Shown here: in pieces, positions 1-64,000 of the stretch
Numbering within the stretch: the first letter of the stretch is position 1
Layout: each line of letters starts with the position of its first letter
Source of the DNA: Acidimicrobiales bacterium
GTDB taxonomy: Bacteria > Actinomycetota > Acidimicrobiia > Acidimicrobiales > CADCTF01
Direction of reading: 5' to 3'
NCBI GenBank assembly: GCA_035540495.1
Contig: DATLGL010000064.1
Span: forward strand, 68,265 to 132,264
Length of the DNA: 64,000 nt
Made by a program: the position numbers and the translations under genes
The notes under the pieces: generated by a model
Told to the model about the DNA's origin: nothing
Seen by the model: the letters and a program-made list of their open reading frames with translations, nothing else
The model's database searches: none

Positions 1-288
1 CTCGCCGTCGCTGGAAGGAGGAAGCCCGAGGTCGAGCTCGCCAGGACGGCGTCCGAGCGTCACGAGCTCCGGGGATGCGATGTGGCGGTGCCACGCATCG
101 AACAACACGACGCAGCCCGGCGGATCGCCACCGAGGGCAGCGAGTGATCGTTCGGCCGCAGGATCGTCGTGGTCGACGAGCTCGAGCACACCGCGCGACC
201 ATCGCACCCGGTGCTCCGCGCCGCCGCACGTGACGGACGCCTCCGCGTCGGCGAGCCCCGCCCACCACGGCGGGACGTGCGGCCTCAC
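1..288 (-). CDS. hypothetical protein, N-terminal part only (continues past window start)
   Basis: Not in the ORF track because it runs off the edge. The reverse-strand frame opens with GTG at 288-286, overlapping the TGA stop (287-285) of the upstream CDS (GTGA coupling). It stays open to base 1: VRPHVPPWWAGLADAEASVTCGGAEHRVRWSRGVLELVDHDDPAAERSLAALGG... No family recognised. Confidence 0.5.
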   Translation of the reverse strand, partial: MRPHVPPWWAGLADAEASVTCGGAEHRVRWSRGVLELVDHDDPAAERSLAALGGDPPGCVVLFDAWHRHIASPELVTLGRRPGELDLGLPPSSDGE

Positions 289-1196
289 AGCCACAGCTGC
301 TCCTCGATGCGCTCCGAGCCGCGCGTGATCCGCACCGACATGCTGCTCACGCCGGCCATCAGCCCGGGACGGAGGCGGAAGACGACCGGCCCGCCCTCGC
401 CTCGCCGGATCCCGACCTGCCCGAGGTGGAGCCGGCCGGCGTCGTCGAAGACGCTGCACCGCCAGCCGACCGTCGACAGCGACGTGTCGGGCAGCTCCGG
501 TGCGTCGACGTCGAGCTCAAGGACCGACTCCGACCACGCGACCTTCCGAACCACGACGGGCCGGCCTGCCATCGTGCCGACGGCGACCTCGAGGTCGACG
601 GACGCGGCAGGCTCGGTGGCGCCGGTCAGCGGCGCAGGACGCGACCGGAGGAATCCCAGCCATCCCCGGTCGGCTTCCCCCAGGGGTGCATCGACGAAGA
701 ACCCCGCCGCGTGGAACGTCGCCGCGACATCGGCGAGCCGTGCCGGCCCGTGCGGAAGCGCGCCTGCGGCCTGCAAGGCGCGCACGGCCGGCCCGAGCAC
801 CTCGAGCACGCGCATCCCGAGCATCGGGTTGGCGCCAGGTTGGATGTCGGCCACGAGGTCGAGGTGGTGCTCGATCTCTGCTTCCAGCCAGCCGTCGCCG
901 CGACGGCGCACCGGCTGCCGATCGGGATCCCACGCCGGAAACGCACGGCCGCCGAACGAATGAGCGACGGTGAGCCCGCGGACGGCGAGCGCGTCGTCGA
1001 GCTCGGCCACGATCGCCTCCGCCCGCGACGGCTCGACAGCGCCGACGACCATCAGTGCGTCGGCGACCGTGCGGAACGAGCGGCGAGCGTCCCAGACGCC
1101 GTGCTCGTCGCCGGCGTGCGTGGCGGAGGCGAGCGCCTCCTCGAGCACCAGCCAGAGATGGGCCTCGCCCCGCCGGTCAGCGAGACGATCGGGCAC
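285..1196 (-). CDS. hypothetical protein (303 aa)
   Basis: Track ORF. The GTG start at 1196 directly abuts the TGA stop of the 72-aa CDS. Composition is balanced, unlike the overlapping Arg/Pro-rich shadow ORFs. No motif recognised. Confidence 0.6.
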   Translation of the reverse strand: MPDRLADRRGEAHLWLVLEEALASATHAGDEHGVWDARRSFRTVADALMVVGAVEPSRAEAIVAELDDALAVRGLTVAHSFGGRAFPAWDPDRQPVRRRGDGWLEAEIEHHLDLVADIQPGANPMLGMRVLEVLGPAVRALQAAGALPHGPARLADVAATFHAAGFFVDAPLGEADRGWLGFLRSRPAPLTGATEPAASVDLEVAVGTMAGRPVVVRKVAWSESVLELDVDAPELPDTSLSTVGWRCSVFDDAGRLHLGQVGIRRGEGGPVVFRLRPGLMAGVSSMSVRITRGSERIEEQLWL

Positions 1197-1415
1197 TCAC
1201 CACTCCCAGTACTCCTGAGGCAACTTGCCCTCGATGGCGCGGATGTTGGCGCGGACGCAGGTCATGCACTGGTAGCGGACGCCGCCCCGCTCGACCTCGA
1301 ACGACCACCCCTCGGGCAGCCCGTCGGCGGGCGCCTCGGCCTGGGAGCCGCAGCGGCTGCACGTGCGCACGACCGGCGACGCGTCGCCCGGCTCGGTTCC
1401 CGGAGGGCCTCCCAC
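1197..1415 (-). CDS. small zinc-ribbon-like protein (72 aa, two CxxC pairs)
   Basis: Track ORF with C-S-R-C ... C-M-T-C and the C-terminus NIRAIEGKLPQEYWEW. It is the first gene of a three-gene coupled string. Confidence 0.6.
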   Translation of the reverse strand: MGGPPGTEPGDASPVVRTCSRCGSQAEAPADGLPEGWSFEVERGGVRYQCMTCVRANIRAIEGKLPQEYWEW

Positions 1416-1432
1416 GGTGACAGGGTAGAGGG

Positions 1433-2569
1433 GTGACGACTCGCCCCGGACGTGCCGACCACTCCCCCGAGGTGAGGGCGCGCGTCGACGCCTTCCTCGA
1501 CGGCCTACCGGTCGGACGCAACCGCGACCTGCTCGCCGACATGCTCCTGAGCGTCGTCGATCTCGCCGAGGGCGACACCGACCGCCTCGACATGAAGATC
1601 GCGTCGGCGGCCCTCAACGAGATGGCCGGCGCGTTCGAGATCTTCGCCCCGTACCGGAACATCCCGAAGGTGACGATCTTCGGCTCGGCCCGGACCCAGC
1701 GCGACGACCCCCTGTACGCCCAGACCCGCGAGGCCGCTGCCGCCCTGGCCAGCAAGGGGTGGATGGTGATCACCGGGGCCGGTCCCGGGATCATGGCGGC
1801 CGGGCTCGAAGGCGCCGGACGAAAGATGTCGTTCGGGATCAACATCCGGCTGCCGTTCGAGCAGGGCGCGAACGAGTTCATCGCGAACGACCCGAAGCTC
1901 ATCGAGATGAAGTACTTCTTCACAAGGAAGCTCATGTTGATGAAGGAGTCCGACGGCTTCATCGTGCTGCCCGGCGGCTTCGGCACGCTCGACGAGTCGT
2001 TCGAGCTGCTCACGCTCGTGCAGACGGGCAAGGCCGAGCCGTGCCCGATCGTCTTCCTCGAGGTGCCGGGCGGCAGCTACTGGCACAGCTGGCAGGACTT
2101 CCTCAAGGGGGAAGTGGCGCAACGCGGCCTCATCAGCGAGGACGACTGCAACCTCTACCGGATCACCGATGACGCCAACGAGGCCGTCGACGAGATCATC
2201 GGCTTCTACCGCAACTACCACTCACGCCGGTTCGTGGGCTCGACGCTCGTCGTGCGTGTCCGGCAGGCGCCGACGGACGACGAGATCGCGAAGCTCAACG
2301 ACGACTTCGCCGACATGCTGACCCGCGGCCGCATCGAACGCAGCGGGCCGCTCGGTCCCGAGGTGAGCGGCAACGACCACGTCGATCTCCCGCGCCTCGC
2401 GCTGTCGTTCGACCAGGTTCACCACGGTCGCTTCCGCGCCTTCATCGACGCGCTCAACGGCCTCGCGTCCGCGCCGCAGCATCCTCCCGTCGCGGCCACC
2501 CGAGAGGAGGCGGCCGGCGGTCAGCCGATGGAGGCCGAGGTGCAGGACGGCGACGGCGATCAGCTGTAG
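1433..2569 (+). CDS. LOG / TIGR00730-family nucleotide 5'-monophosphate nucleosidase-like protein with N- and C-terminal extensions (PpnN-like)
   Basis: KVTIFGSAR ... ITGAGPGIMAAG ... PGGFGTLDESFE (the PGGxGTxxE LOG motif). The 378-aa length is much greater than a minimal LOG domain. Confidence 0.8.
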   Translation: MTTRPGRADHSPEVRARVDAFLDGLPVGRNRDLLADMLLSVVDLAEGDTDRLDMKIASAALNEMAGAFEIFAPYRNIPKVTIFGSARTQRDDPLYAQTREAAAALASKGWMVITGAGPGIMAAGLEGAGRKMSFGINIRLPFEQGANEFIANDPKLIEMKYFFTRKLMLMKESDGFIVLPGGFGTLDESFELLTLVQTGKAEPCPIVFLEVPGGSYWHSWQDFLKGEVAQRGLISEDDCNLYRITDDANEAVDEIIGFYRNYHSRRFVGSTLVVRVRQAPTDDEIAKLNDDFADMLTRGRIERSGPLGPEVSGNDHVDLPRLALSFDQVHHGRFRAFIDALNGLASAPQHPPVAATREEAAGGQPMEAEVQDGDGDQL

Positions 2570-3387
2570 CGGGTGACGTAGCCGCGCGTCCGGAACAGCC
2601 GGAGCATCGCAGCGACCCACGCGACCGCCAGCATCGCCAGCACCACCGCGGCGACCGCGGCGACACCGAGCCGGCCCCACGGGACGCCACCGCCGTCGAG
2701 GACCGACCGCGCCGCGATGAACGCGTGCGTCGTGGGCAGCAACCTCGCGATCGGCTGGAGCAGGCCGGGCAGCGCGTCGACCGGATAGAAGACACCGGAC
2801 AGCGGCATCACGACGAAGAGGATCCCCCAGGCGAGGGCCTCGGCTCCTGCACCGAAGCGCAGCACCAGGCCGATGACGAACAGCGCGATGACCCATCCGG
2901 TCATCAGCAGCACCGCGGCGATGGGAACGAGGGTGAGGCCGAGGTCGGTGACGTCGAACGCGAACGCCAGCAGAGCGAGCAGGGCCACCGCGCCGACGCC
3001 CAGGACGAGCTTGAGCAGCCCGAGCACCACGACGCCCGCGATGTACTCCCATTCCCGCATCGGCGTGACCATCAGGTTGAGCAGGTTGCGCGACCACGTC
3101 TCCTCGAGGAACCCGGTCGAGAGGCTGATCTGCGACTGGTACACGACGTGCCAGAGGAGGATGCCCGCGAGCAGGTAGCCGAACGCCGCTCGTCCGACGT
3201 CGGTGCCCTCGGCGCGGAGGAAGAACGTCGCGATCGATCCGAACAGGAGCACGTCGACGAGCGGCCATATCGTCACGTCGAAGAGACGGTGGGGGCTTCG
3301 CACCATCACGAACCAGTGGCGGCGGGCGATGGCCTTGATGCGCAGCACCGAGCTGTCGCGCCTCTCGGCGTGCGGGATCGCGGTCAT
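2560..3387 (-). CDS. ABC-2 type exporter permease
   Basis: Start re-set to the internal ATG (MTAIPHAERR...), which overlaps the ATPase stop as ATGA at 3384-3387. Six hydrophobic spans. The N-terminal 63 aa of the track ORF are Arg/Gly shadow sequence. Confidence 0.8.
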   Translation of the reverse strand: MTAIPHAERRDSSVLRIKAIARRHWFVMVRSPHRLFDVTIWPLVDVLLFGSIATFFLRAEGTDVGRAAFGYLLAGILLWHVVYQSQISLSTGFLEETWSRNLLNLMVTPMREWEYIAGVVVLGLLKLVLGVGAVALLALLAFAFDVTDLGLTLVPIAAVLLMTGWVIALFVIGLVLRFGAGAEALAWGILFVVMPLSGVFYPVDALPGLLQPIARLLPTTHAFIAARSVLDGGGVPWGRLGVAAVAAVVLAMLAVAWVAAMLRLFRTRGYVTRYS

Positions 3388-4115
3388 TCGTGGTCTTCCG
3401 CGAGGTGGAGGAAGACGCCCTCGAGGTCGTCCCGCTCGAACTGTGTGGCGACGTCGGCCGGAGAGCCGTTCGCCACGACCCGCCCGCGGGAGACGAACAC
3501 GACCCGCTCGCACACCCGCTCGACCTCGATCATGTTGTGGCTCGTCACCAGCAGGGCGATGCCCTCGTCTCGACACAGGTCGAGCAGGCCGGTCCGGACC
3601 CGCGAGGCCACATCGGGATCGAGCGCGTTGGTGGGCTCGTCGAGCACCAGCAGGCGGGGCCGGTGGAGGGTCGCCTTGACGATGCCGACGAGCGTCCGCT
3701 GCCCCGATGACAACTCGGTGCCGAGCCGATCGGCGAGGTGAGCTATCCGGAAACGATCGAGTCCGGCCTCGATGAGGGGATCGGGTGCGGCGATGCCGTA
3801 GATCTCGGCGTACATGCGCAGGAACTCGTGCACGCGCAGGCGTTCCGTGAGCGGGAGGTAGCCGGCCGCGAAGCCGACGTCCATCATCGCCTTCGTGCGC
3901 TGCTTGGGCAGCACGTTGCCGAGGATGGTGACGCTCCCCTCGTCGGGTGTGATGACGCCGAGCAGCATCAGAAGCGTGGTCGTCTTGCCGGCACCGTTGG
4001 GACCGAGCAGGCCCACGCGTTCGCCCGCACCGACCCGCAGGTCGATGCCGTCGACGGCCTGGACGCCGCGGAAGCGCTTCCTCAGCCCGTTGGCGACGAG
4101 GACGTCGGATGGCAT
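3384..4115 (-). CDS. ABC transporter ATP-binding protein (ABC-2/DrrA-like)
   Basis: Walker A GPNGAGKTT, signature LSSGQRT, Walker B LLVLDEPT. Confidence 0.9.
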   Translation of the reverse strand: MPSDVLVANGLRKRFRGVQAVDGIDLRVGAGERVGLLGPNGAGKTTTLLMLLGVITPDEGSVTILGNVLPKQRTKAMMDVGFAAGYLPLTERLRVHEFLRMYAEIYGIAAPDPLIEAGLDRFRIAHLADRLGTELSSGQRTLVGIVKATLHRPRLLVLDEPTNALDPDVASRVRTGLLDLCRDEGIALLVTSHNMIEVERVCERVVFVSRGRVVANGSPADVATQFERDDLEGVFLHLAEDHE

Positions 4116-4125
4116 CCGTGCATCG

Positions 4126-4332
4126 TCACACGTCGCCGGCGGAACCGTCGCGCAATATCCCGACGGCCCGCTCGACCGCGGCCCGTGCTCGGGTCAGCCG
4201 CCGCTCCTCGTCCGGGCGGCCGGTGTCGCCGCGGTCGACCGCCTCGCGCAGCACCTCGATCGCCCGCTCGGCCAGCTCCTCCGCGATCGCCTCCAACCGG
4301 GCGGTGATGTCGTCGAGCTCGCGTGCGGTCAT
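4126..4332 (-). CDS. small helical hypothetical protein (68 aa)
   Basis: Track ORF MTARELDDITARLEAIAEELAERAIEVL..., lying 15 nt after the GNAT gene and 10 nt before the ABC ATPase. No motif recognised. Confidence 0.45.
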   Translation of the reverse strand: MTARELDDITARLEAIAEELAERAIEVLREAVDRGDTGRPDEERRLTRARAAVERAVGILRDGSAGDV

Positions 4333-4347
4333 CGGTCCCCCTGCAGA

Positions 4348-5568
4348 TCAGTAGAAGTCGACGATCGACGGTGTCGCTGTCGAGAACGCCGCCGTCAGCA
4401 GATCGTGGTCGCGGGGTGATCCACCCGACAACAGTCCGGCCATGCGCAGCGTCTCGGCCGTGGCGTAGCCGGTGAACAACGACGAGAAGCCGTTGATCGT
4501 GAGCTGGACGTCCCCATCGCCGCCCTTCTCGAGCGTCCCCGTGCCGCCTTCGACGGTGAGGGTCCAGCTGCCGGCGTTCCAGTCGCACTGCGGGTCGCGC
4601 AGCTCGAGCCCGACGGAGCCTGTGACGGCCGCCGGGAAGCCGCGGGCGGCGACGGCAGCTGATGCGTCGATGACGCGAGCCATCCAGCGGATGTCGAGCT
4701 CGACCTTGGCGTCCTGCTCGGGGAGCAGGACGAGCAGCGGGTGCTCGTGGCCGCCGAGGAACTTCGTCGTGTGGCCCTGTGACGACGAGGAGCCGACGAG
4801 CTTCCAGAGCCCGATGGCGACGTCGGGGTCGTCGGCGCAGAGCTCGTTCACGGTGATGCCGTACGAGTACGGGGGCGAGGCGCGGGCGTGGCGGTAGCGG
4901 ACGTAGCCGGCGAGCTCTCCCCCGTCTCCGTCGACGCCGTACCAGTGCTCCTTGGCGAAGTTCTCCAGGATCGCCTGATCCCACCAGGAGTCCGGGCGAT
5001 CGAGCCACCCCTGGTTGCGCTGCGCGGTGCGCCGGTAGCAGGCCTTGATGGCGGGGATGTCGTCGTCGGTGAGGCGACGCTCGGTCGGCCACGCAACGGT
5101 CGGGCGGATCTGGTTGAGGTGGCGGGTGAAGATCGAGTGCTGGACGAGCACCCCTGCCACCTCGAAGCCGACGCCTCGGTACAGCTTCGTCGACGCCGGA
5201 TAGAGGCCCGCGAGCACCTCGCCCCGCTCGCGGAGGTGGGAGAAGTGGGCTTCGGTGACCCGCGTGCCGTGGCCGAACCCGCGGAACTCCGGCGCCACCG
5301 CCACCGGCGAGTACCCGCCCATCGGCACCGAGCGCCCGCCGAGGAACATGCCGAACGGCCGCACCTGGGCCGCGGCTGCAACCCGACCGTCGAGGAACAC
5401 CGCGAGGTAGCGGTCGCGCATCTGGCGCGCGAGGTTGCGCTCGAAGGCATCGGTGTCGACGAACAAGCCGAACCCTCGCTGGAAGACCGCGTCGGCCTCC
5501 TGCCACTCCTCTTCCGTCTGCGGCGCCCGTACCTCCACAGCGCTGCAACGTAGAGCCTCTACCCTCAC
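4348..5568 (-). CDS. Eis-like GNAT N-acetyltransferase (GNAT + SCP2-like C-terminus)
   Basis: About 400 aa with the layout typical of Eis-family enzymes: ...RGFGHGTRV... in the acetyl-CoA region and a C-terminal sterol-carrier-like part. The start could instead be GTG at 5538 (VEVRAPQTEEEW...). Confidence 0.7.
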   Translation of the reverse strand: MRVEALRCSAVEVRAPQTEEEWQEADAVFQRGFGLFVDTDAFERNLARQMRDRYLAVFLDGRVAAAAQVRPFGMFLGGRSVPMGGYSPVAVAPEFRGFGHGTRVTEAHFSHLRERGEVLAGLYPASTKLYRGVGFEVAGVLVQHSIFTRHLNQIRPTVAWPTERRLTDDDIPAIKACYRRTAQRNQGWLDRPDSWWDQAILENFAKEHWYGVDGDGGELAGYVRYRHARASPPYSYGITVNELCADDPDVAIGLWKLVGSSSSQGHTTKFLGGHEHPLLVLLPEQDAKVELDIRWMARVIDASAAVAARGFPAAVTGSVGLELRDPQCDWNAGSWTLTVEGGTGTLEKGGDGDVQLTINGFSSLFTGYATAETLRMAGLLSGGSPRDHDLLTAAFSTATPSIVDFY

Positions 5569-5570
5569 CG

Positions 5571-6332
5571 GTGATGACTTCCGGCTGCGCCCTCCCCCCC
5601 GCCACCGCCCACGAGTGGGTGAGCTTCGAAGACGACGAGGAGGAGCGCACCTGGGTGTTCGACGTGACGTTCCTCACGAGTCGGTGGACGTGCATCTTCG
5701 GGAACGGGTGTCAGGGCGTCCTCACCGGACCCGCACCCGAGCTCGTGCAGGGGTGCTGCTCGTACGGCGCCCACTTCACCGACGACGAAGACCTCGCGAA
5801 GATCGAGCGCATCGCCGCCGAGATGCCGGCGGAGCACTGGCAGTTCCGAGAAAAGGGCATCACCAAGAAGGGCAACGTCCGCATCGCCCGGGTGAACAAG
5901 GACGGCGACACGATCACCCGTCAGGTCGAGGACGCGTGCATCTTCCTGAACCGGCCGGGGTTCGCGAACGGCCCCGGATGCGCGCTGCACCAGTACGCCA
6001 TCGCCAAGGGCGACCGTCCCCTCGACCTCAAGCCGAACGTCTGCTGGCAGCTACCGCTGCGGCGGGAGGACGCCGACGACGGCGACGGTCACGTCACCTC
6101 CACCCTCCGTCAGTGGGACCGGAAGCACTGGGGTGCCGGCGGCTCCGAGTTCCACTGGTGGTGCACCGAGGAACCCGACGCGTTCGTCGATCGCCGCCCC
6201 GTCTACGAGACGCTGCGCGACGAGATCATCGAGCTCGTCGGGCAGAAGCCGTACGACCGGTTGGTCGCGTACCTCGAGAGCCGCAAGGCCACGACGTACC
6301 TGCCTCACCCCGCCGTTCGTCGGAACGACTGA
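5571..6332 (+). CDS. conserved Cys-rich hypothetical protein (253 aa)
   Basis: Track ORF with protein-like composition. Cys clusters are CIFGNGC, GCCSYG, ACIF, GCALH, VCW and WWC. No family name recalled with certainty. Confidence 0.7.
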   Translation: MMTSGCALPPATAHEWVSFEDDEEERTWVFDVTFLTSRWTCIFGNGCQGVLTGPAPELVQGCCSYGAHFTDDEDLAKIERIAAEMPAEHWQFREKGITKKGNVRIARVNKDGDTITRQVEDACIFLNRPGFANGPGCALHQYAIAKGDRPLDLKPNVCWQLPLRREDADDGDGHVTSTLRQWDRKHWGAGGSEFHWWCTEEPDAFVDRRPVYETLRDEIIELVGQKPYDRLVAYLESRKATTYLPHPAVRRND

Positions 6333-7276
6333 GCGCGCTCGAGCTCCCGCTGCACCCAGCGCACGGCGTCCGCGGTGACGGCGGGGAACTCGCGCCCGAG
6401 CACGAGGGCCGCGTCGTGGTCGCCATGGAGATCGAAGGTCTTCGCGCCGGGAATCGCGTGGGCGAGGCGTCGCTGCTTGCGCGGGCGCACGAGCCGGTCC
6501 TTCGTCGTCACCACGACCGCGGTCGGCACGTCGACCTTCGAGGCATGGGGCCGGAAGTCGTACTCACCGAGCGCTCGTCCGGCGTCGGCCAGGGCCTCCG
6601 GGTCGCCGCGCCGCATCTCGCCCTTCAGCCACGGAACGAGCGGCTCGAGGTCGGGTGACTGCTCGACCATGTCTCGCAGCGCCCGCTCGATCATCCCCCG
6701 CGGACGACCGAGGCGGAGGAGGAACTCCAGGACCGCCATGAACCGCCACGTGAACCGCTCGCTGCGTTTGGCCCGCCACTCGAGCGCGGTGGCCTCGAGC
6801 ACGAGCCCGTGCACGACCTCGGGGTGGCGCAACCACGTGAGCAGCGCGATCGGTCCGCCCATCGAGTAGCCCACGAGGATGGCGGGGGCGGCGTCGAGAG
6901 CGATAAGCGTGGCGGCCACGTCGTCGGCCGCATCCTGGAGCGTGAAGCGCTGCTCGGTGCGGATCCCGCGGCCGTGGCCGCGATGGTCGACCGCGATCAT
7001 GCGGCCGAGCGTCGGGATCGTGTCGTAGACCCGCAGCCAGTTCAGGTCGGCCGACGCCGTCCAACCGTGCAGCAGCGCGATCGGCGGGTTCGACGCAGCG
7101 GCCGGCGTGGCTGCGGGCGCGTCACGAAGGAACATCTCGCCGCGCCCGGGGAGCGGCAAGAGACGCGCGGGCGGCAGGTTCGCCGGCGGGTCCGGCGCTA
7201 GGGCGTCGATCGGGCCGAGGCGCCGGGCGAATCGCCGAGCCCGCGCGAGCTCTGAATGCCAGTCGGTGTGCGGCAC
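6305..7276 (-). CDS. alpha/beta-fold hydrolase
   Basis: HGW ... DHRGHG ... nucleophile elbow GYSMGG. Confidence 0.8.
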   Translation of the reverse strand: MPHTDWHSELARARRFARRLGPIDALAPDPPANLPPARLLPLPGRGEMFLRDAPAATPAAASNPPIALLHGWTASADLNWLRVYDTIPTLGRMIAVDHRGHGRGIRTEQRFTLQDAADDVAATLIALDAAPAILVGYSMGGPIALLTWLRHPEVVHGLVLEATALEWRAKRSERFTWRFMAVLEFLLRLGRPRGMIERALRDMVEQSPDLEPLVPWLKGEMRRGDPEALADAGRALGEYDFRPHASKVDVPTAVVVTTKDRLVRPRKQRRLAHAIPGAKTFDLHGDHDAALVLGREFPAVTADAVRWVQRELERAQSFRRTAG

Positions 7277-7301
7277 CGGAGCTACTTACCCCACGTGGGG
7301 G

Positions 7302-8417
7302 TCAGAGTGATCGATCAGCGACGCGGAACTGGCGCAACCGCGCCCACGCCTCGGGACGGGTGGTGCGCCAGTCGTAGATCGACCCACCGATCGAGCGGTG
7401 CTCGACCGCGGCCCGGAAGAACGAGTCGATGTCGCCGTCGGTCGTCTCGTCGCCGATCCCGCCCACCGGATGGATCACGGCATCCGGGAGGCCGAGGTTG
7501 TTGCGGAGCCGGCGGAGGTTCTCGTTGGTGTACGAGTACGCCTCCCGATGCCCCGACGCCCACGTGCGGTCGGTCCAGTAGCCCATGGTCTGCCAGACGT
7601 CGTAGTACGGCGCGATCTCCCGCCACGGGAACCCCGGCCAGTAGTTGGGGTTGACGACCTCGAGGAGCACCGGCGGCAGGACGATCCCGCCGATCGCCCG
7701 CCCGGGTAGCAGCTCCCGGATCGCTGAGCTCAGCTCGATGAGGCGACGGTTGCGGTCGTTGACGTCCTTGACCTTGCGCGATTCGATGTCGATCGCGATG
7801 CCGTCGACGTCGAGATTCGCGCTGGCGACGATCCGGCGGAGGTCGAGGCCGGGGTCCTCCAGGGTCGGCAGGTACCACGCGACGATCGCGAGGCCCCGCA
7901 GCCGAGCCCGCTCGAGAATCGGGAGCAGGAGCTCGGGTTCGAGGATCAGGTCCGGCGCGTCGTACTTCGTCGTCTGGATGTAGAGCGTCTGGACGCCTGC
8001 GGCCGCCATCTGGTCGACCTGGTCAGGCCCCACGGTCGGCGTCGAGCCCTTGTAGTGGCTCCAGTCGTAGACGTCGACCCACGTGCCGAGCCCCCGGTAG
8101 GGCTCGAGCGTGCCGGCGCTCGGTCGGGTGGGCGCCACCAGGCCTCGGGGAGGGGCGGCGACCGGCGCGGGCGCCTTCGCAGCCACCGTCGTCGGCGGGG
8201 CGGTCGTCGCCGGCTCGGTCGACGCCGTCGCGGGCTCGGTCGTCGTTGTCGGCTCGGCGGTCGACGTGGTGGCCGGCTCTGCGGTGGTCGACGTCGTGGC
8301 CGCGGCCGCGGCCACGTCACGGCCGTCGACCGCCGGCGACTGACCCCGCCCGCAGGCGGTCGTCAGCAGGATGGACGCGACGAACAGAAGCGCAGAGATG
8401 CGGCGGAAACGGTGCAC
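7302..8417 (-). CDS. lipoprotein with Thr/Pro-rich linker and TIM-barrel glycoside-hydrolase-like domain
   Basis: Signal peptide plus lipobox LLTTAC, then a T/P/A-rich linker. The domain GTWVDVYDW...TLYIQT...AWYLP...DGIAIDIES resembles the putative-glycosidase (GHL/DUF4015-type) families. Confidence 0.65.
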   Translation of the reverse strand: MHRFRRISALLFVASILLTTACGRGQSPAVDGRDVAAAAATTSTTAEPATTSTAEPTTTTEPATASTEPATTAPPTTVAAKAPAPVAAPPRGLVAPTRPSAGTLEPYRGLGTWVDVYDWSHYKGSTPTVGPDQVDQMAAAGVQTLYIQTTKYDAPDLILEPELLLPILERARLRGLAIVAWYLPTLEDPGLDLRRIVASANLDVDGIAIDIESRKVKDVNDRNRRLIELSSAIRELLPGRAIGGIVLPPVLLEVVNPNYWPGFPWREIAPYYDVWQTMGYWTDRTWASGHREAYSYTNENLRRLRNNLGLPDAVIHPVGGIGDETTDGDIDSFFRAAVEHRSIGGSIYDWRTTRPEAWARLRQFRVADRSL

Positions 8418-8467
8418 TGCCGACGAGGGTAGGACAAGACGGTCGCGATCAGACCGTCAATCGGTGC

Positions 8468-8638
8468 CTACTCGTCGAGATCCTCGCCGCCCTCTTCCTC
8501 GTCTTCCTCAGCGAGGCACCACGAAGCGTGGTCGGCACCGGGCATGGCGCCGCACTCCGGGCATGGCTCGATGACGACTTCCGTCGTCCGCTTGAGCGCA
8601 CGCGCTTCCTCGAAGCGCCGATGGCGTCCCTTCTTCAC
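8468..8638 (-). CDS. small zinc-ribbon-like protein (56 aa), below the track length cutoff
   Basis: My own translation: GTG start, VKKGRHRRFEEARALKRTTEVVIEPCPECGAMPGADHASWCLAEEDEEEGGEDLDE, TAG stop. GGGAG lies about 9 nt upstream of the start. C-P-E-C plus H...C are possible metal ligands, followed by an acidic tail. Confidence 0.5.
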   Translation of the reverse strand: MKKGRHRRFEEARALKRTTEVVIEPCPECGAMPGADHASWCLAEEDEEEGGEDLDE

Positions 8639-8737
8639 GGGCTCGCTCCCAATCGACAGGTCCTGATCGGGCGTTCACATTACCGCGCTCGCCGCGCTGT
8701 GCGTGCGGACCCTGCGACGCCCGGTAACGTGCGCGCC

Positions 8738-9019
8738 ATGGCTGGTCCGGACACGGAGACGGGCGGTGGCGACACCCTCGACGTCGCAGCGATGATCGAC
8801 CGGTTCCGGAGCCGGGCGAGGGCCGTCCGCAGCCGCGGCCTCCCACCGGTGGAGGGGCCGGAGCGACGCCAGTTCATCGAGCAGATGCAGCTCGACTACA
8901 TGGACTTCGCCATGATCGGCGACGCCGAAGGCGAGGTCGTCGACGGCGTCCTCACGCTGCGTGTCGACCTGCGGCCGAAGGGGACGAAGGCGTCCGCGCC
9001 GGCGTCGGCCGGCGACTAG
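8738..9019 (+). CDS. hypothetical protein (93 aa)
   Basis: Internal ATG of track ORF 8246..9019. Only this part (MAGPDTETGGGDTLDVAAMIDRFRSRA...QLDYMDFAMIGDAEGE...) looks protein-like. Confidence 0.45.
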   Translation: MAGPDTETGGGDTLDVAAMIDRFRSRARAVRSRGLPPVEGPERRQFIEQMQLDYMDFAMIGDAEGEVVDGVLTLRVDLRPKGTKASAPASAGD

Positions 9020-9025
9020 CCCGCG

Positions 9026-10078
9026 TCAGCCAGCAGCTGCGGGATCGAGCGGTTCGTCCCGTTCGAGCTCGACGACGACCCGGCGGTCGACCGCCGACCC
9101 CGCGCCGTCGGTGCCGTTCACCCGTTCGTCGACGACCAGCGGGAGACCGAGCTCCGGCGCGAACCACACGTGGCGGGCGATCCGCATGGAGTGGTCGCCG
9201 CCGAGCGAGATGTCGACGGTGTACTCCACGACGTCGACCGACCGTCCCGTGGCGCCGACCGTGCGCGTTCCCGCGCCGACGAGCCGAAGCGTCGCGTCGA
9301 GCGATGTGCGGCGGTCGTCGCTCGTCGCGCTCCACGTCCAGACCGCGCCGTCCGGTTCCGCGACCGGCACATCGACGAACCCGGCCGCCGACCGGAACCG
9401 CAACGGGGCCCGTCCACCCGTGGCGACGAGCAGCTCGAAGGCACGGCGTCCCGGGCCGTCGTAGCGGACCAGTTCCGAGGTGATCATGAGGTAAGGCGCA
9501 TCGACCCGTTGCGCCCCCGAGGTCGACGGGCCGACGCGGTACCGCGCTTCGACGGCGCTCTCCCGCGGTCCGACGAGTGTCGTTCCCTCGGTGATCGTCG
9601 CCCGCGCCGACCACTCCCCCGGCCGCGCATGTCGGAGCTCGAAGCGGCGAGGTGCGGCAGGGGCGCCCTCCGCACCGGCGCTCGTCACCGTCGACGGGGA
9701 GGCCGGCGACGCGGTCGGCTCGCCGCCGGGCGAGGCGACACCGCCATCGAGGTCAGCGCCTGTCGCAGCCGGCTGCGCACCAGCGGCGCCGGCGCCCCGC
9801 GCATCGACGACACCCACCGGACCCCCCGAACGCCCCGGCGGCGCAACGGCGTGGGGTGGCGCCGAGGGATCTGCCGCGTCCGTCGTGGAGGCGGCACGTG
9901 ACGCGACCTGGGCCCGCGTCGATGGACCCTCGCCCGCGGACGCGATCAGACTGACCGCGAGCGCGACGACGAGGGCGAGAACGGTCGCGGAGATCGCGAC
10001 CGAAGCCGACTGCACCCGGAACGGCGGCCGCGCCGGCACGCGTTCGGGCGGGGCCCCAGCACCTGCCACGTCGTCCAT
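9026..10078 (-). CDS. membrane-anchored hypothetical protein
   Basis: One N-terminal TM span (ISATVLALVVALAVSLIA), an Ala/Pro/Gly-rich linker, and a roughly 200-aa C-terminal domain. No motif recognised. Confidence 0.6.
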   Translation of the reverse strand: MDDVAGAGAPPERVPARPPFRVQSASVAISATVLALVVALAVSLIASAGEGPSTRAQVASRAASTTDAADPSAPPHAVAPPGRSGGPVGVVDARGAGAAGAQPAATGADLDGGVASPGGEPTASPASPSTVTSAGAEGAPAAPRRFELRHARPGEWSARATITEGTTLVGPRESAVEARYRVGPSTSGAQRVDAPYLMITSELVRYDGPGRRAFELLVATGGRAPLRFRSAAGFVDVPVAEPDGAVWTWSATSDDRRTSLDATLRLVGAGTRTVGATGRSVDVVEYTVDISLGGDHSMRIARHVWFAPELGLPLVVDERVNGTDGAGSAVDRRVVVELERDEPLDPAAAG

Positions 10079-10111
10079 TCTGCCGTAATCCCCCTAGCGT
10101 GAACACCGGCA

Positions 10112-11272
10112 ATGACACCTGACACACCGAGTGCCGCCGCTGGAGGCGCGCCTTCCGGACCGCTCGAGGGGCTGCGTGTGGTCGATTGCTCGACCGTCGT
10201 CGCAGGCCCGGGAGCAGCGCGCCACCTCGGCGACTTCGGGGCGGACGTGATCAAGGTCGAACGCGCCGACGGCGGCGACGGAACCCGAGGGATGGGCTGG
10301 CGCGACCCCACCGACGACGTGACGCTGTGGTGGAAGCTGATCGGACGGAACAAGCGGACGGTCGTTCTCGACCTCAAATCCGCCGAGGGCCGCGACGCCA
10401 TGCTCCGGCTCTGCGACACCGCTGACGTGCTCATCGAGAACTTCCGCCCGGGAACGCTCGAGCGGCTCGGGCTCGGTCCCGAGGTCCTCCTGGCTCGCAA
10501 CCCGAAGCTCGTCATCACAAGGGTGACCGGCTTCGGGCAGGACGGCCCCTACGCGGCTCGTCCAGGGTTCGCGACGCTTGCCGAGGCGATGAGCGGGTTC
10601 GCCGCGCTGAACGGGGAACCCGACGGCGCTCCCCTCCTCCCGCCCATCGCGTTGACCGACGAGGTCACCGCCCTGAGCGCGGCGTTCGCGACGATGGTCG
10701 CCCTGCGCTCCGGCGTCGGGCAGGTCGTCGACGTCAACCTCCTCGAGTCGATGCTGCAGCTGATGGGCGCGCTGCCGTCCGCCGCGGCGATGCTCGACTA
10801 CGACCAGCCGCGCCTCGGTGCAGGCATCCCGTACTCGGTCCCTCGTGGCACGTACCGCTGCGCAGATGGCCGGTGGGTGGCGATCAGCACGTCGTCGGAG
10901 TCGGTCGCTCGCCGGGTGCTCGACCTCATCGGCATCGGCGGCGACGAGCGACTCCACTCGATGGCGGGCCGCGTCGAGCACCGGGCACTGGTCGACGGTG
11001 CGGTGAGCGACTGGATCGGCGCCCGGTCGTCGGTCGAGGTGATCGACGCCTTCGTAGGCGCCGACGCCGCGATCGCGCCGGTCATGCGGATGACGGAGAT
11101 CGTCGTCGACCCGCACATCGTCGCCCGAGGCGCGGTCGCGCCCGTCGACGGCATCCCGATGCAGGGGCCGGTCGCCCGCCTGTCGGCCACCCCCGGACGG
11201 GTCCGCTGGACTGGCCGTCCCCTCGGAGCAGACACCGACGAGGTCATGCGCGAGCTCGACGAGCAGCGATGA
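10112..11272 (+). CDS. family III CoA-transferase (CaiB/BaiF type)
   Basis: GPLEGLRVVDCSTVVAGPGAARHLGDFGADVIKVE ... ENFRPGTLERLGLG ... LTDEV. Confidence 0.85.
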   Translation: MTPDTPSAAAGGAPSGPLEGLRVVDCSTVVAGPGAARHLGDFGADVIKVERADGGDGTRGMGWRDPTDDVTLWWKLIGRNKRTVVLDLKSAEGRDAMLRLCDTADVLIENFRPGTLERLGLGPEVLLARNPKLVITRVTGFGQDGPYAARPGFATLAEAMSGFAALNGEPDGAPLLPPIALTDEVTALSAAFATMVALRSGVGQVVDVNLLESMLQLMGALPSAAAMLDYDQPRLGAGIPYSVPRGTYRCADGRWVAISTSSESVARRVLDLIGIGGDERLHSMAGRVEHRALVDGAVSDWIGARSSVEVIDAFVGADAAIAPVMRMTEIVVDPHIVARGAVAPVDGIPMQGPVARLSATPGRVRWTGRPLGADTDEVMRELDEQR

Positions 11273-11294
11273 CGCGGATGGGTACGGTGCGCCG

Positions 11295-12842
11295 GTGAGC
11301 GCATCGCCCGCCCCGTGGTGGCAGCAGGCCGTCGTCTACCAGATCTATCCACGCAGCTTCCTCGACACCAACGGCGACGGTGTCGGCGACCTCGAGGGGA
11401 TCCGGCGCAAGCTCGATCACCTCGAGTGGCTCGGCGTCGACGCGATCTGGCTGTCGCCGTTCTTCAAGAGCCCGATGAAGGACTTCGGTTACGACGTCGC
11501 CGACTACTGCGACGTCGACCCGTTGTTCGGGAACATGGACGACTTCGACCGCCTTCTCAACGACGCGCACTCCCGCGGCATCAAGGTGATGATCGACTGG
11601 GTCCCCAACCACTCGAGCGACCAGCACCCGTGGTTCCAGGAGTCGAAGGCGTCACGCGACAACGCGAAGGCCGACTGGTACATCTGGCACGACGCGGATC
11701 CCGACGATCCGACGAGGCCGCCGAACAACTGGCGGTGCGCTTTCACGAACGGTCCGGCGTGGGACTGGTGCGACGAGCGCCAGCAGTGGTACCTCCACCT
11801 CTTCCTGCCCGAACAGCCCGACCTCAACTGGCGCAACCCCGAGGTGGTCGAGGCGATGCACGGCACGCTCCGCTTCTGGCTCGACAACGGCGTCGACGGG
11901 TTCCGGATGGACGTCATCCACGGCATCCTCAAGCAGCCCGGGTTCCCCGACATGCCCGAGGGCAGCGACGCGCACTTCACGCCAGAGGTTCGCTACGACA
12001 TCGAGGGCACGATCGACGCGGTGCGCGATCTGCGCCGCCTGCTCGACAGCTACCCCGGCGACCGCGCCATGGTCGGCGAGGTCTACATCCTCTCGACCGA
12101 GCGCGTCGCCGAGTTCTACGGCCAGAACGACGCTCTGCACATGGCCTTCAACTTCCCGCCGCTGTACGCGCCATGGAACGCCGAGAAGTGGCGCAAGCGG
12201 ATCGACCGTGTGGTCGAGGAGCTCGACCCCAAAGACGCCTGGCCGACGTGGGTGCTGTCGAACCACGACAATCCCCGCCACCGCACTCGGTACGGATCGG
12301 AGGCCAGGGCTCGTGCCGCCGCGGTGCTGCTGTTGACGTTGCGCGGCACGCCGTTCCTCTACGCCGGCGAGGAGCTCGGTCTCGAAGACGCCGTCATCCC
12401 CAGCGATCGTGTGGTCGACCCCGGCGGGCGCGACGGGTGCCGGGCGCCGATCCCGTGGACGTCGGAATCCGATCACGGGTGGGGCCAGGACGACAACTGG
12501 CTTCCGTGGCCGGCGAACGCAGACACCCACAACGCCGAGGTCGCACGCCACGACGACGGGTCGGTGCTGCACCTCTACCAGCGGATCCTCGCCGCTCGGC
12601 GCGGCTCGGCTGCGCTACGACTCGGATCGTTCGAGTACCTCGACGCACCTGAGGGCGTGCTCGCGTACGTGCGTGCGTCGGGCGACGACCGCCGGCTCGT
12701 GCTCGTGAACTTCACCGACGACGAGATCGCGTGCGAGGTCGCCGATTCGTGGCGTGTGGAGGTGTCGAGCGTGCGGGGGCCGGACGGCGCTGGCTACGAA
12801 GGGACGCTCGGCGCGAACGAGGCCGTCATCCTGCACCCGTAG
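11295..12842 (+). CDS. GH13 alpha-glucosidase / oligo-1,6-glucosidase-like
   Basis: WWQQAVVYQIYPRSF.DTNGDGVGDL, DWVPNH, GFRMDVIH, VGEV, NHDNPR (GH13 conserved regions). Confidence 0.85.
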   Translation: MSASPAPWWQQAVVYQIYPRSFLDTNGDGVGDLEGIRRKLDHLEWLGVDAIWLSPFFKSPMKDFGYDVADYCDVDPLFGNMDDFDRLLNDAHSRGIKVMIDWVPNHSSDQHPWFQESKASRDNAKADWYIWHDADPDDPTRPPNNWRCAFTNGPAWDWCDERQQWYLHLFLPEQPDLNWRNPEVVEAMHGTLRFWLDNGVDGFRMDVIHGILKQPGFPDMPEGSDAHFTPEVRYDIEGTIDAVRDLRRLLDSYPGDRAMVGEVYILSTERVAEFYGQNDALHMAFNFPPLYAPWNAEKWRKRIDRVVEELDPKDAWPTWVLSNHDNPRHRTRYGSEARARAAAVLLLTLRGTPFLYAGEELGLEDAVIPSDRVVDPGGRDGCRAPIPWTSESDHGWGQDDNWLPWPANADTHNAEVARHDDGSVLHLYQRILAARRGSAALRLGSFEYLDAPEGVLAYVRASGDDRRLVLVNFTDDEIACEVADSWRVEVSSVRGPDGAGYEGTLGANEAVILHP

Positions 12843-14031
12843 CGTCGAGATCGTCCGGCACCGCTATATCGGTCGCGAGCTCGCGCCCGGAGCGCTCCTC
12901 GAGCACGAGGTCGCCGCGGCCGGGACGGAACGCCATGGCCGCATGCCCGTCGACGAGGAGGCGGACCTTCTCGCCGATGAGCTCGTTTCGCCACCCCGAC
13001 GCGAGACGGCCCTCAGGCGAGCCGCGAAGGAACTCGTGCAGGTCGGCGCGAGTGGCCAGCAGCGCGGCATCGATCTTGAGGTCCTGCGAGAGCTGCGCGA
13101 TCCAGGCGGACGCGAGCGTCGCCGCGGGCCGCAGCCGGCGGTCGAGGTCGTCGGTCGGGGGCATGTCGGCCGACGACGGCTTCACGCTCTTGCCCCGTTC
13201 CACGACCGTGAGGAGCTCCCGCGCTGCATCCTCCTTCAGGCGCCCGTCGAGACCGCGGATCGACCGGAGCTCGCCGAGTGACTTCGGCTGCCGGTGCGCG
13301 ATGCCGAGCACCGCGAGGTCGCTGAGGATCGTGCGGACCGGCCGATCCGCCGCCATGGCCCGCTCCTCTCGCCACGCGGCCACCGCTTGGGCGACTCCCC
13401 GAGCAGGCCCTCGCAGCGACCGGCTCTCCTTGATGCGCCACCACGCCCGATCGGGATCCTGCGCCGAGCGCGGCCGGGCGAGGAGCGCCGCACACTCCTC
13501 CTCCGCCCACGCGAGGCGACCCACCCTCTCGAGCCGTTCGATGATCTCCCGGTGGACGTCGTGGAGATGCGCCACGTCGTCGGCCGCGTACCGACGTTGC
13601 GCGTCGGTGAGCGGACGCTGGGTCCAGTCGGTCAGCCGATCGCCCTTCGTCAGGCGGATGCCGAGGAGGCGCTCGACGAGTGACGACAGTGAGGGTGAGG
13701 AGAACCCGAGGAAGCCGGCCGCCAGCTGGGTGTCGAAGAGCTGCGTCGGCGTCGCGCCGCACGCGACGTCGAGGACCTCGAGGTCCTGATCGGCGGCGTG
13801 CGCGATCGCGACCCCGCCCTCGCGCAGGAGCCGCGCCAGTGGCGCGAGGTCGACGGCGAGCGGGTCGACGAGCACGAGGCCACCAGGCCACGCGAGCTGC
13901 ACGAGTGCGAGGTGCGGGTAGTAGGTCCGTTCCCTGTGGAACTCGGTGTCGATCGCGTAGGCCGGCTCGCGAACGATCTCGTCGATGACCTCCTCGAGCT
14001 CACGGTCGGTGTCGATCCAGCGGGCGGACAC
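12826..14031 (-). CDS. rnd: ribonuclease D
   Basis: DEDD exonuclease motif AIDTEFHRERTYYP..LALVQL plus an HRDC-like C-terminus. Start re-set to the in-frame GTG at 14031, because the track start at 14214 would overlap the upstream gene by 160 nt. That leaves 28 aa before DTEF, as I recall for E. coli RNase D. Confidence 0.8.
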   Translation of the reverse strand: MSARWIDTDRELEEVIDEIVREPAYAIDTEFHRERTYYPHLALVQLAWPGGLVLVDPLAVDLAPLARLLREGGVAIAHAADQDLEVLDVACGATPTQLFDTQLAAGFLGFSSPSLSSLVERLLGIRLTKGDRLTDWTQRPLTDAQRRYAADDVAHLHDVHREIIERLERVGRLAWAEEECAALLARPRSAQDPDRAWWRIKESRSLRGPARGVAQAVAAWREERAMAADRPVRTILSDLAVLGIAHRQPKSLGELRSIRGLDGRLKEDAARELLTVVERGKSVKPSSADMPPTDDLDRRLRPAATLASAWIAQLSQDLKIDAALLATRADLHEFLRGSPEGRLASGWRNELIGEKVRLLVDGHAAMAFRPGRGDLVLEERSGRELATDIAVPDDLDATGAG

Positions 14032-14053
14032 GGCGGCGAACGCTACCGGCCGC

Positions 14054-15031
14054 TCACGCGCCGGAACGAAGCGCCGCCAAATCGGCGAGGTCGTCGTTGT
14101 CGAACGTCCGGGGCGGTGGGCCTCCGAGTACCTGGCTGACGAGATCCGTCTCGATGGCCCAGAACATGACCGACTCCCGGTTGCGCGAGTGGTAGGGATG
14201 GTCGGGATCCGCACGCTTGCGGTCGAGGGCGATGTCGACGAGTCCGAGCAGGTGACCCACCTCGTGCACGGCCACCGCCTGCTCGATCGTCGCCGCGTCG
14301 ACGAGCGGCGACGCCGCCCCGTTCACCTTTTCGACGAAGAGGGCGAAGACGTCGCCGCGGACCGCGACGCCGATTGCGTTCCGCTGCCCAGCGAACCCGC
14401 CACGAAGGGCAAGGAAGCGGATGACGGCACGGCTGTCGGTGACCGCGATCGAGGCGTGTCGATCGGCGTACGCGTTGATGGCGGTCTCGTTCCACTCGCC
14501 CGGTCCCGTCGAGGCCGCCGTGCGGACCGTGAGACTCACGGGCTTGCGGGTGACGTCGCTCAGCACCCGTTCGACGTACGACGTCGTCGACGCACGGATC
14601 GAGGTTCCCGGCTCGACGATCACGTCGACCGCGAGTTCGGTCGCCGGCGTCGGCCGCAGCAAGGTGCGTGCATAGGCGCCTGCGCCGCCGAGGCGCCCGT
14701 CGTCGCGTCGAGGCGGCGCGACGGTCGTCGCGGTTTCCGGGGGAGCGGCAGGCGCGGGAGCGTCGTTCGGGCGCTCGGTCGTCCGCGGCGACCCACCGCC
14801 TGACGGAGCACGGGACGACGTGGTCGGCGGCGACGTCGACGGTGGCTCAGACGGCTTCGTCGCATCGTCGACCGTCGCAGGGGTCGTCTCGTCCGGATCG
14901 CCGTAGCCGAACACCCCGGTGCCGTCGTCGCGCGATGCGCACGCGCCCGCGACGAGGGCGAGGCTCAGGAGGAGCGGGATGGCAGCGAACCGGCGCACCC
15001 TCTCACTGTGCCGCGTCGCCACTACCGTCAC
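14054..15031 (-). CDS. lipoprotein, putative zinc metallopeptidase (HExxHxxGxxD)
   Basis: Lipobox LVAGAC, a Pro/Thr/Ser-rich linker, HEVGHLLGLVD at nt 14234-14266, and a downstream SVMF possible Met-turn. Confidence 0.65.
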   Translation of the reverse strand: MTVVATRHSERVRRFAAIPLLLSLALVAGACASRDDGTGVFGYGDPDETTPATVDDATKPSEPPSTSPPTTSSRAPSGGGSPRTTERPNDAPAPAAPPETATTVAPPRRDDGRLGGAGAYARTLLRPTPATELAVDVIVEPGTSIRASTTSYVERVLSDVTRKPVSLTVRTAASTGPGEWNETAINAYADRHASIAVTDSRAVIRFLALRGGFAGQRNAIGVAVRGDVFALFVEKVNGAASPLVDAATIEQAVAVHEVGHLLGLVDIALDRKRADPDHPYHSRNRESVMFWAIETDLVSQVLGGPPPRTFDNDDLADLAALRSGA

Positions 15032-15036
15032 CGGTC

Positions 15037-15561
15037 ATGCCGCTGTTCTCGTTCGAGGGGCGCTCCCCCAACGTCCACCCCGAGGCCTTCGTCGCGCCGA
15101 CGGCGACGCTCGTCGGCGACGTCACCGTCGAGGCGAACGCGTCGGTCTGGTACGGCGCCGTCATCCGGGCCGACTACGCGCCGGTGATCATCCGAGAAGG
15201 CGCCAACGTGCAGGACGGTTCGGTGCTGCACGGCCCGCCCAACACGCCGACCGAGGTGGGCCGTGGCGCAACCGTCGCCCACCTCTGCGTGGTCCACGGC
15301 GCGATCCTGGGCGAGGAGTGCCTCGTGGCGAACGGCACCACCGTCCTCGACGGCGCGCGCATCGGCGCCCGTTCGCTGGTCGCCGCTCACTCGCTCGTCG
15401 CGTCGAACGCGGTCATCCCCGACGGTGTGCTCGCCGCGGGTTCGCCTGCGGAGGTGAAGAAGGCGATCGAAGGCACGCCGGCCGAGTTCTGGGTGAAGGC
15501 GAACCCGGGCGCCTACCGCGACCTCGCCACGCGTCACCGGACCGGCGTCGAGCCCGCCTGA
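15037..15561 (+). CDS. gamma-carbonic-anhydrase-like / left-handed beta-helix (hexapeptide repeat) protein
   Basis: Internal ATG (MPLFSFEGRSPNVHPEAFVAPTATLVGDVTV...) with hexapeptide repeats, typical of the YrdA/PaaY-like family. The upstream 123 aa of the track ORF are shadow sequence. Confidence 0.85.
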   Translation: MPLFSFEGRSPNVHPEAFVAPTATLVGDVTVEANASVWYGAVIRADYAPVIIREGANVQDGSVLHGPPNTPTEVGRGATVAHLCVVHGAILGEECLVANGTTVLDGARIGARSLVAAHSLVASNAVIPDGVLAAGSPAEVKKAIEGTPAEFWVKANPGAYRDLATRHRTGVEPA

Positions 15562-15577
15562 GGCGACCCGCGAACGG

Positions 15578-16123
15578 TCAGCCCCCGTAGTTCATCCGGG
15601 TGTCCTCCATGCGGAGGACGTCGCTCGCCTCGTCCTTCTGGAACCGCGCGTAAACGACCTCGCCGATGAACAGCGTCGACGTCCCGCAGTCGACTGCCTG
15701 GCGGACCTCGCACTCGATGTACGCCACCGCCTGATCGAGCACCGGGACGCCGGTGCGCCCGTCGTGGTACGGGAAGCCGTTCAACGTGCGCGCCGCCTCG
15801 TCGACCTCGACCGGCTTCGTGAACTTCCGGACGATGGCCCGATCTTCGCGATCGAGGACGTTCACCGAGAACGCTCTGCCATCGGCGACCAGCGCGTGCG
15901 TCAGGGCGTGCTCCTCGATCGACACCGCCACCAACTTCGGGTCGAAGCTCACCTGCAGCACCCAGTTGGCGGTCATGCCGTTGCGCCGGTCACCGGCCCG
16001 CGAGCCGATGACGTACAGCCCCGTCGGCATCTTCCAGAGCACGCGCCGGCGGAGCTTGTCGTAATCGACGGGGTCGACGCCCTCGGGGAACGGGCCGATC
16101 GGTTCGTCGGGCTGGCGAGGCAT
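15578..16123 (-). CDS. flavin reductase-like domain protein
   Basis: GLYVIGSRAGDRRNGMTANWVLQVSFDPKLVAVSI, typical of the PF01613-type flavin reductase domain. Confidence 0.8.
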   Translation of the reverse strand: MPRQPDEPIGPFPEGVDPVDYDKLRRRVLWKMPTGLYVIGSRAGDRRNGMTANWVLQVSFDPKLVAVSIEEHALTHALVADGRAFSVNVLDREDRAIVRKFTKPVEVDEAARTLNGFPYHDGRTGVPVLDQAVAYIECEVRQAVDCGTSTLFIGEVVYARFQKDEASDVLRMEDTRMNYGG

Positions 16124-16146
16124 CCGACGACCCTACGGGACGACCG

Positions 16147-17550
16147 TCAGAGGCGGGCGACGGTGCGTGTCGCGGTGTTCGGCGTCTGCTCCGGCGGCAG
16201 CTCGACCTGGCCGAAGCCCGTCGCCTGCTTGTCTTCGGTGATGAGCCAGTAGCCCTTGCCGGTCGGCGCGGGGATGAGCCCGACGACCGCGGTCGCGGGC
16301 GTGCTCGACAGCCCACCGAGGTACGGCGCATCGCCGAACGCGTAGACGGCGCCGTCGGCCCCGACGAGCCAGTAGCCACGGCCGGTGCGAGTGCTGGCCG
16401 CGCCGACGATCGGTGCGCTCAACTGCTGCCCGGCCAGGCTGCCGTGGAAGGCGGCCTCGCCGAACGCGAAGACGCCTCCGTCTCGCCCGACGAGCAGGTA
16501 CCCGCGGCCGCTCGGGATCGACGAGGCGGCGACGATCTTGGCGTTGAGCGCCGATCCGACGAGTGAACCGAGGAAGGTCGAGTCGCCGAAGGTCAACACG
16601 CCGCCGTCCGCGCCGAACATCCGGTACCCCTGCCCCGTCGGCGAGACGTCGCCGGCGACGATCGGGGCGTTCAGCGGCGACTCCGCCGCGCTGCCGGCGT
16701 AGGCACCATCGCCGAACGCGAACACGCCCCCGTCGGCCGCGAAGAGCACGTAGCCCTTGCCGCTCGGCGTTGCGTCGGCGTCGACGATCGGCGCGTTCCG
16801 TGCCCCGTCGGCGGCACTACCCGAGAAGGCCGCGTCGCCGTAGGTGAACACGCCACCGTCGTCGGTGACGACCAGGTAGCCCGTCGACCCGTTCGGTGCC
16901 ACGCCGGCCGTCGCGATCGGCGCTCGCACCGGCTCGGGCTCGGGTGAAGACAGAGCGGTGCGGGGCGCGCTGCGCGAGACACGCGGCGCCGTCGGTCGCG
17001 TCGTGCGCGCCGTGGTGGCGGAGCTCGTCGTGCGGGGCGCCGGCGCAGCGGTGACTGCGCCCGAGCCGCCCGAGCCGCCCGAGCCACCCGACGGCATCCG
17101 GGCGAAGACCTGCGTGACCCACACCTTGCCGTCGGACCCGGTGTAGGTCCCCACGCCGGCGTGGGTGAAGTTCCCGAGGATGTTCGCCCGGTGCGACGAC
17201 GACTGCATGAACATCGAGTTCACCTCGGCGATCGACCCGCCGACACCGACGTTCTCGCCGACGGCGATCCAGCCGGGCATCACCGACGACACCTTGCTGC
17301 CGAGGTTGGTGCTGTGGACGAGCGTGTTGCGCGCGGCCATCTCTCGTGAGTGCGCGGCGGCGACGGACGCCAATCCTCCGGAGCTGGCGACGGTGGGAAG
17401 ACCCGCCGCGCTGCGCCGGCTGTTGATGAAGGAGACGTCGGCGGCTGCGGGCCGCGCGGTCGTCGCGATGAGCAGGATCACGGCAGCGGCCAGGACCCCG
17501 ATCAGGGTCGGCCACCGGCGCGCGGACGTGACGAAGTGGAGTGAAGTCAT
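16147..17550 (-). CDS. secreted CAP/SCP (PR-1-like) domain protein with C-terminal tandem 42-aa repeats
   Basis: Start set to ATG 17550 (MTSLHFVTSARRWPTLIGVLAAAVILLIA..AAA, a signal peptide). The CAP-like part is AAAHSREMAARNTLVHS...GENVGVG...SSSHRANILGNFTHAGVG...WVTQVF. It is followed by an SGG linker and the repeats. Confidence 0.75.
   Translation of the reverse strand: MTSLHFVTSARRWPTLIGVLAAAVILLIATTARPAAADVSFINSRRSAAGLPTVASSGGLASVAAAHSREMAARNTLVHSTNLGSKVSSVMPGWIAVGENVGVGGSIAEVNSMFMQSSSHRANILGNFTHAGVGTYTGSDGKVWVTQVFARMPSGGSGGSGGSGAVTAAPAPRTTSSATTARTTRPTAPRVSRSAPRTALSSPEPEPVRAPIATAGVAPNGSTGYLVVTDDGGVFTYGDAAFSGSAADGARNAPIVDADATPSGKGYVLFAADGGVFAFGDGAYAGSAAESPLNAPIVAGDVSPTGQGYRMFGADGGVLTFGDSTFLGSLVGSALNAKIVAASSIPSGRGYLLVGRDGGVFAFGEAAFHGSLAGQQLSAPIVGAASTRTGRGYWLVGADGAVYAFGDAPYLGGLSSTPATAVVGLIPAPTGKGYWLITEDKQATGFGQVELPPEQTPNTATRTVARL
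16198..16881 (-). repeat. 5.5 tandem coding repeats (~42 aa, consensus GYxLvgxDGGVFaFGDAxFxGSxxxxxLNAPIVgxxxxPtGx)
   Basis: Read from the translation, the repeats start at aa 246, 288, 330, 372, 414 and 455 (partial) of the 489-aa track ORF. Confidence 0.75.
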
Positions 17551-17666
17551 GGCAAGCGTGGCGAAGATCGATGTCGTCTGTCGGGACCGAACCCGACATG
17601 GCGGCGACGCACACACCCGCCAGGGTGCGCCTCGATGCCGGATGCGACCCTAACCGGAGGTGGGAC

Positions 17667-17686
17667 AAAACGCGCGCATCGCGCGC
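17667..17686 (-). terminator. possible weak intrinsic terminator after putA
   Basis: On the minus strand, GCGCGC-GAT-GCGCGC then GTTTTG, about 60 nt after the putA stop. The stem is short (6 bp) and the T-tract is only 4 nt. Confidence 0.3.
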
Positions 17687-17748
17687 CGGGTTTCCTCTGC
17701 TGAACCGTGTTGACGTCACCACGCGTGGCGACAGCAGCACACGCGGCG

Positions 17749-20739
17749 TCAGACGCCGGAGCCGGAACCCACCCCGTCCGGCGCGAACCCCTGCCGCAAC
17801 GTGTTCTCGGTCACGACCCGTGGCTCGAGGAACTGGAGGAGGTAGTCAGGGCCGCCGGCCTTCGACCCGACCCCAGAAAGCCCGAAGCCGCCGAAGGGCT
17901 GCCGTCCGACGACGGCTCCCGTCGTCCCCCTGTTGATGTACACGTTTCCTGCTCGCAGTTCCGCCGCAGCACGAGCGATGTTCGCCGGCGACCGCGACAG
18001 GAGCCCGGCGGTGAGTGCGTACTCCGTGTCGTTCGCGAGCGCGATCGCGTGGTCGAAGTCGCGCGCGCGGAGCACCGCGACCACGGGGCCGAAGATCTCC
18101 TCCGTCGCCAAGCGCGCGTGCGGCTCGACGTCCGTCACGATCGTCGGTGCCACGAACCATCCGCGTGTCGGGACCTCGTGCTGGAGCGACCGCACCTGCC
18201 CCTCGCGGCCGGCGAGATCGATGTACGACCGCACACGCTCATGGGCATCGGCGTCGATCAGCGGCCCGACCTGGACGCCCATGTCGGACGGATGGCCGAT
18301 GCGTAGCTGCGCGGTGGCGCCGACTAGTCGCTCGAGGAGATCGTCGTGGATCTCGTCGACGGCGATCACCCGCGACGCGGCCGAGCACTTCTGACCGGCG
18401 AACCCGAACGCCGAGTACGTGATGGCCGGCACCGCCTGATCGAGGTCGGCATCGGCGTCGACGATCAGGGGGTTCTTGCCGCCCATCTCCGCGATGACGC
18501 GCTTCACGTGACGCTGCCCGGGCTGGTGGCGCGCGGCCGTCTCCACGATCGACAGGCCGACGGCTTTCGACCCGGTGAAGGCGATCTGCGCGATCGCCGG
18601 ATGCTGCACGAGGTAGGCGCCGACGTCCTCGCCGGTGCCAGGCAGGAACGACAGCACACCCTTCGGCAAGCCCCCGTCCTCGAGTGCCTCGACGAGCCGG
18701 TACGCGATGGCCGGTGTCTGTTCCGCCGGCTTGAAGAGGACGCAGTTCCCCGTCACGAGGGCCGCAGTCACCATCCCGGTCGGGATGGCAAGCGGGAAGT
18801 TCCAAGGTGCGATCACCGCGACGAGACCACGGCCGCCGTACAGCAGCTGGTTCCGTTCGCCGGGTGGCGAGTCGACGGCTCCGCCGGCCGCCAGGCGGAT
18901 CATCTCTCGGCCGTAGTACTCGCAGAAGTCGATCGCCTCGCAGACGTCGCCGTCGGCCTCCTTCCACGGCTTGCCCGCCTCGAAGACCATGAGCGCGGCG
19001 AGCTCGTCGCGACGGGCCCGCATCCACGCAGCGGCCCGGAACAGCACCGCTGCTCGTTCATGGGGAGCCGTCGCGCTCCACGATCCGAAGGCGCGCTGTG
19101 CCGCGTCGATGGCCGAGTCGACGTCAGCGCGTGTGCACGATGCCGAGGTGGCGACGATCCGCTGAGGGTCTGCCGGATCCACGGAGTCGATCGTCTGCGG
19201 TGTGCGCACGCGATCGCCCGCGATCACGGCGGGCACCGCGATCGTCGCGTGGCCCGCAGCGTCGGCCACCGCGGCCGCGAAGCGCGTCCGGACCACCGAC
19301 CGACGGAACTCCCCGTGCGGCTCGTGCGAGTAGGGCCCGGGTGCGGCGGGGTCGGTGTCATCGCCTTGCCGCGGAGGAGCGAGGTCGGGCAAGGCGCCGA
19401 CGTCGGGCGGGCGGATCAGGTCGTCGAGCGCGCGCCCCTCGGCGAACCGATGGCGAACGAAGCTCTCGTTCGATGTGTTCTCGAGCAGGCGACGCACGAG
19501 GTACGCCATCCCCGGCACGAGGTCGCCGACCGGGGCGTACACGCGCAGTCGCAGGCCGAGCCGCTTGATCGCGGCATGGATCGGCTCGGCCATGCCGTAC
19601 AGCATCTGGATCTCATACGCCGCGTCGGGGATGGCCTTCGAACGGGCGTAGGTGATGGCGTATGCGAGCGAGCGGAGGTTGTGCGACGCGAACGCCGGCC
19701 GCACCGCCGCGCGGTGGTCGAGCAACAGCCTCACGAGCCGCTCGTAGTTCGCGTCGGTCTCGTCCTTGCGCTCGAAGACGGGAACGGGCCATCCCTCCGC
19801 CCGCGCCAGGATCGTCTCGGAGTCCCAGTACGCGCCCTTCACGAGGCGCACGCCGATCGGCTTCGAGCGATCACCCGACCACGCGATCAGCGCGGCGAGA
19901 TCGTCACGGGAGTCCTTCAGGTACGCCTGGATGACGACACCGGCGTCGAGGTCGACGAACTCCGGCTCATCGAGCAGCTCACGGAACAGCTGCAACGTGA
20001 GGTCCTTCACGTCGTAGTGCTCCATGTCGAGGTAGACGAAGGCGTCTGCGTCGTTCGCGAGCCGCAACAGCGGACGGAGGCGGTCCTTCGCCTGGCGAAG
20101 CCCGTCCTCTCGAGTCAGCGACGAGTAGAGCGACGCAAGCGCGGTGGGTTTGACGCTGACGTTCACACGCGGCAGGCGGCCTCGATCGTCGAACTCGAGC
20201 GTGTCGTCGGGTGCCCAGCTCCGGGTGCGGTCGACGAGCGTCCGCAGGAGCTCCTCGACCCGCGCCGCGTACCGATCGGCTTCTTCCTCCGTGACCGTCT
20301 TCTCGCCGAGGAGATCGACGGTGAACGCGCTGCCGTCGCGCCACAGCCGGTGCAGTCCGTCGACCGCGGCGTCCGCGTCCTGGCCGACGATGAACTGCTC
20401 GGCCATCCGGAGGATGTTGCGCCGCGCGACCGAGGCGGAGACCGCGCCACCGAACGGAACCTTGTCGGCGATGTCGACCCCGAACGCGAGGAGCCGTGGG
20501 GCGTCTGCGCCCTGGAAGTACTCGTGGATGTGACGGAGCACGTCGGCCGAGTCGTGCGTCGCCGGGAAGACGTCGACGAAGCGGAAGAGCTGCGTCTTGA
20601 AGTCCGGGTGCCCCATCGCCCAGGAGAGCATCCGCTCGCTCCACCACGACGAGTGGAAGACCCTGCTCTGCTCGCCTGCCCCGAGCTCCGCGATCGCCCG
20701 GGCGAGCTCGGTGACCTCGGCATCGAGCGGCGTAGGCAC
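17749..20739 (-). CDS. putA: bifunctional proline dehydrogenase / L-glutamate-gamma-semialdehyde (P5C) dehydrogenase
   Basis: N-terminal PRODH part (WWSERML..HPDFKTQLFRFVDVFP...VDLLGE...YLDMEHY). The ALDH part has EMGGKNP and GQKCSAASR. Start set to the in-frame GTG at 20739, 11 nt after the kynU stop. The remaining 563 N-terminal codons of the 1559-aa track ORF are an alternate frame over kynU. Confidence 0.85.
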   Translation of the reverse strand: MPTPLDAEVTELARAIAELGAGEQSRVFHSSWWSERMLSWAMGHPDFKTQLFRFVDVFPATHDSADVLRHIHEYFQGADAPRLLAFGVDIADKVPFGGAVSASVARRNILRMAEQFIVGQDADAAVDGLHRLWRDGSAFTVDLLGEKTVTEEEADRYAARVEELLRTLVDRTRSWAPDDTLEFDDRGRLPRVNVSVKPTALASLYSSLTREDGLRQAKDRLRPLLRLANDADAFVYLDMEHYDVKDLTLQLFRELLDEPEFVDLDAGVVIQAYLKDSRDDLAALIAWSGDRSKPIGVRLVKGAYWDSETILARAEGWPVPVFERKDETDANYERLVRLLLDHRAAVRPAFASHNLRSLAYAITYARSKAIPDAAYEIQMLYGMAEPIHAAIKRLGLRLRVYAPVGDLVPGMAYLVRRLLENTSNESFVRHRFAEGRALDDLIRPPDVGALPDLAPPRQGDDTDPAAPGPYSHEPHGEFRRSVVRTRFAAAVADAAGHATIAVPAVIAGDRVRTPQTIDSVDPADPQRIVATSASCTRADVDSAIDAAQRAFGSWSATAPHERAAVLFRAAAWMRARRDELAALMVFEAGKPWKEADGDVCEAIDFCEYYGREMIRLAAGGAVDSPPGERNQLLYGGRGLVAVIAPWNFPLAIPTGMVTAALVTGNCVLFKPAEQTPAIAYRLVEALEDGGLPKGVLSFLPGTGEDVGAYLVQHPAIAQIAFTGSKAVGLSIVETAARHQPGQRHVKRVIAEMGGKNPLIVDADADLDQAVPAITYSAFGFAGQKCSAASRVIAVDEIHDDLLERLVGATAQLRIGHPSDMGVQVGPLIDADAHERVRSYIDLAGREGQVRSLQHEVPTRGWFVAPTIVTDVEPHARLATEEIFGPVVAVLRARDFDHAIALANDTEYALTAGLLSRSPANIARAAAELRAGNVYINRGTTGAVVGRQPFGGFGLSGVGSKAGGPDYLLQFLEPRVVTENTLRQGFAPDGVGSGSGV

Positions 20740-20750
20740 TGTGGGCGAGG

Positions 20751-21989
20751 CTACGTAACCCGTCGCCGTTCCGCTGGCATGGCGAGGTGGCGCCCGGCGG
20801 CAACGGTCGCATCGATGCGCTCGATCGCGTCGTAGACGTCGACGAAGCGGGTGTAGGCCGGCGCAAAGCCCAGCCTGACGATGTCTGGCTCGCGGAAGTC
20901 GGGCACCACGCCTCCGGCTGCGATGAGCGCCTGGCAGATGCGCCACGCATCGTCGTGGCGCAGCGCGACGTGCGCGCCTCGCGCGTCGGGCTGCCGAGGC
21001 GTCGCGACGGTGAAGCCGAGATGCTCCAGCCGTTCGTCGGCGAGCTCGACCGTGAACGCGCTGAGCTGCCGGCCCTTCGCCGCGAGCGGGCCGATCCCCG
21101 CGGCTCGCAGCGTGTCCACCGCGGCCTCCACCGAGCGAAGCGCGGTCACCGGCGGCGTCCCGCTGAGGAACTGGCGGACACCGGGCGCCGGCGAGTAGTC
21201 GGCACCCATGGCGAACTGGTCGTCTGCGCCGAACCACCCCTGGATCGGGTTGCGAAGGTCGCCGTGCAGCCGAGACGCCACGTAGAGGAACGCGGGCGCG
21301 CCCGGACCGCCGTTGAGGTACTTGTACGTGCATCCGACGGCGAGATCGACGTCGTGCGCGTCGAGTCCGACCTCGACTGCGCCGACCGCGTGGCTCAGAT
21401 CCCAAAGCACGAGGGCGCCGTGCTCGTGCGAGGCCCTCGTGATGGCGGGCAGGTCGAGCAGCGCTCCCGATCGGTACGACACGAGCGACAGCGTGACGAG
21501 GGCGATCTCGCCTCGGCGCCGGTCGAGCACCGCGGCGACGTCGGCGGTGGACGGGTCTTCCGGCACCAGCTCGATGTCGACGTCGAGCCCTTGGAGCACG
21601 AACCGATCGGTCGGGAAGTTCCCCCGGTCCGTGACGACCACACGCCGGCGACCCGACGAACGCAACGCCGCGACGGCGAGCTTGTAGAAGTTGACCGTGG
21701 TGGAGTCGGCGACGACCGTCTGGCCCGCCGCCGCTCCCAGGAAGTGGCGACCGATCGCGTCGCCGACCCGCTCGGGCAGGTCGAACCACTCGTCCCACGA
21801 GCCGATGAGCGTCCGCCCCCACTCCTGGGCGACGTGGTGCTCGAGCGCAGCCCGGCTCGCGCGCGACAGCCGCCCGAGGGAGTTCCCGTCCGCGTAGATC
21901 GGCGAAGCGTCGTCGATCTCGAACAGGTCTCGCACCGCGGCCAGCGGGTCGGCTGCGTCGAGAGCTTCGGCGTCGGCGCGAGTCGGCAT
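20751..21989 (-). CDS. kynU: kynureninase
   Basis: IYADGNSLG ... DLAVGCTYKYLNGGPGAPAF (PLP-lysine region typical of kynureninase), at 412 aa. Confidence 0.8.
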   Translation of the reverse strand: MPTRADAEALDAADPLAAVRDLFEIDDASPIYADGNSLGRLSRASRAALEHHVAQEWGRTLIGSWDEWFDLPERVGDAIGRHFLGAAAGQTVVADSTTVNFYKLAVAALRSSGRRRVVVTDRGNFPTDRFVLQGLDVDIELVPEDPSTADVAAVLDRRRGEIALVTLSLVSYRSGALLDLPAITRASHEHGALVLWDLSHAVGAVEVGLDAHDVDLAVGCTYKYLNGGPGAPAFLYVASRLHGDLRNPIQGWFGADDQFAMGADYSPAPGVRQFLSGTPPVTALRSVEAAVDTLRAAGIGPLAAKGRQLSAFTVELADERLEHLGFTVATPRQPDARGAHVALRHDDAWRICQALIAAGGVVPDFREPDIVRLGFAPAYTRFVDVYDAIERIDATVAAGRHLAMPAERRRVT

Positions 21990-22012
21990 CGCTCGACAGT
22001 ACGTTCGGCGCG

Positions 22013-22927
22013 ATGGCCTTCGACGTCGACGACTTCCCGTGGGAGCAGGCGGACCCGCGTGGGTTCACGCAGGCGTTCGTGCGGGTGCGCGGCGGTTCGG
22101 TCCCGATCCTCCTCGTCCACGGCTGGCCCGAGACCGCGCGGATCTGGTGGCGCGTGATCGCACCCTTGGCCGACGCCGGCTTCGACGTGATCGCGCCCGA
22201 CCTCAGGGGCTTCGGCCGTTCCGAGGTGGGGCCCGACGGGTTCCACGACGTCGCGTCGCATGCCCTCGATCTGTCCGCGTTGATGCGACACCTCGGCCAC
22301 GAGCGCTTCGTCGCGGTGGGCGGCGACCTCGGTGGCCCCATCATCCAGGACCTCGCTCTTCGGGAACCGGAGCGGGTCGACCGGATGGTGCTGTTCAACA
22401 GCCCGCTCCCGTTCGACAAGGAGCGCATGCAGGGGATGCGGACACGCCCACCCGCGGAGTCGGCCGACTACTTCATCCGACAAGGGACCGACCCCGACGG
22501 GCTGGCGGCCGAGCTCGACACGCCGGACAAGCGCCGTCGCTACGTCGCGACGTTCTACGGCCCGCGGTTCTGGGCCCACCCCGGCGCCTTCGACGCCGAA
22601 GCCGTCGCCTTTCTGACCGAGCCGTTCGGCGACGGCGCCAAGTTGCGGGCGTCGTTCGGTGCGTACGAAAGCGTCTTCCGCTCGGAGGCCCGTGCCGAAC
22701 CGCCGCGCATCGGCCGCAACGAAGCCACGGAGACGATGATCCTGTTCGGCCCGAGCGATCACGTGATCTACCCGGACTTCGATCGCATGGCCGCGGAGGT
22801 GTTCCCGAACCACGTCGGCCCGTTCCTGCTGCGCGACTGCGGTCACTTCGTCCAGTGGGAGGCGGCACGGCCGCTGACGACCGCCGTCCTCACCTTCTGC
22901 AGGGACCTCCTGGCGAGTCAGTCCTGA
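22013..22927 (+). CDS. alpha/beta-fold hydrolase (epoxide-hydrolase-like HGWP type)
   Basis: LLVHGWPETARIW ... APDLRGFGRS ... GGDLGG elbow region. Confidence 0.75.
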   Translation: MAFDVDDFPWEQADPRGFTQAFVRVRGGSVPILLVHGWPETARIWWRVIAPLADAGFDVIAPDLRGFGRSEVGPDGFHDVASHALDLSALMRHLGHERFVAVGGDLGGPIIQDLALREPERVDRMVLFNSPLPFDKERMQGMRTRPPAESADYFIRQGTDPDGLAAELDTPDKRRRYVATFYGPRFWAHPGAFDAEAVAFLTEPFGDGAKLRASFGAYESVFRSEARAEPPRIGRNEATETMILFGPSDHVIYPDFDRMAAEVFPNHVGPFLLRDCGHFVQWEAARPLTTAVLTFCRDLLASQS

Positions 22928-23340
22928 CGGCGGTCCCAATCAGGGTCGAGCTGGTGGAGGAAGTCGTCACAGCGCTCTGCCTCGTCGGTCTCGCCGATCT
23001 CGGCGGCCATCCGGCGCAGCCCGTCGAGGGCGCGCAGGAAGCCCCGGTTGGTCTCGTGCCGCCAGCGGACGTAGCCCGAGCCGCGCCAACCGTTGGCCCT
23101 GAGGGTGTCGAGCCCGCGGTGGTAGCCGACGCGGTACGCGGCGTACGCCTCGATCGGGTCGCGAGCGAGATCACCCAACGTCGCCCATGCCGCGAGGAAG
23201 CGCGGTGCTGACGCGACGACCTGAGCTACGGCGTCACGATCGTCACCGGCGGCGGCGAGCGCGTCGGCGAGCGCTGGTTCGGGCGCGGGGAGGATCGTCT
23301 CGGGCAGCCCCGACGAGAGATTGACGGGCGAGTCGGACAT
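22918..23340 (-). CDS. DUF3151-like conserved actinobacterial protein
   Basis: Start set to ATG 23340 (MSDSPVNL...). YRVGYHRGLDTLRANGWRGSGYVRW..NRGFLRAL matches my recollection of DUF3151. Confidence 0.6.
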   Translation of the reverse strand: MSDSPVNLSSGLPETILPAPEPALADALAAAGDDRDAVAQVVASAPRFLAAWATLGDLARDPIEAYAAYRVGYHRGLDTLRANGWRGSGYVRWRHETNRGFLRALDGLRRMAAEIGETDEAERCDDFLHQLDPDWDRRQD

Positions 23341-23359
23341 TCGGGCATGCTCGCACGCC

Positions 23360-23773
23360 ATGGCCGGGTGCGTGTTCTGCGGGATCATCAGCGGGAGCGT
23401 CGACGCGACGATCGTGCTCGACGAGCCTGAGGTCGTCGGCTTCCTCGATGTCCGACCGGTGTTTCCCGGCCACGTCCTCGTCGTCCCTCGCGCCCACCAC
23501 GAGACGCTGGTCGACCTGCCGGTGGATCAGCTCCCGGTCGTGTTCGGTGCGGCCCAGCTGGTCGCTGCCGCCGTCGTCGAGGGTCTGGGATGCGACGGTT
23601 CGTTCGTCGCGATGAACAACACCGTCAGCCAGAGTGTCCCCCATCTCCACGTCCACGTCGTGCCGCGGCGCCGCAAGGACGGCCTGCGCGGCTTCTTCTG
23701 GCCCCGTCAGCGCTACGACGGTCCGGCCGAGATGGATGAGTACGCGCAGAAGATCCGTTCGGCCCTGGTCTGA
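23360..23773 (+). CDS. HIT-family nucleotide hydrolase/transferase
   Basis: Start set to ATG 23360 (MAGCVFCGII). Histidine triad HLHVHVVPR. Confidence 0.85.
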   Translation: MAGCVFCGIISGSVDATIVLDEPEVVGFLDVRPVFPGHVLVVPRAHHETLVDLPVDQLPVVFGAAQLVAAAVVEGLGCDGSFVAMNNTVSQSVPHLHVHVVPRRRKDGLRGFFWPRQRYDGPAEMDEYAQKIRSALV

Positions 23774-23800
23774 CAGGTTGCTCCACCTATCCTCGGGCTC

Positions 23801-24307
23801 ATGACACGGCGGATCCTTGCGGTTCTCTCGGCGGCTGTCCTGTTCTCTCTCTCGGTCCTCGTGGCGGCGCCCGGCGTCGTGTCGGCGCAGGAGGCGCCCC
23901 CAGGTCCGCCCCCGGTGCCGGCCGAATCAGGTGACGGACGCCGGGTCGTGTACTCGAACGGCCAGCAGCGCGTCTGGCTCGTCGAAGCCGACGGCACCGT
24001 CGCGCGCACGTACCTCGTCTCCGGCCGGAAGAACTACCCGCGCCGAGGCACGTACTCGGTGTTCTCACGGTCGGAGCACACGCGGTCGGGGGCGGTGCGC
24101 ATGCAGTACATGGTGCGGTTCACCAAGAGCGCCCGAACCAACGTCGGGTTCCACTCGATCCCCGTCGATCGGCGCGGCCGGTTGGTGCAGTCGACGTCGC
24201 AGCTGGGAACGCCCCGGTCACGGGGCTGCGTCCGACAGAGCATCGACGACGCCCGCTTCCTGTGGGAGTGGGCCCCGATCGGCACCGTGGTCGTGGTGAC
24301 TCCTTGA
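23801..24307 (+). CDS. secreted L,D-transpeptidase (YkuD domain)
   Basis: Signal peptide, then GFHSIP ... SRGCVRQ (the His / Ser-x-Gly-Cys-Arg catalytic signature). Confidence 0.8.
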   Translation: MTRRILAVLSAAVLFSLSVLVAAPGVVSAQEAPPGPPPVPAESGDGRRVVYSNGQQRVWLVEADGTVARTYLVSGRKNYPRRGTYSVFSRSEHTRSGAVRMQYMVRFTKSARTNVGFHSIPVDRRGRLVQSTSQLGTPRSRGCVRQSIDDARFLWEWAPIGTVVVVTP

Positions 24308-24966
24308 CGGACGCTTCCACCGGATCCCGAGCGTCGGAGCGCGGCTTCGACGCCGTCCTGTTCGACCTCCACGGCGTGCTCACGTCGTCCCCTTGGGCCG
24401 CGCTCGCGGCGGTCGGAACCGACGACGGAAGCGACCAGGCGGCCGTGCTCGAGCTCATGCTCGGTGACTACGCCACCGACACCGACCACCCGTGGCATCG
24501 CCTCGAGCGGGGCGAGATCCCGATGGCGGAGTACGGCATGGCGGTCATGAAGCTCGCGGCCGATGCAGGCATGACGCTCGACTTCTCGAAGCTGCGCGGC
24601 TTCAGCGACCGGATCCAAGTCAACCAGCAGGTCGTCGACAAGGTGCGCTCGTTGAGAAGCGCCGGGTACCGCACCGGGCTGGTGACCAACAACGTCAAGG
24701 AGATGGCCTCCGGCTGGCGCGCGCTCCTTCCCGCCGACGAGCTGTTCGAGGTCGTCGTCGACTCCTCGGACGTCGGCGTGCGCAAGCCGAACCCGGCGAT
24801 CTTCTCCATCGCGCTCGACCGCCTCGGCGGCGTCGATCCGGCGCGTGCGATCTTCCTCGACGACGCACCCGGCAACGTCGAAGGCGCCCGAGCGGCCGGG
24901 CTGTCGGCGATCCTCGTCGACGACGTCGACGAGGCGCTCGTCGCGCTCGACGTGCTCCTCGGCTAG
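24304..24966 (+). CDS. HAD-superfamily hydrolase (subfamily IA-like)
   Basis: FDAVLFDLHGVL (motif I with His at the second acidic position), LVTNN (motif II), K...FLDD (motifs III/IV). Start assumed to be TTG 24304, overlapping the Ldt TGA stop (TTGA). This start is uncertain. Confidence 0.7.
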   Translation: MTDASTGSRASERGFDAVLFDLHGVLTSSPWAALAAVGTDDGSDQAAVLELMLGDYATDTDHPWHRLERGEIPMAEYGMAVMKLAADAGMTLDFSKLRGFSDRIQVNQQVVDKVRSLRSAGYRTGLVTNNVKEMASGWRALLPADELFEVVVDSSDVGVRKPNPAIFSIALDRLGGVDPARAIFLDDAPGNVEGARAAGLSAILVDDVDEALVALDVLLG

Positions 24967-24976
24967 AAGGATCAGC

Positions 24977-25579
24977 GTGGAGCTCCTTCTCATCCGCCAC
25001 GCCGAGCCTGTCAAGATCGTCGAGGCGTCCGGACCGGCCGATCCTCATCTCGCCGAACGCGGGTACGAGCAGGCCCGCCGGCTCGCGGAGTACCTGTCCG
25101 GCGAACGCATCGACGGCGTGTGGTCGAGCCCGATGGTGCGAGCGAAGGAGACGGCCGCTCCCCTGGCCGATGCGCTCGGGCTCGAGGTCGTCGTCGACGT
25201 CGAGCTCGCGGAGTACGACAAGGAAGCGACGAGCTACATCCCGATCGAGGAGCTCAAGGCGGCGAAGGACGAGCGGTGGTTCGCCATGGTCGAAGGCAAC
25301 TTCGAAGAGCGCGGCATCGACCCGATCGAGTTCCAGCAGGGCGTCGTGCGGGCCATCGAGCACATCATCACCGGCAACCCCGGCGCCACCATCGCCGCGG
25401 TCTGCCACGGCGGCGTCATCAACGCGTACCTCGGCCACATCCTCGGCATCAAGCGTCCGCTGTGGTTCGAACCCCGGTACACGAGCATCCACCGGGTGAT
25501 GGCGTCGCGCCGAGGCGACCGGTCGCTCCAGACGCTCAACGAGATCGCGCACCTGCGCGGCACCGACCTCCTCGCGTAG
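24977..25579 (+). CDS. histidine phosphatase (phosphoglycerate-mutase-like) family protein
   Basis: GTG 24977 preceded by GAAGGA. LLLIRHAEP (RHx motif) and a later CHGGVI. Confidence 0.8.
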   Translation: MELLLIRHAEPVKIVEASGPADPHLAERGYEQARRLAEYLSGERIDGVWSSPMVRAKETAAPLADALGLEVVVDVELAEYDKEATSYIPIEELKAAKDERWFAMVEGNFEERGIDPIEFQQGVVRAIEHIITGNPGATIAAVCHGGVINAYLGHILGIKRPLWFEPRYTSIHRVMASRRGDRSLQTLNEIAHLRGTDLLA

Positions 25580-25673
25580 TCCCGCGCGAGGGAACCTTCG
25601 GGAACCTTCGCCTCTCGACACGACGTCGAATGAAGCGCACACTGCGCGCACACGCTCCACGGCGGGAGGCGAC

Positions 25674-26939
25674 ATGACCGACGTACAGATCCCCGACGTC
25701 GACACCTCGGTGGTGGCCGAGCCGGAGGTCGTCGACTCGACCCGCGGCCGCCCGAGATGGCGTCACCCGCTCGTCTTCGTGGCGTGTGCGATGGCTCTGG
25801 TGGCTGCTCTCGTCACGACGGGTCTCGTTCTGACCGGCAGCGGGGACGACCAGCTCGTGCTCTTGCCTCTCGATGCGGACGACGCATCCCCGACCACCGA
25901 ACCCTCGGATGCGACGTCGAGCGATGTCGACGACATGACTCACTCGACGCTCGCTCCCGCCCCGACGGTCGTCGTCGCTCCGCCGCCGACCGCAGCACCG
26001 CCCGCTCCGACGACCGTCATCGATCGGCACGCGGGGACGAAGTACGAGGTCTCGAAGGATCCGAGAGGACGCTGGACGCTCGCCTACTACGACGGGAGCC
26101 GGTGCTTCGAGCTCACGGTCGACACGCGCGTGTTCCCGGGGCTCCTGTGCCGCGTTCCGGAAGCTTCGCCGTCGGAGATCATCGGCCACGCCGTGGTGGT
26201 CGACTCGCCGCAGGGGCGCGTTCTGGTCGCGGCGGCCGACCCTCGGGTGACCGACTTCAGCTCGTATCCGCGCGCCGGCGGCGGCATCTACCACGAGGGC
26301 GTCGCGGGCGCGCCGGCCAGCGGCATCCACGTCGTCGCGGGATCGATCGCCAGCGGATGGAGCGATGTGCTCGTCCGGGGCGGGCCCCACCACCTCGCAC
26401 GCGTCGTCATCCCGCCCGAGAACAAGGCGTACGCGATCCGCGATCTCGAGCGAATCACCGGCAGCCCATACGGCGCCTGGCCGGCGTACAGGAAGGTGAC
26501 CTCGACCGGCTACTACTTCGGCGGCGACCAGGAGCTCGGCTTCTACACCGACGAGCACGGATACACCTGCGGGCTCTATCGGCGGCTCGGCGGCCCGGTG
26601 GAAGGGATCCTCGGCCACGGGTGTGTGCTCGAGAACGGCGACACGCTGCAGATGAGCACCCTCACGCCGATTCCCGGTGCCTACACCCAGGACGCGTTCA
26701 TGGTGTACGCCGTCACGAACGTCTCCGGGGCCGGCCTTCGCCTCGAGCTACCGGACCGGACGACGGTCCCGTCGAACGGTCCTGGGGCGTACGCCGATCC
26801 TCGAGGGAGTGGGTGGATCGCCTTCGCTCACTCGATCTCGCACGTCACGATCCCGGCCGGCGTGCAGACCGTCGACTTCGTCCTCGTCAAGGACGGGGCC
26901 GAGCTCGCTCGCCGCACGGTCAAGGTCCCCGGCCGCTGA
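25674..26939 (+). CDS. membrane-anchored hypothetical protein (421 aa)
   Basis: GGGAGG lies 6 nt before the ATG. One TM span (LVFVACAMALVAALVTTGLVL), an acidic/Pro-rich linker, and a large C-terminal domain. No motif recognised. Confidence 0.6.
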   Translation: MTDVQIPDVDTSVVAEPEVVDSTRGRPRWRHPLVFVACAMALVAALVTTGLVLTGSGDDQLVLLPLDADDASPTTEPSDATSSDVDDMTHSTLAPAPTVVVAPPPTAAPPAPTTVIDRHAGTKYEVSKDPRGRWTLAYYDGSRCFELTVDTRVFPGLLCRVPEASPSEIIGHAVVVDSPQGRVLVAAADPRVTDFSSYPRAGGGIYHEGVAGAPASGIHVVAGSIASGWSDVLVRGGPHHLARVVIPPENKAYAIRDLERITGSPYGAWPAYRKVTSTGYYFGGDQELGFYTDEHGYTCGLYRRLGGPVEGILGHGCVLENGDTLQMSTLTPIPGAYTQDAFMVYAVTNVSGAGLRLELPDRTTVPSNGPGAYADPRGSGWIAFAHSISHVTIPAGVQTVDFVLVKDGAELARRTVKVPGR

Positions 26940-26960
26940 TCACGACCAATCGTGAGGGGG

Positions 26961-28208
26961 TCAGCCGAAGCGAAGCAGGTGGTACTGCTTGCGGCCGCGA
27001 CGCAGGATCGCGTAGCGGCCGTGCAGGGTGTCGGTTGACGGGTCGATCGTCGCCGACTCGTCGGTGACCTTGCGGTTGTTGAGCGACACCGCGCCCTGCT
27101 GCAGCTGGCGCCGCGCATCCGACTTCGACGAGCACAGCCCGGCCCGGGCCAGCGCGTCGATCACGGCGATCGGCTCGCGCGGAACCGTCGTCGACGGCGC
27201 CTCTGCGAACACGTCGAGCAGCGTCTGCTCGTCGAGTGACGCGATCTCCTCCGAGAACAACACCGTCGAGGCGTGCGCGGCGCGGTTGGCCTCCTGCTTC
27301 CCGTGCACGAGATCGGTGACCTCGTACGCCAGCACCTTCTGCGCCTCTCGCTTCTCCGGCCGTTCCTTCGTCGCCTCGTCGAGATCCTCGATCCGCTCGC
27401 GATCGAGCCACGTGAAGTACCGGAGATAGGCGCCGACGACGGCGTCGTCGCTCTGCACCATGAACTGGTACAGCTGGTACGGGCTGGTCTTGCGCCGGTC
27501 GAGCCACACCGTTCCCGACACGCTCTTGCCGAACTTCGTGCCGTCGGACTTCAGCACGAGCGGCGTCGTCAGCCCGTAGGCGGTCTCGCCCCGCACCTTG
27601 CGGATGAGCTCGACGCCCATCGTGATGTTGCCCCACTGGTCGCTGGCGCCCATCTGCAGCCGACAGCCGTGGGTGTCGAACAGGTGGAGGAAGTCCATCG
27701 CCTGCAGGAGCATGTAGGAGAACTCGGTGTAGGAGATCGCCTTGTCGGGGTCCTCCACCCGGGTCTTCACCATCTCCTTGGCGATCATCTGGTTGATCGT
27801 GAAGTGCTTGCCGACGTCGCGCAGGAAGTCGAGCACCGACATCGCCCTCGTCCACTCCGCGTTGTCGACGACGATCGCGCCGGGGAGGAACCGCTCGATC
27901 TGGTCCCGGATGCCGGCGAGGTTCTCGGCGAGCGTGTCGGAGTCGAGGAGGTTGCGCTCCTCGCTCTTGCCGCCGGGATCACCGATCATCCCGGTGGCCC
28001 CGCCAGCGAGCCCGATCACCTGGTGGCCCCCGTCCTGCATGCGGCGCAGGTTGCACAGCTGCAGGAGGTTGCCGATGTGGAGGCTGTCGGCGGAGGGGTC
28101 GAAGCCGATGTAGGCCGTCATGCCGCCTATGTCCAACAGCTTGGGCAGCTCCGGGTCGGTGAGGTCGTGCACCAACCCGCGCCAGGACAGCTCGTCGAAC
28201 AAGGCCAT
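26961..28208 (-). CDS. tyrS: tyrosine--tRNA ligase
   Basis: Start set to ATG 28208 (MALFDELSWRGLV). HIGN (HIGH motif), KFGKS (KMSKS motif) and an S4-like C-terminus. Confidence 0.9.
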   Translation of the reverse strand: MALFDELSWRGLVHDLTDPELPKLLDIGGMTAYIGFDPSADSLHIGNLLQLCNLRRMQDGGHQVIGLAGGATGMIGDPGGKSEERNLLDSDTLAENLAGIRDQIERFLPGAIVVDNAEWTRAMSVLDFLRDVGKHFTINQMIAKEMVKTRVEDPDKAISYTEFSYMLLQAMDFLHLFDTHGCRLQMGASDQWGNITMGVELIRKVRGETAYGLTTPLVLKSDGTKFGKSVSGTVWLDRRKTSPYQLYQFMVQSDDAVVGAYLRYFTWLDRERIEDLDEATKERPEKREAQKVLAYEVTDLVHGKQEANRAAHASTVLFSEEIASLDEQTLLDVFAEAPSTTVPREPIAVIDALARAGLCSSKSDARRQLQQGAVSLNNRKVTDESATIDPSTDTLHGRYAILRRGRKQYHLLRFG

Positions 28209-28254
28209 GGGTCCAAGTGTGCCCCGACGGGCCGTACCATCCGAAACGGAAAAC

Positions 28255-29169
28255 ATGCACCGCCCCGACGCATCGGATCGCTTCCGCCCGCCCCACCTCG
28301 TCGACCTCCGCAGAACGCTCGGTCCCTCGCTCCGGTTCCCCACCGGTGTGGTCCGGCCCGACGGCCTGTGGCGCGCCACCCGCACGCCAGAGGGCACGGC
28401 GACCGTCCGGCTGCGTTCGACGAGCGGTGGTGCGATCGACGTGCAGGCGTGGGGCGACGGATCGCGTTGGGCCGTGTCGCACGCGCCGGAGATCGTCGGT
28501 GCGAATGATGAGGCGGACGGCTTCTCGCCGCTCGGGCATCCGGTGGTGCGCGACCTGATCGCGCGGTTCCCGGGCCTGCGGATCCCTCGCACCCGTGCCG
28601 TGTTCGAGCAGCTGACGATCGCCGTCCTCGAGCAGAAGGTGCAGGGCCGTCAGGCCCGCCGCTCCTATCGCGCCATCTGCGCCCGGTGGGGATCGCCGGC
28701 GCCCGGGCCGGGCGCGGCGCTCGGCCTCCGCGTGGCGCCGGCGCCGCAGGAGCTGGCCCGTGTTCCGGCGTGGGCCTTCCACGAGTGCAACGTGGAGCGC
28801 AAGCGGGCGGTCACGCTCGCGGCCGCCGCTCGTTACGCCGACCGTCTCGAGGAATGCGTCGACTTGCCGCCCCTCGCCGCAGCGGCCCGCATGACGACGC
28901 TTCCGGGCATCGGTGCCTGGACAGCGGCGGAGGTCGCGGTCGTCGCGCTCGGAGACGCCGACGCCGTCAGCGTGGGCGACTTCCACCTCCCGAACACGGT
29001 TTCGCACGCGCTCGCCGCCGACGTCCGCGCCGACGACTCCCGCATGCTCGAGCTCCTGGAGCCGTGGCGTGGTCAGCGCGGCCGGGTGGTGAAGCTGATC
29101 GAGGCCGCCGGCATCCGCGCGCCCAAGTTCGGCCCCCGCCTCGCCCTCCACGACATACGCGGGCTATGA
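28255..29169 (+). CDS. HhH-GPD base-excision DNA glycosylase (AlkA / 3-methyladenine glycosylase II-like)
   Basis: Start set to ATG 28255. Helix-hairpin-helix LPGIGAWTAAEV followed by GDADAVSVGD. Confidence 0.7.
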   Translation: MHRPDASDRFRPPHLVDLRRTLGPSLRFPTGVVRPDGLWRATRTPEGTATVRLRSTSGGAIDVQAWGDGSRWAVSHAPEIVGANDEADGFSPLGHPVVRDLIARFPGLRIPRTRAVFEQLTIAVLEQKVQGRQARRSYRAICARWGSPAPGPGAALGLRVAPAPQELARVPAWAFHECNVERKRAVTLAAAARYADRLEECVDLPPLAAAARMTTLPGIGAWTAAEVAVVALGDADAVSVGDFHLPNTVSHALAADVRADDSRMLELLEPWRGQRGRVVKLIEAAGIRAPKFGPRLALHDIRGL

Positions 29170-29176
29170 AGCGAAC

Positions 29177-29698
29177 GTGATCGAGGAGCTGCGACGAGAG
29201 GTCGAGGCACGACGCGGCTACGCCGTGGACGACCGGGAACGGAAGTCGATCGAGCGGTTCCTCGACGAGACCACGCGCCTCGAGCGTCCCTTCGACGAAG
29301 ACGCCGACCCCGTCCACGTGACGGCGAGCGCGATCGTCGTCGGCGAGCGAGGGACCGTCCTCCACCTCCACAAGCGCCTCGGCCTGTGGCTCCAGCCCGG
29401 CGGGCACATCGACGCCGACGAGTCGCCAGCAGACGCGGCCCTTCGCGAGGCGTGGGAGGAGACGGGGCTACCCGTCAGCCACCCGCCCGACGGCCCTCGG
29501 TTCGTCCACGTCGACGTCCACCCCGGACCGAAGGGGCACACGCACCTCGACGTCCGCTACCTGATCTACTCCCCTGACGTCGACCCCGACCCGGGAGAGG
29601 ACGAGTCGCCGTTCGTCCGCTGGTTCGACTTCGACGAGGCGATCGGCCTGGCCGACCCCGGCCTCAGGGGAGCCCTGGTCGCGCTTCGAAACGGGTGA
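29177..29698 (+). CDS. NUDIX hydrolase
   Basis: Nudix box GGHIDADESPADAALREAWEETGL. Confidence 0.85.
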   Translation: MIEELRREVEARRGYAVDDRERKSIERFLDETTRLERPFDEDADPVHVTASAIVVGERGTVLHLHKRLGLWLQPGGHIDADESPADAALREAWEETGLPVSHPPDGPRFVHVDVHPGPKGHTHLDVRYLIYSPDVDPDPGEDESPFVRWFDFDEAIGLADPGLRGALVALRNG

Positions 29699-29721
29699 CG
29701 GCAGTCACCTAGATTTCGGCC

Positions 29722-31272
29722 ATGCACCCCGGCGTCCACGCGGAGAAGAACCCCGACAAGCCCGCCTACATCATGGGCGGGTCCGGTGAGACCGTCACCT
29801 ACCAGCAGCTCGAAGACCGGTCGAACCAGATCGCTCAGCTCCTGCACGACCGCGGGCTCCGGCCGGGCGATGCCATCGCCATCTGCATGGAGAACCACCC
29901 GCGGTACCTGGAGATCTGCTGGGCTGCGCAGCGCTCCGGCCTCTACTACACGTGCGTCTCGTCGCGACTCACGGTGGAGGAGGCGGAGTACATCGTCAAC
30001 GATTGCGGCGCGAAGGCCTACTTCACGTCGCAGTACAAGGCCGACCTCGCCGAGGCGCTCCGCGACCGCATCCCGAACGTGCACACGCGGGTGATGGTGG
30101 ACGGCACCGTCGACGGCTACGAGGCTTACGACGAGCTCGTCGGGGGCTATCCGGCGAAGCCGCTCGACGAGCAGGTCGAGGGCACCGACATGCTGTACTC
30201 CTCGGGAACCACGGGGCGTCCGAAGGGCGTGAAGCCGCCGCTCACCATGTCGCCGTACGGCACGCCCACCGGCGTCACCGCGCTCGGCCAGATGCTCTAC
30301 GGCTTCACCGAGGACAGCATCTACCTGTCGCCGGCGCCGCAGTACCACGCAGCCCCCCTGCGCTTCACGATGGCCCAGCAGCGGCTCGGGTCGACCTCGA
30401 TCATCATGGAGAACTTCGACCCGGTCGAGTTCCTCCGCCTCATCGAGAAGCACAAGGTCACCCACACGCAGGTCGTGCCGACGATGTTCGTGCGCCTGCT
30501 CAAGCTGCCCGAAGACGAGCGCTCGAAGTTCGACGTCTCGAGTCTCCAGACGGTCATCCACGCCGCCGCGCCCTGCCCCATCCCCGTGAAGGAGCAGATG
30601 ATCGAGTGGTGGGGGCCGGTGATCCACGAGTACTACGCGGGCACCGAGGGCAACGGCTTCGTGGCCTGCAACTCCGAAGAGTGGATGGCCCACAAGGGCA
30701 CCGTCGGCAAGCCCCTTCTCGGCACCCTCCACATCTGCGACGACGAGGGCAAGGAGCTCCCGAAGTACGAGTCGGGCACGATCTACTTCGAGGGCGGGTC
30801 GACGTTCGAGTACCACAACGACCCGGAGAAGACGAAGGGCTCGCGCCACCCCGAGCACAGCGACTGGTCGACCCTCGGTGACATCGGCTACGTCGACGAC
30901 GACGGCTTCCTGTTCCTCACGGATCGGAAGGCCAACATGATCATCTCGGGCGGCGTGAACATCTATCCGCAGGAGGCCGAGAACCTGCTCATCACCCACC
31001 CGAAGGTCACCGACGTCGCGGTGTTCGGCATCCCGAACGAGGACTTCGGCGAAGAGGTGAAGGCCGTCGTCCAGCCCGTGAGCATGGACGAGGCGGGCCC
31101 CGAGCTCGAGCGTGAGCTGATCGCGTTCTGCAAGGAGCACCTGGCGTCGTTCAAGTGCCCGCGGTCGATCGACTTCCAGGCCGAGCTCCCGCGCCATCCG
31201 ACCGGGAAGCTCTACAAGCGCCTTCTCAAGGACAAGTACTGGGAAGGCCACCAGACGCGCATCGGCAATTGA
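29722..31272 (+). CDS. AMP-forming acyl-CoA synthetase (FadD-like)
   Basis: YSSGTTGRPKGV, YAGTEG, GDIGYVDDDGFLFLTDR, ISGGVNIYP. Confidence 0.9.
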   Translation: MHPGVHAEKNPDKPAYIMGGSGETVTYQQLEDRSNQIAQLLHDRGLRPGDAIAICMENHPRYLEICWAAQRSGLYYTCVSSRLTVEEAEYIVNDCGAKAYFTSQYKADLAEALRDRIPNVHTRVMVDGTVDGYEAYDELVGGYPAKPLDEQVEGTDMLYSSGTTGRPKGVKPPLTMSPYGTPTGVTALGQMLYGFTEDSIYLSPAPQYHAAPLRFTMAQQRLGSTSIIMENFDPVEFLRLIEKHKVTHTQVVPTMFVRLLKLPEDERSKFDVSSLQTVIHAAAPCPIPVKEQMIEWWGPVIHEYYAGTEGNGFVACNSEEWMAHKGTVGKPLLGTLHICDDEGKELPKYESGTIYFEGGSTFEYHNDPEKTKGSRHPEHSDWSTLGDIGYVDDDGFLFLTDRKANMIISGGVNIYPQEAENLLITHPKVTDVAVFGIPNEDFGEEVKAVVQPVSMDEAGPELERELIAFCKEHLASFKCPRSIDFQAELPRHPTGKLYKRLLKDKYWEGHQTRIGN

Positions 31273-31273
31273 C

Positions 31274-32242
31274 GTGAAGGTCGCGCTCGTCCTGGGCGCG
31301 GGTGGTGTGACCGGCGGTGCGTTCCACGCCGGCGTGCTCGCGGCGCTGCACGACGAGCTGGGCTGGGACGCCCGACGTGCCGACGTCGTCATCGGCACGT
31401 CGGCCGGCTCGATGGCCGGCGCTGCACTGCGGGCGGGGCTCTCGCCACGCGACCTGTACGCCCGAGCGACCGGCCGCCCGTTGAGCGTTGAGGGCGCGCG
31501 ACTCGTGCGTTCGATGCCGCCGCCGCCGAGCCACTTCCCCCTGCGGCGGGAGGTGCGGGCCAGGGCCGGCCGCCGGCCGGCCGCCGCAGCCAACCTCGGA
31601 CGGATGGCGCTGTCGCGCGCGTCGATCGGCGCGATGGCCGCCGCGTTGTTGCCGCGGGGCGAGATCCCGATCGCCGACCTCGCCGCAGGATTCGACCCGT
31701 TGTTCCGCGACGCTTGGCCCCGCGACCCACTGTGGGTGTGTGCCGTCCGGCTCACGGACGGACGACGCGTCGTGTTCGGTCGCGAAGGGCATCCCAAAGC
31801 ACCCGTCGCCCAGGCGGTCGCTTCATCCTGCGCGATCCCCGGCTACTTCTCCCCCGTCGCCATCGACGGCGTCGACCACGTCGATGGCGGCGTCCATTCG
31901 CCGACGAACCTCGACCTCGTCGCGGGCCTCGGCTACGACCTCGTCGTCGTCAGCTCACCGATGTCGATCGCAGGGCGAGGCATCCGGGTCGCGGCCGACA
32001 CCGCCCTTCGCCGGGCGTGCCGTGCGTTCCTCGACCGTGAGGCGATCGCGGTCCGCAGGAGAGGGACGCCCGTCGTCGCGTTCCAGCCGACCCCTGACGA
32101 TGCGAGCGTGATGGGCGTGAACGCGATGGACCCGAGCCGGCGCAGCGAGGTCGCGCGCCGGATCTACGACTCGACGAAGCAGCGCTTGGCGCGAGCAGAC
32201 ATGGGCGAACGCCTGCGGGCGCTGCAGGTCACGTCCGGCTGA
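31274..32242 (+). CDS. patatin-like phospholipase
   Basis: GAGGVTGG oxyanion motif, GTSAG nucleophile elbow, DGGV catalytic Asp motif. Confidence 0.8.
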   Translation: MKVALVLGAGGVTGGAFHAGVLAALHDELGWDARRADVVIGTSAGSMAGAALRAGLSPRDLYARATGRPLSVEGARLVRSMPPPPSHFPLRREVRARAGRRPAAAANLGRMALSRASIGAMAAALLPRGEIPIADLAAGFDPLFRDAWPRDPLWVCAVRLTDGRRVVFGREGHPKAPVAQAVASSCAIPGYFSPVAIDGVDHVDGGVHSPTNLDLVAGLGYDLVVVSSPMSIAGRGIRVAADTALRRACRAFLDREAIAVRRRGTPVVAFQPTPDDASVMGVNAMDPSRRSEVARRIYDSTKQRLARADMGERLRALQVTSG

Positions 32243-32281
32243 GCTCACCGTCGAACGAAGCGACGGCGCCGGACGATACGA

Positions 32282-33808
32282 CTACGCCGGATCTCGCTCC
32301 AACACGATCGGAACGTCGACGCCGGCCGCATCGGCGAGAACCTGCAGTTCGGCCACCATCGCGTCGAGCAGGTCCCAGAGGTCGGGCATGAGCTTCGAGC
32401 ACGCGACGAGTCCGAAGTCGAGCGTGTCGAGGTAGCTCTGGACGGTGACGTTCAGGCCCTGGCCGTCGACGATCGTCGACACCGGGTAGTAGTGCAGCAG
32501 CCGCGCGCCCGCCGAGTACAGGGGCTCCCGCGGACCGGGCACGTTCGAGATCACGAGGTTGACCGGGAGGCGGAAGCGGTTGCCGAGCTCGAGGCGCGTC
32601 GCCAGGCGGCTTGCCCGGGCGAACACCGCGGGCGGCGGGAACTGCGCGAACTCCGTGAGCGCCTCCGCCGGCAACGCGTCGTGCAGTCCCTTGCCGACCA
32701 TCATCGCCTCGTGGACCTTGCGCACCCGCTCGAGCGGCTCTGGTTCGTTCGTCGGGAGGTTCGCGAAGATCGCCGAGACGCGATTCGTCCACTTCTCGGT
32801 CTCCTCGCCCGTGCGCACCGACACCGGGATCATCGAGACGAGCGGCTGATCGGGCAGTTCGCCCCGCTTCTCCAAGTACGTCCGGAGCCCGCCCGCGCAG
32901 GCCGCCATCACGACGTCGTTGACCGTCGCGCCCAGCGCGTTCTTGATCGACTTCACCGCGTCGAGCGACGTCGATCGGAAAGCGAACTTGCGGTGGGGCG
33001 AGATCGCTGCGTTGAACGGGGTCTTCGGCGCGTTCAGGGACGGCAGCTGCAGAGGCGCATCGTCGCGCTCCTCCGGTCGAGGCCGCCCGAGGTTGAGCAC
33101 GGTGCCCAGCGGACCGCGCAGCGACGACCGGAGCTGCGTGCCTGCGGCCTGCAGCAACGGGTTGCGGGTGGCGCGCCCGACGTCGCGCATGGTGCGGGCA
33201 GAGAGGAGCAGCATCCTTCCTGGCTTGCGAGCCATGCTGAGGAGGGCCCTGGCGAGGACCTCGGTGTCGGCCGGAACGCGCTCGGGACGGCGGATCTCCT
33301 CGACCGGAAGCGGGATCTCGTCGCCGTCGGGGCTCGGAGTCCGGTCGAGCATCATCGTGAGGAGCTCGGCGCCCGACGCGCCGTCGATCGTCGAGTGGTG
33401 GACCTTGGTGAGGATCGCGAACCGCCCGCCGTCGAGCCCCTCGATCACGTACGACTCCCACAGCGGGCGCGTGCGGTCGAGCGGCCGGCCGATGATGCGC
33501 CCGACGAGGTCCGCGAGCTGTCGCTCATCACCGGGCGGAGGGACCGCGCTGTGTCGAACGTGGAAGTCGAGGTCGAAGTGCGGGTCTTCGATCCAGAACG
33601 GGTGATCGAGACCGAACGGCACCTCGACGAGCCGTCGGGTCAGCGGTTCGAGCAGGTGCAGGCGGCGCTCCACCTGCGCTCGCCACGACTCGAACGGTCG
33701 GTAGTGGCCGTCGGGCGGCTCGTAGATCGACACGCTCGACACGTGTCCGAACTGGTTGGGCGTCTCCATGTGCAGGAACGACGCATCGAGACCAGACAGC
33801 TGCTTCAT
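32282..33808 (-). CDS. wax ester synthase / diacylglycerol acyltransferase (WS/DGAT)
   Basis: HHSTIDGASG (the HHxxxDG active-site motif) and an N-terminus LSGLDASFLHMET typical of the family. Confidence 0.85.
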   Translation of the reverse strand: MKQLSGLDASFLHMETPNQFGHVSSVSIYEPPDGHYRPFESWRAQVERRLHLLEPLTRRLVEVPFGLDHPFWIEDPHFDLDFHVRHSAVPPPGDERQLADLVGRIIGRPLDRTRPLWESYVIEGLDGGRFAILTKVHHSTIDGASGAELLTMMLDRTPSPDGDEIPLPVEEIRRPERVPADTEVLARALLSMARKPGRMLLLSARTMRDVGRATRNPLLQAAGTQLRSSLRGPLGTVLNLGRPRPEERDDAPLQLPSLNAPKTPFNAAISPHRKFAFRSTSLDAVKSIKNALGATVNDVVMAACAGGLRTYLEKRGELPDQPLVSMIPVSVRTGEETEKWTNRVSAIFANLPTNEPEPLERVRKVHEAMMVGKGLHDALPAEALTEFAQFPPPAVFARASRLATRLELGNRFRLPVNLVISNVPGPREPLYSAGARLLHYYPVSTIVDGQGLNVTVQSYLDTLDFGLVACSKLMPDLWDLLDAMVAELQVLADAAGVDVPIVLERDPA

Positions 33809-33850
33809 CGTTGCACCCCCGTGAACGACCGCTTCCTACCGACCCAAGGC

Positions 33851-34642
33851 CTAGTTCAACCGTGCCCTCAGCTGCTTGGCCTTGCTCGCGAGCGCTCGCG
33901 CACGCTCGTCGTCGGCGTCCGGAACGAGATCTTCGAGGACGTCCGCAGCGGTGTCGAACCGTCCGAGGGCCGCGAGCACGCCGGCCCTCTCGGCCCGTTC
34001 TTCGATCGACGCGGTCGGCAGCAACCCACGCAGGCGGAGGACCCATTCGAGGTTCACGCTGTCCTTCCGTGACAGGTGGACCTGGCGGAGGTTGGCCAGC
34101 ATGCGGGCGACGATGTCGAGCGGTTCCGCGGGCGCGAGCATCGTCGCGTCGAACGGCACGTCATCGCCGTAGAGCGAGCGGAACCGGTCCGCGCACTCCT
34201 CGAGGCTGAGGAAACGCCCGCCTTCGAACGGGTCGATGAACTGCCCTCCGAGGCGCACGAGGAAGTGGCCCGGCATCCCGATCGGCTGGAACGGGACACC
34301 GAGCCGGCGCCCGACCTCGACGAGCACGATCGACAGCGTGATCGGGATGCCTCGGCGGCGCTCGATCACCTGGTCGAGGTAGCTGTTGCGAGCGTCGTAG
34401 TACGTCTCGGTGTCACCGGTGAACCCCTCGACGACGAAGAGCCGATCGAGAACGGCGTCTGCCGAGGGATCCGCGCACGACGCGGCGAGCGCATCGAGTC
34501 GACCGAGGTAGGCGGGAACGTCGAGCGGATCGTGCTCCGGACGGGCATGCGCGGCGATCAGGAGCGCCGCCTCGTCCAGTGACAGGCGGAGCGCATCCGC
34601 CGGACCGCGAACCAGTTCGGCGAAGCGGTCGGTCGCGTCCAC
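33851..34642 (-). CDS. SirB1/YchA-like transglutaminase-fold + TPR-like protein
   Basis: FTGDTETYYDARNSYLDQVIERRRGIPITLSIV..EVGRRLG...GMPGHFLVR, typical of this family. Confidence 0.65.
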   Translation of the reverse strand: MDATDRFAELVRGPADALRLSLDEAALLIAAHARPEHDPLDVPAYLGRLDALAASCADPSADAVLDRLFVVEGFTGDTETYYDARNSYLDQVIERRRGIPITLSIVLVEVGRRLGVPFQPIGMPGHFLVRLGGQFIDPFEGGRFLSLEECADRFRSLYGDDVPFDATMLAPAEPLDIVARMLANLRQVHLSRKDSVNLEWVLRLRGLLPTASIEERAERAGVLAALGRFDTAADVLEDLVPDADDERARALASKAKQLRARLN

Positions 34643-34663
34643 GGCGCTAGGTTACGTAGCCCC

Positions 34664-36265
34664 GTGACCACGCTCGCCCCGTTCGTCACCCGCTACGCCC
34701 CGAACGGGATGGTGTGCAGCGTCGACCACCTCGCTTCCAACGCCGGCGTGAGCGTGATGCGCATTGGTGGCTCCGCCGTCGACGGAGCGATCGCCACGAG
34801 CGCGGTGCTCGCCGTCACGACGCAGCACATGTGCGGCATGGGTGGCGATCTGTTCGCCCTGGTGCACACCGGCGGCACGGATGCTCCGGCGGTGCTGAAC
34901 TCGTCGGGCAGAGCCGGTTCCGGAGCCGACGCCGACCGTGTCCGCAGCGAGGGCCTCGACCGCATCCCCCGTACGGGACACATCGCGGCGGTTCCGGTGC
35001 CCGGCTGCGTCGACGGATGGCTCGCCCTGCACGAGCGGTTCGGACGGCTCCCGTTGCGAGACGTCCTCGCACCGGCGCACGCACTGGCGGTCGACGGCTT
35101 CACCGTGTCCCCCACCCTCGCGGGGTCTGCACGTCGCCTCTTCGACCTCACCGTTCCGGGCGCGGGCGACTACATCGACGGCCGCACCGCGCTGCGGGCC
35201 GGTGATCGGGTCGTTCGCCCCGGTGTGGCGCGGGCCCTGGCCGCGATCGTGCAGCACGGCCGCGACGGCTTCTACGGCGGCGAGTTCGGCGAAGGGCTGA
35301 TCGAAGCCGGCGGCGGGGAGTTCGTGCCCGCGGATCTGGAGACCCCGCTCGCGGACTGGGTCGACGGGCTCGCTGTCGAGGTCTGGCACCGGCGCATCTG
35401 GACCGTCCCGCCGAACTCGCAGGGCTACCTCACCCTCGCCGGGTCGTGGATCGCGGAGCGCCTGCCGCTGCCCGACGCCGCAGACGATCCGGCGTGGCCG
35501 CACCTCCTCGTCGAAGCAGCCCGGCAGGCGGGATTCGACCGCCAGGACGTGCTGCACGAACACGCGGATGGTCGGGCGCTCATCGCGCCCGACCGATTGA
35601 CGCCGCGGCTCGACGCCATCGACCCTGAGCGGGCCGCGACCCTCGGCGGCTCCTTCGACGGAGGCGGCACCATCTACCTGTGCGCGGCCGACGCACGCGA
35701 CGGCATGGCGGTGTCGTTGATCCAGTCGAACTACTCGGGGTTCGGGTCGATGATCATCGAGCCGCGGACGCGGATCTTCCTGCAGAACCGGGGTGCGGGA
35801 TTCAACCTCGTCCCCGGACATCCCGCGGAGTACGGCCCCGGCCGGCGCCCGCCGCACACGCTCGCGCCGGCCCTCGTGACGAAGCTCGACGGCACCTTCG
35901 ACGCCGTCCTCGGCACGATGGGCGGTGACAGCCAGCCGCAGGTCGTCCTCCAGCTCCTCGCTCGCATCTACGGCCCCGGTGTGGCCGAGGAGCCCGGTGA
36001 CGCCATCGCCGCGCCTCGCTTCGTCCTGACCGGCTCGCAGCCCGGCTACGACGTGTGGGACGACGGCGGCCGCGTCACCGTCTCGCTCGACGCGCACGCG
36101 CCGCGAGCGTGGGCGGACGGACTCGCCGCTCGAGGTCATCGCGTCGACCGCCTCCGCCCGTGGTCGTCCGACGCCGGACACGCGCACCTGATCACCGGCG
36201 TCGAAGGCGGCGTCGCGGGCGCAGCAGATCCCCGCAGCCACGGCGGCGCGGCAGCCGGGTTCTGA
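34664..36265 (+). CDS. ggt: gamma-glutamyltransferase
   Basis: GGSAVDGAIA...GMGGDLFALV in the N-terminal part. The autoprocessing/nucleophile region is GGTIYLCAAD. Also SGFGS and a late MGGD. Confidence 0.85.
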   Translation: MTTLAPFVTRYAPNGMVCSVDHLASNAGVSVMRIGGSAVDGAIATSAVLAVTTQHMCGMGGDLFALVHTGGTDAPAVLNSSGRAGSGADADRVRSEGLDRIPRTGHIAAVPVPGCVDGWLALHERFGRLPLRDVLAPAHALAVDGFTVSPTLAGSARRLFDLTVPGAGDYIDGRTALRAGDRVVRPGVARALAAIVQHGRDGFYGGEFGEGLIEAGGGEFVPADLETPLADWVDGLAVEVWHRRIWTVPPNSQGYLTLAGSWIAERLPLPDAADDPAWPHLLVEAARQAGFDRQDVLHEHADGRALIAPDRLTPRLDAIDPERAATLGGSFDGGGTIYLCAADARDGMAVSLIQSNYSGFGSMIIEPRTRIFLQNRGAGFNLVPGHPAEYGPGRRPPHTLAPALVTKLDGTFDAVLGTMGGDSQPQVVLQLLARIYGPGVAEEPGDAIAAPRFVLTGSQPGYDVWDDGGRVTVSLDAHAPRAWADGLAARGHRVDRLRPWSSDAGHAHLITGVEGGVAGAADPRSHGGAAAGF

Positions 36266-36318
36266 GGTTCGACCGCCGGCTCCCGCGCCGGCTCGCCGAT
36301 CTGCACTGGGCCACGTCG

Positions 36319-36942
36319 GTGGGCGACGAGGTCACAATCGACGTCGATCCCGACGCACGACCCAGCGACGCGCCAACCCTCGACGACCTCCTGATCGGGG
36401 CGGGCTTCCAACCGCTGCACACCGTCGGGCCGCCTCGGGCGCGCCGTGTGCTCTCGCTCCCCGACACCCTCGGCCAAGGGATGCGCGTGCTCACGTGCGG
36501 ACTGAATCCAGCGATCTACGCGGCCGAACGCGGCGTCGGCTTCGCCCGCGGCAGCAACCGCTTCTGGAAGGCGGTCCTCGCAGCCGGCCTCGCCAGCGTC
36601 GAGCGCGACCCGCGGCACGCGTTCGACGTGCACGGCCTCGGTATGACCGACCTCTGCAAACGGGCCACGGTGGCGTCGTCGGAGGTCAACGCAGACGAAT
36701 ACAGCGAGGGCGCGCGCCGCGTCGAAGCGCTCGTGCGCTGGCTGCGCCCACGCGTGGTCGCCTTCGTCGGGCTCGAGGGGTGGCGCGCGGCGGTCGACCG
36801 CGGCGCCGCCCCTGGCCTCCAGGACCGCACGTTCGGCGGACGTCCCGCCTACGTGCTGCCTTCGACGAGCGGGCTGAACGCGCACGTCCGCCTCGACGAC
36901 CTCGTCGCCCACTTCCGTGAAGTGGCTCGGCTCGCCCAGTAG
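36319..36942 (+). CDS. mug: G/U mismatch-specific uracil-DNA glycosylase (family 2 UDG)
   Basis: LTCGLNPAIYAA..G.GFA...NRFW and PSTSGLN match the Mug motifs GINPG / NPSGLS. Start uncertain: GTG 36319 (chosen) or ATG 36481. Confidence 0.7.
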   Translation: MGDEVTIDVDPDARPSDAPTLDDLLIGAGFQPLHTVGPPRARRVLSLPDTLGQGMRVLTCGLNPAIYAAERGVGFARGSNRFWKAVLAAGLASVERDPRHAFDVHGLGMTDLCKRATVASSEVNADEYSEGARRVEALVRWLRPRVVAFVGLEGWRAAVDRGAAPGLQDRTFGGRPAYVLPSTSGLNAHVRLDDLVAHFREVARLAQ

Positions 36943-36957
36943 CTACGGTCGCCGGCC

Positions 36958-37899
36958 ATGAAGTTGCGCGTCTTCACCGAGCCCCAGCAGGGCGCCTCCT
37001 ACGACCAGCTCCTTGCTGTCGCCCGCACCGCGGAGGAGCTCGGCTTCGACGCCTTCTTCCGCAGCGACCACTACCACCACATGGGCCCTGGCGACGGCGT
37101 GCCGGGCCCCACCGACGCGTGGACGACACTCGCCGCGCTGGCGAGGGAGACGGCGACGATCCGGCTCGGGACGCTCGTCAGCTCCGCCACGTTCCGGCAT
37201 CCCGGGATCCTGGCGATACAGGTCGCGCAGGTCGACGCGATGAGCGGCGGCCGTGTCGAGCTCGGGCTCGGTGCCGGTTGGTTCGAGCAGGAGCACCTCG
37301 CCTACGGCATCCCGTTCCCGTCGTCGCTGCGGGAGCGTTTCGATCGCCTCGAAGATCAGCTCGCGATCGTGCGCGGCCTGTGGACCACGCCCGTCGGCGA
37401 GAGGTTCTCGTACGACGGTCGCTACCACAGCGTCGTCGAGTCGCCTGCTCTCCCGAAGCCCGAGCAGCGGCCTCACCCGCCGATCATCATCGGTGGCGGT
37501 GGGCCGAAGCGGACGCCACGACTCGCGGCACGCTACGCGAGCGAGTTCAACGCGCCGCCGTTCCCGCACACGGCCGACGTCGCCGGCGCGATGTTCAGCC
37601 GGGTGCGGGCCGCGTGCGAGAGCGAGGGCCGCGACCCGTCGACGATGACGTTCAGCGCAGCCGTCGTCGTCTGCGTCGGCGCGACCGAGGGCGAGCTTCA
37701 CCGCCGGGCCGGCGCCCTGCAGCGTCCGCTCGACCAGATCCGCTCAGGGGCTGCGGTCGGGACACCACAGGAAGTCGTCGACAAGCTCGCCGCGTACGGC
37801 CAGGCAGGCGCCGATCGCATCTATCTGCAGACGTTCGACCTCGACGACCTCGATCACCTCCGCCTCGTCGCGGCGGACGTCATGCCCCACCTCGCCTGA
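36958..37899 (+). CDS. luciferase-like (LLM class) F420-dependent oxidoreductase
   Basis: MKLRVFTEPQQGASYDQLL...GFDAFFRSDHY...RLGTLVS..TFRHP...VDAMSGGRVELGLGAGW, typical of the actinobacterial F420-LLM subfamily. Confidence 0.8.
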   Translation: MKLRVFTEPQQGASYDQLLAVARTAEELGFDAFFRSDHYHHMGPGDGVPGPTDAWTTLAALARETATIRLGTLVSSATFRHPGILAIQVAQVDAMSGGRVELGLGAGWFEQEHLAYGIPFPSSLRERFDRLEDQLAIVRGLWTTPVGERFSYDGRYHSVVESPALPKPEQRPHPPIIIGGGGPKRTPRLAARYASEFNAPPFPHTADVAGAMFSRVRAACESEGRDPSTMTFSAAVVVCVGATEGELHRRAGALQRPLDQIRSGAAVGTPQEVVDKLAAYGQAGADRIYLQTFDLDDLDHLRLVAADVMPHLA

Positions 37900-37915
37900 C
37901 GCGGCGACGCGCCGG

Positions 37916-38827
37916 TCAGGCGCCCTTCTTGAACGCGACCTGGAAGTCGAGCCCCGCACCCTCACCCGGCACGAGCGCGAACCCGCGCGGATCGGTCGGC
38001 GACGGGAACGACGCGAGGTCGAAGGTCCAGGTGCCGGTCTCCGCGTTGCGCTTCCCGAGCACGCACGAGCCCGCATCGAACGGCGGCGCGCCATCGAGCG
38101 GGATGGCTTCGCCGTCCTTCCAGTTCGCGGTGGTCACCTGACACGCCTGCACGACGACGGGGCCGTTCGTGCTCCGGGCACCTGCCGGGTCTTCTGCCAG
38201 CGTCAGCACCTTCTGGTCACCGGCGAGGCGGATGTAGCTGCGCTTGTCGTCGGTGAGGCGCACGCCGACCGGAAGCGTGCCCGACGGAACGCCCTGCGCG
38301 GCCAGCGGGGTGCCGGACTGGCGCGACGCCCACGTGCTGCCGACGATGCGAAGTGGTGCACCGGTCGTCGTGGTGTCGCTGTCGACGCTGTTGCCGTCGA
38401 AGACGAACGCCGGGGTGTCGTTCGACGACGGGAAGGACGTGTCGGCTGAGCCGGAGCTCGAGCCACCCGTGCTCCCGCCGAACGACTCGAACGATCCGCT
38501 CGGGCCGAACGACGGCGACGAGCCAGAGAACGCAGGCGTGCCCGCGAACGCTCCACTGTCTGCCACCCCCGGAGCCGCCGGCGGCACGGACGTCGCGGAG
38601 CCGGCGCCACCGGGCGCGGAAGCGCGCGTGCTGTCGAGGAGCGACGCGCTGTCGGAGAGTGCGCCCTCCACCGACTCGGGCTTCGGGAGGATCGCGAACG
38701 CGGCGAGGAGGATCACCAAGCCGATGGCGACCGGCCGGTACCGCCGAAGCGCACGACTGACGTCGCCCAACGTGATCACCGAAAGCGCCCCCATGAAGAA
38801 GGAGGATATTCGACGCGACTCGAACAA
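37916..38827 (-). CDS. membrane-anchored hypothetical protein
   Basis: One TM span (VAIGLVILLAAFAIL), a Ser/Gly-rich linker, and a roughly 150-aa C-terminal domain. The start is either TTG 38827 (track) or ATG 38794, neither with a clear SD. Confidence 0.55.
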   Translation of the reverse strand: MFESRRISSFFMGALSVITLGDVSRALRRYRPVAIGLVILLAAFAILPKPESVEGALSDSASLLDSTRASAPGGAGSATSVPPAAPGVADSGAFAGTPAFSGSSPSFGPSGSFESFGGSTGGSSSGSADTSFPSSNDTPAFVFDGNSVDSDTTTTGAPLRIVGSTWASRQSGTPLAAQGVPSGTLPVGVRLTDDKRSYIRLAGDQKVLTLAEDPAGARSTNGPVVVQACQVTTANWKDGEAIPLDGAPPFDAGSCVLGKRNAETGTWTFDLASFPSPTDPRGFALVPGEGAGLDFQVAFKKGA

Positions 38828-38894
38828 TTGACACTGGAGTCACTAACGTCGAAGCACCGAGCCGAGGGGGGCACGGGTTGGGGGTCAACACCGC

Positions 38895-41117
38895 GTGAGC
38901 AGCGACACCGTTGCGCGTCCGGCCGACGCCGAGCGCCGCGCCGCATCGCCGATCGACGACGACCGCGTCCGCAAGGCCGCCACCGCGCTCGCCGGCGCGC
39001 TCGTCTTCTACTGGGTCATGCAGCGCCTGTGGCCCGCGCCCATCGGCGTCTACCTGCAGGGCATGGTGATCGGCGGGCTCACCGCGCTGATCGCGTTCGG
39101 TCTCGCCCTGGTCTACCGGGCGAACCGCATCATCAACTTCGCCCAGGGCGATCTCGGTGGCGTTCCCGCCGCGCTCAGCGTCCTCCTGATCCTCGGGCCC
39201 GGCGTGAACTACTTCCTCGCCGTCCCGATCGGGCTGATCGCTGCGTTCGCGCTCGGCGGGATCGTCGAGTTCGTCTTCATCCGCCGGTTCTTCAAGGCGC
39301 CGCGGCTGATCCTCACCGTCGCGACCATCGCGGTCTCGCAGATCCTCGCCGGCGTCGCTACGGCGCTCCCCCGCGTGTTCGGGCTCTCCCGTCCCCCGAC
39401 CGACTTCCCGTCGCCGTTCACGTGGAGCTTCAGCGTCGGCACCGTCGTGTTCCGCGGCAACGAGGTCTTGGCGATGATCGCCGTGCCGCTCGTGATCGCG
39501 GCGCTCACGTTCCTCCTCCGCTACACCAACATCGGCATCGCGATCCGGGCCAGCGCAGAGGGCGCCGACCGCGCCGCGCTGCTCGGCGTGCCGGTCAAGC
39601 GCATCCAGACGATCGTGTGGGTCGTCGCGACCGTGCTCGGCTTCATCGCGATCTTCCTCCGGGCGGGCATCGTGGGCCTGCCGATCGGCAGCGTCCTCGG
39701 GCCGACGATCCTCATCCGGGCGCTGACCGCAGCGGTCCTCGGTCGGATGGAGAAGTTCCCCACGATCTTCGTCGCTTCTCTCGCCCTCGGCATCGTCGAG
39801 GCCAACATCATCTTCGCCACGGGCGAGCCCACCCTCGGTGACGCCGTGCTGTTCGTCATCGTGCTCGGCGCGCTGCTCCTGCAGCGGCGCGGCGCGGCCG
39901 CCCGGGTGGACGACGACCAGGCGAGCACCTGGCAGGCAGCGAGGGAGGTCCGCCCGATCCCCCGCGAACTCGCTCACCTCCCGGAGGTGAAGTGGGGCGT
40001 GCGTGGGCTGATCGCCCTGTTCGTGGGCTTCCTCGTCGTCTTCCCGCAGATCGCGAGCGACGCCCGCACCGACCTCGGCGGCGTCGTGCTCATCTTCGTG
40101 ATGATCGGGCTGTCGCTCGTTGTGCTCACCGGCTGGAGCGGCCAGGTCAGCCTCGGTCAGGTCGCCTTCCTCGGCATCGGTGCCGCGGTCGGCGGGTACC
40201 TGTCGAACACGCGCGGGTGGGACCTCTCGCTCGCGTTGCTCGGCGCCGGCGCGGCCGGCGCCATCGCGGCGATGGTGATCGGGCTCCCGGCGCTGCGGAT
40301 CCGGGGGTTGTTCCTCGCGGTGGTGACGCTGGCGTTCGCGCTGGCGACGTCGTCGTACGCGCTCAACGCCGAGTACATCTCGTGGCTGCCGGTCAACCGC
40401 CTCGAGCGGACGCCGCTGTTCGGGCGCATCAGCGTCGCCAGCGAAGACCGCATGTACTACCTCTGCCTCGTCTCGCTCTTCCTCATGGTCGCTGTCGTGC
40501 GGGGGATCAGGAAGAGCAGGACCGGGCGGGTGCTCATCGCGGTGCGCGAGAACTCGCGTGGCGCTCAGGCCTACGGGGTGAACGCCACCGTCGCGAAGCT
40601 CACCGCCTTCGCCATGTCGGGCTTCATCGCCGCCTTCGCCGGCGGCGTGTTCGTCCACCACCAGCAGGCGCTCGGCATCTCCGCCTACACGGTTCAGCAG
40701 AGCCGAGAGGCGTTCACCATGATCGTCATCGGCGGTCTCGGGTCGATCCCCGGAGCGTTCCTCGGCGCCTTCGTGATCAAGGGCGTCAGCTACTTCCAGA
40801 GCATCTTCCCCGAGATCATCCGGCCGTATCTGAACTTCTTCACGACCGGCGTCGGCTTGCTGTTCGTGCTCCTCGTCGTGCCCGGCGGGTTCAGCCAGCT
40901 CTTCTACGCGCTGCGCGACCGGCTCCTGCGAGCGGTCGCCGACCGACGAGGTCTCGTGGTGCCGAGCCTGATCGCCGACATGCGCGTCGCGGCCACCACG
41001 CCCGAGGAGGTCGCCGACGCAGGCCTCGTCACCGACGACTTCGACGTCGAAGCATCGCTCGCCCACGCCGCGGACGCGGTCGACGCAGACACCACGAAGG
41101 AGATGTCGAACGCATGA
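38895..41117 (+). CDS. fused LivH-like + LivM-like branched-chain/HAAT-family ABC permease (740 aa)
   Basis: The N half has INFAQGDLGG and IRASAEGADRAALLGV (LivH-like). The C half has LTGWSGQVSLGQVAFLGIGA and AVRENSRGAQAYGVN..KLTAFAMSG (LivM-like). There is no stop between the halves. Confidence 0.85.
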   Translation: MSSDTVARPADAERRAASPIDDDRVRKAATALAGALVFYWVMQRLWPAPIGVYLQGMVIGGLTALIAFGLALVYRANRIINFAQGDLGGVPAALSVLLILGPGVNYFLAVPIGLIAAFALGGIVEFVFIRRFFKAPRLILTVATIAVSQILAGVATALPRVFGLSRPPTDFPSPFTWSFSVGTVVFRGNEVLAMIAVPLVIAALTFLLRYTNIGIAIRASAEGADRAALLGVPVKRIQTIVWVVATVLGFIAIFLRAGIVGLPIGSVLGPTILIRALTAAVLGRMEKFPTIFVASLALGIVEANIIFATGEPTLGDAVLFVIVLGALLLQRRGAAARVDDDQASTWQAAREVRPIPRELAHLPEVKWGVRGLIALFVGFLVVFPQIASDARTDLGGVVLIFVMIGLSLVVLTGWSGQVSLGQVAFLGIGAAVGGYLSNTRGWDLSLALLGAGAAGAIAAMVIGLPALRIRGLFLAVVTLAFALATSSYALNAEYISWLPVNRLERTPLFGRISVASEDRMYYLCLVSLFLMVAVVRGIRKSRTGRVLIAVRENSRGAQAYGVNATVAKLTAFAMSGFIAAFAGGVFVHHQQALGISAYTVQQSREAFTMIVIGGLGSIPGAFLGAFVIKGVSYFQSIFPEIIRPYLNFFTTGVGLLFVLLVVPGGFSQLFYALRDRLLRAVADRRGLVVPSLIADMRVAATTPEEVADAGLVTDDFDVEASLAHAADAVDADTTKEMSNA

Positions 41118-44100
41118 CCGGGCTGAAGAAGCGCCTGCTCGGCGTCACCGGTGGAGCGAACCCGACGCCGCTCCTCGTCCTCTTCTCGCTGAACGCCGTC
41201 GACGAGCTCGACCGCGCCGCGTTCGCGGTGCTCACGCCGGAGATCCGAGACGCCTTCGGTCTCAACAACCAGGGCATCCTCTCGGTGATCGCGATCGTCG
41301 GCGCCCTGTCGTACGGGCTCCAGCCGTTCATCGGCTTCCTCGCCGACCGCAAGTCGCGGGTGCGCATCGCGATCCTCGGCGCTGCGATCTGGGCGAGCTT
41401 CACGGTCCTGACCGGGTTGGCTCCCTTCATCTGGGTGCTCATCATCGCCAGGTGCGGTACGGCGATCGGGCGGTTCGTCAACGACCCGACGCACAACTCG
41501 CTGCTCGCCGACTACTACGAGCCCGAGCACCGCATCAAGGTCTACGGCGTCCACCGGGCCGCGAACTCGGTCGGCCAGATCCTTGGCCCGCTCGCGGGCG
41601 GTTTCCTCGCTGCGGCCTTCACGTGGCGGGCGCCGTTCCTGGCGTTCCCGATCTTCACGGTTCTCGCGATCGTCTTCGCCGTCAGCAAGCTGCGCGAGCC
41701 GGTGCGCGGCCGCTTCGACCGCATGGCGATGGGTGCCAGCGAGGAGATCGCCGACACCGAAGAGACCGCCGCTTCGTTCGCGGAGAGCTGGCGCATCTGC
41801 AACCAGGTGATGACCTTGCGGCGCATCTGGCTGTCACTCCCCTTCCTGGCCGCGTCGCTGATCGGGCTCGGCTCGCTCACGTCCCTGTTCTACGAAGACG
41901 TCTTCGGGTTGAGCGAAGCCGAACGTGGTGTGATCGCCGCGATAGCCGAGCCGTTCCAGCTGCTCGGGATCCTCATCGGCATCCCGCTCGCGACGAAGCT
42001 CTTCAACCGGGGCCCGGGCCTCGTCCTCAAGTTCCTTGGCGTCGTCGGCACGCTCAGCGGCGTGTTCCTCGCCCTGTTCGCCCTGGCCCCGAGCGTGCCG
42101 ATCGCCGTCGGCCTGAACATCCTCGCCTCGTCGGTGCTCGGCATCCTCGGCCCCGGCATCAACGCCGTGCTCTCGCAGGCGATCCCGCCCCGGGCGCGCA
42201 GCCTCGGCTTCTCGATCGGGTCGCTCTACGTGATCCCGGGCTTCCTGATCCTGATCGTGATCGGCGGCTTCGCAGATTCGATCGGCATCCGTGGTGCCCT
42301 GATCATGATGTTGCCCGTCTTCCTCATCGGAGCGTTCATCATCGCCAGCGCGGGCTCGTTCGTCGAGGCCGACATCAACAAGGTCCGCACGTCCGCCGTC
42401 GCCCAGTCGGAAGTGCTGGCGGCCCGTCGCGACGGCCGGGCGAAGCTCCTCCTCGTGAAGGACCTCGACGTCGGCTACGACTCGGTGCAGGTGCTCTTCG
42501 GCGTGAACTTCGAGGTCGAGGAGGGCCAGATCATCGCCCTGCTCGGCACGAACGGCGCCGGCAAGTCGACCCTGCTCAAGGCGATCTCCGGTCTGCTCCC
42601 CGCATCTGCGGGCGCGGTGATCTTCGACGGCGTCGACATGACCTACGCCCCGCCCCAGGAGGTCGCCGGCCGCGGCGTCGTGCAGGTGCCCGGCGGCAAG
42701 GGCGTGTTCCCGACGCTGTCCGTCGAGGAGAACCTCAAGATCGCAGGGTGGATGTATCGCGGCGACCAGGAGTACGTGCAGCGCGCCACCGAGCAGGTGC
42801 TCGAGTACTTCCCGGTGCTGCGGGAGCGTTGGAACCAGCCGGCCGGGAACCTCTCGGGCGGCGAGCAGCAGATGCTCACCCTCGGCCAGGCGTTCATCAC
42901 CAAGCCCCGCCTGCTGATGATCGACGAGCTCTCCCTCGGCCTCGCCCCGATCATCGTCGAGCAGCTCCTCAAGATCGTGAAGGCGATCCAGGAGAACGGC
43001 ACCACGATCATCCTCGTCGAGCAGTCGGTGAACGTCGCCCTGACCGTGGCCGACACGGCGTTCTTCCTCGAGAAGGGTGAGATCCGGTTCCAGGGCCCGA
43101 CGGCGGAGCTGCTCGACCGTCCAGACGTCCTGCGCTCGGTCTTCCTCGAAGGCGCCGGATCGGTGGAGGGTGGCGAGGCGTCGAAGAAGCTGGCGCCAGC
43201 TCGCGCCCGCGGTGCGGTGACGGTCGACCGCGACGACGCACGCGTCGTTCTGGAGACGCGCAACCTGTCGAAGCGGTTCGGCGGCATCGTCGCCACGAAC
43301 GACGTCTCGTTCAAGCTCTACGAGAACGAGATCCTCGGCTTCATCGGCCCGAACGGCGCAGGCAAGACCACGCTCTTCGACGAGATCTCGGGGTTCCTCC
43401 CGCTCGACGGCGGACGCATCTTCCTCCTCGGAGAAGACGTGACGGAGCTCGGCCCGGACGGTCGGGCGCGACTCGGCCTCGGCCGGTCGTTCCAGGACGC
43501 TCGCCTCTTCCCTGCCCTGACCGTGCGCGACACGATCGCGGTCGCGCTCGAGCGCCAGATCGACGTGCGCGACCCGTTGGCCGCAGCCCTCAACCTGCCG
43601 TCGGTCGCGGACTCCGAGAACGACGTCGAAGCCAAGGTCGACGAGCTGATCGAGCTCATGGGCATCCAGGCCTTCGCCGACAAGTTCGTGTCGGAGCTCT
43701 CGACCGGCAGCCGGCGCATCGTCGACCTCGCGTGCATCCTCGCCCACGAGCCGAAGGTCATCCTCTTCGACGAGCCGTCGTCGGGCATCGCCCAGCGAGA
43801 GACCGAGGCGCTCGGCCCGCTCCTCCTCCGCATCCGCGAGACGACCGGGGCGAGCCTGCTCGTGATCGAGCACGACATGCCGCTCATCACCTCGATCTCC
43901 GACCGGATGATCGCCCTCGATCTGGGCACCGTCGTCACCGACGGGCCGCCGCACGAGGTCGTCAACCACCCACAGGTCGTGGCGTCGTACCTCGGCACCG
44001 ACGAGGCGGTCATCGCGCGCTCCGGCGGCCGCACGACCATCGGCTCCACCAACGGATCCACCAACGGCTCGACCCGCCGGCGCACCCGCCGGCGCACCGA

Positions 44101-44140
44101 GTCAGCAACGTCCACCACCACCACCATCACCAAGGGGTGA
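41114..44140 (+). CDS. MFS-domain / LivF-like ATPase / LivG-like ATPase triple fusion (1008 aa)
   Basis: ATG 41114 overlaps the upstream TGA (ATGA). Twelve hydrophobic spans with the motif-A-like GFLADRKSRVRIAILG. NBD1 carries GTNGAGKST / LSGGEQQ / LLMIDE. NBD2 carries GPNGAGKTT / LSTGSRR / ILFDEP and NHPQVVASYLG. The part of the track ORF upstream of 41114 is shadow sequence. Confidence 0.85.
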   Translation: MTGLKKRLLGVTGGANPTPLLVLFSLNAVDELDRAAFAVLTPEIRDAFGLNNQGILSVIAIVGALSYGLQPFIGFLADRKSRVRIAILGAAIWASFTVLTGLAPFIWVLIIARCGTAIGRFVNDPTHNSLLADYYEPEHRIKVYGVHRAANSVGQILGPLAGGFLAAAFTWRAPFLAFPIFTVLAIVFAVSKLREPVRGRFDRMAMGASEEIADTEETAASFAESWRICNQVMTLRRIWLSLPFLAASLIGLGSLTSLFYEDVFGLSEAERGVIAAIAEPFQLLGILIGIPLATKLFNRGPGLVLKFLGVVGTLSGVFLALFALAPSVPIAVGLNILASSVLGILGPGINAVLSQAIPPRARSLGFSIGSLYVIPGFLILIVIGGFADSIGIRGALIMMLPVFLIGAFIIASAGSFVEADINKVRTSAVAQSEVLAARRDGRAKLLLVKDLDVGYDSVQVLFGVNFEVEEGQIIALLGTNGAGKSTLLKAISGLLPASAGAVIFDGVDMTYAPPQEVAGRGVVQVPGGKGVFPTLSVEENLKIAGWMYRGDQEYVQRATEQVLEYFPVLRERWNQPAGNLSGGEQQMLTLGQAFITKPRLLMIDELSLGLAPIIVEQLLKIVKAIQENGTTIILVEQSVNVALTVADTAFFLEKGEIRFQGPTAELLDRPDVLRSVFLEGAGSVEGGEASKKLAPARARGAVTVDRDDARVVLETRNLSKRFGGIVATNDVSFKLYENEILGFIGPNGAGKTTLFDEISGFLPLDGGRIFLLGEDVTELGPDGRARLGLGRSFQDARLFPALTVRDTIAVALERQIDVRDPLAAALNLPSVADSENDVEAKVDELIELMGIQAFADKFVSELSTGSRRIVDLACILAHEPKVILFDEPSSGIAQRETEALGPLLLRIRETTGASLLVIEHDMPLITSISDRMIALDLGTVVTDGPPHEVVNHPQVVASYLGTDEAVIARSGGRTTIGSTNGSTNGSTRRRTRRRTESATSTTTTITKG

Positions 44141-44142
44141 CC

Positions 44143-46044
44143 ATGGGGAACTGGCAGAACGTCACGCTCGCCGACATCGCGAAGGGGTTCGCGCGCTACC
44201 GGCCCTTCATCGCTGTGCTGGCCGGCGTCATCCTCGTCGCCGCGTTCATGCCCGGGCAGAGTCGCGGTCCGTCTGATGTCACCGCGAGCGAGCTCGACGC
44301 CGCGCTCGGCACGACGCAGACGACGGTGGCCGGCGATGCCGCCGACGCCGGTGGCGACATCGCCTCGACCGACGGAACGACCGTCGACGGTGCGACCACG
44401 GCCGGCGTCACCGGAGGCGGTGGAACCGTCGGCACGGGCGGCCCGGCCCGCAGCGCGTCGACCGGCGGTTCGACTGCGGGCGCGACGTCGGGCGGCGGAG
44501 CCACGAGCACGGGAGCCCAGCCGGTGCCGGCAGGAACCGGTGCCGACTGCGATCCGGCCACCGGACGCATCCGCATCCCCACAAAGTTCGCTGCGCCGTG
44601 CAAGCCGATCGTCGCGAAGGCGCAGAACGGCGGCGCGACGTCGTTCGGGGTCACCGCCGACGAGATCACGATCGTCTGGTATCGCGGTGTCGCGGATCCG
44701 GCCGTCACCGCTGCGCTCACCGCGGCCGGTGCGGCCGACCAGCGCGAAGACGTCGACCACACGGTGCAGCAGTACGCCGACATCCTCACCCATCACTTCA
44801 ACCTGTACGGCCGCAAGATCAAGTTCCACATCCACAACGGCGACGCGAAGGCCGAAGACGACGCCCAAGGACGAGCCGACGCCAAGGCCGTCGTCGACAA
44901 GTACAAGCCGTTCGCCGTCATCAACTCGGTCAACAACGCGTTCGTCGACCAGCTCGTTGCCAGCAAGGTCATCTGCATCTGCACGACGTCGCAGCCGCAG
45001 GAGTTCTACGAGCAGCGGTTCCCGTACGCGGGGTGGACGACGCTGATGTCGTCGAGCCAGGGCTACATCCACCGCGCCGAGTACGTCGGGAAGCGCCTCG
45101 CTGGTCAGAAAGCAAGGTGGGCGGGCACCCGCGACGTCACCCAGCAGATGAACCAGGAGGAGCGGGTCTTCGGGCTCCTCTACTACGAGACCCCCGACAA
45201 CGCGTACCGGGGCGGCGTGGAGTTCTTCAAGAAGGAGCTCGCTCGGTACGGCGTGCAGCTCAAGGAGGTGCTCGCCTATCCGTCGAACCTCGCCCAGGCC
45301 CAGGAGCAGACCCGTTCGCTGATCTCGAAGCTCAAGGCATCGGGCGTCAACAGCGTGATCTTCTCTGGTGATCCGATCACCCCGGCGACGTTCACCACCG
45401 AGGCCCAGAACCAGCGCTGGCAGCCGGAGTGGATCATCACCGGCTCCGCCCTCGTCGACACGACCCTGTTCGCCCGCACCTACAACCAGGACCAGTGGTC
45501 GCGGGCATTCGGCATCTCGTACCTCTCGCTGCGGTTCCCCGAAGAGCAGACGACGTCGTTCAACATCCACCGTTGGCACACCGGCCAGCCGCCGCGGGCC
45601 GGCAACACCCATGGCGTGCTGTGGGCGCCGTTCTTCATCCTCGGCACGGGGATGCACATGGCGGGCCCGCAGCTGACGCCGCAGACGTTCGCCAAGGGGC
45701 TCTTCGAGTACCCGCCGACGGGCGGATTCGTGACGGCACCGCACACCTCGTACGGACGCCACGGCATCTGGGATCGCGACCCGTGGAAGCTGGTCGACCT
45801 CACGCAGTACGACGACGTCACCGAGATCTGGTGGGACCGCACCGCGACCGGCCCGGACGAGGTCGGCAACAACGGCGTCGGGATGTACCGCTACGTCGAC
45901 GGCGGCAAGCGATACCTGCCCGGTCAGCATCCGCAGACGCCGCCGAAGGCGTTCGACCCGAACGGGGCGCCGACGATCCTCGACCGTGCCCCCGAGAACG
46001 AGCGGGCGCCGGAGTACGAGCACAAGCACCACTACCACGGGTAG
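44143..46044 (+). CDS. TM-anchored type-I (LivJ-like) ABC substrate-binding protein (633 aa)
   Basis: AAGGGG precedes ATG 44143. An N-terminal TM span (FIAVLAGVILVAAF), a Gly/Thr/Ala linker, then GVTADEITIV...KPFAVINSV...VFGLLYYETPDNAYRGGV, typical of periplasmic-binding-protein type I. The tail is EYEHKHHYHG. Confidence 0.75.
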   Translation: MGNWQNVTLADIAKGFARYRPFIAVLAGVILVAAFMPGQSRGPSDVTASELDAALGTTQTTVAGDAADAGGDIASTDGTTVDGATTAGVTGGGGTVGTGGPARSASTGGSTAGATSGGGATSTGAQPVPAGTGADCDPATGRIRIPTKFAAPCKPIVAKAQNGGATSFGVTADEITIVWYRGVADPAVTAALTAAGAADQREDVDHTVQQYADILTHHFNLYGRKIKFHIHNGDAKAEDDAQGRADAKAVVDKYKPFAVINSVNNAFVDQLVASKVICICTTSQPQEFYEQRFPYAGWTTLMSSSQGYIHRAEYVGKRLAGQKARWAGTRDVTQQMNQEERVFGLLYYETPDNAYRGGVEFFKKELARYGVQLKEVLAYPSNLAQAQEQTRSLISKLKASGVNSVIFSGDPITPATFTTEAQNQRWQPEWIITGSALVDTTLFARTYNQDQWSRAFGISYLSLRFPEEQTTSFNIHRWHTGQPPRAGNTHGVLWAPFFILGTGMHMAGPQLTPQTFAKGLFEYPPTGGFVTAPHTSYGRHGIWDRDPWKLVDLTQYDDVTEIWWDRTATGPDEVGNNGVGMYRYVDGGKRYLPGQHPQTPPKAFDPNGAPTILDRAPENERAPEYEHKHHYHG

Positions 46045-46072
46045 CGGCGCCACGACAGCGAGGAAAGCGCGT

Positions 46073-46102
46073 AGAGGCCCCCTCCAGCCGGAGGGGGCCT
46101 CT
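46073..46102. terminator. bidirectional stem-loop terminator between convergent operons
   Basis: AGAGGCCCCCTCC-AGCC-GGAGGGGGCCTCT: a perfect 13-bp stem with a 4-nt loop. It lies 29 nt after the SBP stop and overlaps the stop codon of the minus-strand gene. The flanking T-tracts are weak. Confidence 0.65.
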
Positions 46103-47372
46103 ATTCGTCTTCGAGCTCGAGCTTGTCGCCGCCGTCGACCGCTCGAAGGCGACCGGCGATCGCCCGCAGTTCCTCGATTGGGATCGTGCCGTAGATGCGT
46201 ACGTACCGACCGCCGTCGCGTGGCGCGCGCAACTCGACCCCCGCGCCGCTGAGAAGCAGCTCGGCTTCGCCGAACGGTGCCACCTCGATCTTCGGCGCCC
46301 CCGCTGTCGGCTGGAAGGCCTCACCGCCGCGCAGCGTGCCGCCCTGGTCGATGGCGACGATGTCGACCCCGCGACGCCACGCGTCGACGACGCCTGCGCG
46401 GCGGAACGACTCGCGCAGGGGGTCGTCGCCGAAGTTCTCCGGCTGCGGTGGGACGACGCTGAACCGGCCCAGGTACTCGAAGCCTTCCGGTGCTTCGTCG
46501 AGGACGAGGAACTCGCCCGGAGGCGTCGAGCCCGCTTTCACCCTGCGGACGAAGCCGCCGCCAGACGCCGCGGGCACCGGATCGCCGTCGACCGCGAACA
46601 GGTCATCCGCGAGCGTCGGGTCCTCGTCGACCTCCACCGCGACTCGTCGAGTGAGCACCTGCCCGTCGGCGGTGACGACCTCCTCGAGGACGAGGCCGGC
46701 CTCGTCGACGCAGGTGTCGGCGTGGTCGGTGTCGGTCGGGGGCTCGACCACAGCGGCGAGGGTCTGGCGCGACCGGTAGATCTGGCACAGACGATCGGCG
46801 ACCCGTCGCACCTCGCGGCGCTCGACGAGGCCACGTTCCACGGCCTCGGGCAGCGCGACCTCGAGTCGAAGGTCGGTCGGCGGCAGCGCAGGCGCCACCT
46901 GCAGCACGCTCGGTGCGCCCGAGCTCTCCGTCGACGTGAGCAGGTAGGTGCCGATCCGCGACGAGAACGTCTCGCCGCCCGGGGGCGCGCCTTCCTTCGT
47001 GTCGAGGCGGCTGTCGAACGGGCGCTTCGAGCTCACGACGTCGGTGAGGACGCTGATCTCCCGTCCCGCGGTCTCGACCCGGTAGACGATCCGCGCGGAA
47101 GCGGGCGTGCGCACGATGTCGACGGCGTCCGCTCCGTCGACGACCGTCGACCCCCGACGTCCGATCGACGCGAGCTCCTGCGTGCCGTCGTCACCGGCGC
47201 CGTCGTCGCCGCTCGTCGCGACGAGCACGGCCGTCGCTCCTCCGACGACGACCACGCTGGTGGCGATGGCGACGACGAGCGGCCGCTTCGCCCGCTTCTG
47301 TCGCCTCGCGCGCCGGCGCCGGGCCCGCTCCGCCTCGATGCGGGCGCGCCGGCGCTCGTCGCGGTCACTCAT
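46101..47372 (-). CDS. membrane-anchored hypothetical protein (423 aa)
   Basis: Arg-rich N-terminus, one TM span (LVVAIATSVVVVGGATAVLVA) and a large C-terminal domain. It lies 27 nt downstream of the esterase gene. No motif recognised. Confidence 0.6.
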   Translation of the reverse strand: MSDRDERRRARIEAERARRRRARRQKRAKRPLVVAIATSVVVVGGATAVLVATSGDDGAGDDGTQELASIGRRGSTVVDGADAVDIVRTPASARIVYRVETAGREISVLTDVVSSKRPFDSRLDTKEGAPPGGETFSSRIGTYLLTSTESSGAPSVLQVAPALPPTDLRLEVALPEAVERGLVERREVRRVADRLCQIYRSRQTLAAVVEPPTDTDHADTCVDEAGLVLEEVVTADGQVLTRRVAVEVDEDPTLADDLFAVDGDPVPAASGGGFVRRVKAGSTPPGEFLVLDEAPEGFEYLGRFSVVPPQPENFGDDPLRESFRRAGVVDAWRRGVDIVAIDQGGTLRGGEAFQPTAGAPKIEVAPFGEAELLLSGAGVELRAPRDGGRYVRIYGTIPIEELRAIAGRLRAVDGGDKLELEDE

Positions 47373-47399
47373 GATCGAACGTCCGTGGCGCCGGCAGGA

Positions 47400-48905
47400 T
47401 CAGGCGGACGACATGCGGCCGGTGACCCGGCCTTCCCACGCCCGGCGTTCCTGCTCCATCGGTGCGTCGACGACCTCGACCGTCTTGCCGAGACGCATCG
47501 TGGCCCGCCGCTCGCCGTCGTAGGCCGGCCAATCGCCCAACGCCTCCGACGACGGGTTCCCGGTGCGAGCGAACGCGATCCACGCGTCCATCATGGCGGC
47601 CGACAGCGCCTCGGCCTCGGCACCCTCACCGGCGAACATGTTCATCATCGGCTGGTCGAGGTTGCCGAACACGAACGGGATCTCGAGGGCGTGACACGAC
47701 CTCAGGAAGCCACCCGCGGCCGGCGACTCCCAGTCGAAGAGGTACTCGTACACCGGCGAACCCGTCGCCGCGTGGGCCTCCGCCATCCGCAGCGAGGGGA
47801 TGCGGAACATCCGATCGCTCTCGATCGCGACCCACAGCGAGAACGGGTCGGTCGGCAGCCCTTGGTCGGCGCGGGCCTTGGCGTAGGTCTCGATCAGGTC
47901 GTCGAGACCTTCCTCGCCGACTGTCGCCGCGAGCCGCCGGCGCGTGACCGCATCGTCGCCGGCGGTGAGCTTGCGGTCGCCCATGGCGAAGTACGTCATC
48001 TCGTCGCGGTTGGTGCCCACGAGGATCGGCACGCCGTGGTTCAGGCCGTCACGGATGGCGTCGAGCGCCTGCACCGGGAGCGTGGTGCCGTCGACCACCG
48101 GAGCCAGCGGCGTCGCCAGCCGGCCGAGACGCTCGACGATCTTCTCCTGCGCCTCGACCAGTTCCTCGAGCGGCGTGTCGCGGAGGTCGCGGACGTCGTC
48201 GACGCCGCACTCCTCGACGAGCGCGTTCACGAACTTCTCCGCGAACCGGATCGGGAACCCGCCAGGCCCGCCGCTCTCGGCGATGACCTTGTGGAAGAGC
48301 CCCTTGGCTGCCGGTGTGCCCAGCAGCGTGGCGACGCTGACCGACCCGGCCGACTCGCCGAACGCGGTCACGTTGTCGGGGTCGCCGCCGAAGGCGGCGA
48401 TGTTGTCCCTCACCCACTGCAGGGCAGCGATCTGGTCGAGAAGCCCCCAGTTGCCGCCGCCGAGGTGCTCGCTCGCGAGCCACCCGAGCAGGCCGAGGCG
48501 ATAGTTGATCGTCACGACGACGACGTCGCCCCGCTTGGCGAGGTTGGCGCCGTTGTACAGACCCATCGACCCAGAGCCGCTCTGGAACGCGCCGCCGTGG
48601 ATCCAGACCATCACGGGCCGCTTCTCCGAGTCGCCGGCGCCCGGCGTCCACACGTTGAGAGACAGGCAGTCTTCCGAGTGCGCGTGCGCGTCGCCCATCG
48701 CCACGCCGGTCATCTGCACGGGCTGGGGCGCGGTCGGACCGAACACCGTCGCATCACGTACCCCGTCCCACGCGTCCGGCGGCTGCGGCGCCCGCCACCG
48801 CAGGTCGCCGAGGGGCGGCGCGGCGAACGGGATGCCGCGGAACACCGCGACGCCCTTGTCGTCCGCTCCCTGCACCTTGCCGTAGGTCGTCTCCACGATG
48901 GTCAT
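47400..48905 (-). CDS. type-B carboxylesterase (PnbA-like)
   Basis: FRGIPFAAPP.G..RW, VMVWIHGGAF, FGESAGS nucleophile elbow. ATGA overlap with the upstream gene. Confidence 0.9.
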   Translation of the reverse strand: MTIVETTYGKVQGADDKGVAVFRGIPFAAPPLGDLRWRAPQPPDAWDGVRDATVFGPTAPQPVQMTGVAMGDAHAHSEDCLSLNVWTPGAGDSEKRPVMVWIHGGAFQSGSGSMGLYNGANLAKRGDVVVVTINYRLGLLGWLASEHLGGGNWGLLDQIAALQWVRDNIAAFGGDPDNVTAFGESAGSVSVATLLGTPAAKGLFHKVIAESGGPGGFPIRFAEKFVNALVEECGVDDVRDLRDTPLEELVEAQEKIVERLGRLATPLAPVVDGTTLPVQALDAIRDGLNHGVPILVGTNRDEMTYFAMGDRKLTAGDDAVTRRRLAATVGEEGLDDLIETYAKARADQGLPTDPFSLWVAIESDRMFRIPSLRMAEAHAATGSPVYEYLFDWESPAAGGFLRSCHALEIPFVFGNLDQPMMNMFAGEGAEAEALSAAMMDAWIAFARTGNPSSEALGDWPAYDGERRATMRLGKTVEVVDAPMEQERRAWEGRVTGRMSSA

Positions 48906-50359
48906 CCGTTGCCCCCTACCCGTTCTGCGCGAAGTCCCGAACGGCGCACCTTCCCGGCGTCGTCGCGGACCTGTCCTTCCACTCGTTCGAAGCTGCGCGG
49001 GATCTTGTACGACACGAGACGCTCCTTCAGGAACGCCCGCAGCTCGTCGTCGGTGACCTCACCTGCCTTCGGGTCGAGCTCGATCACGGCGTGGACCCGG
49101 TTGCCGAAGTCGTCGTCGGGGATCCCGATCACCGCGCACGAGGCGATGGCGGGATGTTCGTCGAGCGCGGCCTCGACCTCGGCCGGGTAGATGTTCGCGC
49201 CGCCGGCCAGGATCATGTCGGTGCGACGGTCGGCGAGGTAGAGGTAGCCGTCTTCGTCGATGTAGCCCATGTCGCCGAGCGACTCCCAGCCCTCGTCGTC
49301 GCGGCGGGCTTCGGCGCCGATGTACTGATAGGTCTTGCCGCCTTCGGGCGGCTTCATCCAGAGCTCGCCGATCTCGCCAGGCGGGCACTCCTCACCCGTG
49401 CCGGGATCGACGATCTTCATCCGCCCCGGCGTCGCCTTGCCCACCGTGCCGCGATGGGCCATCCACTCCTCGCCGCCGATGATCGTGACGCCCTGGGCCT
49501 CGGTGCCGGCGTAGAGCTCCCACACCTTGTCGGCACCGATCCACTCGATCCACGCCTCCTTGAGCCACGGCGGGCACGGCGCCGCGAGGTGGAGGATCCC
49601 TTTCAGCGAGTCGAGCGGGTACTGCTGCTTCACCTCCTCGGGGAGGCGGTGCATGCGGAGCATCATCGTCGGCACGAGGAGCATCCAGTCGACCTGGTGC
49701 TCGGCGACGAGCTGCACGGCGCGCAGCGCGTCGAACCGCGGCATCACGATGATGTGGTTGCCGGCGAAGAGCGCGCTCATGGAGAACATGAACGGCGCGT
49801 TGTGATACAGCGGCCCCGGCACGAGCTCGGTCCCGTTGTGCCCGGCGCCGAAGCCGCGCGGACCTTCGGGGTCGACTTCGCCCTTCTGGCCGCTGACGAT
49901 CAGCTTCGGGCGTCCGGTCGAGCCACCGCTCGTCGGCGCCTTGTACGACGGGGCGGTGCGGTCGGGCAGGATCGGCTCGTCGCTCGCGTCCTCGTCGGGC
50001 TCGATGACCTCGGTGACCACGAGGCTCGGCTTGGCGAGCTCGATGATCTCCTTGCGCTCCCGCTCGGGGAGCTTGTGGCTCACCGGCTGTGGTGTGGCGC
50101 CGAGCTTCCACGCCGCGATCGACGCCTCGTAGAAGTCGATGCCGTTCGGGAGCCCGATGGTGACGAAGCTTCCCTCCGTCACCCCGAGCCGTTCGTAGGT
50201 ACGGGCGAGGCGGTTCGTCCGCTTCTCGAGCTCCATCCGGGTGACGGTGCGCTCCTCGCGGATGTGCGCACCGTCGACCGGTACTTCGGTGATGGCGGGA
50301 CGGTCCGGCTGCTGTTCAGCGAGCCACCGGACCGCCGCGCCGATCGGTTGGATGGCCAC
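48902..50359 (-). CDS. AMP-forming acyl-CoA synthetase
   Basis: Start set to GTG 50359, sharing one base with the upstream TAG. PTSGGSTGRPK, YAGTE, GDMGYIDEDGYLYLADR. Confidence 0.85.
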   Translation of the reverse strand: MAIQPIGAAVRWLAEQQPDRPAITEVPVDGAHIREERTVTRMELEKRTNRLARTYERLGVTEGSFVTIGLPNGIDFYEASIAAWKLGATPQPVSHKLPERERKEIIELAKPSLVVTEVIEPDEDASDEPILPDRTAPSYKAPTSGGSTGRPKLIVSGQKGEVDPEGPRGFGAGHNGTELVPGPLYHNAPFMFSMSALFAGNHIIVMPRFDALRAVQLVAEHQVDWMLLVPTMMLRMHRLPEEVKQQYPLDSLKGILHLAAPCPPWLKEAWIEWIGADKVWELYAGTEAQGVTIIGGEEWMAHRGTVGKATPGRMKIVDPGTGEECPPGEIGELWMKPPEGGKTYQYIGAEARRDDEGWESLGDMGYIDEDGYLYLADRRTDMILAGGANIYPAEVEAALDEHPAIASCAVIGIPDDDFGNRVHAVIELDPKAGEVTDDELRAFLKERLVSYKIPRSFERVEGQVRDDAGKVRRSGLRAERVGGNG

Positions 50360-51222
50360 TAGGCGAAGGTGAACTTGCCCTGGTCGAGGACGACGTCGCC
50401 GTTCGGGTTGACCGTCTGGAACAGGGCGTCGTTGCCGTCGACCCACATGCGGACCGTCAGCGCCTCGCCGGGGAAGACCGGCTTGGAGAACCGGCCCTCC
50501 ATCATCTTGAAGTTCGCAGGGTCGGAGCCGCACAGCGTGTGGAGCAGCGCCCGCCCGGTGAAGCCCCACGTGCACAGGCCGTGGAGGATCGGCTTCGGGA
50601 AGCCGGCCATCTTGGCGAACTCGGGGTCGGAGTGGAGCGGGTTCCGGTCGCCCGACAGGCGATAGAGCAGCGCCTGGTCTTCACGCGTCTGGACGGTGAC
50701 CTCGTGGTCGGGCTTCGTCGACGGGAACTCGAGCTTCTCGCTCGGGCCCCGGTCGCCGCCGAAGCCGCCCTCACCGCGCAGGAAGACGTGCGACTTGAGG
50801 GAGAAGAGCGGCTCTTCGGTCTCGGCGTCGACCGACTCCGACTCGCTGAGCACGACCGCGCCGGAGCCCTTGTCGTAGACCGCGAGGGTGCGGCCGCGCG
50901 ACTTGAGCTTGCCCTCGGCCGGGATCTCCTTGTGGATCGTCAGCGTGCGGCCACCGTCGACCAGCAGCGCAGGGTTGAAGGTGCCGATGTTGCGCATGCC
51001 GCCGCCACCGCCGCCGAGGATGACGGCCATGGTCGGCAGCGCACGCTGCTTGACGTCCTTCGAGTTCTCGGTGGTGAACTCGAGCTCCTTGCCCGTCGGG
51101 TCCTCGGCGCCGGCGCCGACGCCGAGGGCGTAGAGCAGCGAGTCCTTCGACGTCCACGAGCGCTCGTGCCAGTCGCTCCAGTCGCTCGGGAGCTGGGCGA
51201 CGGCGTCCTTGTCGATGGGCAT
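50359..51222 (-). CDS. MaoC-like double hot-dog (R)-specific enoyl-CoA hydratase
   Basis: Start set to ATG 51222 (MPIDKDAV). MaoC signature YRLSGDRNPLHSDPEFA. The 287-aa length is like two-domain hydratase-2 proteins. Confidence 0.8.
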   Translation of the reverse strand: MPIDKDAVAQLPSDWSDWHERSWTSKDSLLYALGVGAGAEDPTGKELEFTTENSKDVKQRALPTMAVILGGGGGGMRNIGTFNPALLVDGGRTLTIHKEIPAEGKLKSRGRTLAVYDKGSGAVVLSESESVDAETEEPLFSLKSHVFLRGEGGFGGDRGPSEKLEFPSTKPDHEVTVQTREDQALLYRLSGDRNPLHSDPEFAKMAGFPKPILHGLCTWGFTGRALLHTLCGSDPANFKMMEGRFSKPVFPGEALTVRMWVDGNDALFQTVNPNGDVVLDQGKFTFA

Positions 51223-51236
51223 GTGTGACGGCCTCC

Positions 51237-52139
51237 CTACTGCATTCCGGTGATCGGGGCGGCCTCGGCGACGAGCTTCGGCACGACGTCGCCGAGCTCG
51301 GCCGGGTCCCAACGATCACCCTTGTCCTGACCGGGACCGGGGTTCCAACCCTCGGCCACCGCGATGCGTCCGCCGCTGACGAGGAACACACGACCGGTGA
51401 TGTCCTTCGACTGCTCGGAGCCGAGCCACACCACGAGGGGCGCGATGTTGTCGGGCGAGAACCGGTCGAACTCGTCGGGCTTGGTCTCGCGCGCACGCTG
51501 GCCCATGCCGAGGTTCTCGGTCATGCGGGTGAGCGCGGCGGGAGCGATGGCGTTCACCGTGACGCCGTAGCGGCCGAGCTCGCGGGCCGCGATGATCGTG
51601 AAGCTGGCGATGCCGGCCTTGGCCGCGCCGTAGTTGGTCTGCCCCGGGTTGCCGAAGATGCCGGACGTCGACGAGGTGTTGATGACGCGCACGTCGAGCT
51701 GCTCGCCCGCCTTGGCCTTGTCGCGCCAGTACGCCGCCGCCCAACGGGTCGGAGCGAACGTGCCCTTGAGGTGGACGTGGATGACCGCGTCCCACTCCTC
51801 CTCGGTCATGTTCACCAGCATGCGGTCGCGCAGGATGCCGGCGTTGTTGACGAGGACGTGCAGGTCGCCGAAGTTCTCGATCGCCGTGTTGATGAGGCGC
51901 TGCGCGCCCTCCCAGTCGGCGACGTTGTCGGCGTTGGCGACAGCCTCGCCGCCGAAGCCCTTGATCTCCTCGACGACCTGTTCGGCCGGCGAGAGGTCGG
52001 ACCCGGAACCGTCGACCGCACCGCCGAGGTCGTTCACGACGACCTTCGCGCCCTGGCGTGCGAACTCGATGGCATGGCCGCGTCCGATGCCGCGACCGGC
52101 CCCGGTGACGATGACGACGCGTCCGTCGCAGATTCCCAT
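51237..52139 (-). CDS. SDR-family oxidoreductase (3-hydroxyacyl-CoA dehydrogenase-like)
   Basis: Start set to ATG 52139 preceded by AGGAGA. TGAGRGIG, NNAG, YGAAK. Confidence 0.85.
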   Translation of the reverse strand: MGICDGRVVIVTGAGRGIGRGHAIEFARQGAKVVVNDLGGAVDGSGSDLSPAEQVVEEIKGFGGEAVANADNVADWEGAQRLINTAIENFGDLHVLVNNAGILRDRMLVNMTEEEWDAVIHVHLKGTFAPTRWAAAYWRDKAKAGEQLDVRVINTSSTSGIFGNPGQTNYGAAKAGIASFTIIAARELGRYGVTVNAIAPAALTRMTENLGMGQRARETKPDEFDRFSPDNIAPLVVWLGSEQSKDITGRVFLVSGGRIAVAEGWNPGPGQDKGDRWDPAELGDVVPKLVAEAAPITGMQ

Positions 52140-52162
52140 GTTGTTGTCTGTCTCCTGCTTCG

Positions 52163-53743
52163 TTAGGCGCTCTGCGACCGGTAGCGGTCGCGGAGCAGTC
52201 GCTTGTAGATCTTGCCGTTGTCCTGCCGGGGCAGGCTGTCGGTGAAGTCGATGCTGCGGGGGCACTTGTACGACGACAGGTGCTGGCGGCAGAACTCCAG
52301 CAGCTCCTTCGCCAGCTCCGGCGTCCCTTCCGTTCCGGGCTGGAGCTCGACGACCGCCTTGACCTCCTCGCCCCACTCCTCGTTGGGGATGCCGATCGTC
52401 GCCACGTCACCCACCGCGGGGTGCTGCAGCAGGACGGCGTCGACCTCGGCCGGGTAGATGTTCACGCCGCCGCTGATGATCAGGTTCGCGGTGCGATCGG
52501 TCAGGTACAGGTAGCCGTCGTCGTCCATGTAGCCGACGTCGCCGAGCGTGAAGTACTCGCCCCGGAAGCTGTTCGCGGTCTTCTCCGCGTCCTTGAAGTA
52601 CTCGAAGCGGGTGGCGGCGGGCGCCTTGATGTAGACGAGGCCGACCTCGTTGCGCGGAAGCTCGTTGCCGTCGTCGTCGCCGATCTTCACCTGGCCCTCG
52701 ACGGTCGGCTTCCCGACGGTGCCCGGACGCTCGAGCCAGGTCTTCGAATCGACGAAGGAGCCGACGCCCTCGGTGGCCGCGTAGTACTCCCACACGATCG
52801 GGCCGAGCCAGTCGATCAGCTTCTGCTTCACCGGGACCGGGCAGGGCGCGGCGCCATGCAAGATGTACCGGAGTGACGACGTGTCGTACTTGGCCCGCAC
52901 GTCCTCCGGCAGCGAGAGCAGCCGGTGGAACATCGTCGGGACCATGTGGGTGTGGGTCACCTTGTGCTCGGCGATGAGGCGAAGCGCCTCCTCCGCGTCC
53001 CACTTGTCCATCAGGACGACGCCGCAGCCGAACGACAGCGGCGCGCTGAGGCTGAAGGCGAGGGGCGCCGCGTGGTACAGCGGCCCGGTGCACAGGTGCA
53101 CGTCGTCGCCGAACTCCTGGTAGCCGTAGATGTTCACCGCACCCGACGCGGCGGCCGCGGCAGCGGCGCCGGTCGCGGGCGGGCGATACACACCCTTGGG
53201 GCGGCCGGTGGTGCCCGACGTGTAGAGCATCTGCGAACCGGGCGTCGGATCGTCGATCAGCTCCGCGGACTCGGCGGCGACCGCGTCGTCGTACGACTCG
53301 AAGCCGTCGATCGAACCGCCGATGGCGAGCTTCACGGTCGCCTTCGGCGACTGTGACGCGGCCCCGGTGGCCGTGTCGGCGAGGCGGCTGTCGGCGATGA
53401 GCGCCTTGGCCTCGCAGTCGTCGACGATGTACGCCGCTTCCTCGGCGGTGAGGTGCCAGTTGATGGCGGTGATGCGGAAGCCGGCCCGTGAGCACGCCGC
53501 GATGACCTCAGCGAACTCGGGCCGGTTCGTGCAGATCAGCGCCACGGCGTCGCCGTTGCCGAGTCCGCGCGTGCGGAGCGCACGGACGAGCTGGTTGGCT
53601 CGGGCGTCGAGCTCCGCGAACGTGCGGGTGCCGTAGTCGCTGATGATCGCCTGCTTGTCGGGCGTCTCCTCGGCCCAGAAGCGGAGCGTCAGCCCCTGGA
53701 GGGCGAGCTCACGCCGCCGGTCGGCCGTTGCCGTGTCGCTCAA
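52163..53743 (-). CDS. AMP-forming acyl-CoA synthetase
   Basis: YTSGTTGRPKGV, YAATEG, GDVGYMDDDGYLYLTDR, ISGGVNIYP. Confidence 0.9.
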   Translation of the reverse strand: MSDTATADRRRELALQGLTLRFWAEETPDKQAIISDYGTRTFAELDARANQLVRALRTRGLGNGDAVALICTNRPEFAEVIAACSRAGFRITAINWHLTAEEAAYIVDDCEAKALIADSRLADTATGAASQSPKATVKLAIGGSIDGFESYDDAVAAESAELIDDPTPGSQMLYTSGTTGRPKGVYRPPATGAAAAAAASGAVNIYGYQEFGDDVHLCTGPLYHAAPLAFSLSAPLSFGCGVVLMDKWDAEEALRLIAEHKVTHTHMVPTMFHRLLSLPEDVRAKYDTSSLRYILHGAAPCPVPVKQKLIDWLGPIVWEYYAATEGVGSFVDSKTWLERPGTVGKPTVEGQVKIGDDDGNELPRNEVGLVYIKAPAATRFEYFKDAEKTANSFRGEYFTLGDVGYMDDDGYLYLTDRTANLIISGGVNIYPAEVDAVLLQHPAVGDVATIGIPNEEWGEEVKAVVELQPGTEGTPELAKELLEFCRQHLSSYKCPRSIDFTDSLPRQDNGKIYKRLLRDRYRSQSA

Positions 53744-53746
53744 CGA

Positions 53747-54988
53747 TCAAGCCTCCTTCGGCGCACGCTTCTGCGCCTCTGCGTCGGGTTCTTTCGGCAG
53801 GCCGAGCACGCGCTCGCCCACGATGTTGCGCTGGACCTGGGCGGTGCCGCCCCAGATCGTCACCGACCGGGTCGACAAGAAGTTCGTCGTCCACTTGTCG
53901 GGCTCGTACTCGTCGCTCGGGTTCTTGCCGGGGATGATCATCGAGTCGGCGCCGCGGATGTTCATGATGATCTCGGCGAAGCGCTGGGCGTACTCCGACC
54001 AGAACATCTTGTTGATCGAGCTGGCCGGCCCCGGCTCCTTCTTCGCCACGACCTCGCTCAGGAGCTTGAGCCCCTGGAAGCGCATGATCTCGACGTGGCT
54101 GTAGGCCCAGGCGAGCTGCTGGCGGGTGAGCGGGTCCTTGTCTGCGCCGTACTTCTTCGCCAGCTCCACCGCTTCCCAGAACTGCTTCGTGTACTGGACG
54201 TGCTGGGTCGTCGCGTTGCCGCCGCGCTCGTTGCCGAGCGTGGTCATCGTGACCCGCCAGCCGTTGTGCAGGCCGCCGATGACGTTGAACAGCGGCGCAC
54301 GGGCCTCCGTGATGAACGTCTCGGTGAAATGCGCGGAACCCGTCGGCTGCTTGATCGGGCGGAGCTCGAAGCCGTTCGACGAACCGTCGTCCTTGAACAT
54401 CGGCGTCAGGACGTACGAGATGCCCTTGTGCTTCGGCGCATCAGGATCGGTGCGGCACAGGCAGAACATCATGTTGGCCGCCTGCGCGCCCGAGGTCCAC
54501 ACCTTCTGGCCCGTGATGACGACCTCGTCGCCGTCGACGATCCCCTTCGTCTTGAGACCCGCCAGGTCGGAGCCGGCGTCGGGCTCGGAGAAGCCCTGGC
54601 AGTAGCGGTCGGTGCCGTCGATGATCCGGGGCAGGAAGTGTGCCTTCTGCTCGTCGGTTCCCCACACGATGATCGAGGGCCCGACGAGCCACTCGCCCAT
54701 GCCGCGGGTCACGCGCGGGACGCCGGCTCGAGCGAACTCCTCGTTCATCACCGCGGTCTCGATGCCGGTGAGGCCGCGCCCGCCGAACTCCTTCGGCCAC
54801 GACACGCACAGGTAACCGGCTTCGTGGAGCTTGTCGGTCCACGCCTGCACGGCCGAGTTGTCGCCACCGAAGCTGGCGCGCTCGGCGTCCATGCCGACGA
54901 GCTCTTCGGGGGCGTTCGCCTCGAGCCACTGGCGCAGCTCGTCACGGAACTTCTGGGCCTGGGGCCCGAGATCGATCTCCATCGCCAT
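53747..54988 (-). CDS. acyl-CoA dehydrogenase
   Basis: Start set to ATG 54988 preceded by AGGAGGA. QGFSEPDAGSDLAGLKT, KVWTSGA, IWGGTAQVQRNIVGERVLGLP. Confidence 0.9.
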   Translation of the reverse strand: MAMEIDLGPQAQKFRDELRQWLEANAPEELVGMDAERASFGGDNSAVQAWTDKLHEAGYLCVSWPKEFGGRGLTGIETAVMNEEFARAGVPRVTRGMGEWLVGPSIIVWGTDEQKAHFLPRIIDGTDRYCQGFSEPDAGSDLAGLKTKGIVDGDEVVITGQKVWTSGAQAANMMFCLCRTDPDAPKHKGISYVLTPMFKDDGSSNGFELRPIKQPTGSAHFTETFITEARAPLFNVIGGLHNGWRVTMTTLGNERGGNATTQHVQYTKQFWEAVELAKKYGADKDPLTRQQLAWAYSHVEIMRFQGLKLLSEVVAKKEPGPASSINKMFWSEYAQRFAEIIMNIRGADSMIIPGKNPSDEYEPDKWTTNFLSTRSVTIWGGTAQVQRNIVGERVLGLPKEPDAEAQKRAPKEA

Positions 54989-55005
54989 GGTGTGGTGTCC
55001 TCCTG

Positions 55006-55449
55006 CTACTTGGCTGGTGCGAACTGCGGGAGCTTGCGGCCGTCGCTCAGGTCCTCCCAGGCGACGGTGACGGGCATGCCCACGCTCACCTGCTCCGGGT
55101 CGACGTCGATGACGTTCGACATCATCCGGATCCCCTCCTCGAGCTCGACGAGCGCGACGGTGTAAGGCACGCGGTCGGCCATGAACGGGTTCGCCGGCCG
55201 GTGCTGGACCGAGAAGGCGTACACGGTTCCCCTGCCCGAGGCCGGGCGCCACTCGAGCGAGTCGCTCGACAGGCACTGCGGGCACACCTCGCGTGGATAG
55301 AAGTGCGGGTGCTCGCAGGAAGCGCACCACTGGACGAGCAGGCGCTCCTCCTTGGTCGCCTCCCAGAAGGGCTCCGTCGTGTCGGTGACGGGCGGCTCGA
55401 GCCGGCGCGGCTTCGGGCGCTCGGTTGCGGTCGTTGCGGCGTCGCTCAC
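55006..55449 (-). CDS. DUF35-type OB-fold / zinc-ribbon protein
   Basis: GTG 55449 overlaps the upstream TGA (GTGA). Zinc ribbon C-A-S-C ... C-P-Q-C followed by an OB-fold-like segment (GTVYAFSV...VALVELEEG). Confidence 0.8.
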   Translation of the reverse strand: MSDAATTATERPKPRRLEPPVTDTTEPFWEATKEERLLVQWCASCEHPHFYPREVCPQCLSSDSLEWRPASGRGTVYAFSVQHRPANPFMADRVPYTVALVELEEGIRMMSNVIDVDPEQVSVGMPVTVAWEDLSDGRKLPQFAPAK

Positions 55450-56630
55450 AGGGTTGCCTCCGTGCCGAGGACGGCGGTCGACATGCAGGACAGGACCATG
55501 CCGGACCCGTGGGCCACGGCGATCTCGGCCTTCGGCACCTGGCGGGCGTCGCCTTCGCCCCGCAGCTGGCGGACGGCCTCGACGACGAGGAACATGCCGT
55601 ACATGCCGGGGTGGGTGTAGCTGAGGCCGCCGCCGTTGGTGTTGACGGCGAGGTCGCCGCCCGGACCGAAGTTGGTCGATTCCACGAACGACCCGCCTTC
55701 GCCCTTGGCGCAGAAGCCGAGGTCTTCGAAGTGCAGCAGCTGGGTGATGGTGAAGCTGTCGTAGCCCATCAGCACGTCGACGTCGCCCGGCTTGATGCCG
55801 GCCATCTCGAAGGCTTTCGGACCGCTCAGGGCGCCCGGGGTGACGGTGAGGTCGGGCATCTGGCTGATCATCATGTGGGTGTGGCCAGTCGCCGCGCCGA
55901 GGACGTACACCGGCGGCTTTCGCAGCGACTTCGCCCGCTCGGCGGTCGTGACGATGTACGCGCCCGCGCCGTCGGTGACGAGGCAGCAGTCCTCCTTGTG
56001 GAGGGGGCTCGCGACCATGTCGGAGGCGACGACCTCTTCCACCGTTGTCGGCTCGCGCTTCTTCGCCCGCGGGTTCAGCGCGGCCCATTCACGCGAGTGC
56101 ACCGCGATCTTCGCCAGCTGCTCGCTCGTGGTGCCGTACTGGGCCATGTGCCGGCTCGCTGCAAGCGCGTAGCCACCGATCGGGCCCTGGAGGCCGTACG
56201 GCATCTCCCACTCCGCCATCGGGTTCGGGCCCATCATCATCCCGGGACGTCCGCCGCCCTCGGGTGCCCGACCGCTGCGCTTCGCCGCGGTGCGGCTGGC
56301 ACGCGGCGTCTGCGCGAACACCACGAGGATGCACTCGGCGACGCCCGCGGCGATGGCCGATGCGGCGTGCTCGAGGAAGACCTCGAAGACGCTGCCGCCC
56401 GTCATGGTCGAATCGGTGAATCGGGCGTTGATGCCGAGGTACTCGGCGAACGCCATGGAGTTCTGGCTGTGGCAGACGCCGTCGATGTCGGCGAGCGTGA
56501 GGCCCGCGTCTTCGAGCGCCTCCTTCACCATCGCCACCTCTAGCGCACGCCCGTGCAGCTCGAGCTCACCCGTGGGTGACGCGGCGTCGGCCACCCCCAC
56601 GATCGCGGCTTGGCCGCGTAGACCCGTCAC
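55446..56630 (-). CDS. thiolase-fold protein of the SCP-x / lipid-transfer (Ltp) type
   Basis: 394 aa with ...NTNGGGLSYTHPGMYG... and ...VAHGSGM... in the C-terminal thiolase-like region. It is paired with DUF35, as in Ltp/DUF35 systems. Confidence 0.8.
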   Translation of the reverse strand: MTGLRGQAAIVGVADAASPTGELELHGRALEVAMVKEALEDAGLTLADIDGVCHSQNSMAFAEYLGINARFTDSTMTGGSVFEVFLEHAASAIAAGVAECILVVFAQTPRASRTAAKRSGRAPEGGGRPGMMMGPNPMAEWEMPYGLQGPIGGYALAASRHMAQYGTTSEQLAKIAVHSREWAALNPRAKKREPTTVEEVVASDMVASPLHKEDCCLVTDGAGAYIVTTAERAKSLRKPPVYVLGAATGHTHMMISQMPDLTVTPGALSGPKAFEMAGIKPGDVDVLMGYDSFTITQLLHFEDLGFCAKGEGGSFVESTNFGPGGDLAVNTNGGGLSYTHPGMYGMFLVVEAVRQLRGEGDARQVPKAEIAVAHGSGMVLSCMSTAVLGTEATL

Positions 56631-56671
56631 GTTCTCTTGTTCCCCCTGAAGCGGTGGCCCGTACGACTCGT

Positions 56672-56691
56672 ACTTGACCCAGCGGTCAAGT
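56672..56691. promoter_or_regulatory. perfect palindrome ACTTGACC-N4-GGTCAAGT (candidate operator)
   Basis: Read directly from the sequence. It lies 42 nt upstream of the operon's first start codon (56630). Confidence 0.4.
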
Positions 56692-56704
56692 TTTCTACTG
56701 CCTA

Positions 56705-56722
56705 CTAGACCGCGCGGTCAAG
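56705..56722. promoter_or_regulatory. second, one-mismatch copy CTAGACC-N4-GGTCAAG
   Basis: Read directly from the sequence. Its centre is 32 bp from the centre of the first site. Confidence 0.3.
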
Positions 56723-56780
56723 CACGCTAGGCGGCACCCCGCTCCCGGCGCCCGCGGCTCCCGTGCTACGCGTGGCGGCC

Positions 56781-57082
56781 ATGACCGAGGCATCCATCGC
56801 CGACCGTTACCGGAGCGTCGCAGCGGCGTTCACCGCCCGAGTCGACGCCGTGCCAACGGAGTCGTGGGACAGCCCGTCGCCGTGCGAGGGATGGGTCGCC
56901 CGAGATGTCGTGCGCCATCTCGTCAAGTGGGTGCCGCTGATGAGTGCAAGGCGATGGCCGACGGCATCGAGCCGCTCGGCGACGCGCTCAGCAAGAGCGG
57001 CCACTACGCGAAGCCGGCGCCCTACGAAGAGGGCGCCGACCACCAGACGAGGCTGCTCGCCCTCACCGGGCGCGCCGTTTGA
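56781..57082 (+). pseudogene. decayed DinB / mycothiol-dependent maleylpyruvate-isomerase-like (TIGR03083/03086-type) gene
   Basis: The frame from ATG 56781 gives a family-typical N-terminus, MTEASIADRYRSVAAAFTARVDAVPTESWDSPSPCEGWVARDVVRHLV, then degenerates. A different frame (-1) supplies a family-typical C-terminus, ...PAPYEEGADHQTRLLALTGRAV, with stop at 57082. The whole is only about half the length I recall as usual. Confidence 0.45.
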
Positions 57083-57091
57083 TCGCTGCGA

Positions 57092-57592
57092 TCAGCCGAC
57101 CTCGGGCGGGAGGACCTGCTCGATCGTCTGCACGAGCGTCTCGTCCTCCGGCTTCACCACCGGGTTGAAGCGGGCGACGACGTCGCCCTCGGGTGAGATC
57201 AGGAACTTCTCGAAGTTCCACTGGATGTCGCCGGTGTGGCCCTTGTTGTCGGGTACGTCGACCAGCTTCTCGTAGAGCGGATGGCGGTTCTCGCCGTTGA
57301 CGTCGACCTTGTCGAGCATCGGGAACGTCACCCCGTACGTCGTCGAGCAGAACGTCTCGATCTCCTCCGACGAGCCCGGCTCCTGGTTGCCGAACTGGTT
57401 GCACGGCACACCGATGACCGTGAATCCGCGGTCCTTGTACGTCTCGTGCAGCTTCTCGAGGCCCTCGTACTGGGGCGTGAGGCCGCACTTCGAAGCGACG
57501 TTCACGAGGAGCACCGCCTTGCCTCGGTGTTCGGCCAGGGAGGTCTCTTCTCCGCGAAGCGTGCGAAGGGGGATGTCGTAGAGATCGCTCAT
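57092..57592 (-). CDS. glutathione peroxidase (Cys type)
   Basis: LLVNVASKCGLT, GVPCNQFGNQEP, WNFEKFL. Confidence 0.9.
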   Translation of the reverse strand: MSDLYDIPLRTLRGEETSLAEHRGKAVLLVNVASKCGLTPQYEGLEKLHETYKDRGFTVIGVPCNQFGNQEPGSSEEIETFCSTTYGVTFPMLDKVDVNGENRHPLYEKLVDVPDNKGHTGDIQWNFEKFLISPEGDVVARFNPVVKPEDETLVQTIEQVLPPEVG

Positions 57593-57671
57593 GTGGCCTG
57601 TCTAGTGCTTCCGCCGGCCCTAATGGTCCGGGTGGAGCATTGTCGGGAATGCCCGATCGGCGCACGCTGGA

Positions 57672-58055
57672 GTGATGCTGGGTACCCGCCACCGAGTCGA
57701 TGTCATCGACCTCACCGCATGGGGAGGGCGTGATCGAGCGGCGAAGGTCGCCGCAGCCGCGGCGACCATCGCCCACGGGTGGGACCGGCTCCCACCCGCC
57801 GAGCTCGCGCGCTTGAGCGAAGCGCTCGACGACCACTCCCGGTCGTACCTCGAGTGGATCGCCGACCTCCACGGTCCCGCGATCCACGACCTGCGCGGCA
57901 TCATCGCTGCCATCAGGGCCGCGAACACGCTGCTTCGCGGCTACGACGACGAGGCGGTGCGGGCCCGCCTCAGCGCGACGCTGTCGCGTTCGGTCACCCG
58001 TCTGGTCGACGCCATCGACGAGGTCGGTCGAACGGTCGACCTCGTCGACGCGTAG
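57672..58055 (+). CDS. hypothetical protein with HisKA/DHp-like helical hairpin, no ATPase domain (127 aa)
   Basis: AIHDLRGIIAAIRAANTLL resembles a histidine-kinase H-box (His codon at 57885-57887). A second helix follows: LSATLSRSVTRLVDAIDEV. Confidence 0.45.
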   Translation: MMLGTRHRVDVIDLTAWGGRDRAAKVAAAAATIAHGWDRLPPAELARLSEALDDHSRSYLEWIADLHGPAIHDLRGIIAAIRAANTLLRGYDDEAVRARLSATLSRSVTRLVDAIDEVGRTVDLVDA

Positions 58056-58064
58056 CGACCGGCG

Positions 58065-59894
<1,830 letters not shown>

Positions 59895-59930
59895 AGCGAG
59901 ACTCCTGCCGGAAAAGGGGGACCGGACAGT

Positions 59931-60245
59931 CTACGGGCGGTCGCCGTCTCCCTCGAACACGACCTCCTCGAAGTGCGTCACCTCGGGGAACGGGTCGTAG
60001 AAGCGGTGGAGGAGCTCCCGCCATCGCTCGTACTCCGGGGAGCGGCGGAACCCCTCCGTGTGCGCTTCGAGCGAGTCCCACTCGACGAGGAGCAGGTAGC
60101 GCGCCGAGTGCTCGATGCAGCGCTCGATCCGCAGCGAGACGAAGCCTGGCTGCGACGCGATCAGCGGACGGGCCTGGGCGAACGCGGCCTCGAACGCCGC
60201 CTCCTCACCTGGGCGGACGTCGAGGAGCGCGTGCTCGAGGATCAC
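59931..60245 (-). CDS. antibiotic-biosynthesis-monooxygenase (ABM) domain protein
   Basis: About 100 aa with a ferredoxin-like pattern: ...GFVSLRIERCIEHSARYLLLVEWDSLEAHTEGFR.S. Confidence 0.75.
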   Translation of the reverse strand: MILEHALLDVRPGEEAAFEAAFAQARPLIASQPGFVSLRIERCIEHSARYLLLVEWDSLEAHTEGFRRSPEYERWRELLHRFYDPFPEVTHFEEVVFEGDGDRP

Positions 60246-60264
60246 TCGGTCGGTCGGCGCGACG

Positions 60265-60666
60265 TCAAGCTGCGACGCCGTAGCGAGCGACGAGGCCGGG
60301 GATCACGTTGAGGAAGTCGAGCTTCTCGAAGCACTCCTTGGCCCCGAGGTCCTGCATCCGGCCGAACTGGTCGACCTGGAGGTGAGCGCTCACGACGATG
60401 ACAGCCGACGCCGGACTCACCGCCGCGAACTCCGGAAGAGCGGACTCGCCGCTGCGGCCCGGCATCTGCAGGTCGAGGATCACGACGTCGGGCTGCCAGG
60501 CCCGCGCGACTTCGAGCGCGCGGTCACCGTCGACGGCCACCGCGACGTCGACGCCGAGCCGCTCGAACGCGCTGCGGTAGAGCAGCCGGATGTCTGGCTC
60601 GTCGTCGACCACGAGGACACGCACGGTTCGTAGGGTACGAACCCGGCGAGCCGCCGCCAATGGCAC
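60265..60666 (-). CDS. single-domain response regulator (CheY-like receiver)
   Basis: VLVVDDEPDIR ... DVVILDLQMPG ... VVSAH. Start is GTG 60666 (track) or GTG 60624 (VRVLVVDD). Confidence 0.8.
   Translation of the reverse strand: MPLAAARRVRTLRTVRVLVVDDEPDIRLLYRSAFERLGVDVAVAVDGDRALEVARAWQPDVVILDLQMPGRSGESALPEFAAVSPASAVIVVSAHLQVDQFGRMQDLGAKECFEKLDFLNVIPGLVARYGVAA
60625..60643. promoter_or_regulatory. perfect palindrome GGTTCGTA-GGG-TACGAACC
   Basis: Read directly from the sequence. It abuts the alternative receiver start codon and lies 44 nt from the divergent hydrolase start. Confidence 0.3.
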
Positions 60667-60686
60667 GCGATGACTAGCTTGCGCGG

Positions 60687-61376
60687 ATGGCCGGTCCCCC
60701 TGTGCTCCTCGTCCACGGGTTCGCTTCGTCGTTCGAGCGGAACTGGCGGGAGCCCGGATGGGTCGACCTGCTCTCCGACGCCGGTCGCGAGGTGATCGGC
60801 CTCGACCTGCTCGGCCACGGCTCCGCCGACAAGCCCCATGACCCGGAGGCCTATGCCGACCTCGAGGACGACGTCGCCGCCGCGCTGCCCGAGGACCCCT
60901 CCGTGCAGGTGGACGCCATCGGGTTCTCGATGGGAGCGATCCTCCTCCTCAAGGTGGCGGCGAAGCACCCCGACCGCTTCAACCGCATCATCGTCGGAGG
61001 GATCGGAGCGAACGTGTTCGGCGGCGGTGGGTCGGAGGCGATCGCGAAGGCCGTCGAGGGCGGCGTCGACAGCGAGAGCTCCGCGATCGCCCGGGTGTTC
61101 GCGCAGTTCGCGGCAGGTTCCGACAACGACCCGAAGGCGCTCGCCGCTTGCATGCGCCGCCAGTCGACCCCGCTGACCGCCGACGATCTGGCCAGGATCA
61201 CCTGCCCCGTGCTCGTCGTTCTCGGCGACAAGGACTTCGTGTGGCCGCCCGACCCGCTGGTCGACGCGCTGCCCGATGCGACGCTGGTGACGCTCGCCGG
61301 CGTCGATCACTTCGCGACGCCACGCGAGTTCAAGTTCATCGACGCCGCGCTCGACTTCCTGGGCGCCTCGATCTAG
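60687..61376 (+). CDS. alpha/beta-fold hydrolase
   Basis: VLLVHGFASS ... LLGHG ... nucleophile elbow GFSMG. Confidence 0.8.
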   Translation: MAGPPVLLVHGFASSFERNWREPGWVDLLSDAGREVIGLDLLGHGSADKPHDPEAYADLEDDVAAALPEDPSVQVDAIGFSMGAILLLKVAAKHPDRFNRIIVGGIGANVFGGGGSEAIAKAVEGGVDSESSAIARVFAQFAAGSDNDPKALAACMRRQSTPLTADDLARITCPVLVVLGDKDFVWPPDPLVDALPDATLVTLAGVDHFATPREFKFIDAALDFLGASI

Positions 61377-61391
61377 AGACGCCCCCCGGGG

Positions 61392-61574
61392 TCAGTCGTC
61401 GGCGATCTGCTCCGCCGTTCGCACCAGCTCGGCCTGCAGCTCGTCGATCTCACGCTGGATTCTCAGGGCGCCAGCCTCGTCGCCCTGCACCCGCGCCCGC
61501 TCCCGTTGCTCCACCAGCTCGACGATTTGCAGCTCGAGACCGGTGACGTGGTCTTCCAGCCTCGGGTCGCTCAT
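61392..61574 (-). CDS. small coiled-coil hypothetical protein (60 aa)
   Basis: Track ORF with a heptad-like helical sequence, LELQIVELVEQRERARVQGDEAGALRIQREIDELQAEL. No motif recognised. Confidence 0.4.
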   Translation of the reverse strand: MSDPRLEDHVTGLELQIVELVEQRERARVQGDEAGALRIQREIDELQAELVRTAEQIADD

Positions 61575-61613
61575 GGGGTCTGTCCTACCCGCGAAGGCTG
61601 GCAGGATGCCGGG

Positions 61614-61871
61614 ATGGCCACTGCGACCCCTGCGCCGACGCCGAACCCGAACGCCCTGCGCTTCCAGCTCGACACCACGCTGACGGAGCCGCTGAGCGCG
61701 TCGTCACCAGACGATGCGGGCACCCATCCGCTTCTCGGCGCGCTGCTGGCCATCGACGGTGTCGCCTCCGTGTTCGCCACGGCCGACTTCATCACCGTGA
61801 CCCGCACCAAAGGCGCCGATTGGAACGACATCGTCCCGCAGGTGCAGGAGGCCGTCGCGCAGCACCTTTGA
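61614..61871 (+). CDS. Nfu/NifU N-terminal (Nfu_N) domain protein (85 aa)
   Basis: Start set to ATG 61614. TPNPNALRFQLD ... LLAIDGVASVFATADFITVTR, typical of Nfu_N. Confidence 0.7.
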   Translation: MATATPAPTPNPNALRFQLDTTLTEPLSASSPDDAGTHPLLGALLAIDGVASVFATADFITVTRTKGADWNDIVPQVQEAVAQHL

Positions 61872-63119
61872 TCAGGGCTTGACCGTCACGCTGATCGAGC
61901 CCTTGTGCCCCGACGTCTTGCACTCGATCGTGAACGGCCCCGGCGTGTTGAACTGGAACGACTCTTCACCGTTGGCCGGAACGACCAGGTCGACCGAGCC
62001 AGGCACGTCGAGCGTGTGCGAGAAGGCGTTCTGATTCACGAATCGGATCGATTGACCACGCTCGAGCGTGACGACCGTGCGGGAGAACTCCGACGTCGAG
62101 GAGTTCTGGCGGTTGATCGTGACGACCTCCGGCGCAGGCGTGCCGGGCGAGGTGGTCGTGGTGGTCGGTGAGGCCGTCGTCGGCGTGCCGCCGCCGGAGC
62201 CGCTCCCGGACGTGGTGGTCGTGGTCGAGTTCGTCGTGCCCCCGGCGGACGGCTTGGCCGTTGTCGTGGTCGATCCGCCCGTGGAGGTGCCTCCGCCCGG
62301 AAGGGGCTGGACGCCGGCGTCTCCGCTGCCGGTTCCGCCGCCGGAGCCGCCCGTGCTGCCCGAGCCGCCGCCGGACGAGCCGCCCGTGCTGCCCCCCGCC
62401 GTGCCGGAGTCTCCGGAGCCGGCAGCGCCGCCGGACCCGGCTGCCGCGCCGGTAAGCGACCCGCCGGAGCGGTAGCCGGGCTCGCCGGCTTCGATCTTGC
62501 CGTCGCCGTCGACGTCGACCGGCTCCTCGCCGGCCTCCCCTGCCGCGACCTCGTCGGTGGCGGCGTCGCCGGGCTGGTCGAGGCCGACGGGGCCCAGGCC
62601 CGGATCGTTGTCCTTCTCGAACTGGCCGATGAGGAACAGCACCAGGAGCACCCAGGCGGCTGCGATCACGAGCGCCTTGGTGGCGAACGAGATCCCCTTC
62701 TTGCCGTCGTCCTCTTCCTCGTCGTCCTCTTCGATCTCGTCGTCGACGGCCGGCTCGCCCGGCACGGCCTGCGGCGTGAACATCACCGCGGCCGGTGCGG
62801 GCGGCGATGGTTCGACGAAGACCGCCGACGCGGCCGTCGGCGGGAACTCCTCGGCGGCTGGCGCGAGCTCCTCGGCAGCCGCCGGGAGCTCTTCGAGAGG
62901 CGGCCCGGGATCGTCGCCGGTCGCGTCCTCGAAGACGGGCTCGTACGCCGCGGTGGGCTCGTCGGCGTACTCGGGAGCCGGCGCCGCCGGCGTCTCCTCG
63001 ACCGGCGAAGGCGCCTCGGCCGCAGGCTCTACCGGCGGGTTCACCTCCGCTTCCGGTACGAGGTCCGGCTCGGGGTCGCGCCCGACGTCGTGCTGCGGTC
63101 CGCCTTCAGGTTGTTCCAT
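61872..63119 (-). CDS. single-pass membrane protein with acidic N-terminus, Gly/Ser/Thr-rich linker and cupredoxin-like C-terminal domain
   Basis: Start set to ATG 63119 preceded by AGGAGG. TM span ALVIAAAWVLLVLFLI. The C-terminus RFVNQNAFSHTLDV ... FTIECKTSGHKGSISV has His...Cys-x4-His spacing like type-1 copper sites. Confidence 0.6.
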   Translation of the reverse strand: MEQPEGGPQHDVGRDPEPDLVPEAEVNPPVEPAAEAPSPVEETPAAPAPEYADEPTAAYEPVFEDATGDDPGPPLEELPAAAEELAPAAEEFPPTAASAVFVEPSPPAPAAVMFTPQAVPGEPAVDDEIEEDDEEEDDGKKGISFATKALVIAAAWVLLVLFLIGQFEKDNDPGLGPVGLDQPGDAATDEVAAGEAGEEPVDVDGDGKIEAGEPGYRSGGSLTGAAAGSGGAAGSGDSGTAGGSTGGSSGGGSGSTGGSGGGTGSGDAGVQPLPGGGTSTGGSTTTTAKPSAGGTTNSTTTTTSGSGSGGGTPTTASPTTTTTSPGTPAPEVVTINRQNSSTSEFSRTVVTLERGQSIRFVNQNAFSHTLDVPGSVDLVVPANGEESFQFNTPGPFTIECKTSGHKGSISVTVKP

Positions 63120-63154
63120 CCCGCCTCCTGAAGTCCCAAAGGTACCCTGCCGCC

Positions 63155-63958
63155 GTGTCCGCGGCCGCCGTTCTGTCTCTGCGCGGCGTGCGCCTCGTGC
63201 GCGATGACACACAGATCCTCACCGACATCGACTGGTCGGTCGCTCCTGGCGAACGCTGGGTCGTGCTCGGACCGAACGGCGCCGGGAAGACGACGCTGCT
63301 CCAGATCGTGACCGCGTACACACATCCGACCGCCGGCGCCGTCTCGATACTCGGCGACCAGCTCGGTCACGTCGACGTGCGCAGGCTTCGGCGCCGCATC
63401 GCCGTCGCGAGCGGCGCGCTCACCCGCACCATCGACGTTCGCCTCACGGCACGTGAGATCGTGTCGACCGGTCGCAGCGCGTCGCTCGCGCCGTGGTGGG
63501 ACGACGACGCCGGCGACGCGTCGATCGCGGCCGAGGTCGACGGACTTCTCGCTGCGGCGGGACTCACCGATGCGGCCGACCGGCCGTTCTCCGCGCTGTC
63601 GGAAGGTGAGCGCCAGCGCACGTTGCTCGCTCGGATGCGGCTCGCCCGAGCTGACCTCTGGGTGTTCGACGAGCCGGCGGCCGGACTCGACCTCGGCGCT
63701 CGCGAGCGACTGGTCGCCGACTTGGCCGCGTTGGCACGCGCGGAGGAGGCGCCGGCGATCGTCTTCGTCACCCACCACCTCGAGGAGATCCCGCCCGGCT
63801 TCACCCACGCGCTGCTCCTTCGAGGCGGCCGCATCGTGGGAGCCGGGCCCCTGCACGACACGCTCTCGGCGCGAGCGCTCTCGGAGACCTTCGGCCTCCC
63901 GCTCGACGTCAGCTGCGTCGACGGCAGGTGGGCGGCCCGAGGTCGACCGGCGCCCTGA
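63155..63958 (+). CDS. ABC transporter ATP-binding protein (orphan, ModF/YlmA-like)
   Basis: Start set to GTG 63155. Walker A GPNGAGKTT, signature LSEGERQ, Walker B LWVFDEP. Confidence 0.8.
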   Translation: MSAAAVLSLRGVRLVRDDTQILTDIDWSVAPGERWVVLGPNGAGKTTLLQIVTAYTHPTAGAVSILGDQLGHVDVRRLRRRIAVASGALTRTIDVRLTAREIVSTGRSASLAPWWDDDAGDASIAAEVDGLLAAAGLTDAADRPFSALSEGERQRTLLARMRLARADLWVFDEPAAGLDLGARERLVADLAALARAEEAPAIVFVTHHLEEIPPGFTHALLLRGGRIVGAGPLHDTLSARALSETFGLPLDVSCVDGRWAARGRPAP

Positions 63959-64000
63959 CGCGACGGAGGGGCTGGTTCCCGCCGCCCAGCCCCTCCACCC

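Follow-up and report, generated by a model that had tools for sequence, protein, structure and literature searches.

A conserved family of MFS-LivF-LivG fusion proteins in LIV-type ABC importer loci of Acidimicrobiia

The two largest superfamilies of transporters, MFS carriers and ABC transporters, are usually viewed as mechanistically separate, the former being driven by ion gradients and the latter by ATP. In a 64,000-nucleotide stretch of DNA from an Acidimicrobiales bacterium (hereafter the window), one reading frame appears to contain elements of both. This locus raises the question of whether an MFS domain is truly joined to the ATPase pair of an ABC importer in a single polypeptide and, if so, what role the MFS domain plays in it. 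Here, we describe the locus, the distribution of the fusion, and the features of the MFS domain and its connector, and we weigh the possible functions of this architecture.

Composition of the importer locus

The locus encodes all components of a LIV/HAAT-type ABC importer that depends on a binding protein. The E. coli LIV-I/HAAT system (TC 3.A.1.4) consists of LivJ/K, LivH, LivM, LivG, and LivF. In the window, a translationally coupled module of three genes is present, encoding a LivH-LivM fusion, an MFS-LivF-LivG fusion, and a protein named X633. The features of the module, the parts of the fusion protein, and a divergent neighbor (U292) are listed below.

37916..38794, minus strand: U292, TM-anchored, divergently transcribed, with an R-Y-R-P anchor motif as in X633
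38895..41117, plus strand: LivH-LivM fused permease, 740 aa (start codon unverified), from Pfam and NCBIfam
41114..44140, plus strand: MFS-LivF-LivG fusion gene, 1008 aa and stop, with an ATGA overlap with the permease stop
41165..42358, plus strand: 12-helix Spinster-like MFS domain (aa 18-415), from MFS_1, AF2 helices, and PDB profile
42359..42442, plus strand: helical connector (aa 416-443) linking TM12 with the first NBD1 strand, from AF2 and conservation
42443..43153, plus strand: NBD1, LivF-type ATPase (aa 444-680), from NCBIfam LivF/UrtE
43154..43243, plus strand: NBD1-NBD2 linker, variable and disordered (aa 681-710), from pLDDT and dN/dS
43244..44008, plus strand: NBD2, LivG-type ATPase with a BCA_ABC_TP_C end (aa 711-965), from NCBIfam and Pfam
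44009..44137, plus strand: low-complexity Ser/Thr/Asn and Arg-rich tail (aa 966-1008), poorly conserved
44143..46044, plus strand: X633, membrane-anchored divergent LIV-type binding protein, 633 aa, from Foldseek of the AF2 model

The permease contains two stretches of BPD_transp_2 (PF02653, E 2e-54), LivH-like at aa 54-337 and LivM-like at aa 363-669 by NCBIfam. As in LIV-I, LivH- and LivM-type domains are both present, but here they are fused. The overlap of the permease stop with the fusion start as ATGA, noted in the original prediction, is seen in the DNA (...gaaggagatgtcgaacgcATGAccggg), and an SD-like GAAGGAG lies about 10 nt 5' of the fusion ATG. Translation of the plus strand from 41114 to 44140 gives 1008 codons and a stop with no in-frame stop inside. 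The DNA is 70% G+C, and two antisense shadow ORFs (949 and 911 aa) overlap the fusion region. Long ORFs are cheap in such DNA, so the fusion gene is backed by its domain matches and conservation rather than by the length of its ORF.

Along the polypeptide, a 12-helix MFS domain is followed by a LivF-type and then a LivG-type ATPase. This three-part architecture, which had been proposed from the letters alone, is supported throughout by the HMM scan: Pfam finds MFS_1 at aa 24-368 (E 1.8e-37, 129.5 bits against a cut-off of 33.4), two stretches of ABC_tran (E 1.1e-57), and BCA_ABC_TP_C (PF12399) at aa 940-964 (29.3 bits against 25.5). The best NCBIfam stretches are LivF/UrtE at aa 445-679 and LivG/UrtD at aa 711-962. 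All of the strings quoted earlier occur in the translation, namely the MFS motif-A-like loop GFLADRKSRVRIAILG, the LivF-like VPGGKGVFPTLSVEENL of the first ATPase, RFGGIVATNDVSF and NHPQVVASYLG of the second, and the tail GSTNGSTNGST...RRRTRRR. The same holds for the ATPase motifs: NBD1 has GTNGAGKST (Walker A), LSGGEQQ (signature), and LLMIDE (Walker B), and NBD2 has GPNGAGKTT, LSTGSRR, and ILFDEP. The LivG-type ATPase with its BCA_ABC_TP_C end and the LivF-type ATPase, in which VEQ replaces the H-loop histidine, both resemble LIV-I. The locus differs from LIV-I in that LivF and LivG are fused, F before G, and in that a 12-helix MFS domain stands ahead of LivF.

None of the NCBIfam equivalog cut-offs for LivG, LivF, LivH, and LivM is reached at the locus (LivG 296.9 bits against 362; LivF 243.6 bits against 441). 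A urea transporter, UrtBCDE, was considered and rejected, with UrtB at 77 against 250.3, UrtC at 69.5 against 296.2, and UrtD at 278.6 against 304.1; UrtE scores 298 against 285.8, but this whole-protein score sums two ATPase domains.

The ATG of X633 lies 2 nt past the fusion stop. The N-terminus of the protein is a TM anchor bearing an R-Y-R-P motif; a Gly/Thr/Ala-rich spacer and a domain of about 500 aa follow. X633 itself had no match in Pfam, NCBIfam, or PDB sequence searches, while many of its homologues bear PF13458 (Peripla_BP_6). In a Foldseek search with its AF2 model (pLDDT 83.9), the top matches (E about 1e-13, probability 1.0) are without exception type-I binding proteins of the LIV, aromatic-acid, or fatty-acid kind. 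On the basis of this predicted fold, X633 is a divergent LIV-type substrate-binding protein. It shares the type-I Peripla_BP_6 fold with the binding protein of LIV-I but differs in being TM-anchored and beyond Pfam detection. The structural neighbors of X633 bind hydrophobic amino acids (Leu), aromatic acids, or fatty acids.

The surroundings are less informative. U292 has no Pfam or NCBIfam match, its homologues occur only beside the closest relatives (L004, L005, L009, L013, L015, L090), and it is uncertain whether it belongs to the importer system. The neighborhood gave no clue to the substrate, as no Pfam family was found more than 6 times among 127 flanking ORFs from 56 loci. Lipid-metabolism genes are present in the window (WS/DGAT, patatin, carboxylesterase, two acyl-CoA synthetases, MaoC, and SDR); they were dropped as substrate evidence since they accompany the closest relatives only and are not family-wide. 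An Rfam scan of the whole window detected no riboswitch or regulatory RNA, and promoter and terminator scans gave background level only.

Distribution and novelty of the fusion

In species-representative genomes, an MFS domain and two Walker A ATPases lie in one ORF at 71 of 72 complete loci. A scan of species-representative genomes with a 6-sequence MFS alignment as query found at least 549 loci encoding MFS-domain relatives, and the best 80 of these are almost all from Acidimicrobiia. More than 120 full-length homologues of the fusion share 62-91% identity, and the cultured isolate Ilumatobacter nonamiensis YM16-303 carries the fusion as well (L047). These data bear directly on whether the fusion could be an artefact of one metagenome-assembled genome, produced by mis-assembly, loss of a stop, or a frameshift. 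Single-base errors at the ATGA overlap with the upstream gene could fuse genes, and a few database proteins do resemble read-through LivHM-MFS fusions (P0202, P0183). However, the 71 uninterrupted loci come from independent assemblies, the full-length homologues are numerous, purifying selection at the junction regions is strong, and a cultured organism has the fusion. The comparative data thus rule out an assembly or frameshift artefact, for which we see practically no remaining chance. The central claim of the original prediction, that a secondary-carrier fold is tethered covalently to the complete LivF and LivG pair, is borne out by these loci together with the HMM matches. MFS-LivF-LivG is a stable trait of a large, mainly Acidimicrobiia family.

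Gene order varies within this family. In types A-C, which comprise nearly all related loci, LivHM is directly upstream of the MFS fusion and the binding-protein gene adjoins the fusion. In type D, the order is MFS-LivF, LivHM, and LivG, so that LivHM is downstream of MFS-LivF; no binding-protein gene was detected at the 4 loci of this type. The divergent gene orders include MFS-LivF with a separate LivG, and a binding protein either upstream or downstream. LivHM, the MFS-LivF fusion, and the LivG domain co-occur in all four arrangements. In all gene orders found, the LivF-type domain follows the MFS domain directly on the chain, with MFS on the N-terminal side. Free-standing MFS paralogues with about 45% identity also exist. 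The Rosetta-stone expectation that they would stand beside LIV genes was not met; their gene contexts are unrelated and without LIV genes. In a rough tree (neighbor-joining, midpoint-rooted, without support values), free-standing clades are interspersed among fused clades, which implies that the domain is able to work alone.

The identical protein already has a public database entry (P0001), under the title 'MAG TPA: MFS transporter [Acidimicrobiales bacterium]'. A full-text literature search found no paper on the MFS-LivF-LivG architecture, and the MFS fusions that one Saier-lab survey names are all of other kinds. The earlier statement that no characterized example is known therefore stands, with the qualification that the architecture itself is common, at no fewer than 549 loci, and carries names from automatic annotation only. 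We regard the hybrid as a new, uncharacterized variant of a known importer type.

Several known systems share parts of this design. DppD and OppD of Mycobacterium tuberculosis (8wdb, 8j5r), the top Foldseek matches of the whole fusion model, also have two ATPase domains per chain in a binding-protein-dependent importer, but no membrane domain. Among the 50 PDB matches listed for the whole fusion, no chain combines an MFS domain with an ABC ATPase; only tandem-ATPase and ABC-exporter chains are listed. LplT-Aas is another MFS fusion. The Sensor Kinase-MFS family is TC 2.A.1.34 (PMC3924187). In both, a full MFS domain is covalently joined to a cytoplasmic nucleotide-using module, although the partner is a kinase or an acyltransferase/synthetase and not the motor of another transporter; they are a precedent for MFS domains inside larger machines. 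The TMD0 of ABCC proteins, a 5-helix bundle without a transporter fold, is likewise an additional N-terminal membrane domain outside the core translocation pathway, but it is joined to the permease domain and not to an ATPase domain.

The MFS domain and its connector

The AF2 model of the fusion has a pLDDT of 81.3 and a pTM of 0.64, and given the latter its domain arrangement is uncertain. Within the MFS domain, the model is more confident (aa 11-430 mostly above 90; 82-94 by 10-residue block) and predicts the 6+6 layout, with helices 1-6 at aa 18-39, 52-79, 82-101, 106-134, 137-168, and 173-192, a central loop at aa 193-232, and helices 7-12 at aa 233-264, 268-299, 301-323, 328-356, 359-389, and 392-415. 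Motif A (GFLADRKSRVR, with D78, R79, and R82) lies in the TM2-TM3 loop, motif B is R113 in TM4, and motif C is GPLAGG; D78, R79, R82, and R113 are invariant or nearly so across alignments A1 and A4.

Compared with the PDB by profile, the domain is closest to the Spinsters HnSpns (6e8j, E 6.8e-34), SPNS1 (2.4e-24), and SPNS2 (3.5e-18), followed by DgoT and NorA. Spinster relatives transport amphipathic lipids. The Spinster family is TC 2.A.1.49 (PMC3924187). Shared features are the TM1 Asp-Arg pair (D33-R34, aligned with the LNFIDR pair of HnSpns), motif A, the DYYPP..R loop, and EPxRG after TM6. Known Spinsters are free-standing, in contrast to the domain described here, which differs further by an extra invariant acidic pair (D30 and E31) in TM1. 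HnSpns also has Glu129 in TM4, its proposed proton-coupling (protonation) residue, whereas the aligned site is Arg120 here and K or R family-wide. The coupling chemistry may therefore differ from that of known Spinsters. As the acidic TM4 residue is missing, the domain is here termed Spinster-like but not assigned to the Spinster family.

The MFS domain evolves under a constraint (dN/dS 0.077) like that of NBD1 (0.072) and NBD2 (0.098), as opposed to 0.63-0.66 in the disordered segments. Between fused proteins and free-standing paralogues, 87 positions are kept, including all charged core residues, and the intramembrane charges D30, E31, D33, R34, and R113 are among those common to the paralogues. 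The fused-specific residues of the domain are small and located in TM11/TM12 (G365, G369, G406, and G414).

In the AF2 model, TM12 extends as a helix (417-439) into strand 444. The connector has a dN/dS of 0.044 (28 codons, one sequence pair), and of 209 fused proteins, 199 have a D420-to-Walker-A spacing of 58-60 aa, with exactly 58 aa in 172; this nearly fixed spacing persists down to about 27% MFS identity. K423, V434, R438, and G441 are its fused-specific conserved residues. The NBD1-NBD2 linker, in contrast, has a dN/dS of 0.63 and 40% identity to the closest relative, with pLDDT below 50 at aa 676-705, and the distance between the two Walker A motifs differs by about 50 residues among loci. 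The tail is poorly conserved as well (dN/dS 0.66; pLDDT below 50 at aa 962-1008), with only a vague R-rich consensus in alignment A4.

Possible functions and significance

Three roles had been offered for the MFS part: a second translocation path, a substrate sensor gating ATP hydrolysis, or just a membrane anchor. The last is the least likely of these because of the dN/dS of 0.08, the charged core common to free-standing paralogues, and the fixed-length connector. The MFS domain is probably a functional module rather than a simple anchor, in the absence of functional data. What we favor, at a probability of about 0.5 and with function inferred only, is that the MFS domain works as an alternating-access module in cross-talk with the ABC machine of the importer. 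Within the membrane, the MFS domain would neighbor the LivHM permease on the side of LivF, tied by a rigid helix of fixed length to the strand with which the LivF domain begins; conformational cross-talk between the two machines would be the most likely consequence. Closing and opening of the ATPase dimer may bias the MFS rocker-switch, in which case the MFS domain would be a second pathway gated by ATP. In the other case, ATP hydrolysis may be gated by the state of the MFS domain, making this domain a regulator of the importer. The strongest form, a true hybrid in which ATP binding and hydrolysis by LivF-LivG mechanically drive or gate the MFS rocker-switch through the rigid TM12 connector in parallel to LivHM, would be the first ATP-energized MFS carrier, and we hold it to be unlikely.

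Alternatively, the chain may contain two independent transporters. The MFS domain would then perform proton-coupled transport by itself (a related amphipathic compound might, for instance, be exported or taken up with low affinity), with neither mechanical nor regulatory coupling to the ABC cycle, and the fusion would secure only 1:1 co-expression and co-localization. That the free-standing paralogues share the conserved core, live in non-LIV gene contexts, and differ from fused domains at few and mainly conservative positions speaks for an MFS module autonomous in principle. Nevertheless, an operon already provides co-expression, and neither the joining of MFS to LivF in every gene order nor the contrast between a fixed-length, low-dN/dS connector and a drifting LivF-LivG linker is explained; we consider this possible but doubtful. 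A non-transporting MFS domain could instead act as a scaffold that positions the ATPase pair and/or holds the TM anchor of the binding protein, so that the latter stays with the transporter. Any structural role, including this one, would be compatible with the purifying selection and the constant connector length. The R-R-Y-x-P juxtamembrane motif of the binding-protein anchor, kept in types A and B and common to U292, is unusual for a simple anchor, and the fused-specific glycines in TM11/TM12 are as expected for a helix-packing face. Under such a role, relaxation of motifs A, B, and C and of the intramembrane charges would be expected, yet they are kept as in the free-standing paralogues, and a 12-helix domain is a costly anchor. 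A scaffold thus seems improbable to us.

In this conserved and strongly selected family, an MFS carrier is joined to an ABC motor by an apparent rigid lever. If, as in the reading we favor, the parts communicate, this would constitute a new mode of energizing or regulating a secondary carrier and would also give ABC importers a regulatory domain of a new kind. Cultured hosts such as Ilumatobacter nonamiensis make this communication experimentally accessible. Soil, freshwater, marine sediments, and activated sludge all harbor abundant Acidimicrobiia (Ilumatobacter, Microthrix). Even if the parts are independent, the family represents a widespread, unstudied uptake system with an unusual binding protein, anchored in the membrane and overlooked by current profile libraries.

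The fusion gene and its occurrence

The fusion is the middle gene of a three-gene module, which is set out here with the domain matches of its central protein.

38895-41117: LivH-LivM fusion (LivHM), first gene of the module
41114-44140, +: MFS-LivF-LivG fusion, middle gene, 1008 aa without interruption, estimated from its length at about 107 kDa
fusion aa 24-368: MFS_1 (Pfam, E 1.8e-37, 129.5 bits against a cut-off of 33.4)
fusion, two stretches: ABC_tran (Pfam)
fusion aa 940-964: BCA_ABC_TP_C (Pfam)
44143-46044, +: X633, a membrane-anchored binding-protein gene starting 2 nt past the fusion stop

The original prediction of a single 1008-aa frame, the ATG of which shares ATGA with the stop of the upstream permease gene, is borne out; all of the quoted motifs are found, and a Shine-Dalgarno-like GAAGGAG lies about 10 nt 5' of the ATG. 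The predicted MFS_1, paired ABC_tran and BCA_ABC_TP_C domains were all matched, and the proposed order of a LivF-like followed by a LivG-like ATPase agrees with the nearest NCBIfam models, LivF/UrtE for aa 445-679 and LivG/UrtD for aa 711-962. The Walker B glutamates of the two ATPases are E605 and E887. The DNA is 70% G+C and the fusion region is covered by long antisense shadow ORFs; the length of the fusion ORF alone is therefore little evidence, and its support is provided by the domain matches and by conservation. Antisense frames of 949 and 911 aa, at 38217-41066 (-) and 43318-46053 (-), overlap the transporter genes and are the usual shadow frames of such DNA, not genes.

The identical protein is already public as 'MAG TPA: MFS transporter [Acidimicrobiales bacterium]' and was recovered in a search covering 5.8 billion proteins, together with more than 120 full-length homologues (970-1050 aa, 62-91% identity), all with MFS_1 and ABC_tran. 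These relatives are annotated only automatically, as 'MFS transporter' or 'ABC-type branched-chain amino acid transport system ATPase component/MFS permease'. In a scan of one genome per species, at least 549 loci code for MFS-domain relatives; the best 80 are nearly all from Acidimicrobiia (Ilumatobacteraceae, Microthrixaceae, Iamiaceae) and among them are a cultured isolate, Ilumatobacter nonamiensis YM16-303, and a genome of Candidatus Microthrix. A stop or frameshift between the domains, which would have refuted the predicted fusion, was sought across these relatives: the MFS domain and two Walker A motifs stand in a single frame in 71 of the 72 complete-ORF loci among the best 80. An assembly or frameshift artefact is excluded on this ground and retains negligible probability.

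Possible larger fusions are also encountered. LivHM reads through into the MFS domain in two database proteins (P0202 and P0183), LivHM and a LivG-type domain share a frame with overlapping matches at one homologous locus (L141:8073-10859), and a LivG-type end is followed by an MFS domain in a further protein (P0268). It is possible that these are real or that they are sequencing errors.

Kind and constraint of the MFS domain

Among solved structures, the best relative of the MFS domain is HnSpns, a bacterial homologue of Spinster, with E 6.8e-15 in a single-sequence search and 6.8e-34 with a 21-sequence profile, which also matches human SPNS1 (E 2.4e-24) and then DgoT, NorA, VMAT2, SPNS2 and EfpA. 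The likeness to HnSpns consists of the TM1 Asp-Arg pair (D33-R34 in the window protein), motif A, the DYYPP..R loop and the EPxRG after TM6. Motifs B (R113) and C (GPLAGG) can also be read in the window sequence. At the place of HnSpns Glu129, however, the whole family has Arg or Lys, and the domain is therefore called Spinster-like from its sequence and is not filed as a member.

Between the window and its closest relative, the locus L149 (91% identical), dN/dS is 0.077 for the MFS domain, 0.072 for the LivF domain, 0.098 for the LivG domain and 0.12 for LivHM, with 0.63 for the linker between the ATPases and 0.66 for the C-terminal tail. This tail (44009-44137), with a short tandem repeat (GSTN GSTN GST), an Arg-rich RRRTRRR and a Thr run, is disordered and fast-evolving, and homologues share merely its loose Arg-rich character.

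In a library of 1.84 billion representatives, 303 proteins are related to the MFS domain at E <= 1e-30, in three architectures: MFS alone (about 420-470 aa), MFS with a LivF-type domain (about 675-755 aa) and MFS with both ATPases (about 940-1060 aa). The free-standing forms are a large clade of about 45% identity in unrelated gene contexts without LIV genes, and one shares a genome with a fused copy. Conservation of at least 90% is found at 87 positions in 119 fused and 110 free-standing sequences alike, including all charged core residues (D30, E31, D33, R34, D78, R79, R82, R113, D133, R271, R362, D388). Fused-specific positions are few, namely small residues in TM11/TM12 and four residues of the connector, the helical segment leading from TM12 to the LivF domain. 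In a rough neighbour-joining tree, free-standing clades are interspersed among fused ones. The low dN/dS, the common core and the tree argue that the domain retains the chemistry of an autonomous carrier, with transport itself inferred, and make a pure anchor role unlikely. At one locus (L130:356-6926), a free-standing paralogue adjoins, on the opposite strand, an ordinary LIV system that is only distantly related (26-35% identity); this may be coincidence or a loose association.

Link to LivF, binding protein and neighbouring genes

More divergent metagenome loci reveal four gene-order arrangements.

Type A: LivHM, MFS-LivF-LivG, binding protein
Type B: binding protein, LivHM, MFS-LivF-LivG
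Type C: binding protein, LivHM, MFS-LivF, separate LivG
Type D: MFS-LivF, LivHM, LivG (no binding-protein gene detected in the four loci searched)

In all four, the MFS domain immediately precedes the LivF-type domain on the same chain. In an AF2 model of the whole fusion (pLDDT 81.3, pTM 0.64), TM12 is extended by helix 417-439, which leads without a break to the first strand of the LivF domain, and disorder is predicted in the inter-ATPase linker (aa 676-705) and the tail (aa 962-1008). For the connector, dN/dS is 0.044 (28 codons only), and D420 lies 58 residues from the Walker A glycine in 172 of 209 fused proteins and 58-60 residues in 199, type D proteins of only about 27% MFS identity included. 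The distance from one Walker A motif to the other, by contrast, is variable, with a range of about 50 residues. Conservation and a fixed length are to be expected where a connector helix acts as a structural strut or lever, and not where it is a passive tether.

X633 begins with a transmembrane anchor; a spacer rich in Gly, Thr and Ala follows, and then an ectodomain of about 500 aa, which spans roughly aa 125-633. Its own sequence has no match in Pfam, NCBIfam or the PDB, and PF13458 (Peripla_BP_6) is present in many of its homologues. An AF2 model built from 44 homologues is confident (pLDDT 83.9), and its top Foldseek matches are all type-I binding proteins, with leucine, aromatic acids or fatty acids as ligands (4mpt, 4q6b, 4evs and 4n03, for example; E about 1e-13, probability 1.0). 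X633 is identified on this modelled fold, together with the homologues' PF13458, as a type-I (LIV-type) binding protein. The module thus has all the parts of a binding-protein-dependent importer of the LIV/HAAT type, with an MFS domain in addition, and the order LivHM, fusion, X633 is kept in essentially every locus with sufficient flank.

A juxtamembrane motif, R-R-[YW]-x-P, directly precedes the X633 TM helix (44143-44260, aa 1-40), with R18 and Y19 invariant across 44 homologues. It recurs in the binding-protein N-termini of L100, L104, L111, L113, L114, L117 and L122, is kept in types A and B, is unusually conserved for a simple anchor, and may point to a specific contact made with the membrane domains of the transporter. 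The family also has four invariant cysteines (C136, C153 and the C-x-C pair C278/C280 in ICICTTSQPQE), which may form disulfides or contact a ligand or metal. The whole module is present twice in some genomes (L013 and L045 in JBMOLI01; L014 and L040 in JBFJNI01), which suggests paralogous systems with different substrates.

No substrate clue emerged from 127 neighbouring ORFs at 56 loci, which matched 95 Pfam families, none more than six times. Lipid-metabolism genes surround the module at 31274-34642 and 47400-53743 (a patatin-like phospholipase, a WS/DGAT wax-ester synthase, a carboxylesterase, two acyl-CoA synthetases, a MaoC hydratase and an SDR) and are common only to the closest relatives: synteny is retained in L149 and a carboxylesterase recurs in L001 and L005, not family-wide. 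Two unassigned genes flank the module.

37916-38794, -: U292, divergently transcribed, 292 aa, without family match
46101-47372, -: D423, 423 aa, Arg/Lys-rich N-terminus, one TM helix and an unassigned ectodomain, no Pfam match above threshold

The U292 N-terminus, ITLGDVSRALRRYRPVAIGLVILLAAF, closely resembles the X633 anchor, VTLADIAKGFARYRPFIAVLAGVILVAAF, and its homologues adjoin the module only in the closest relatives (L004, L005, L009, L013, L015, L090). Many close relatives, and some of the distant ones, conserve D423 3' of the module (among them L004, L005, L008-L010, L013, L015, L016, L089, L098, L099). An Rfam scan of the window found no family, and a promoter/terminator scan gave no convincing signal.

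Possible roles of the MFS domain

In its working the importer part resembles LIV-I/HAAT systems and has their family-level features, but it does not reach the equivalog cut-offs; a urea-transporter identity is not supported by the NCBIfam scores. In a structural search with the whole chain, the top matches were the tandem ATPase subunits DppD and OppD of M. tuberculosis, and none of the 50 matches listed joins an MFS fold to ABC ATPase domains. MFS domains fused to acyltransferases exist, and these and kinase fusions are the nearest precedents. The kinase fusions are classified as TC 2.A.1.34 (PMC3924187). A full-text literature search found nothing on an MFS-ABC ATPase fusion. It had been considered that the architecture might prove a common, already characterised family; common it is, but no characterisation was found.

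The central inference of an MFS fold tethered to the complete ATPase pair of an importer is supported. The comparisons establish that the architecture is real and conserved, that the importer is complete, that selection constrains the MFS domain and connector, and that MFS invariably adjoins LivF; no inter-domain contact has been verified. We infer, at a probability of about 0.5, that the MFS domain would sit beside LivHM on the LivF side and exchange conformational information with the ATPase dimer. That one chain simply carries two independent transporters is possible but rather unlikely: the core shared with free-standing carriers would suit it, and the strut-like connector less so. Slightly more doubtful is a non-transporting scaffold, perhaps docking the conserved anchor of the binding protein, a role to be set against the retained carrier residues. 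The function of the MFS domain remains open, but the mere membrane anchor that had also been proposed is probably not the answer, given the dN/dS, the core residues common with free-standing forms and the tree. An ATP-driven or ATP-gated carrier is improbable and not excluded.

The fusion module is genuine and widespread, and belongs to a known type of importer as an uncharacterised variant. With conformational exchange as the favored reading, its MFS domain would be either an ATP-gated second pathway or a regulator of hydrolysis.
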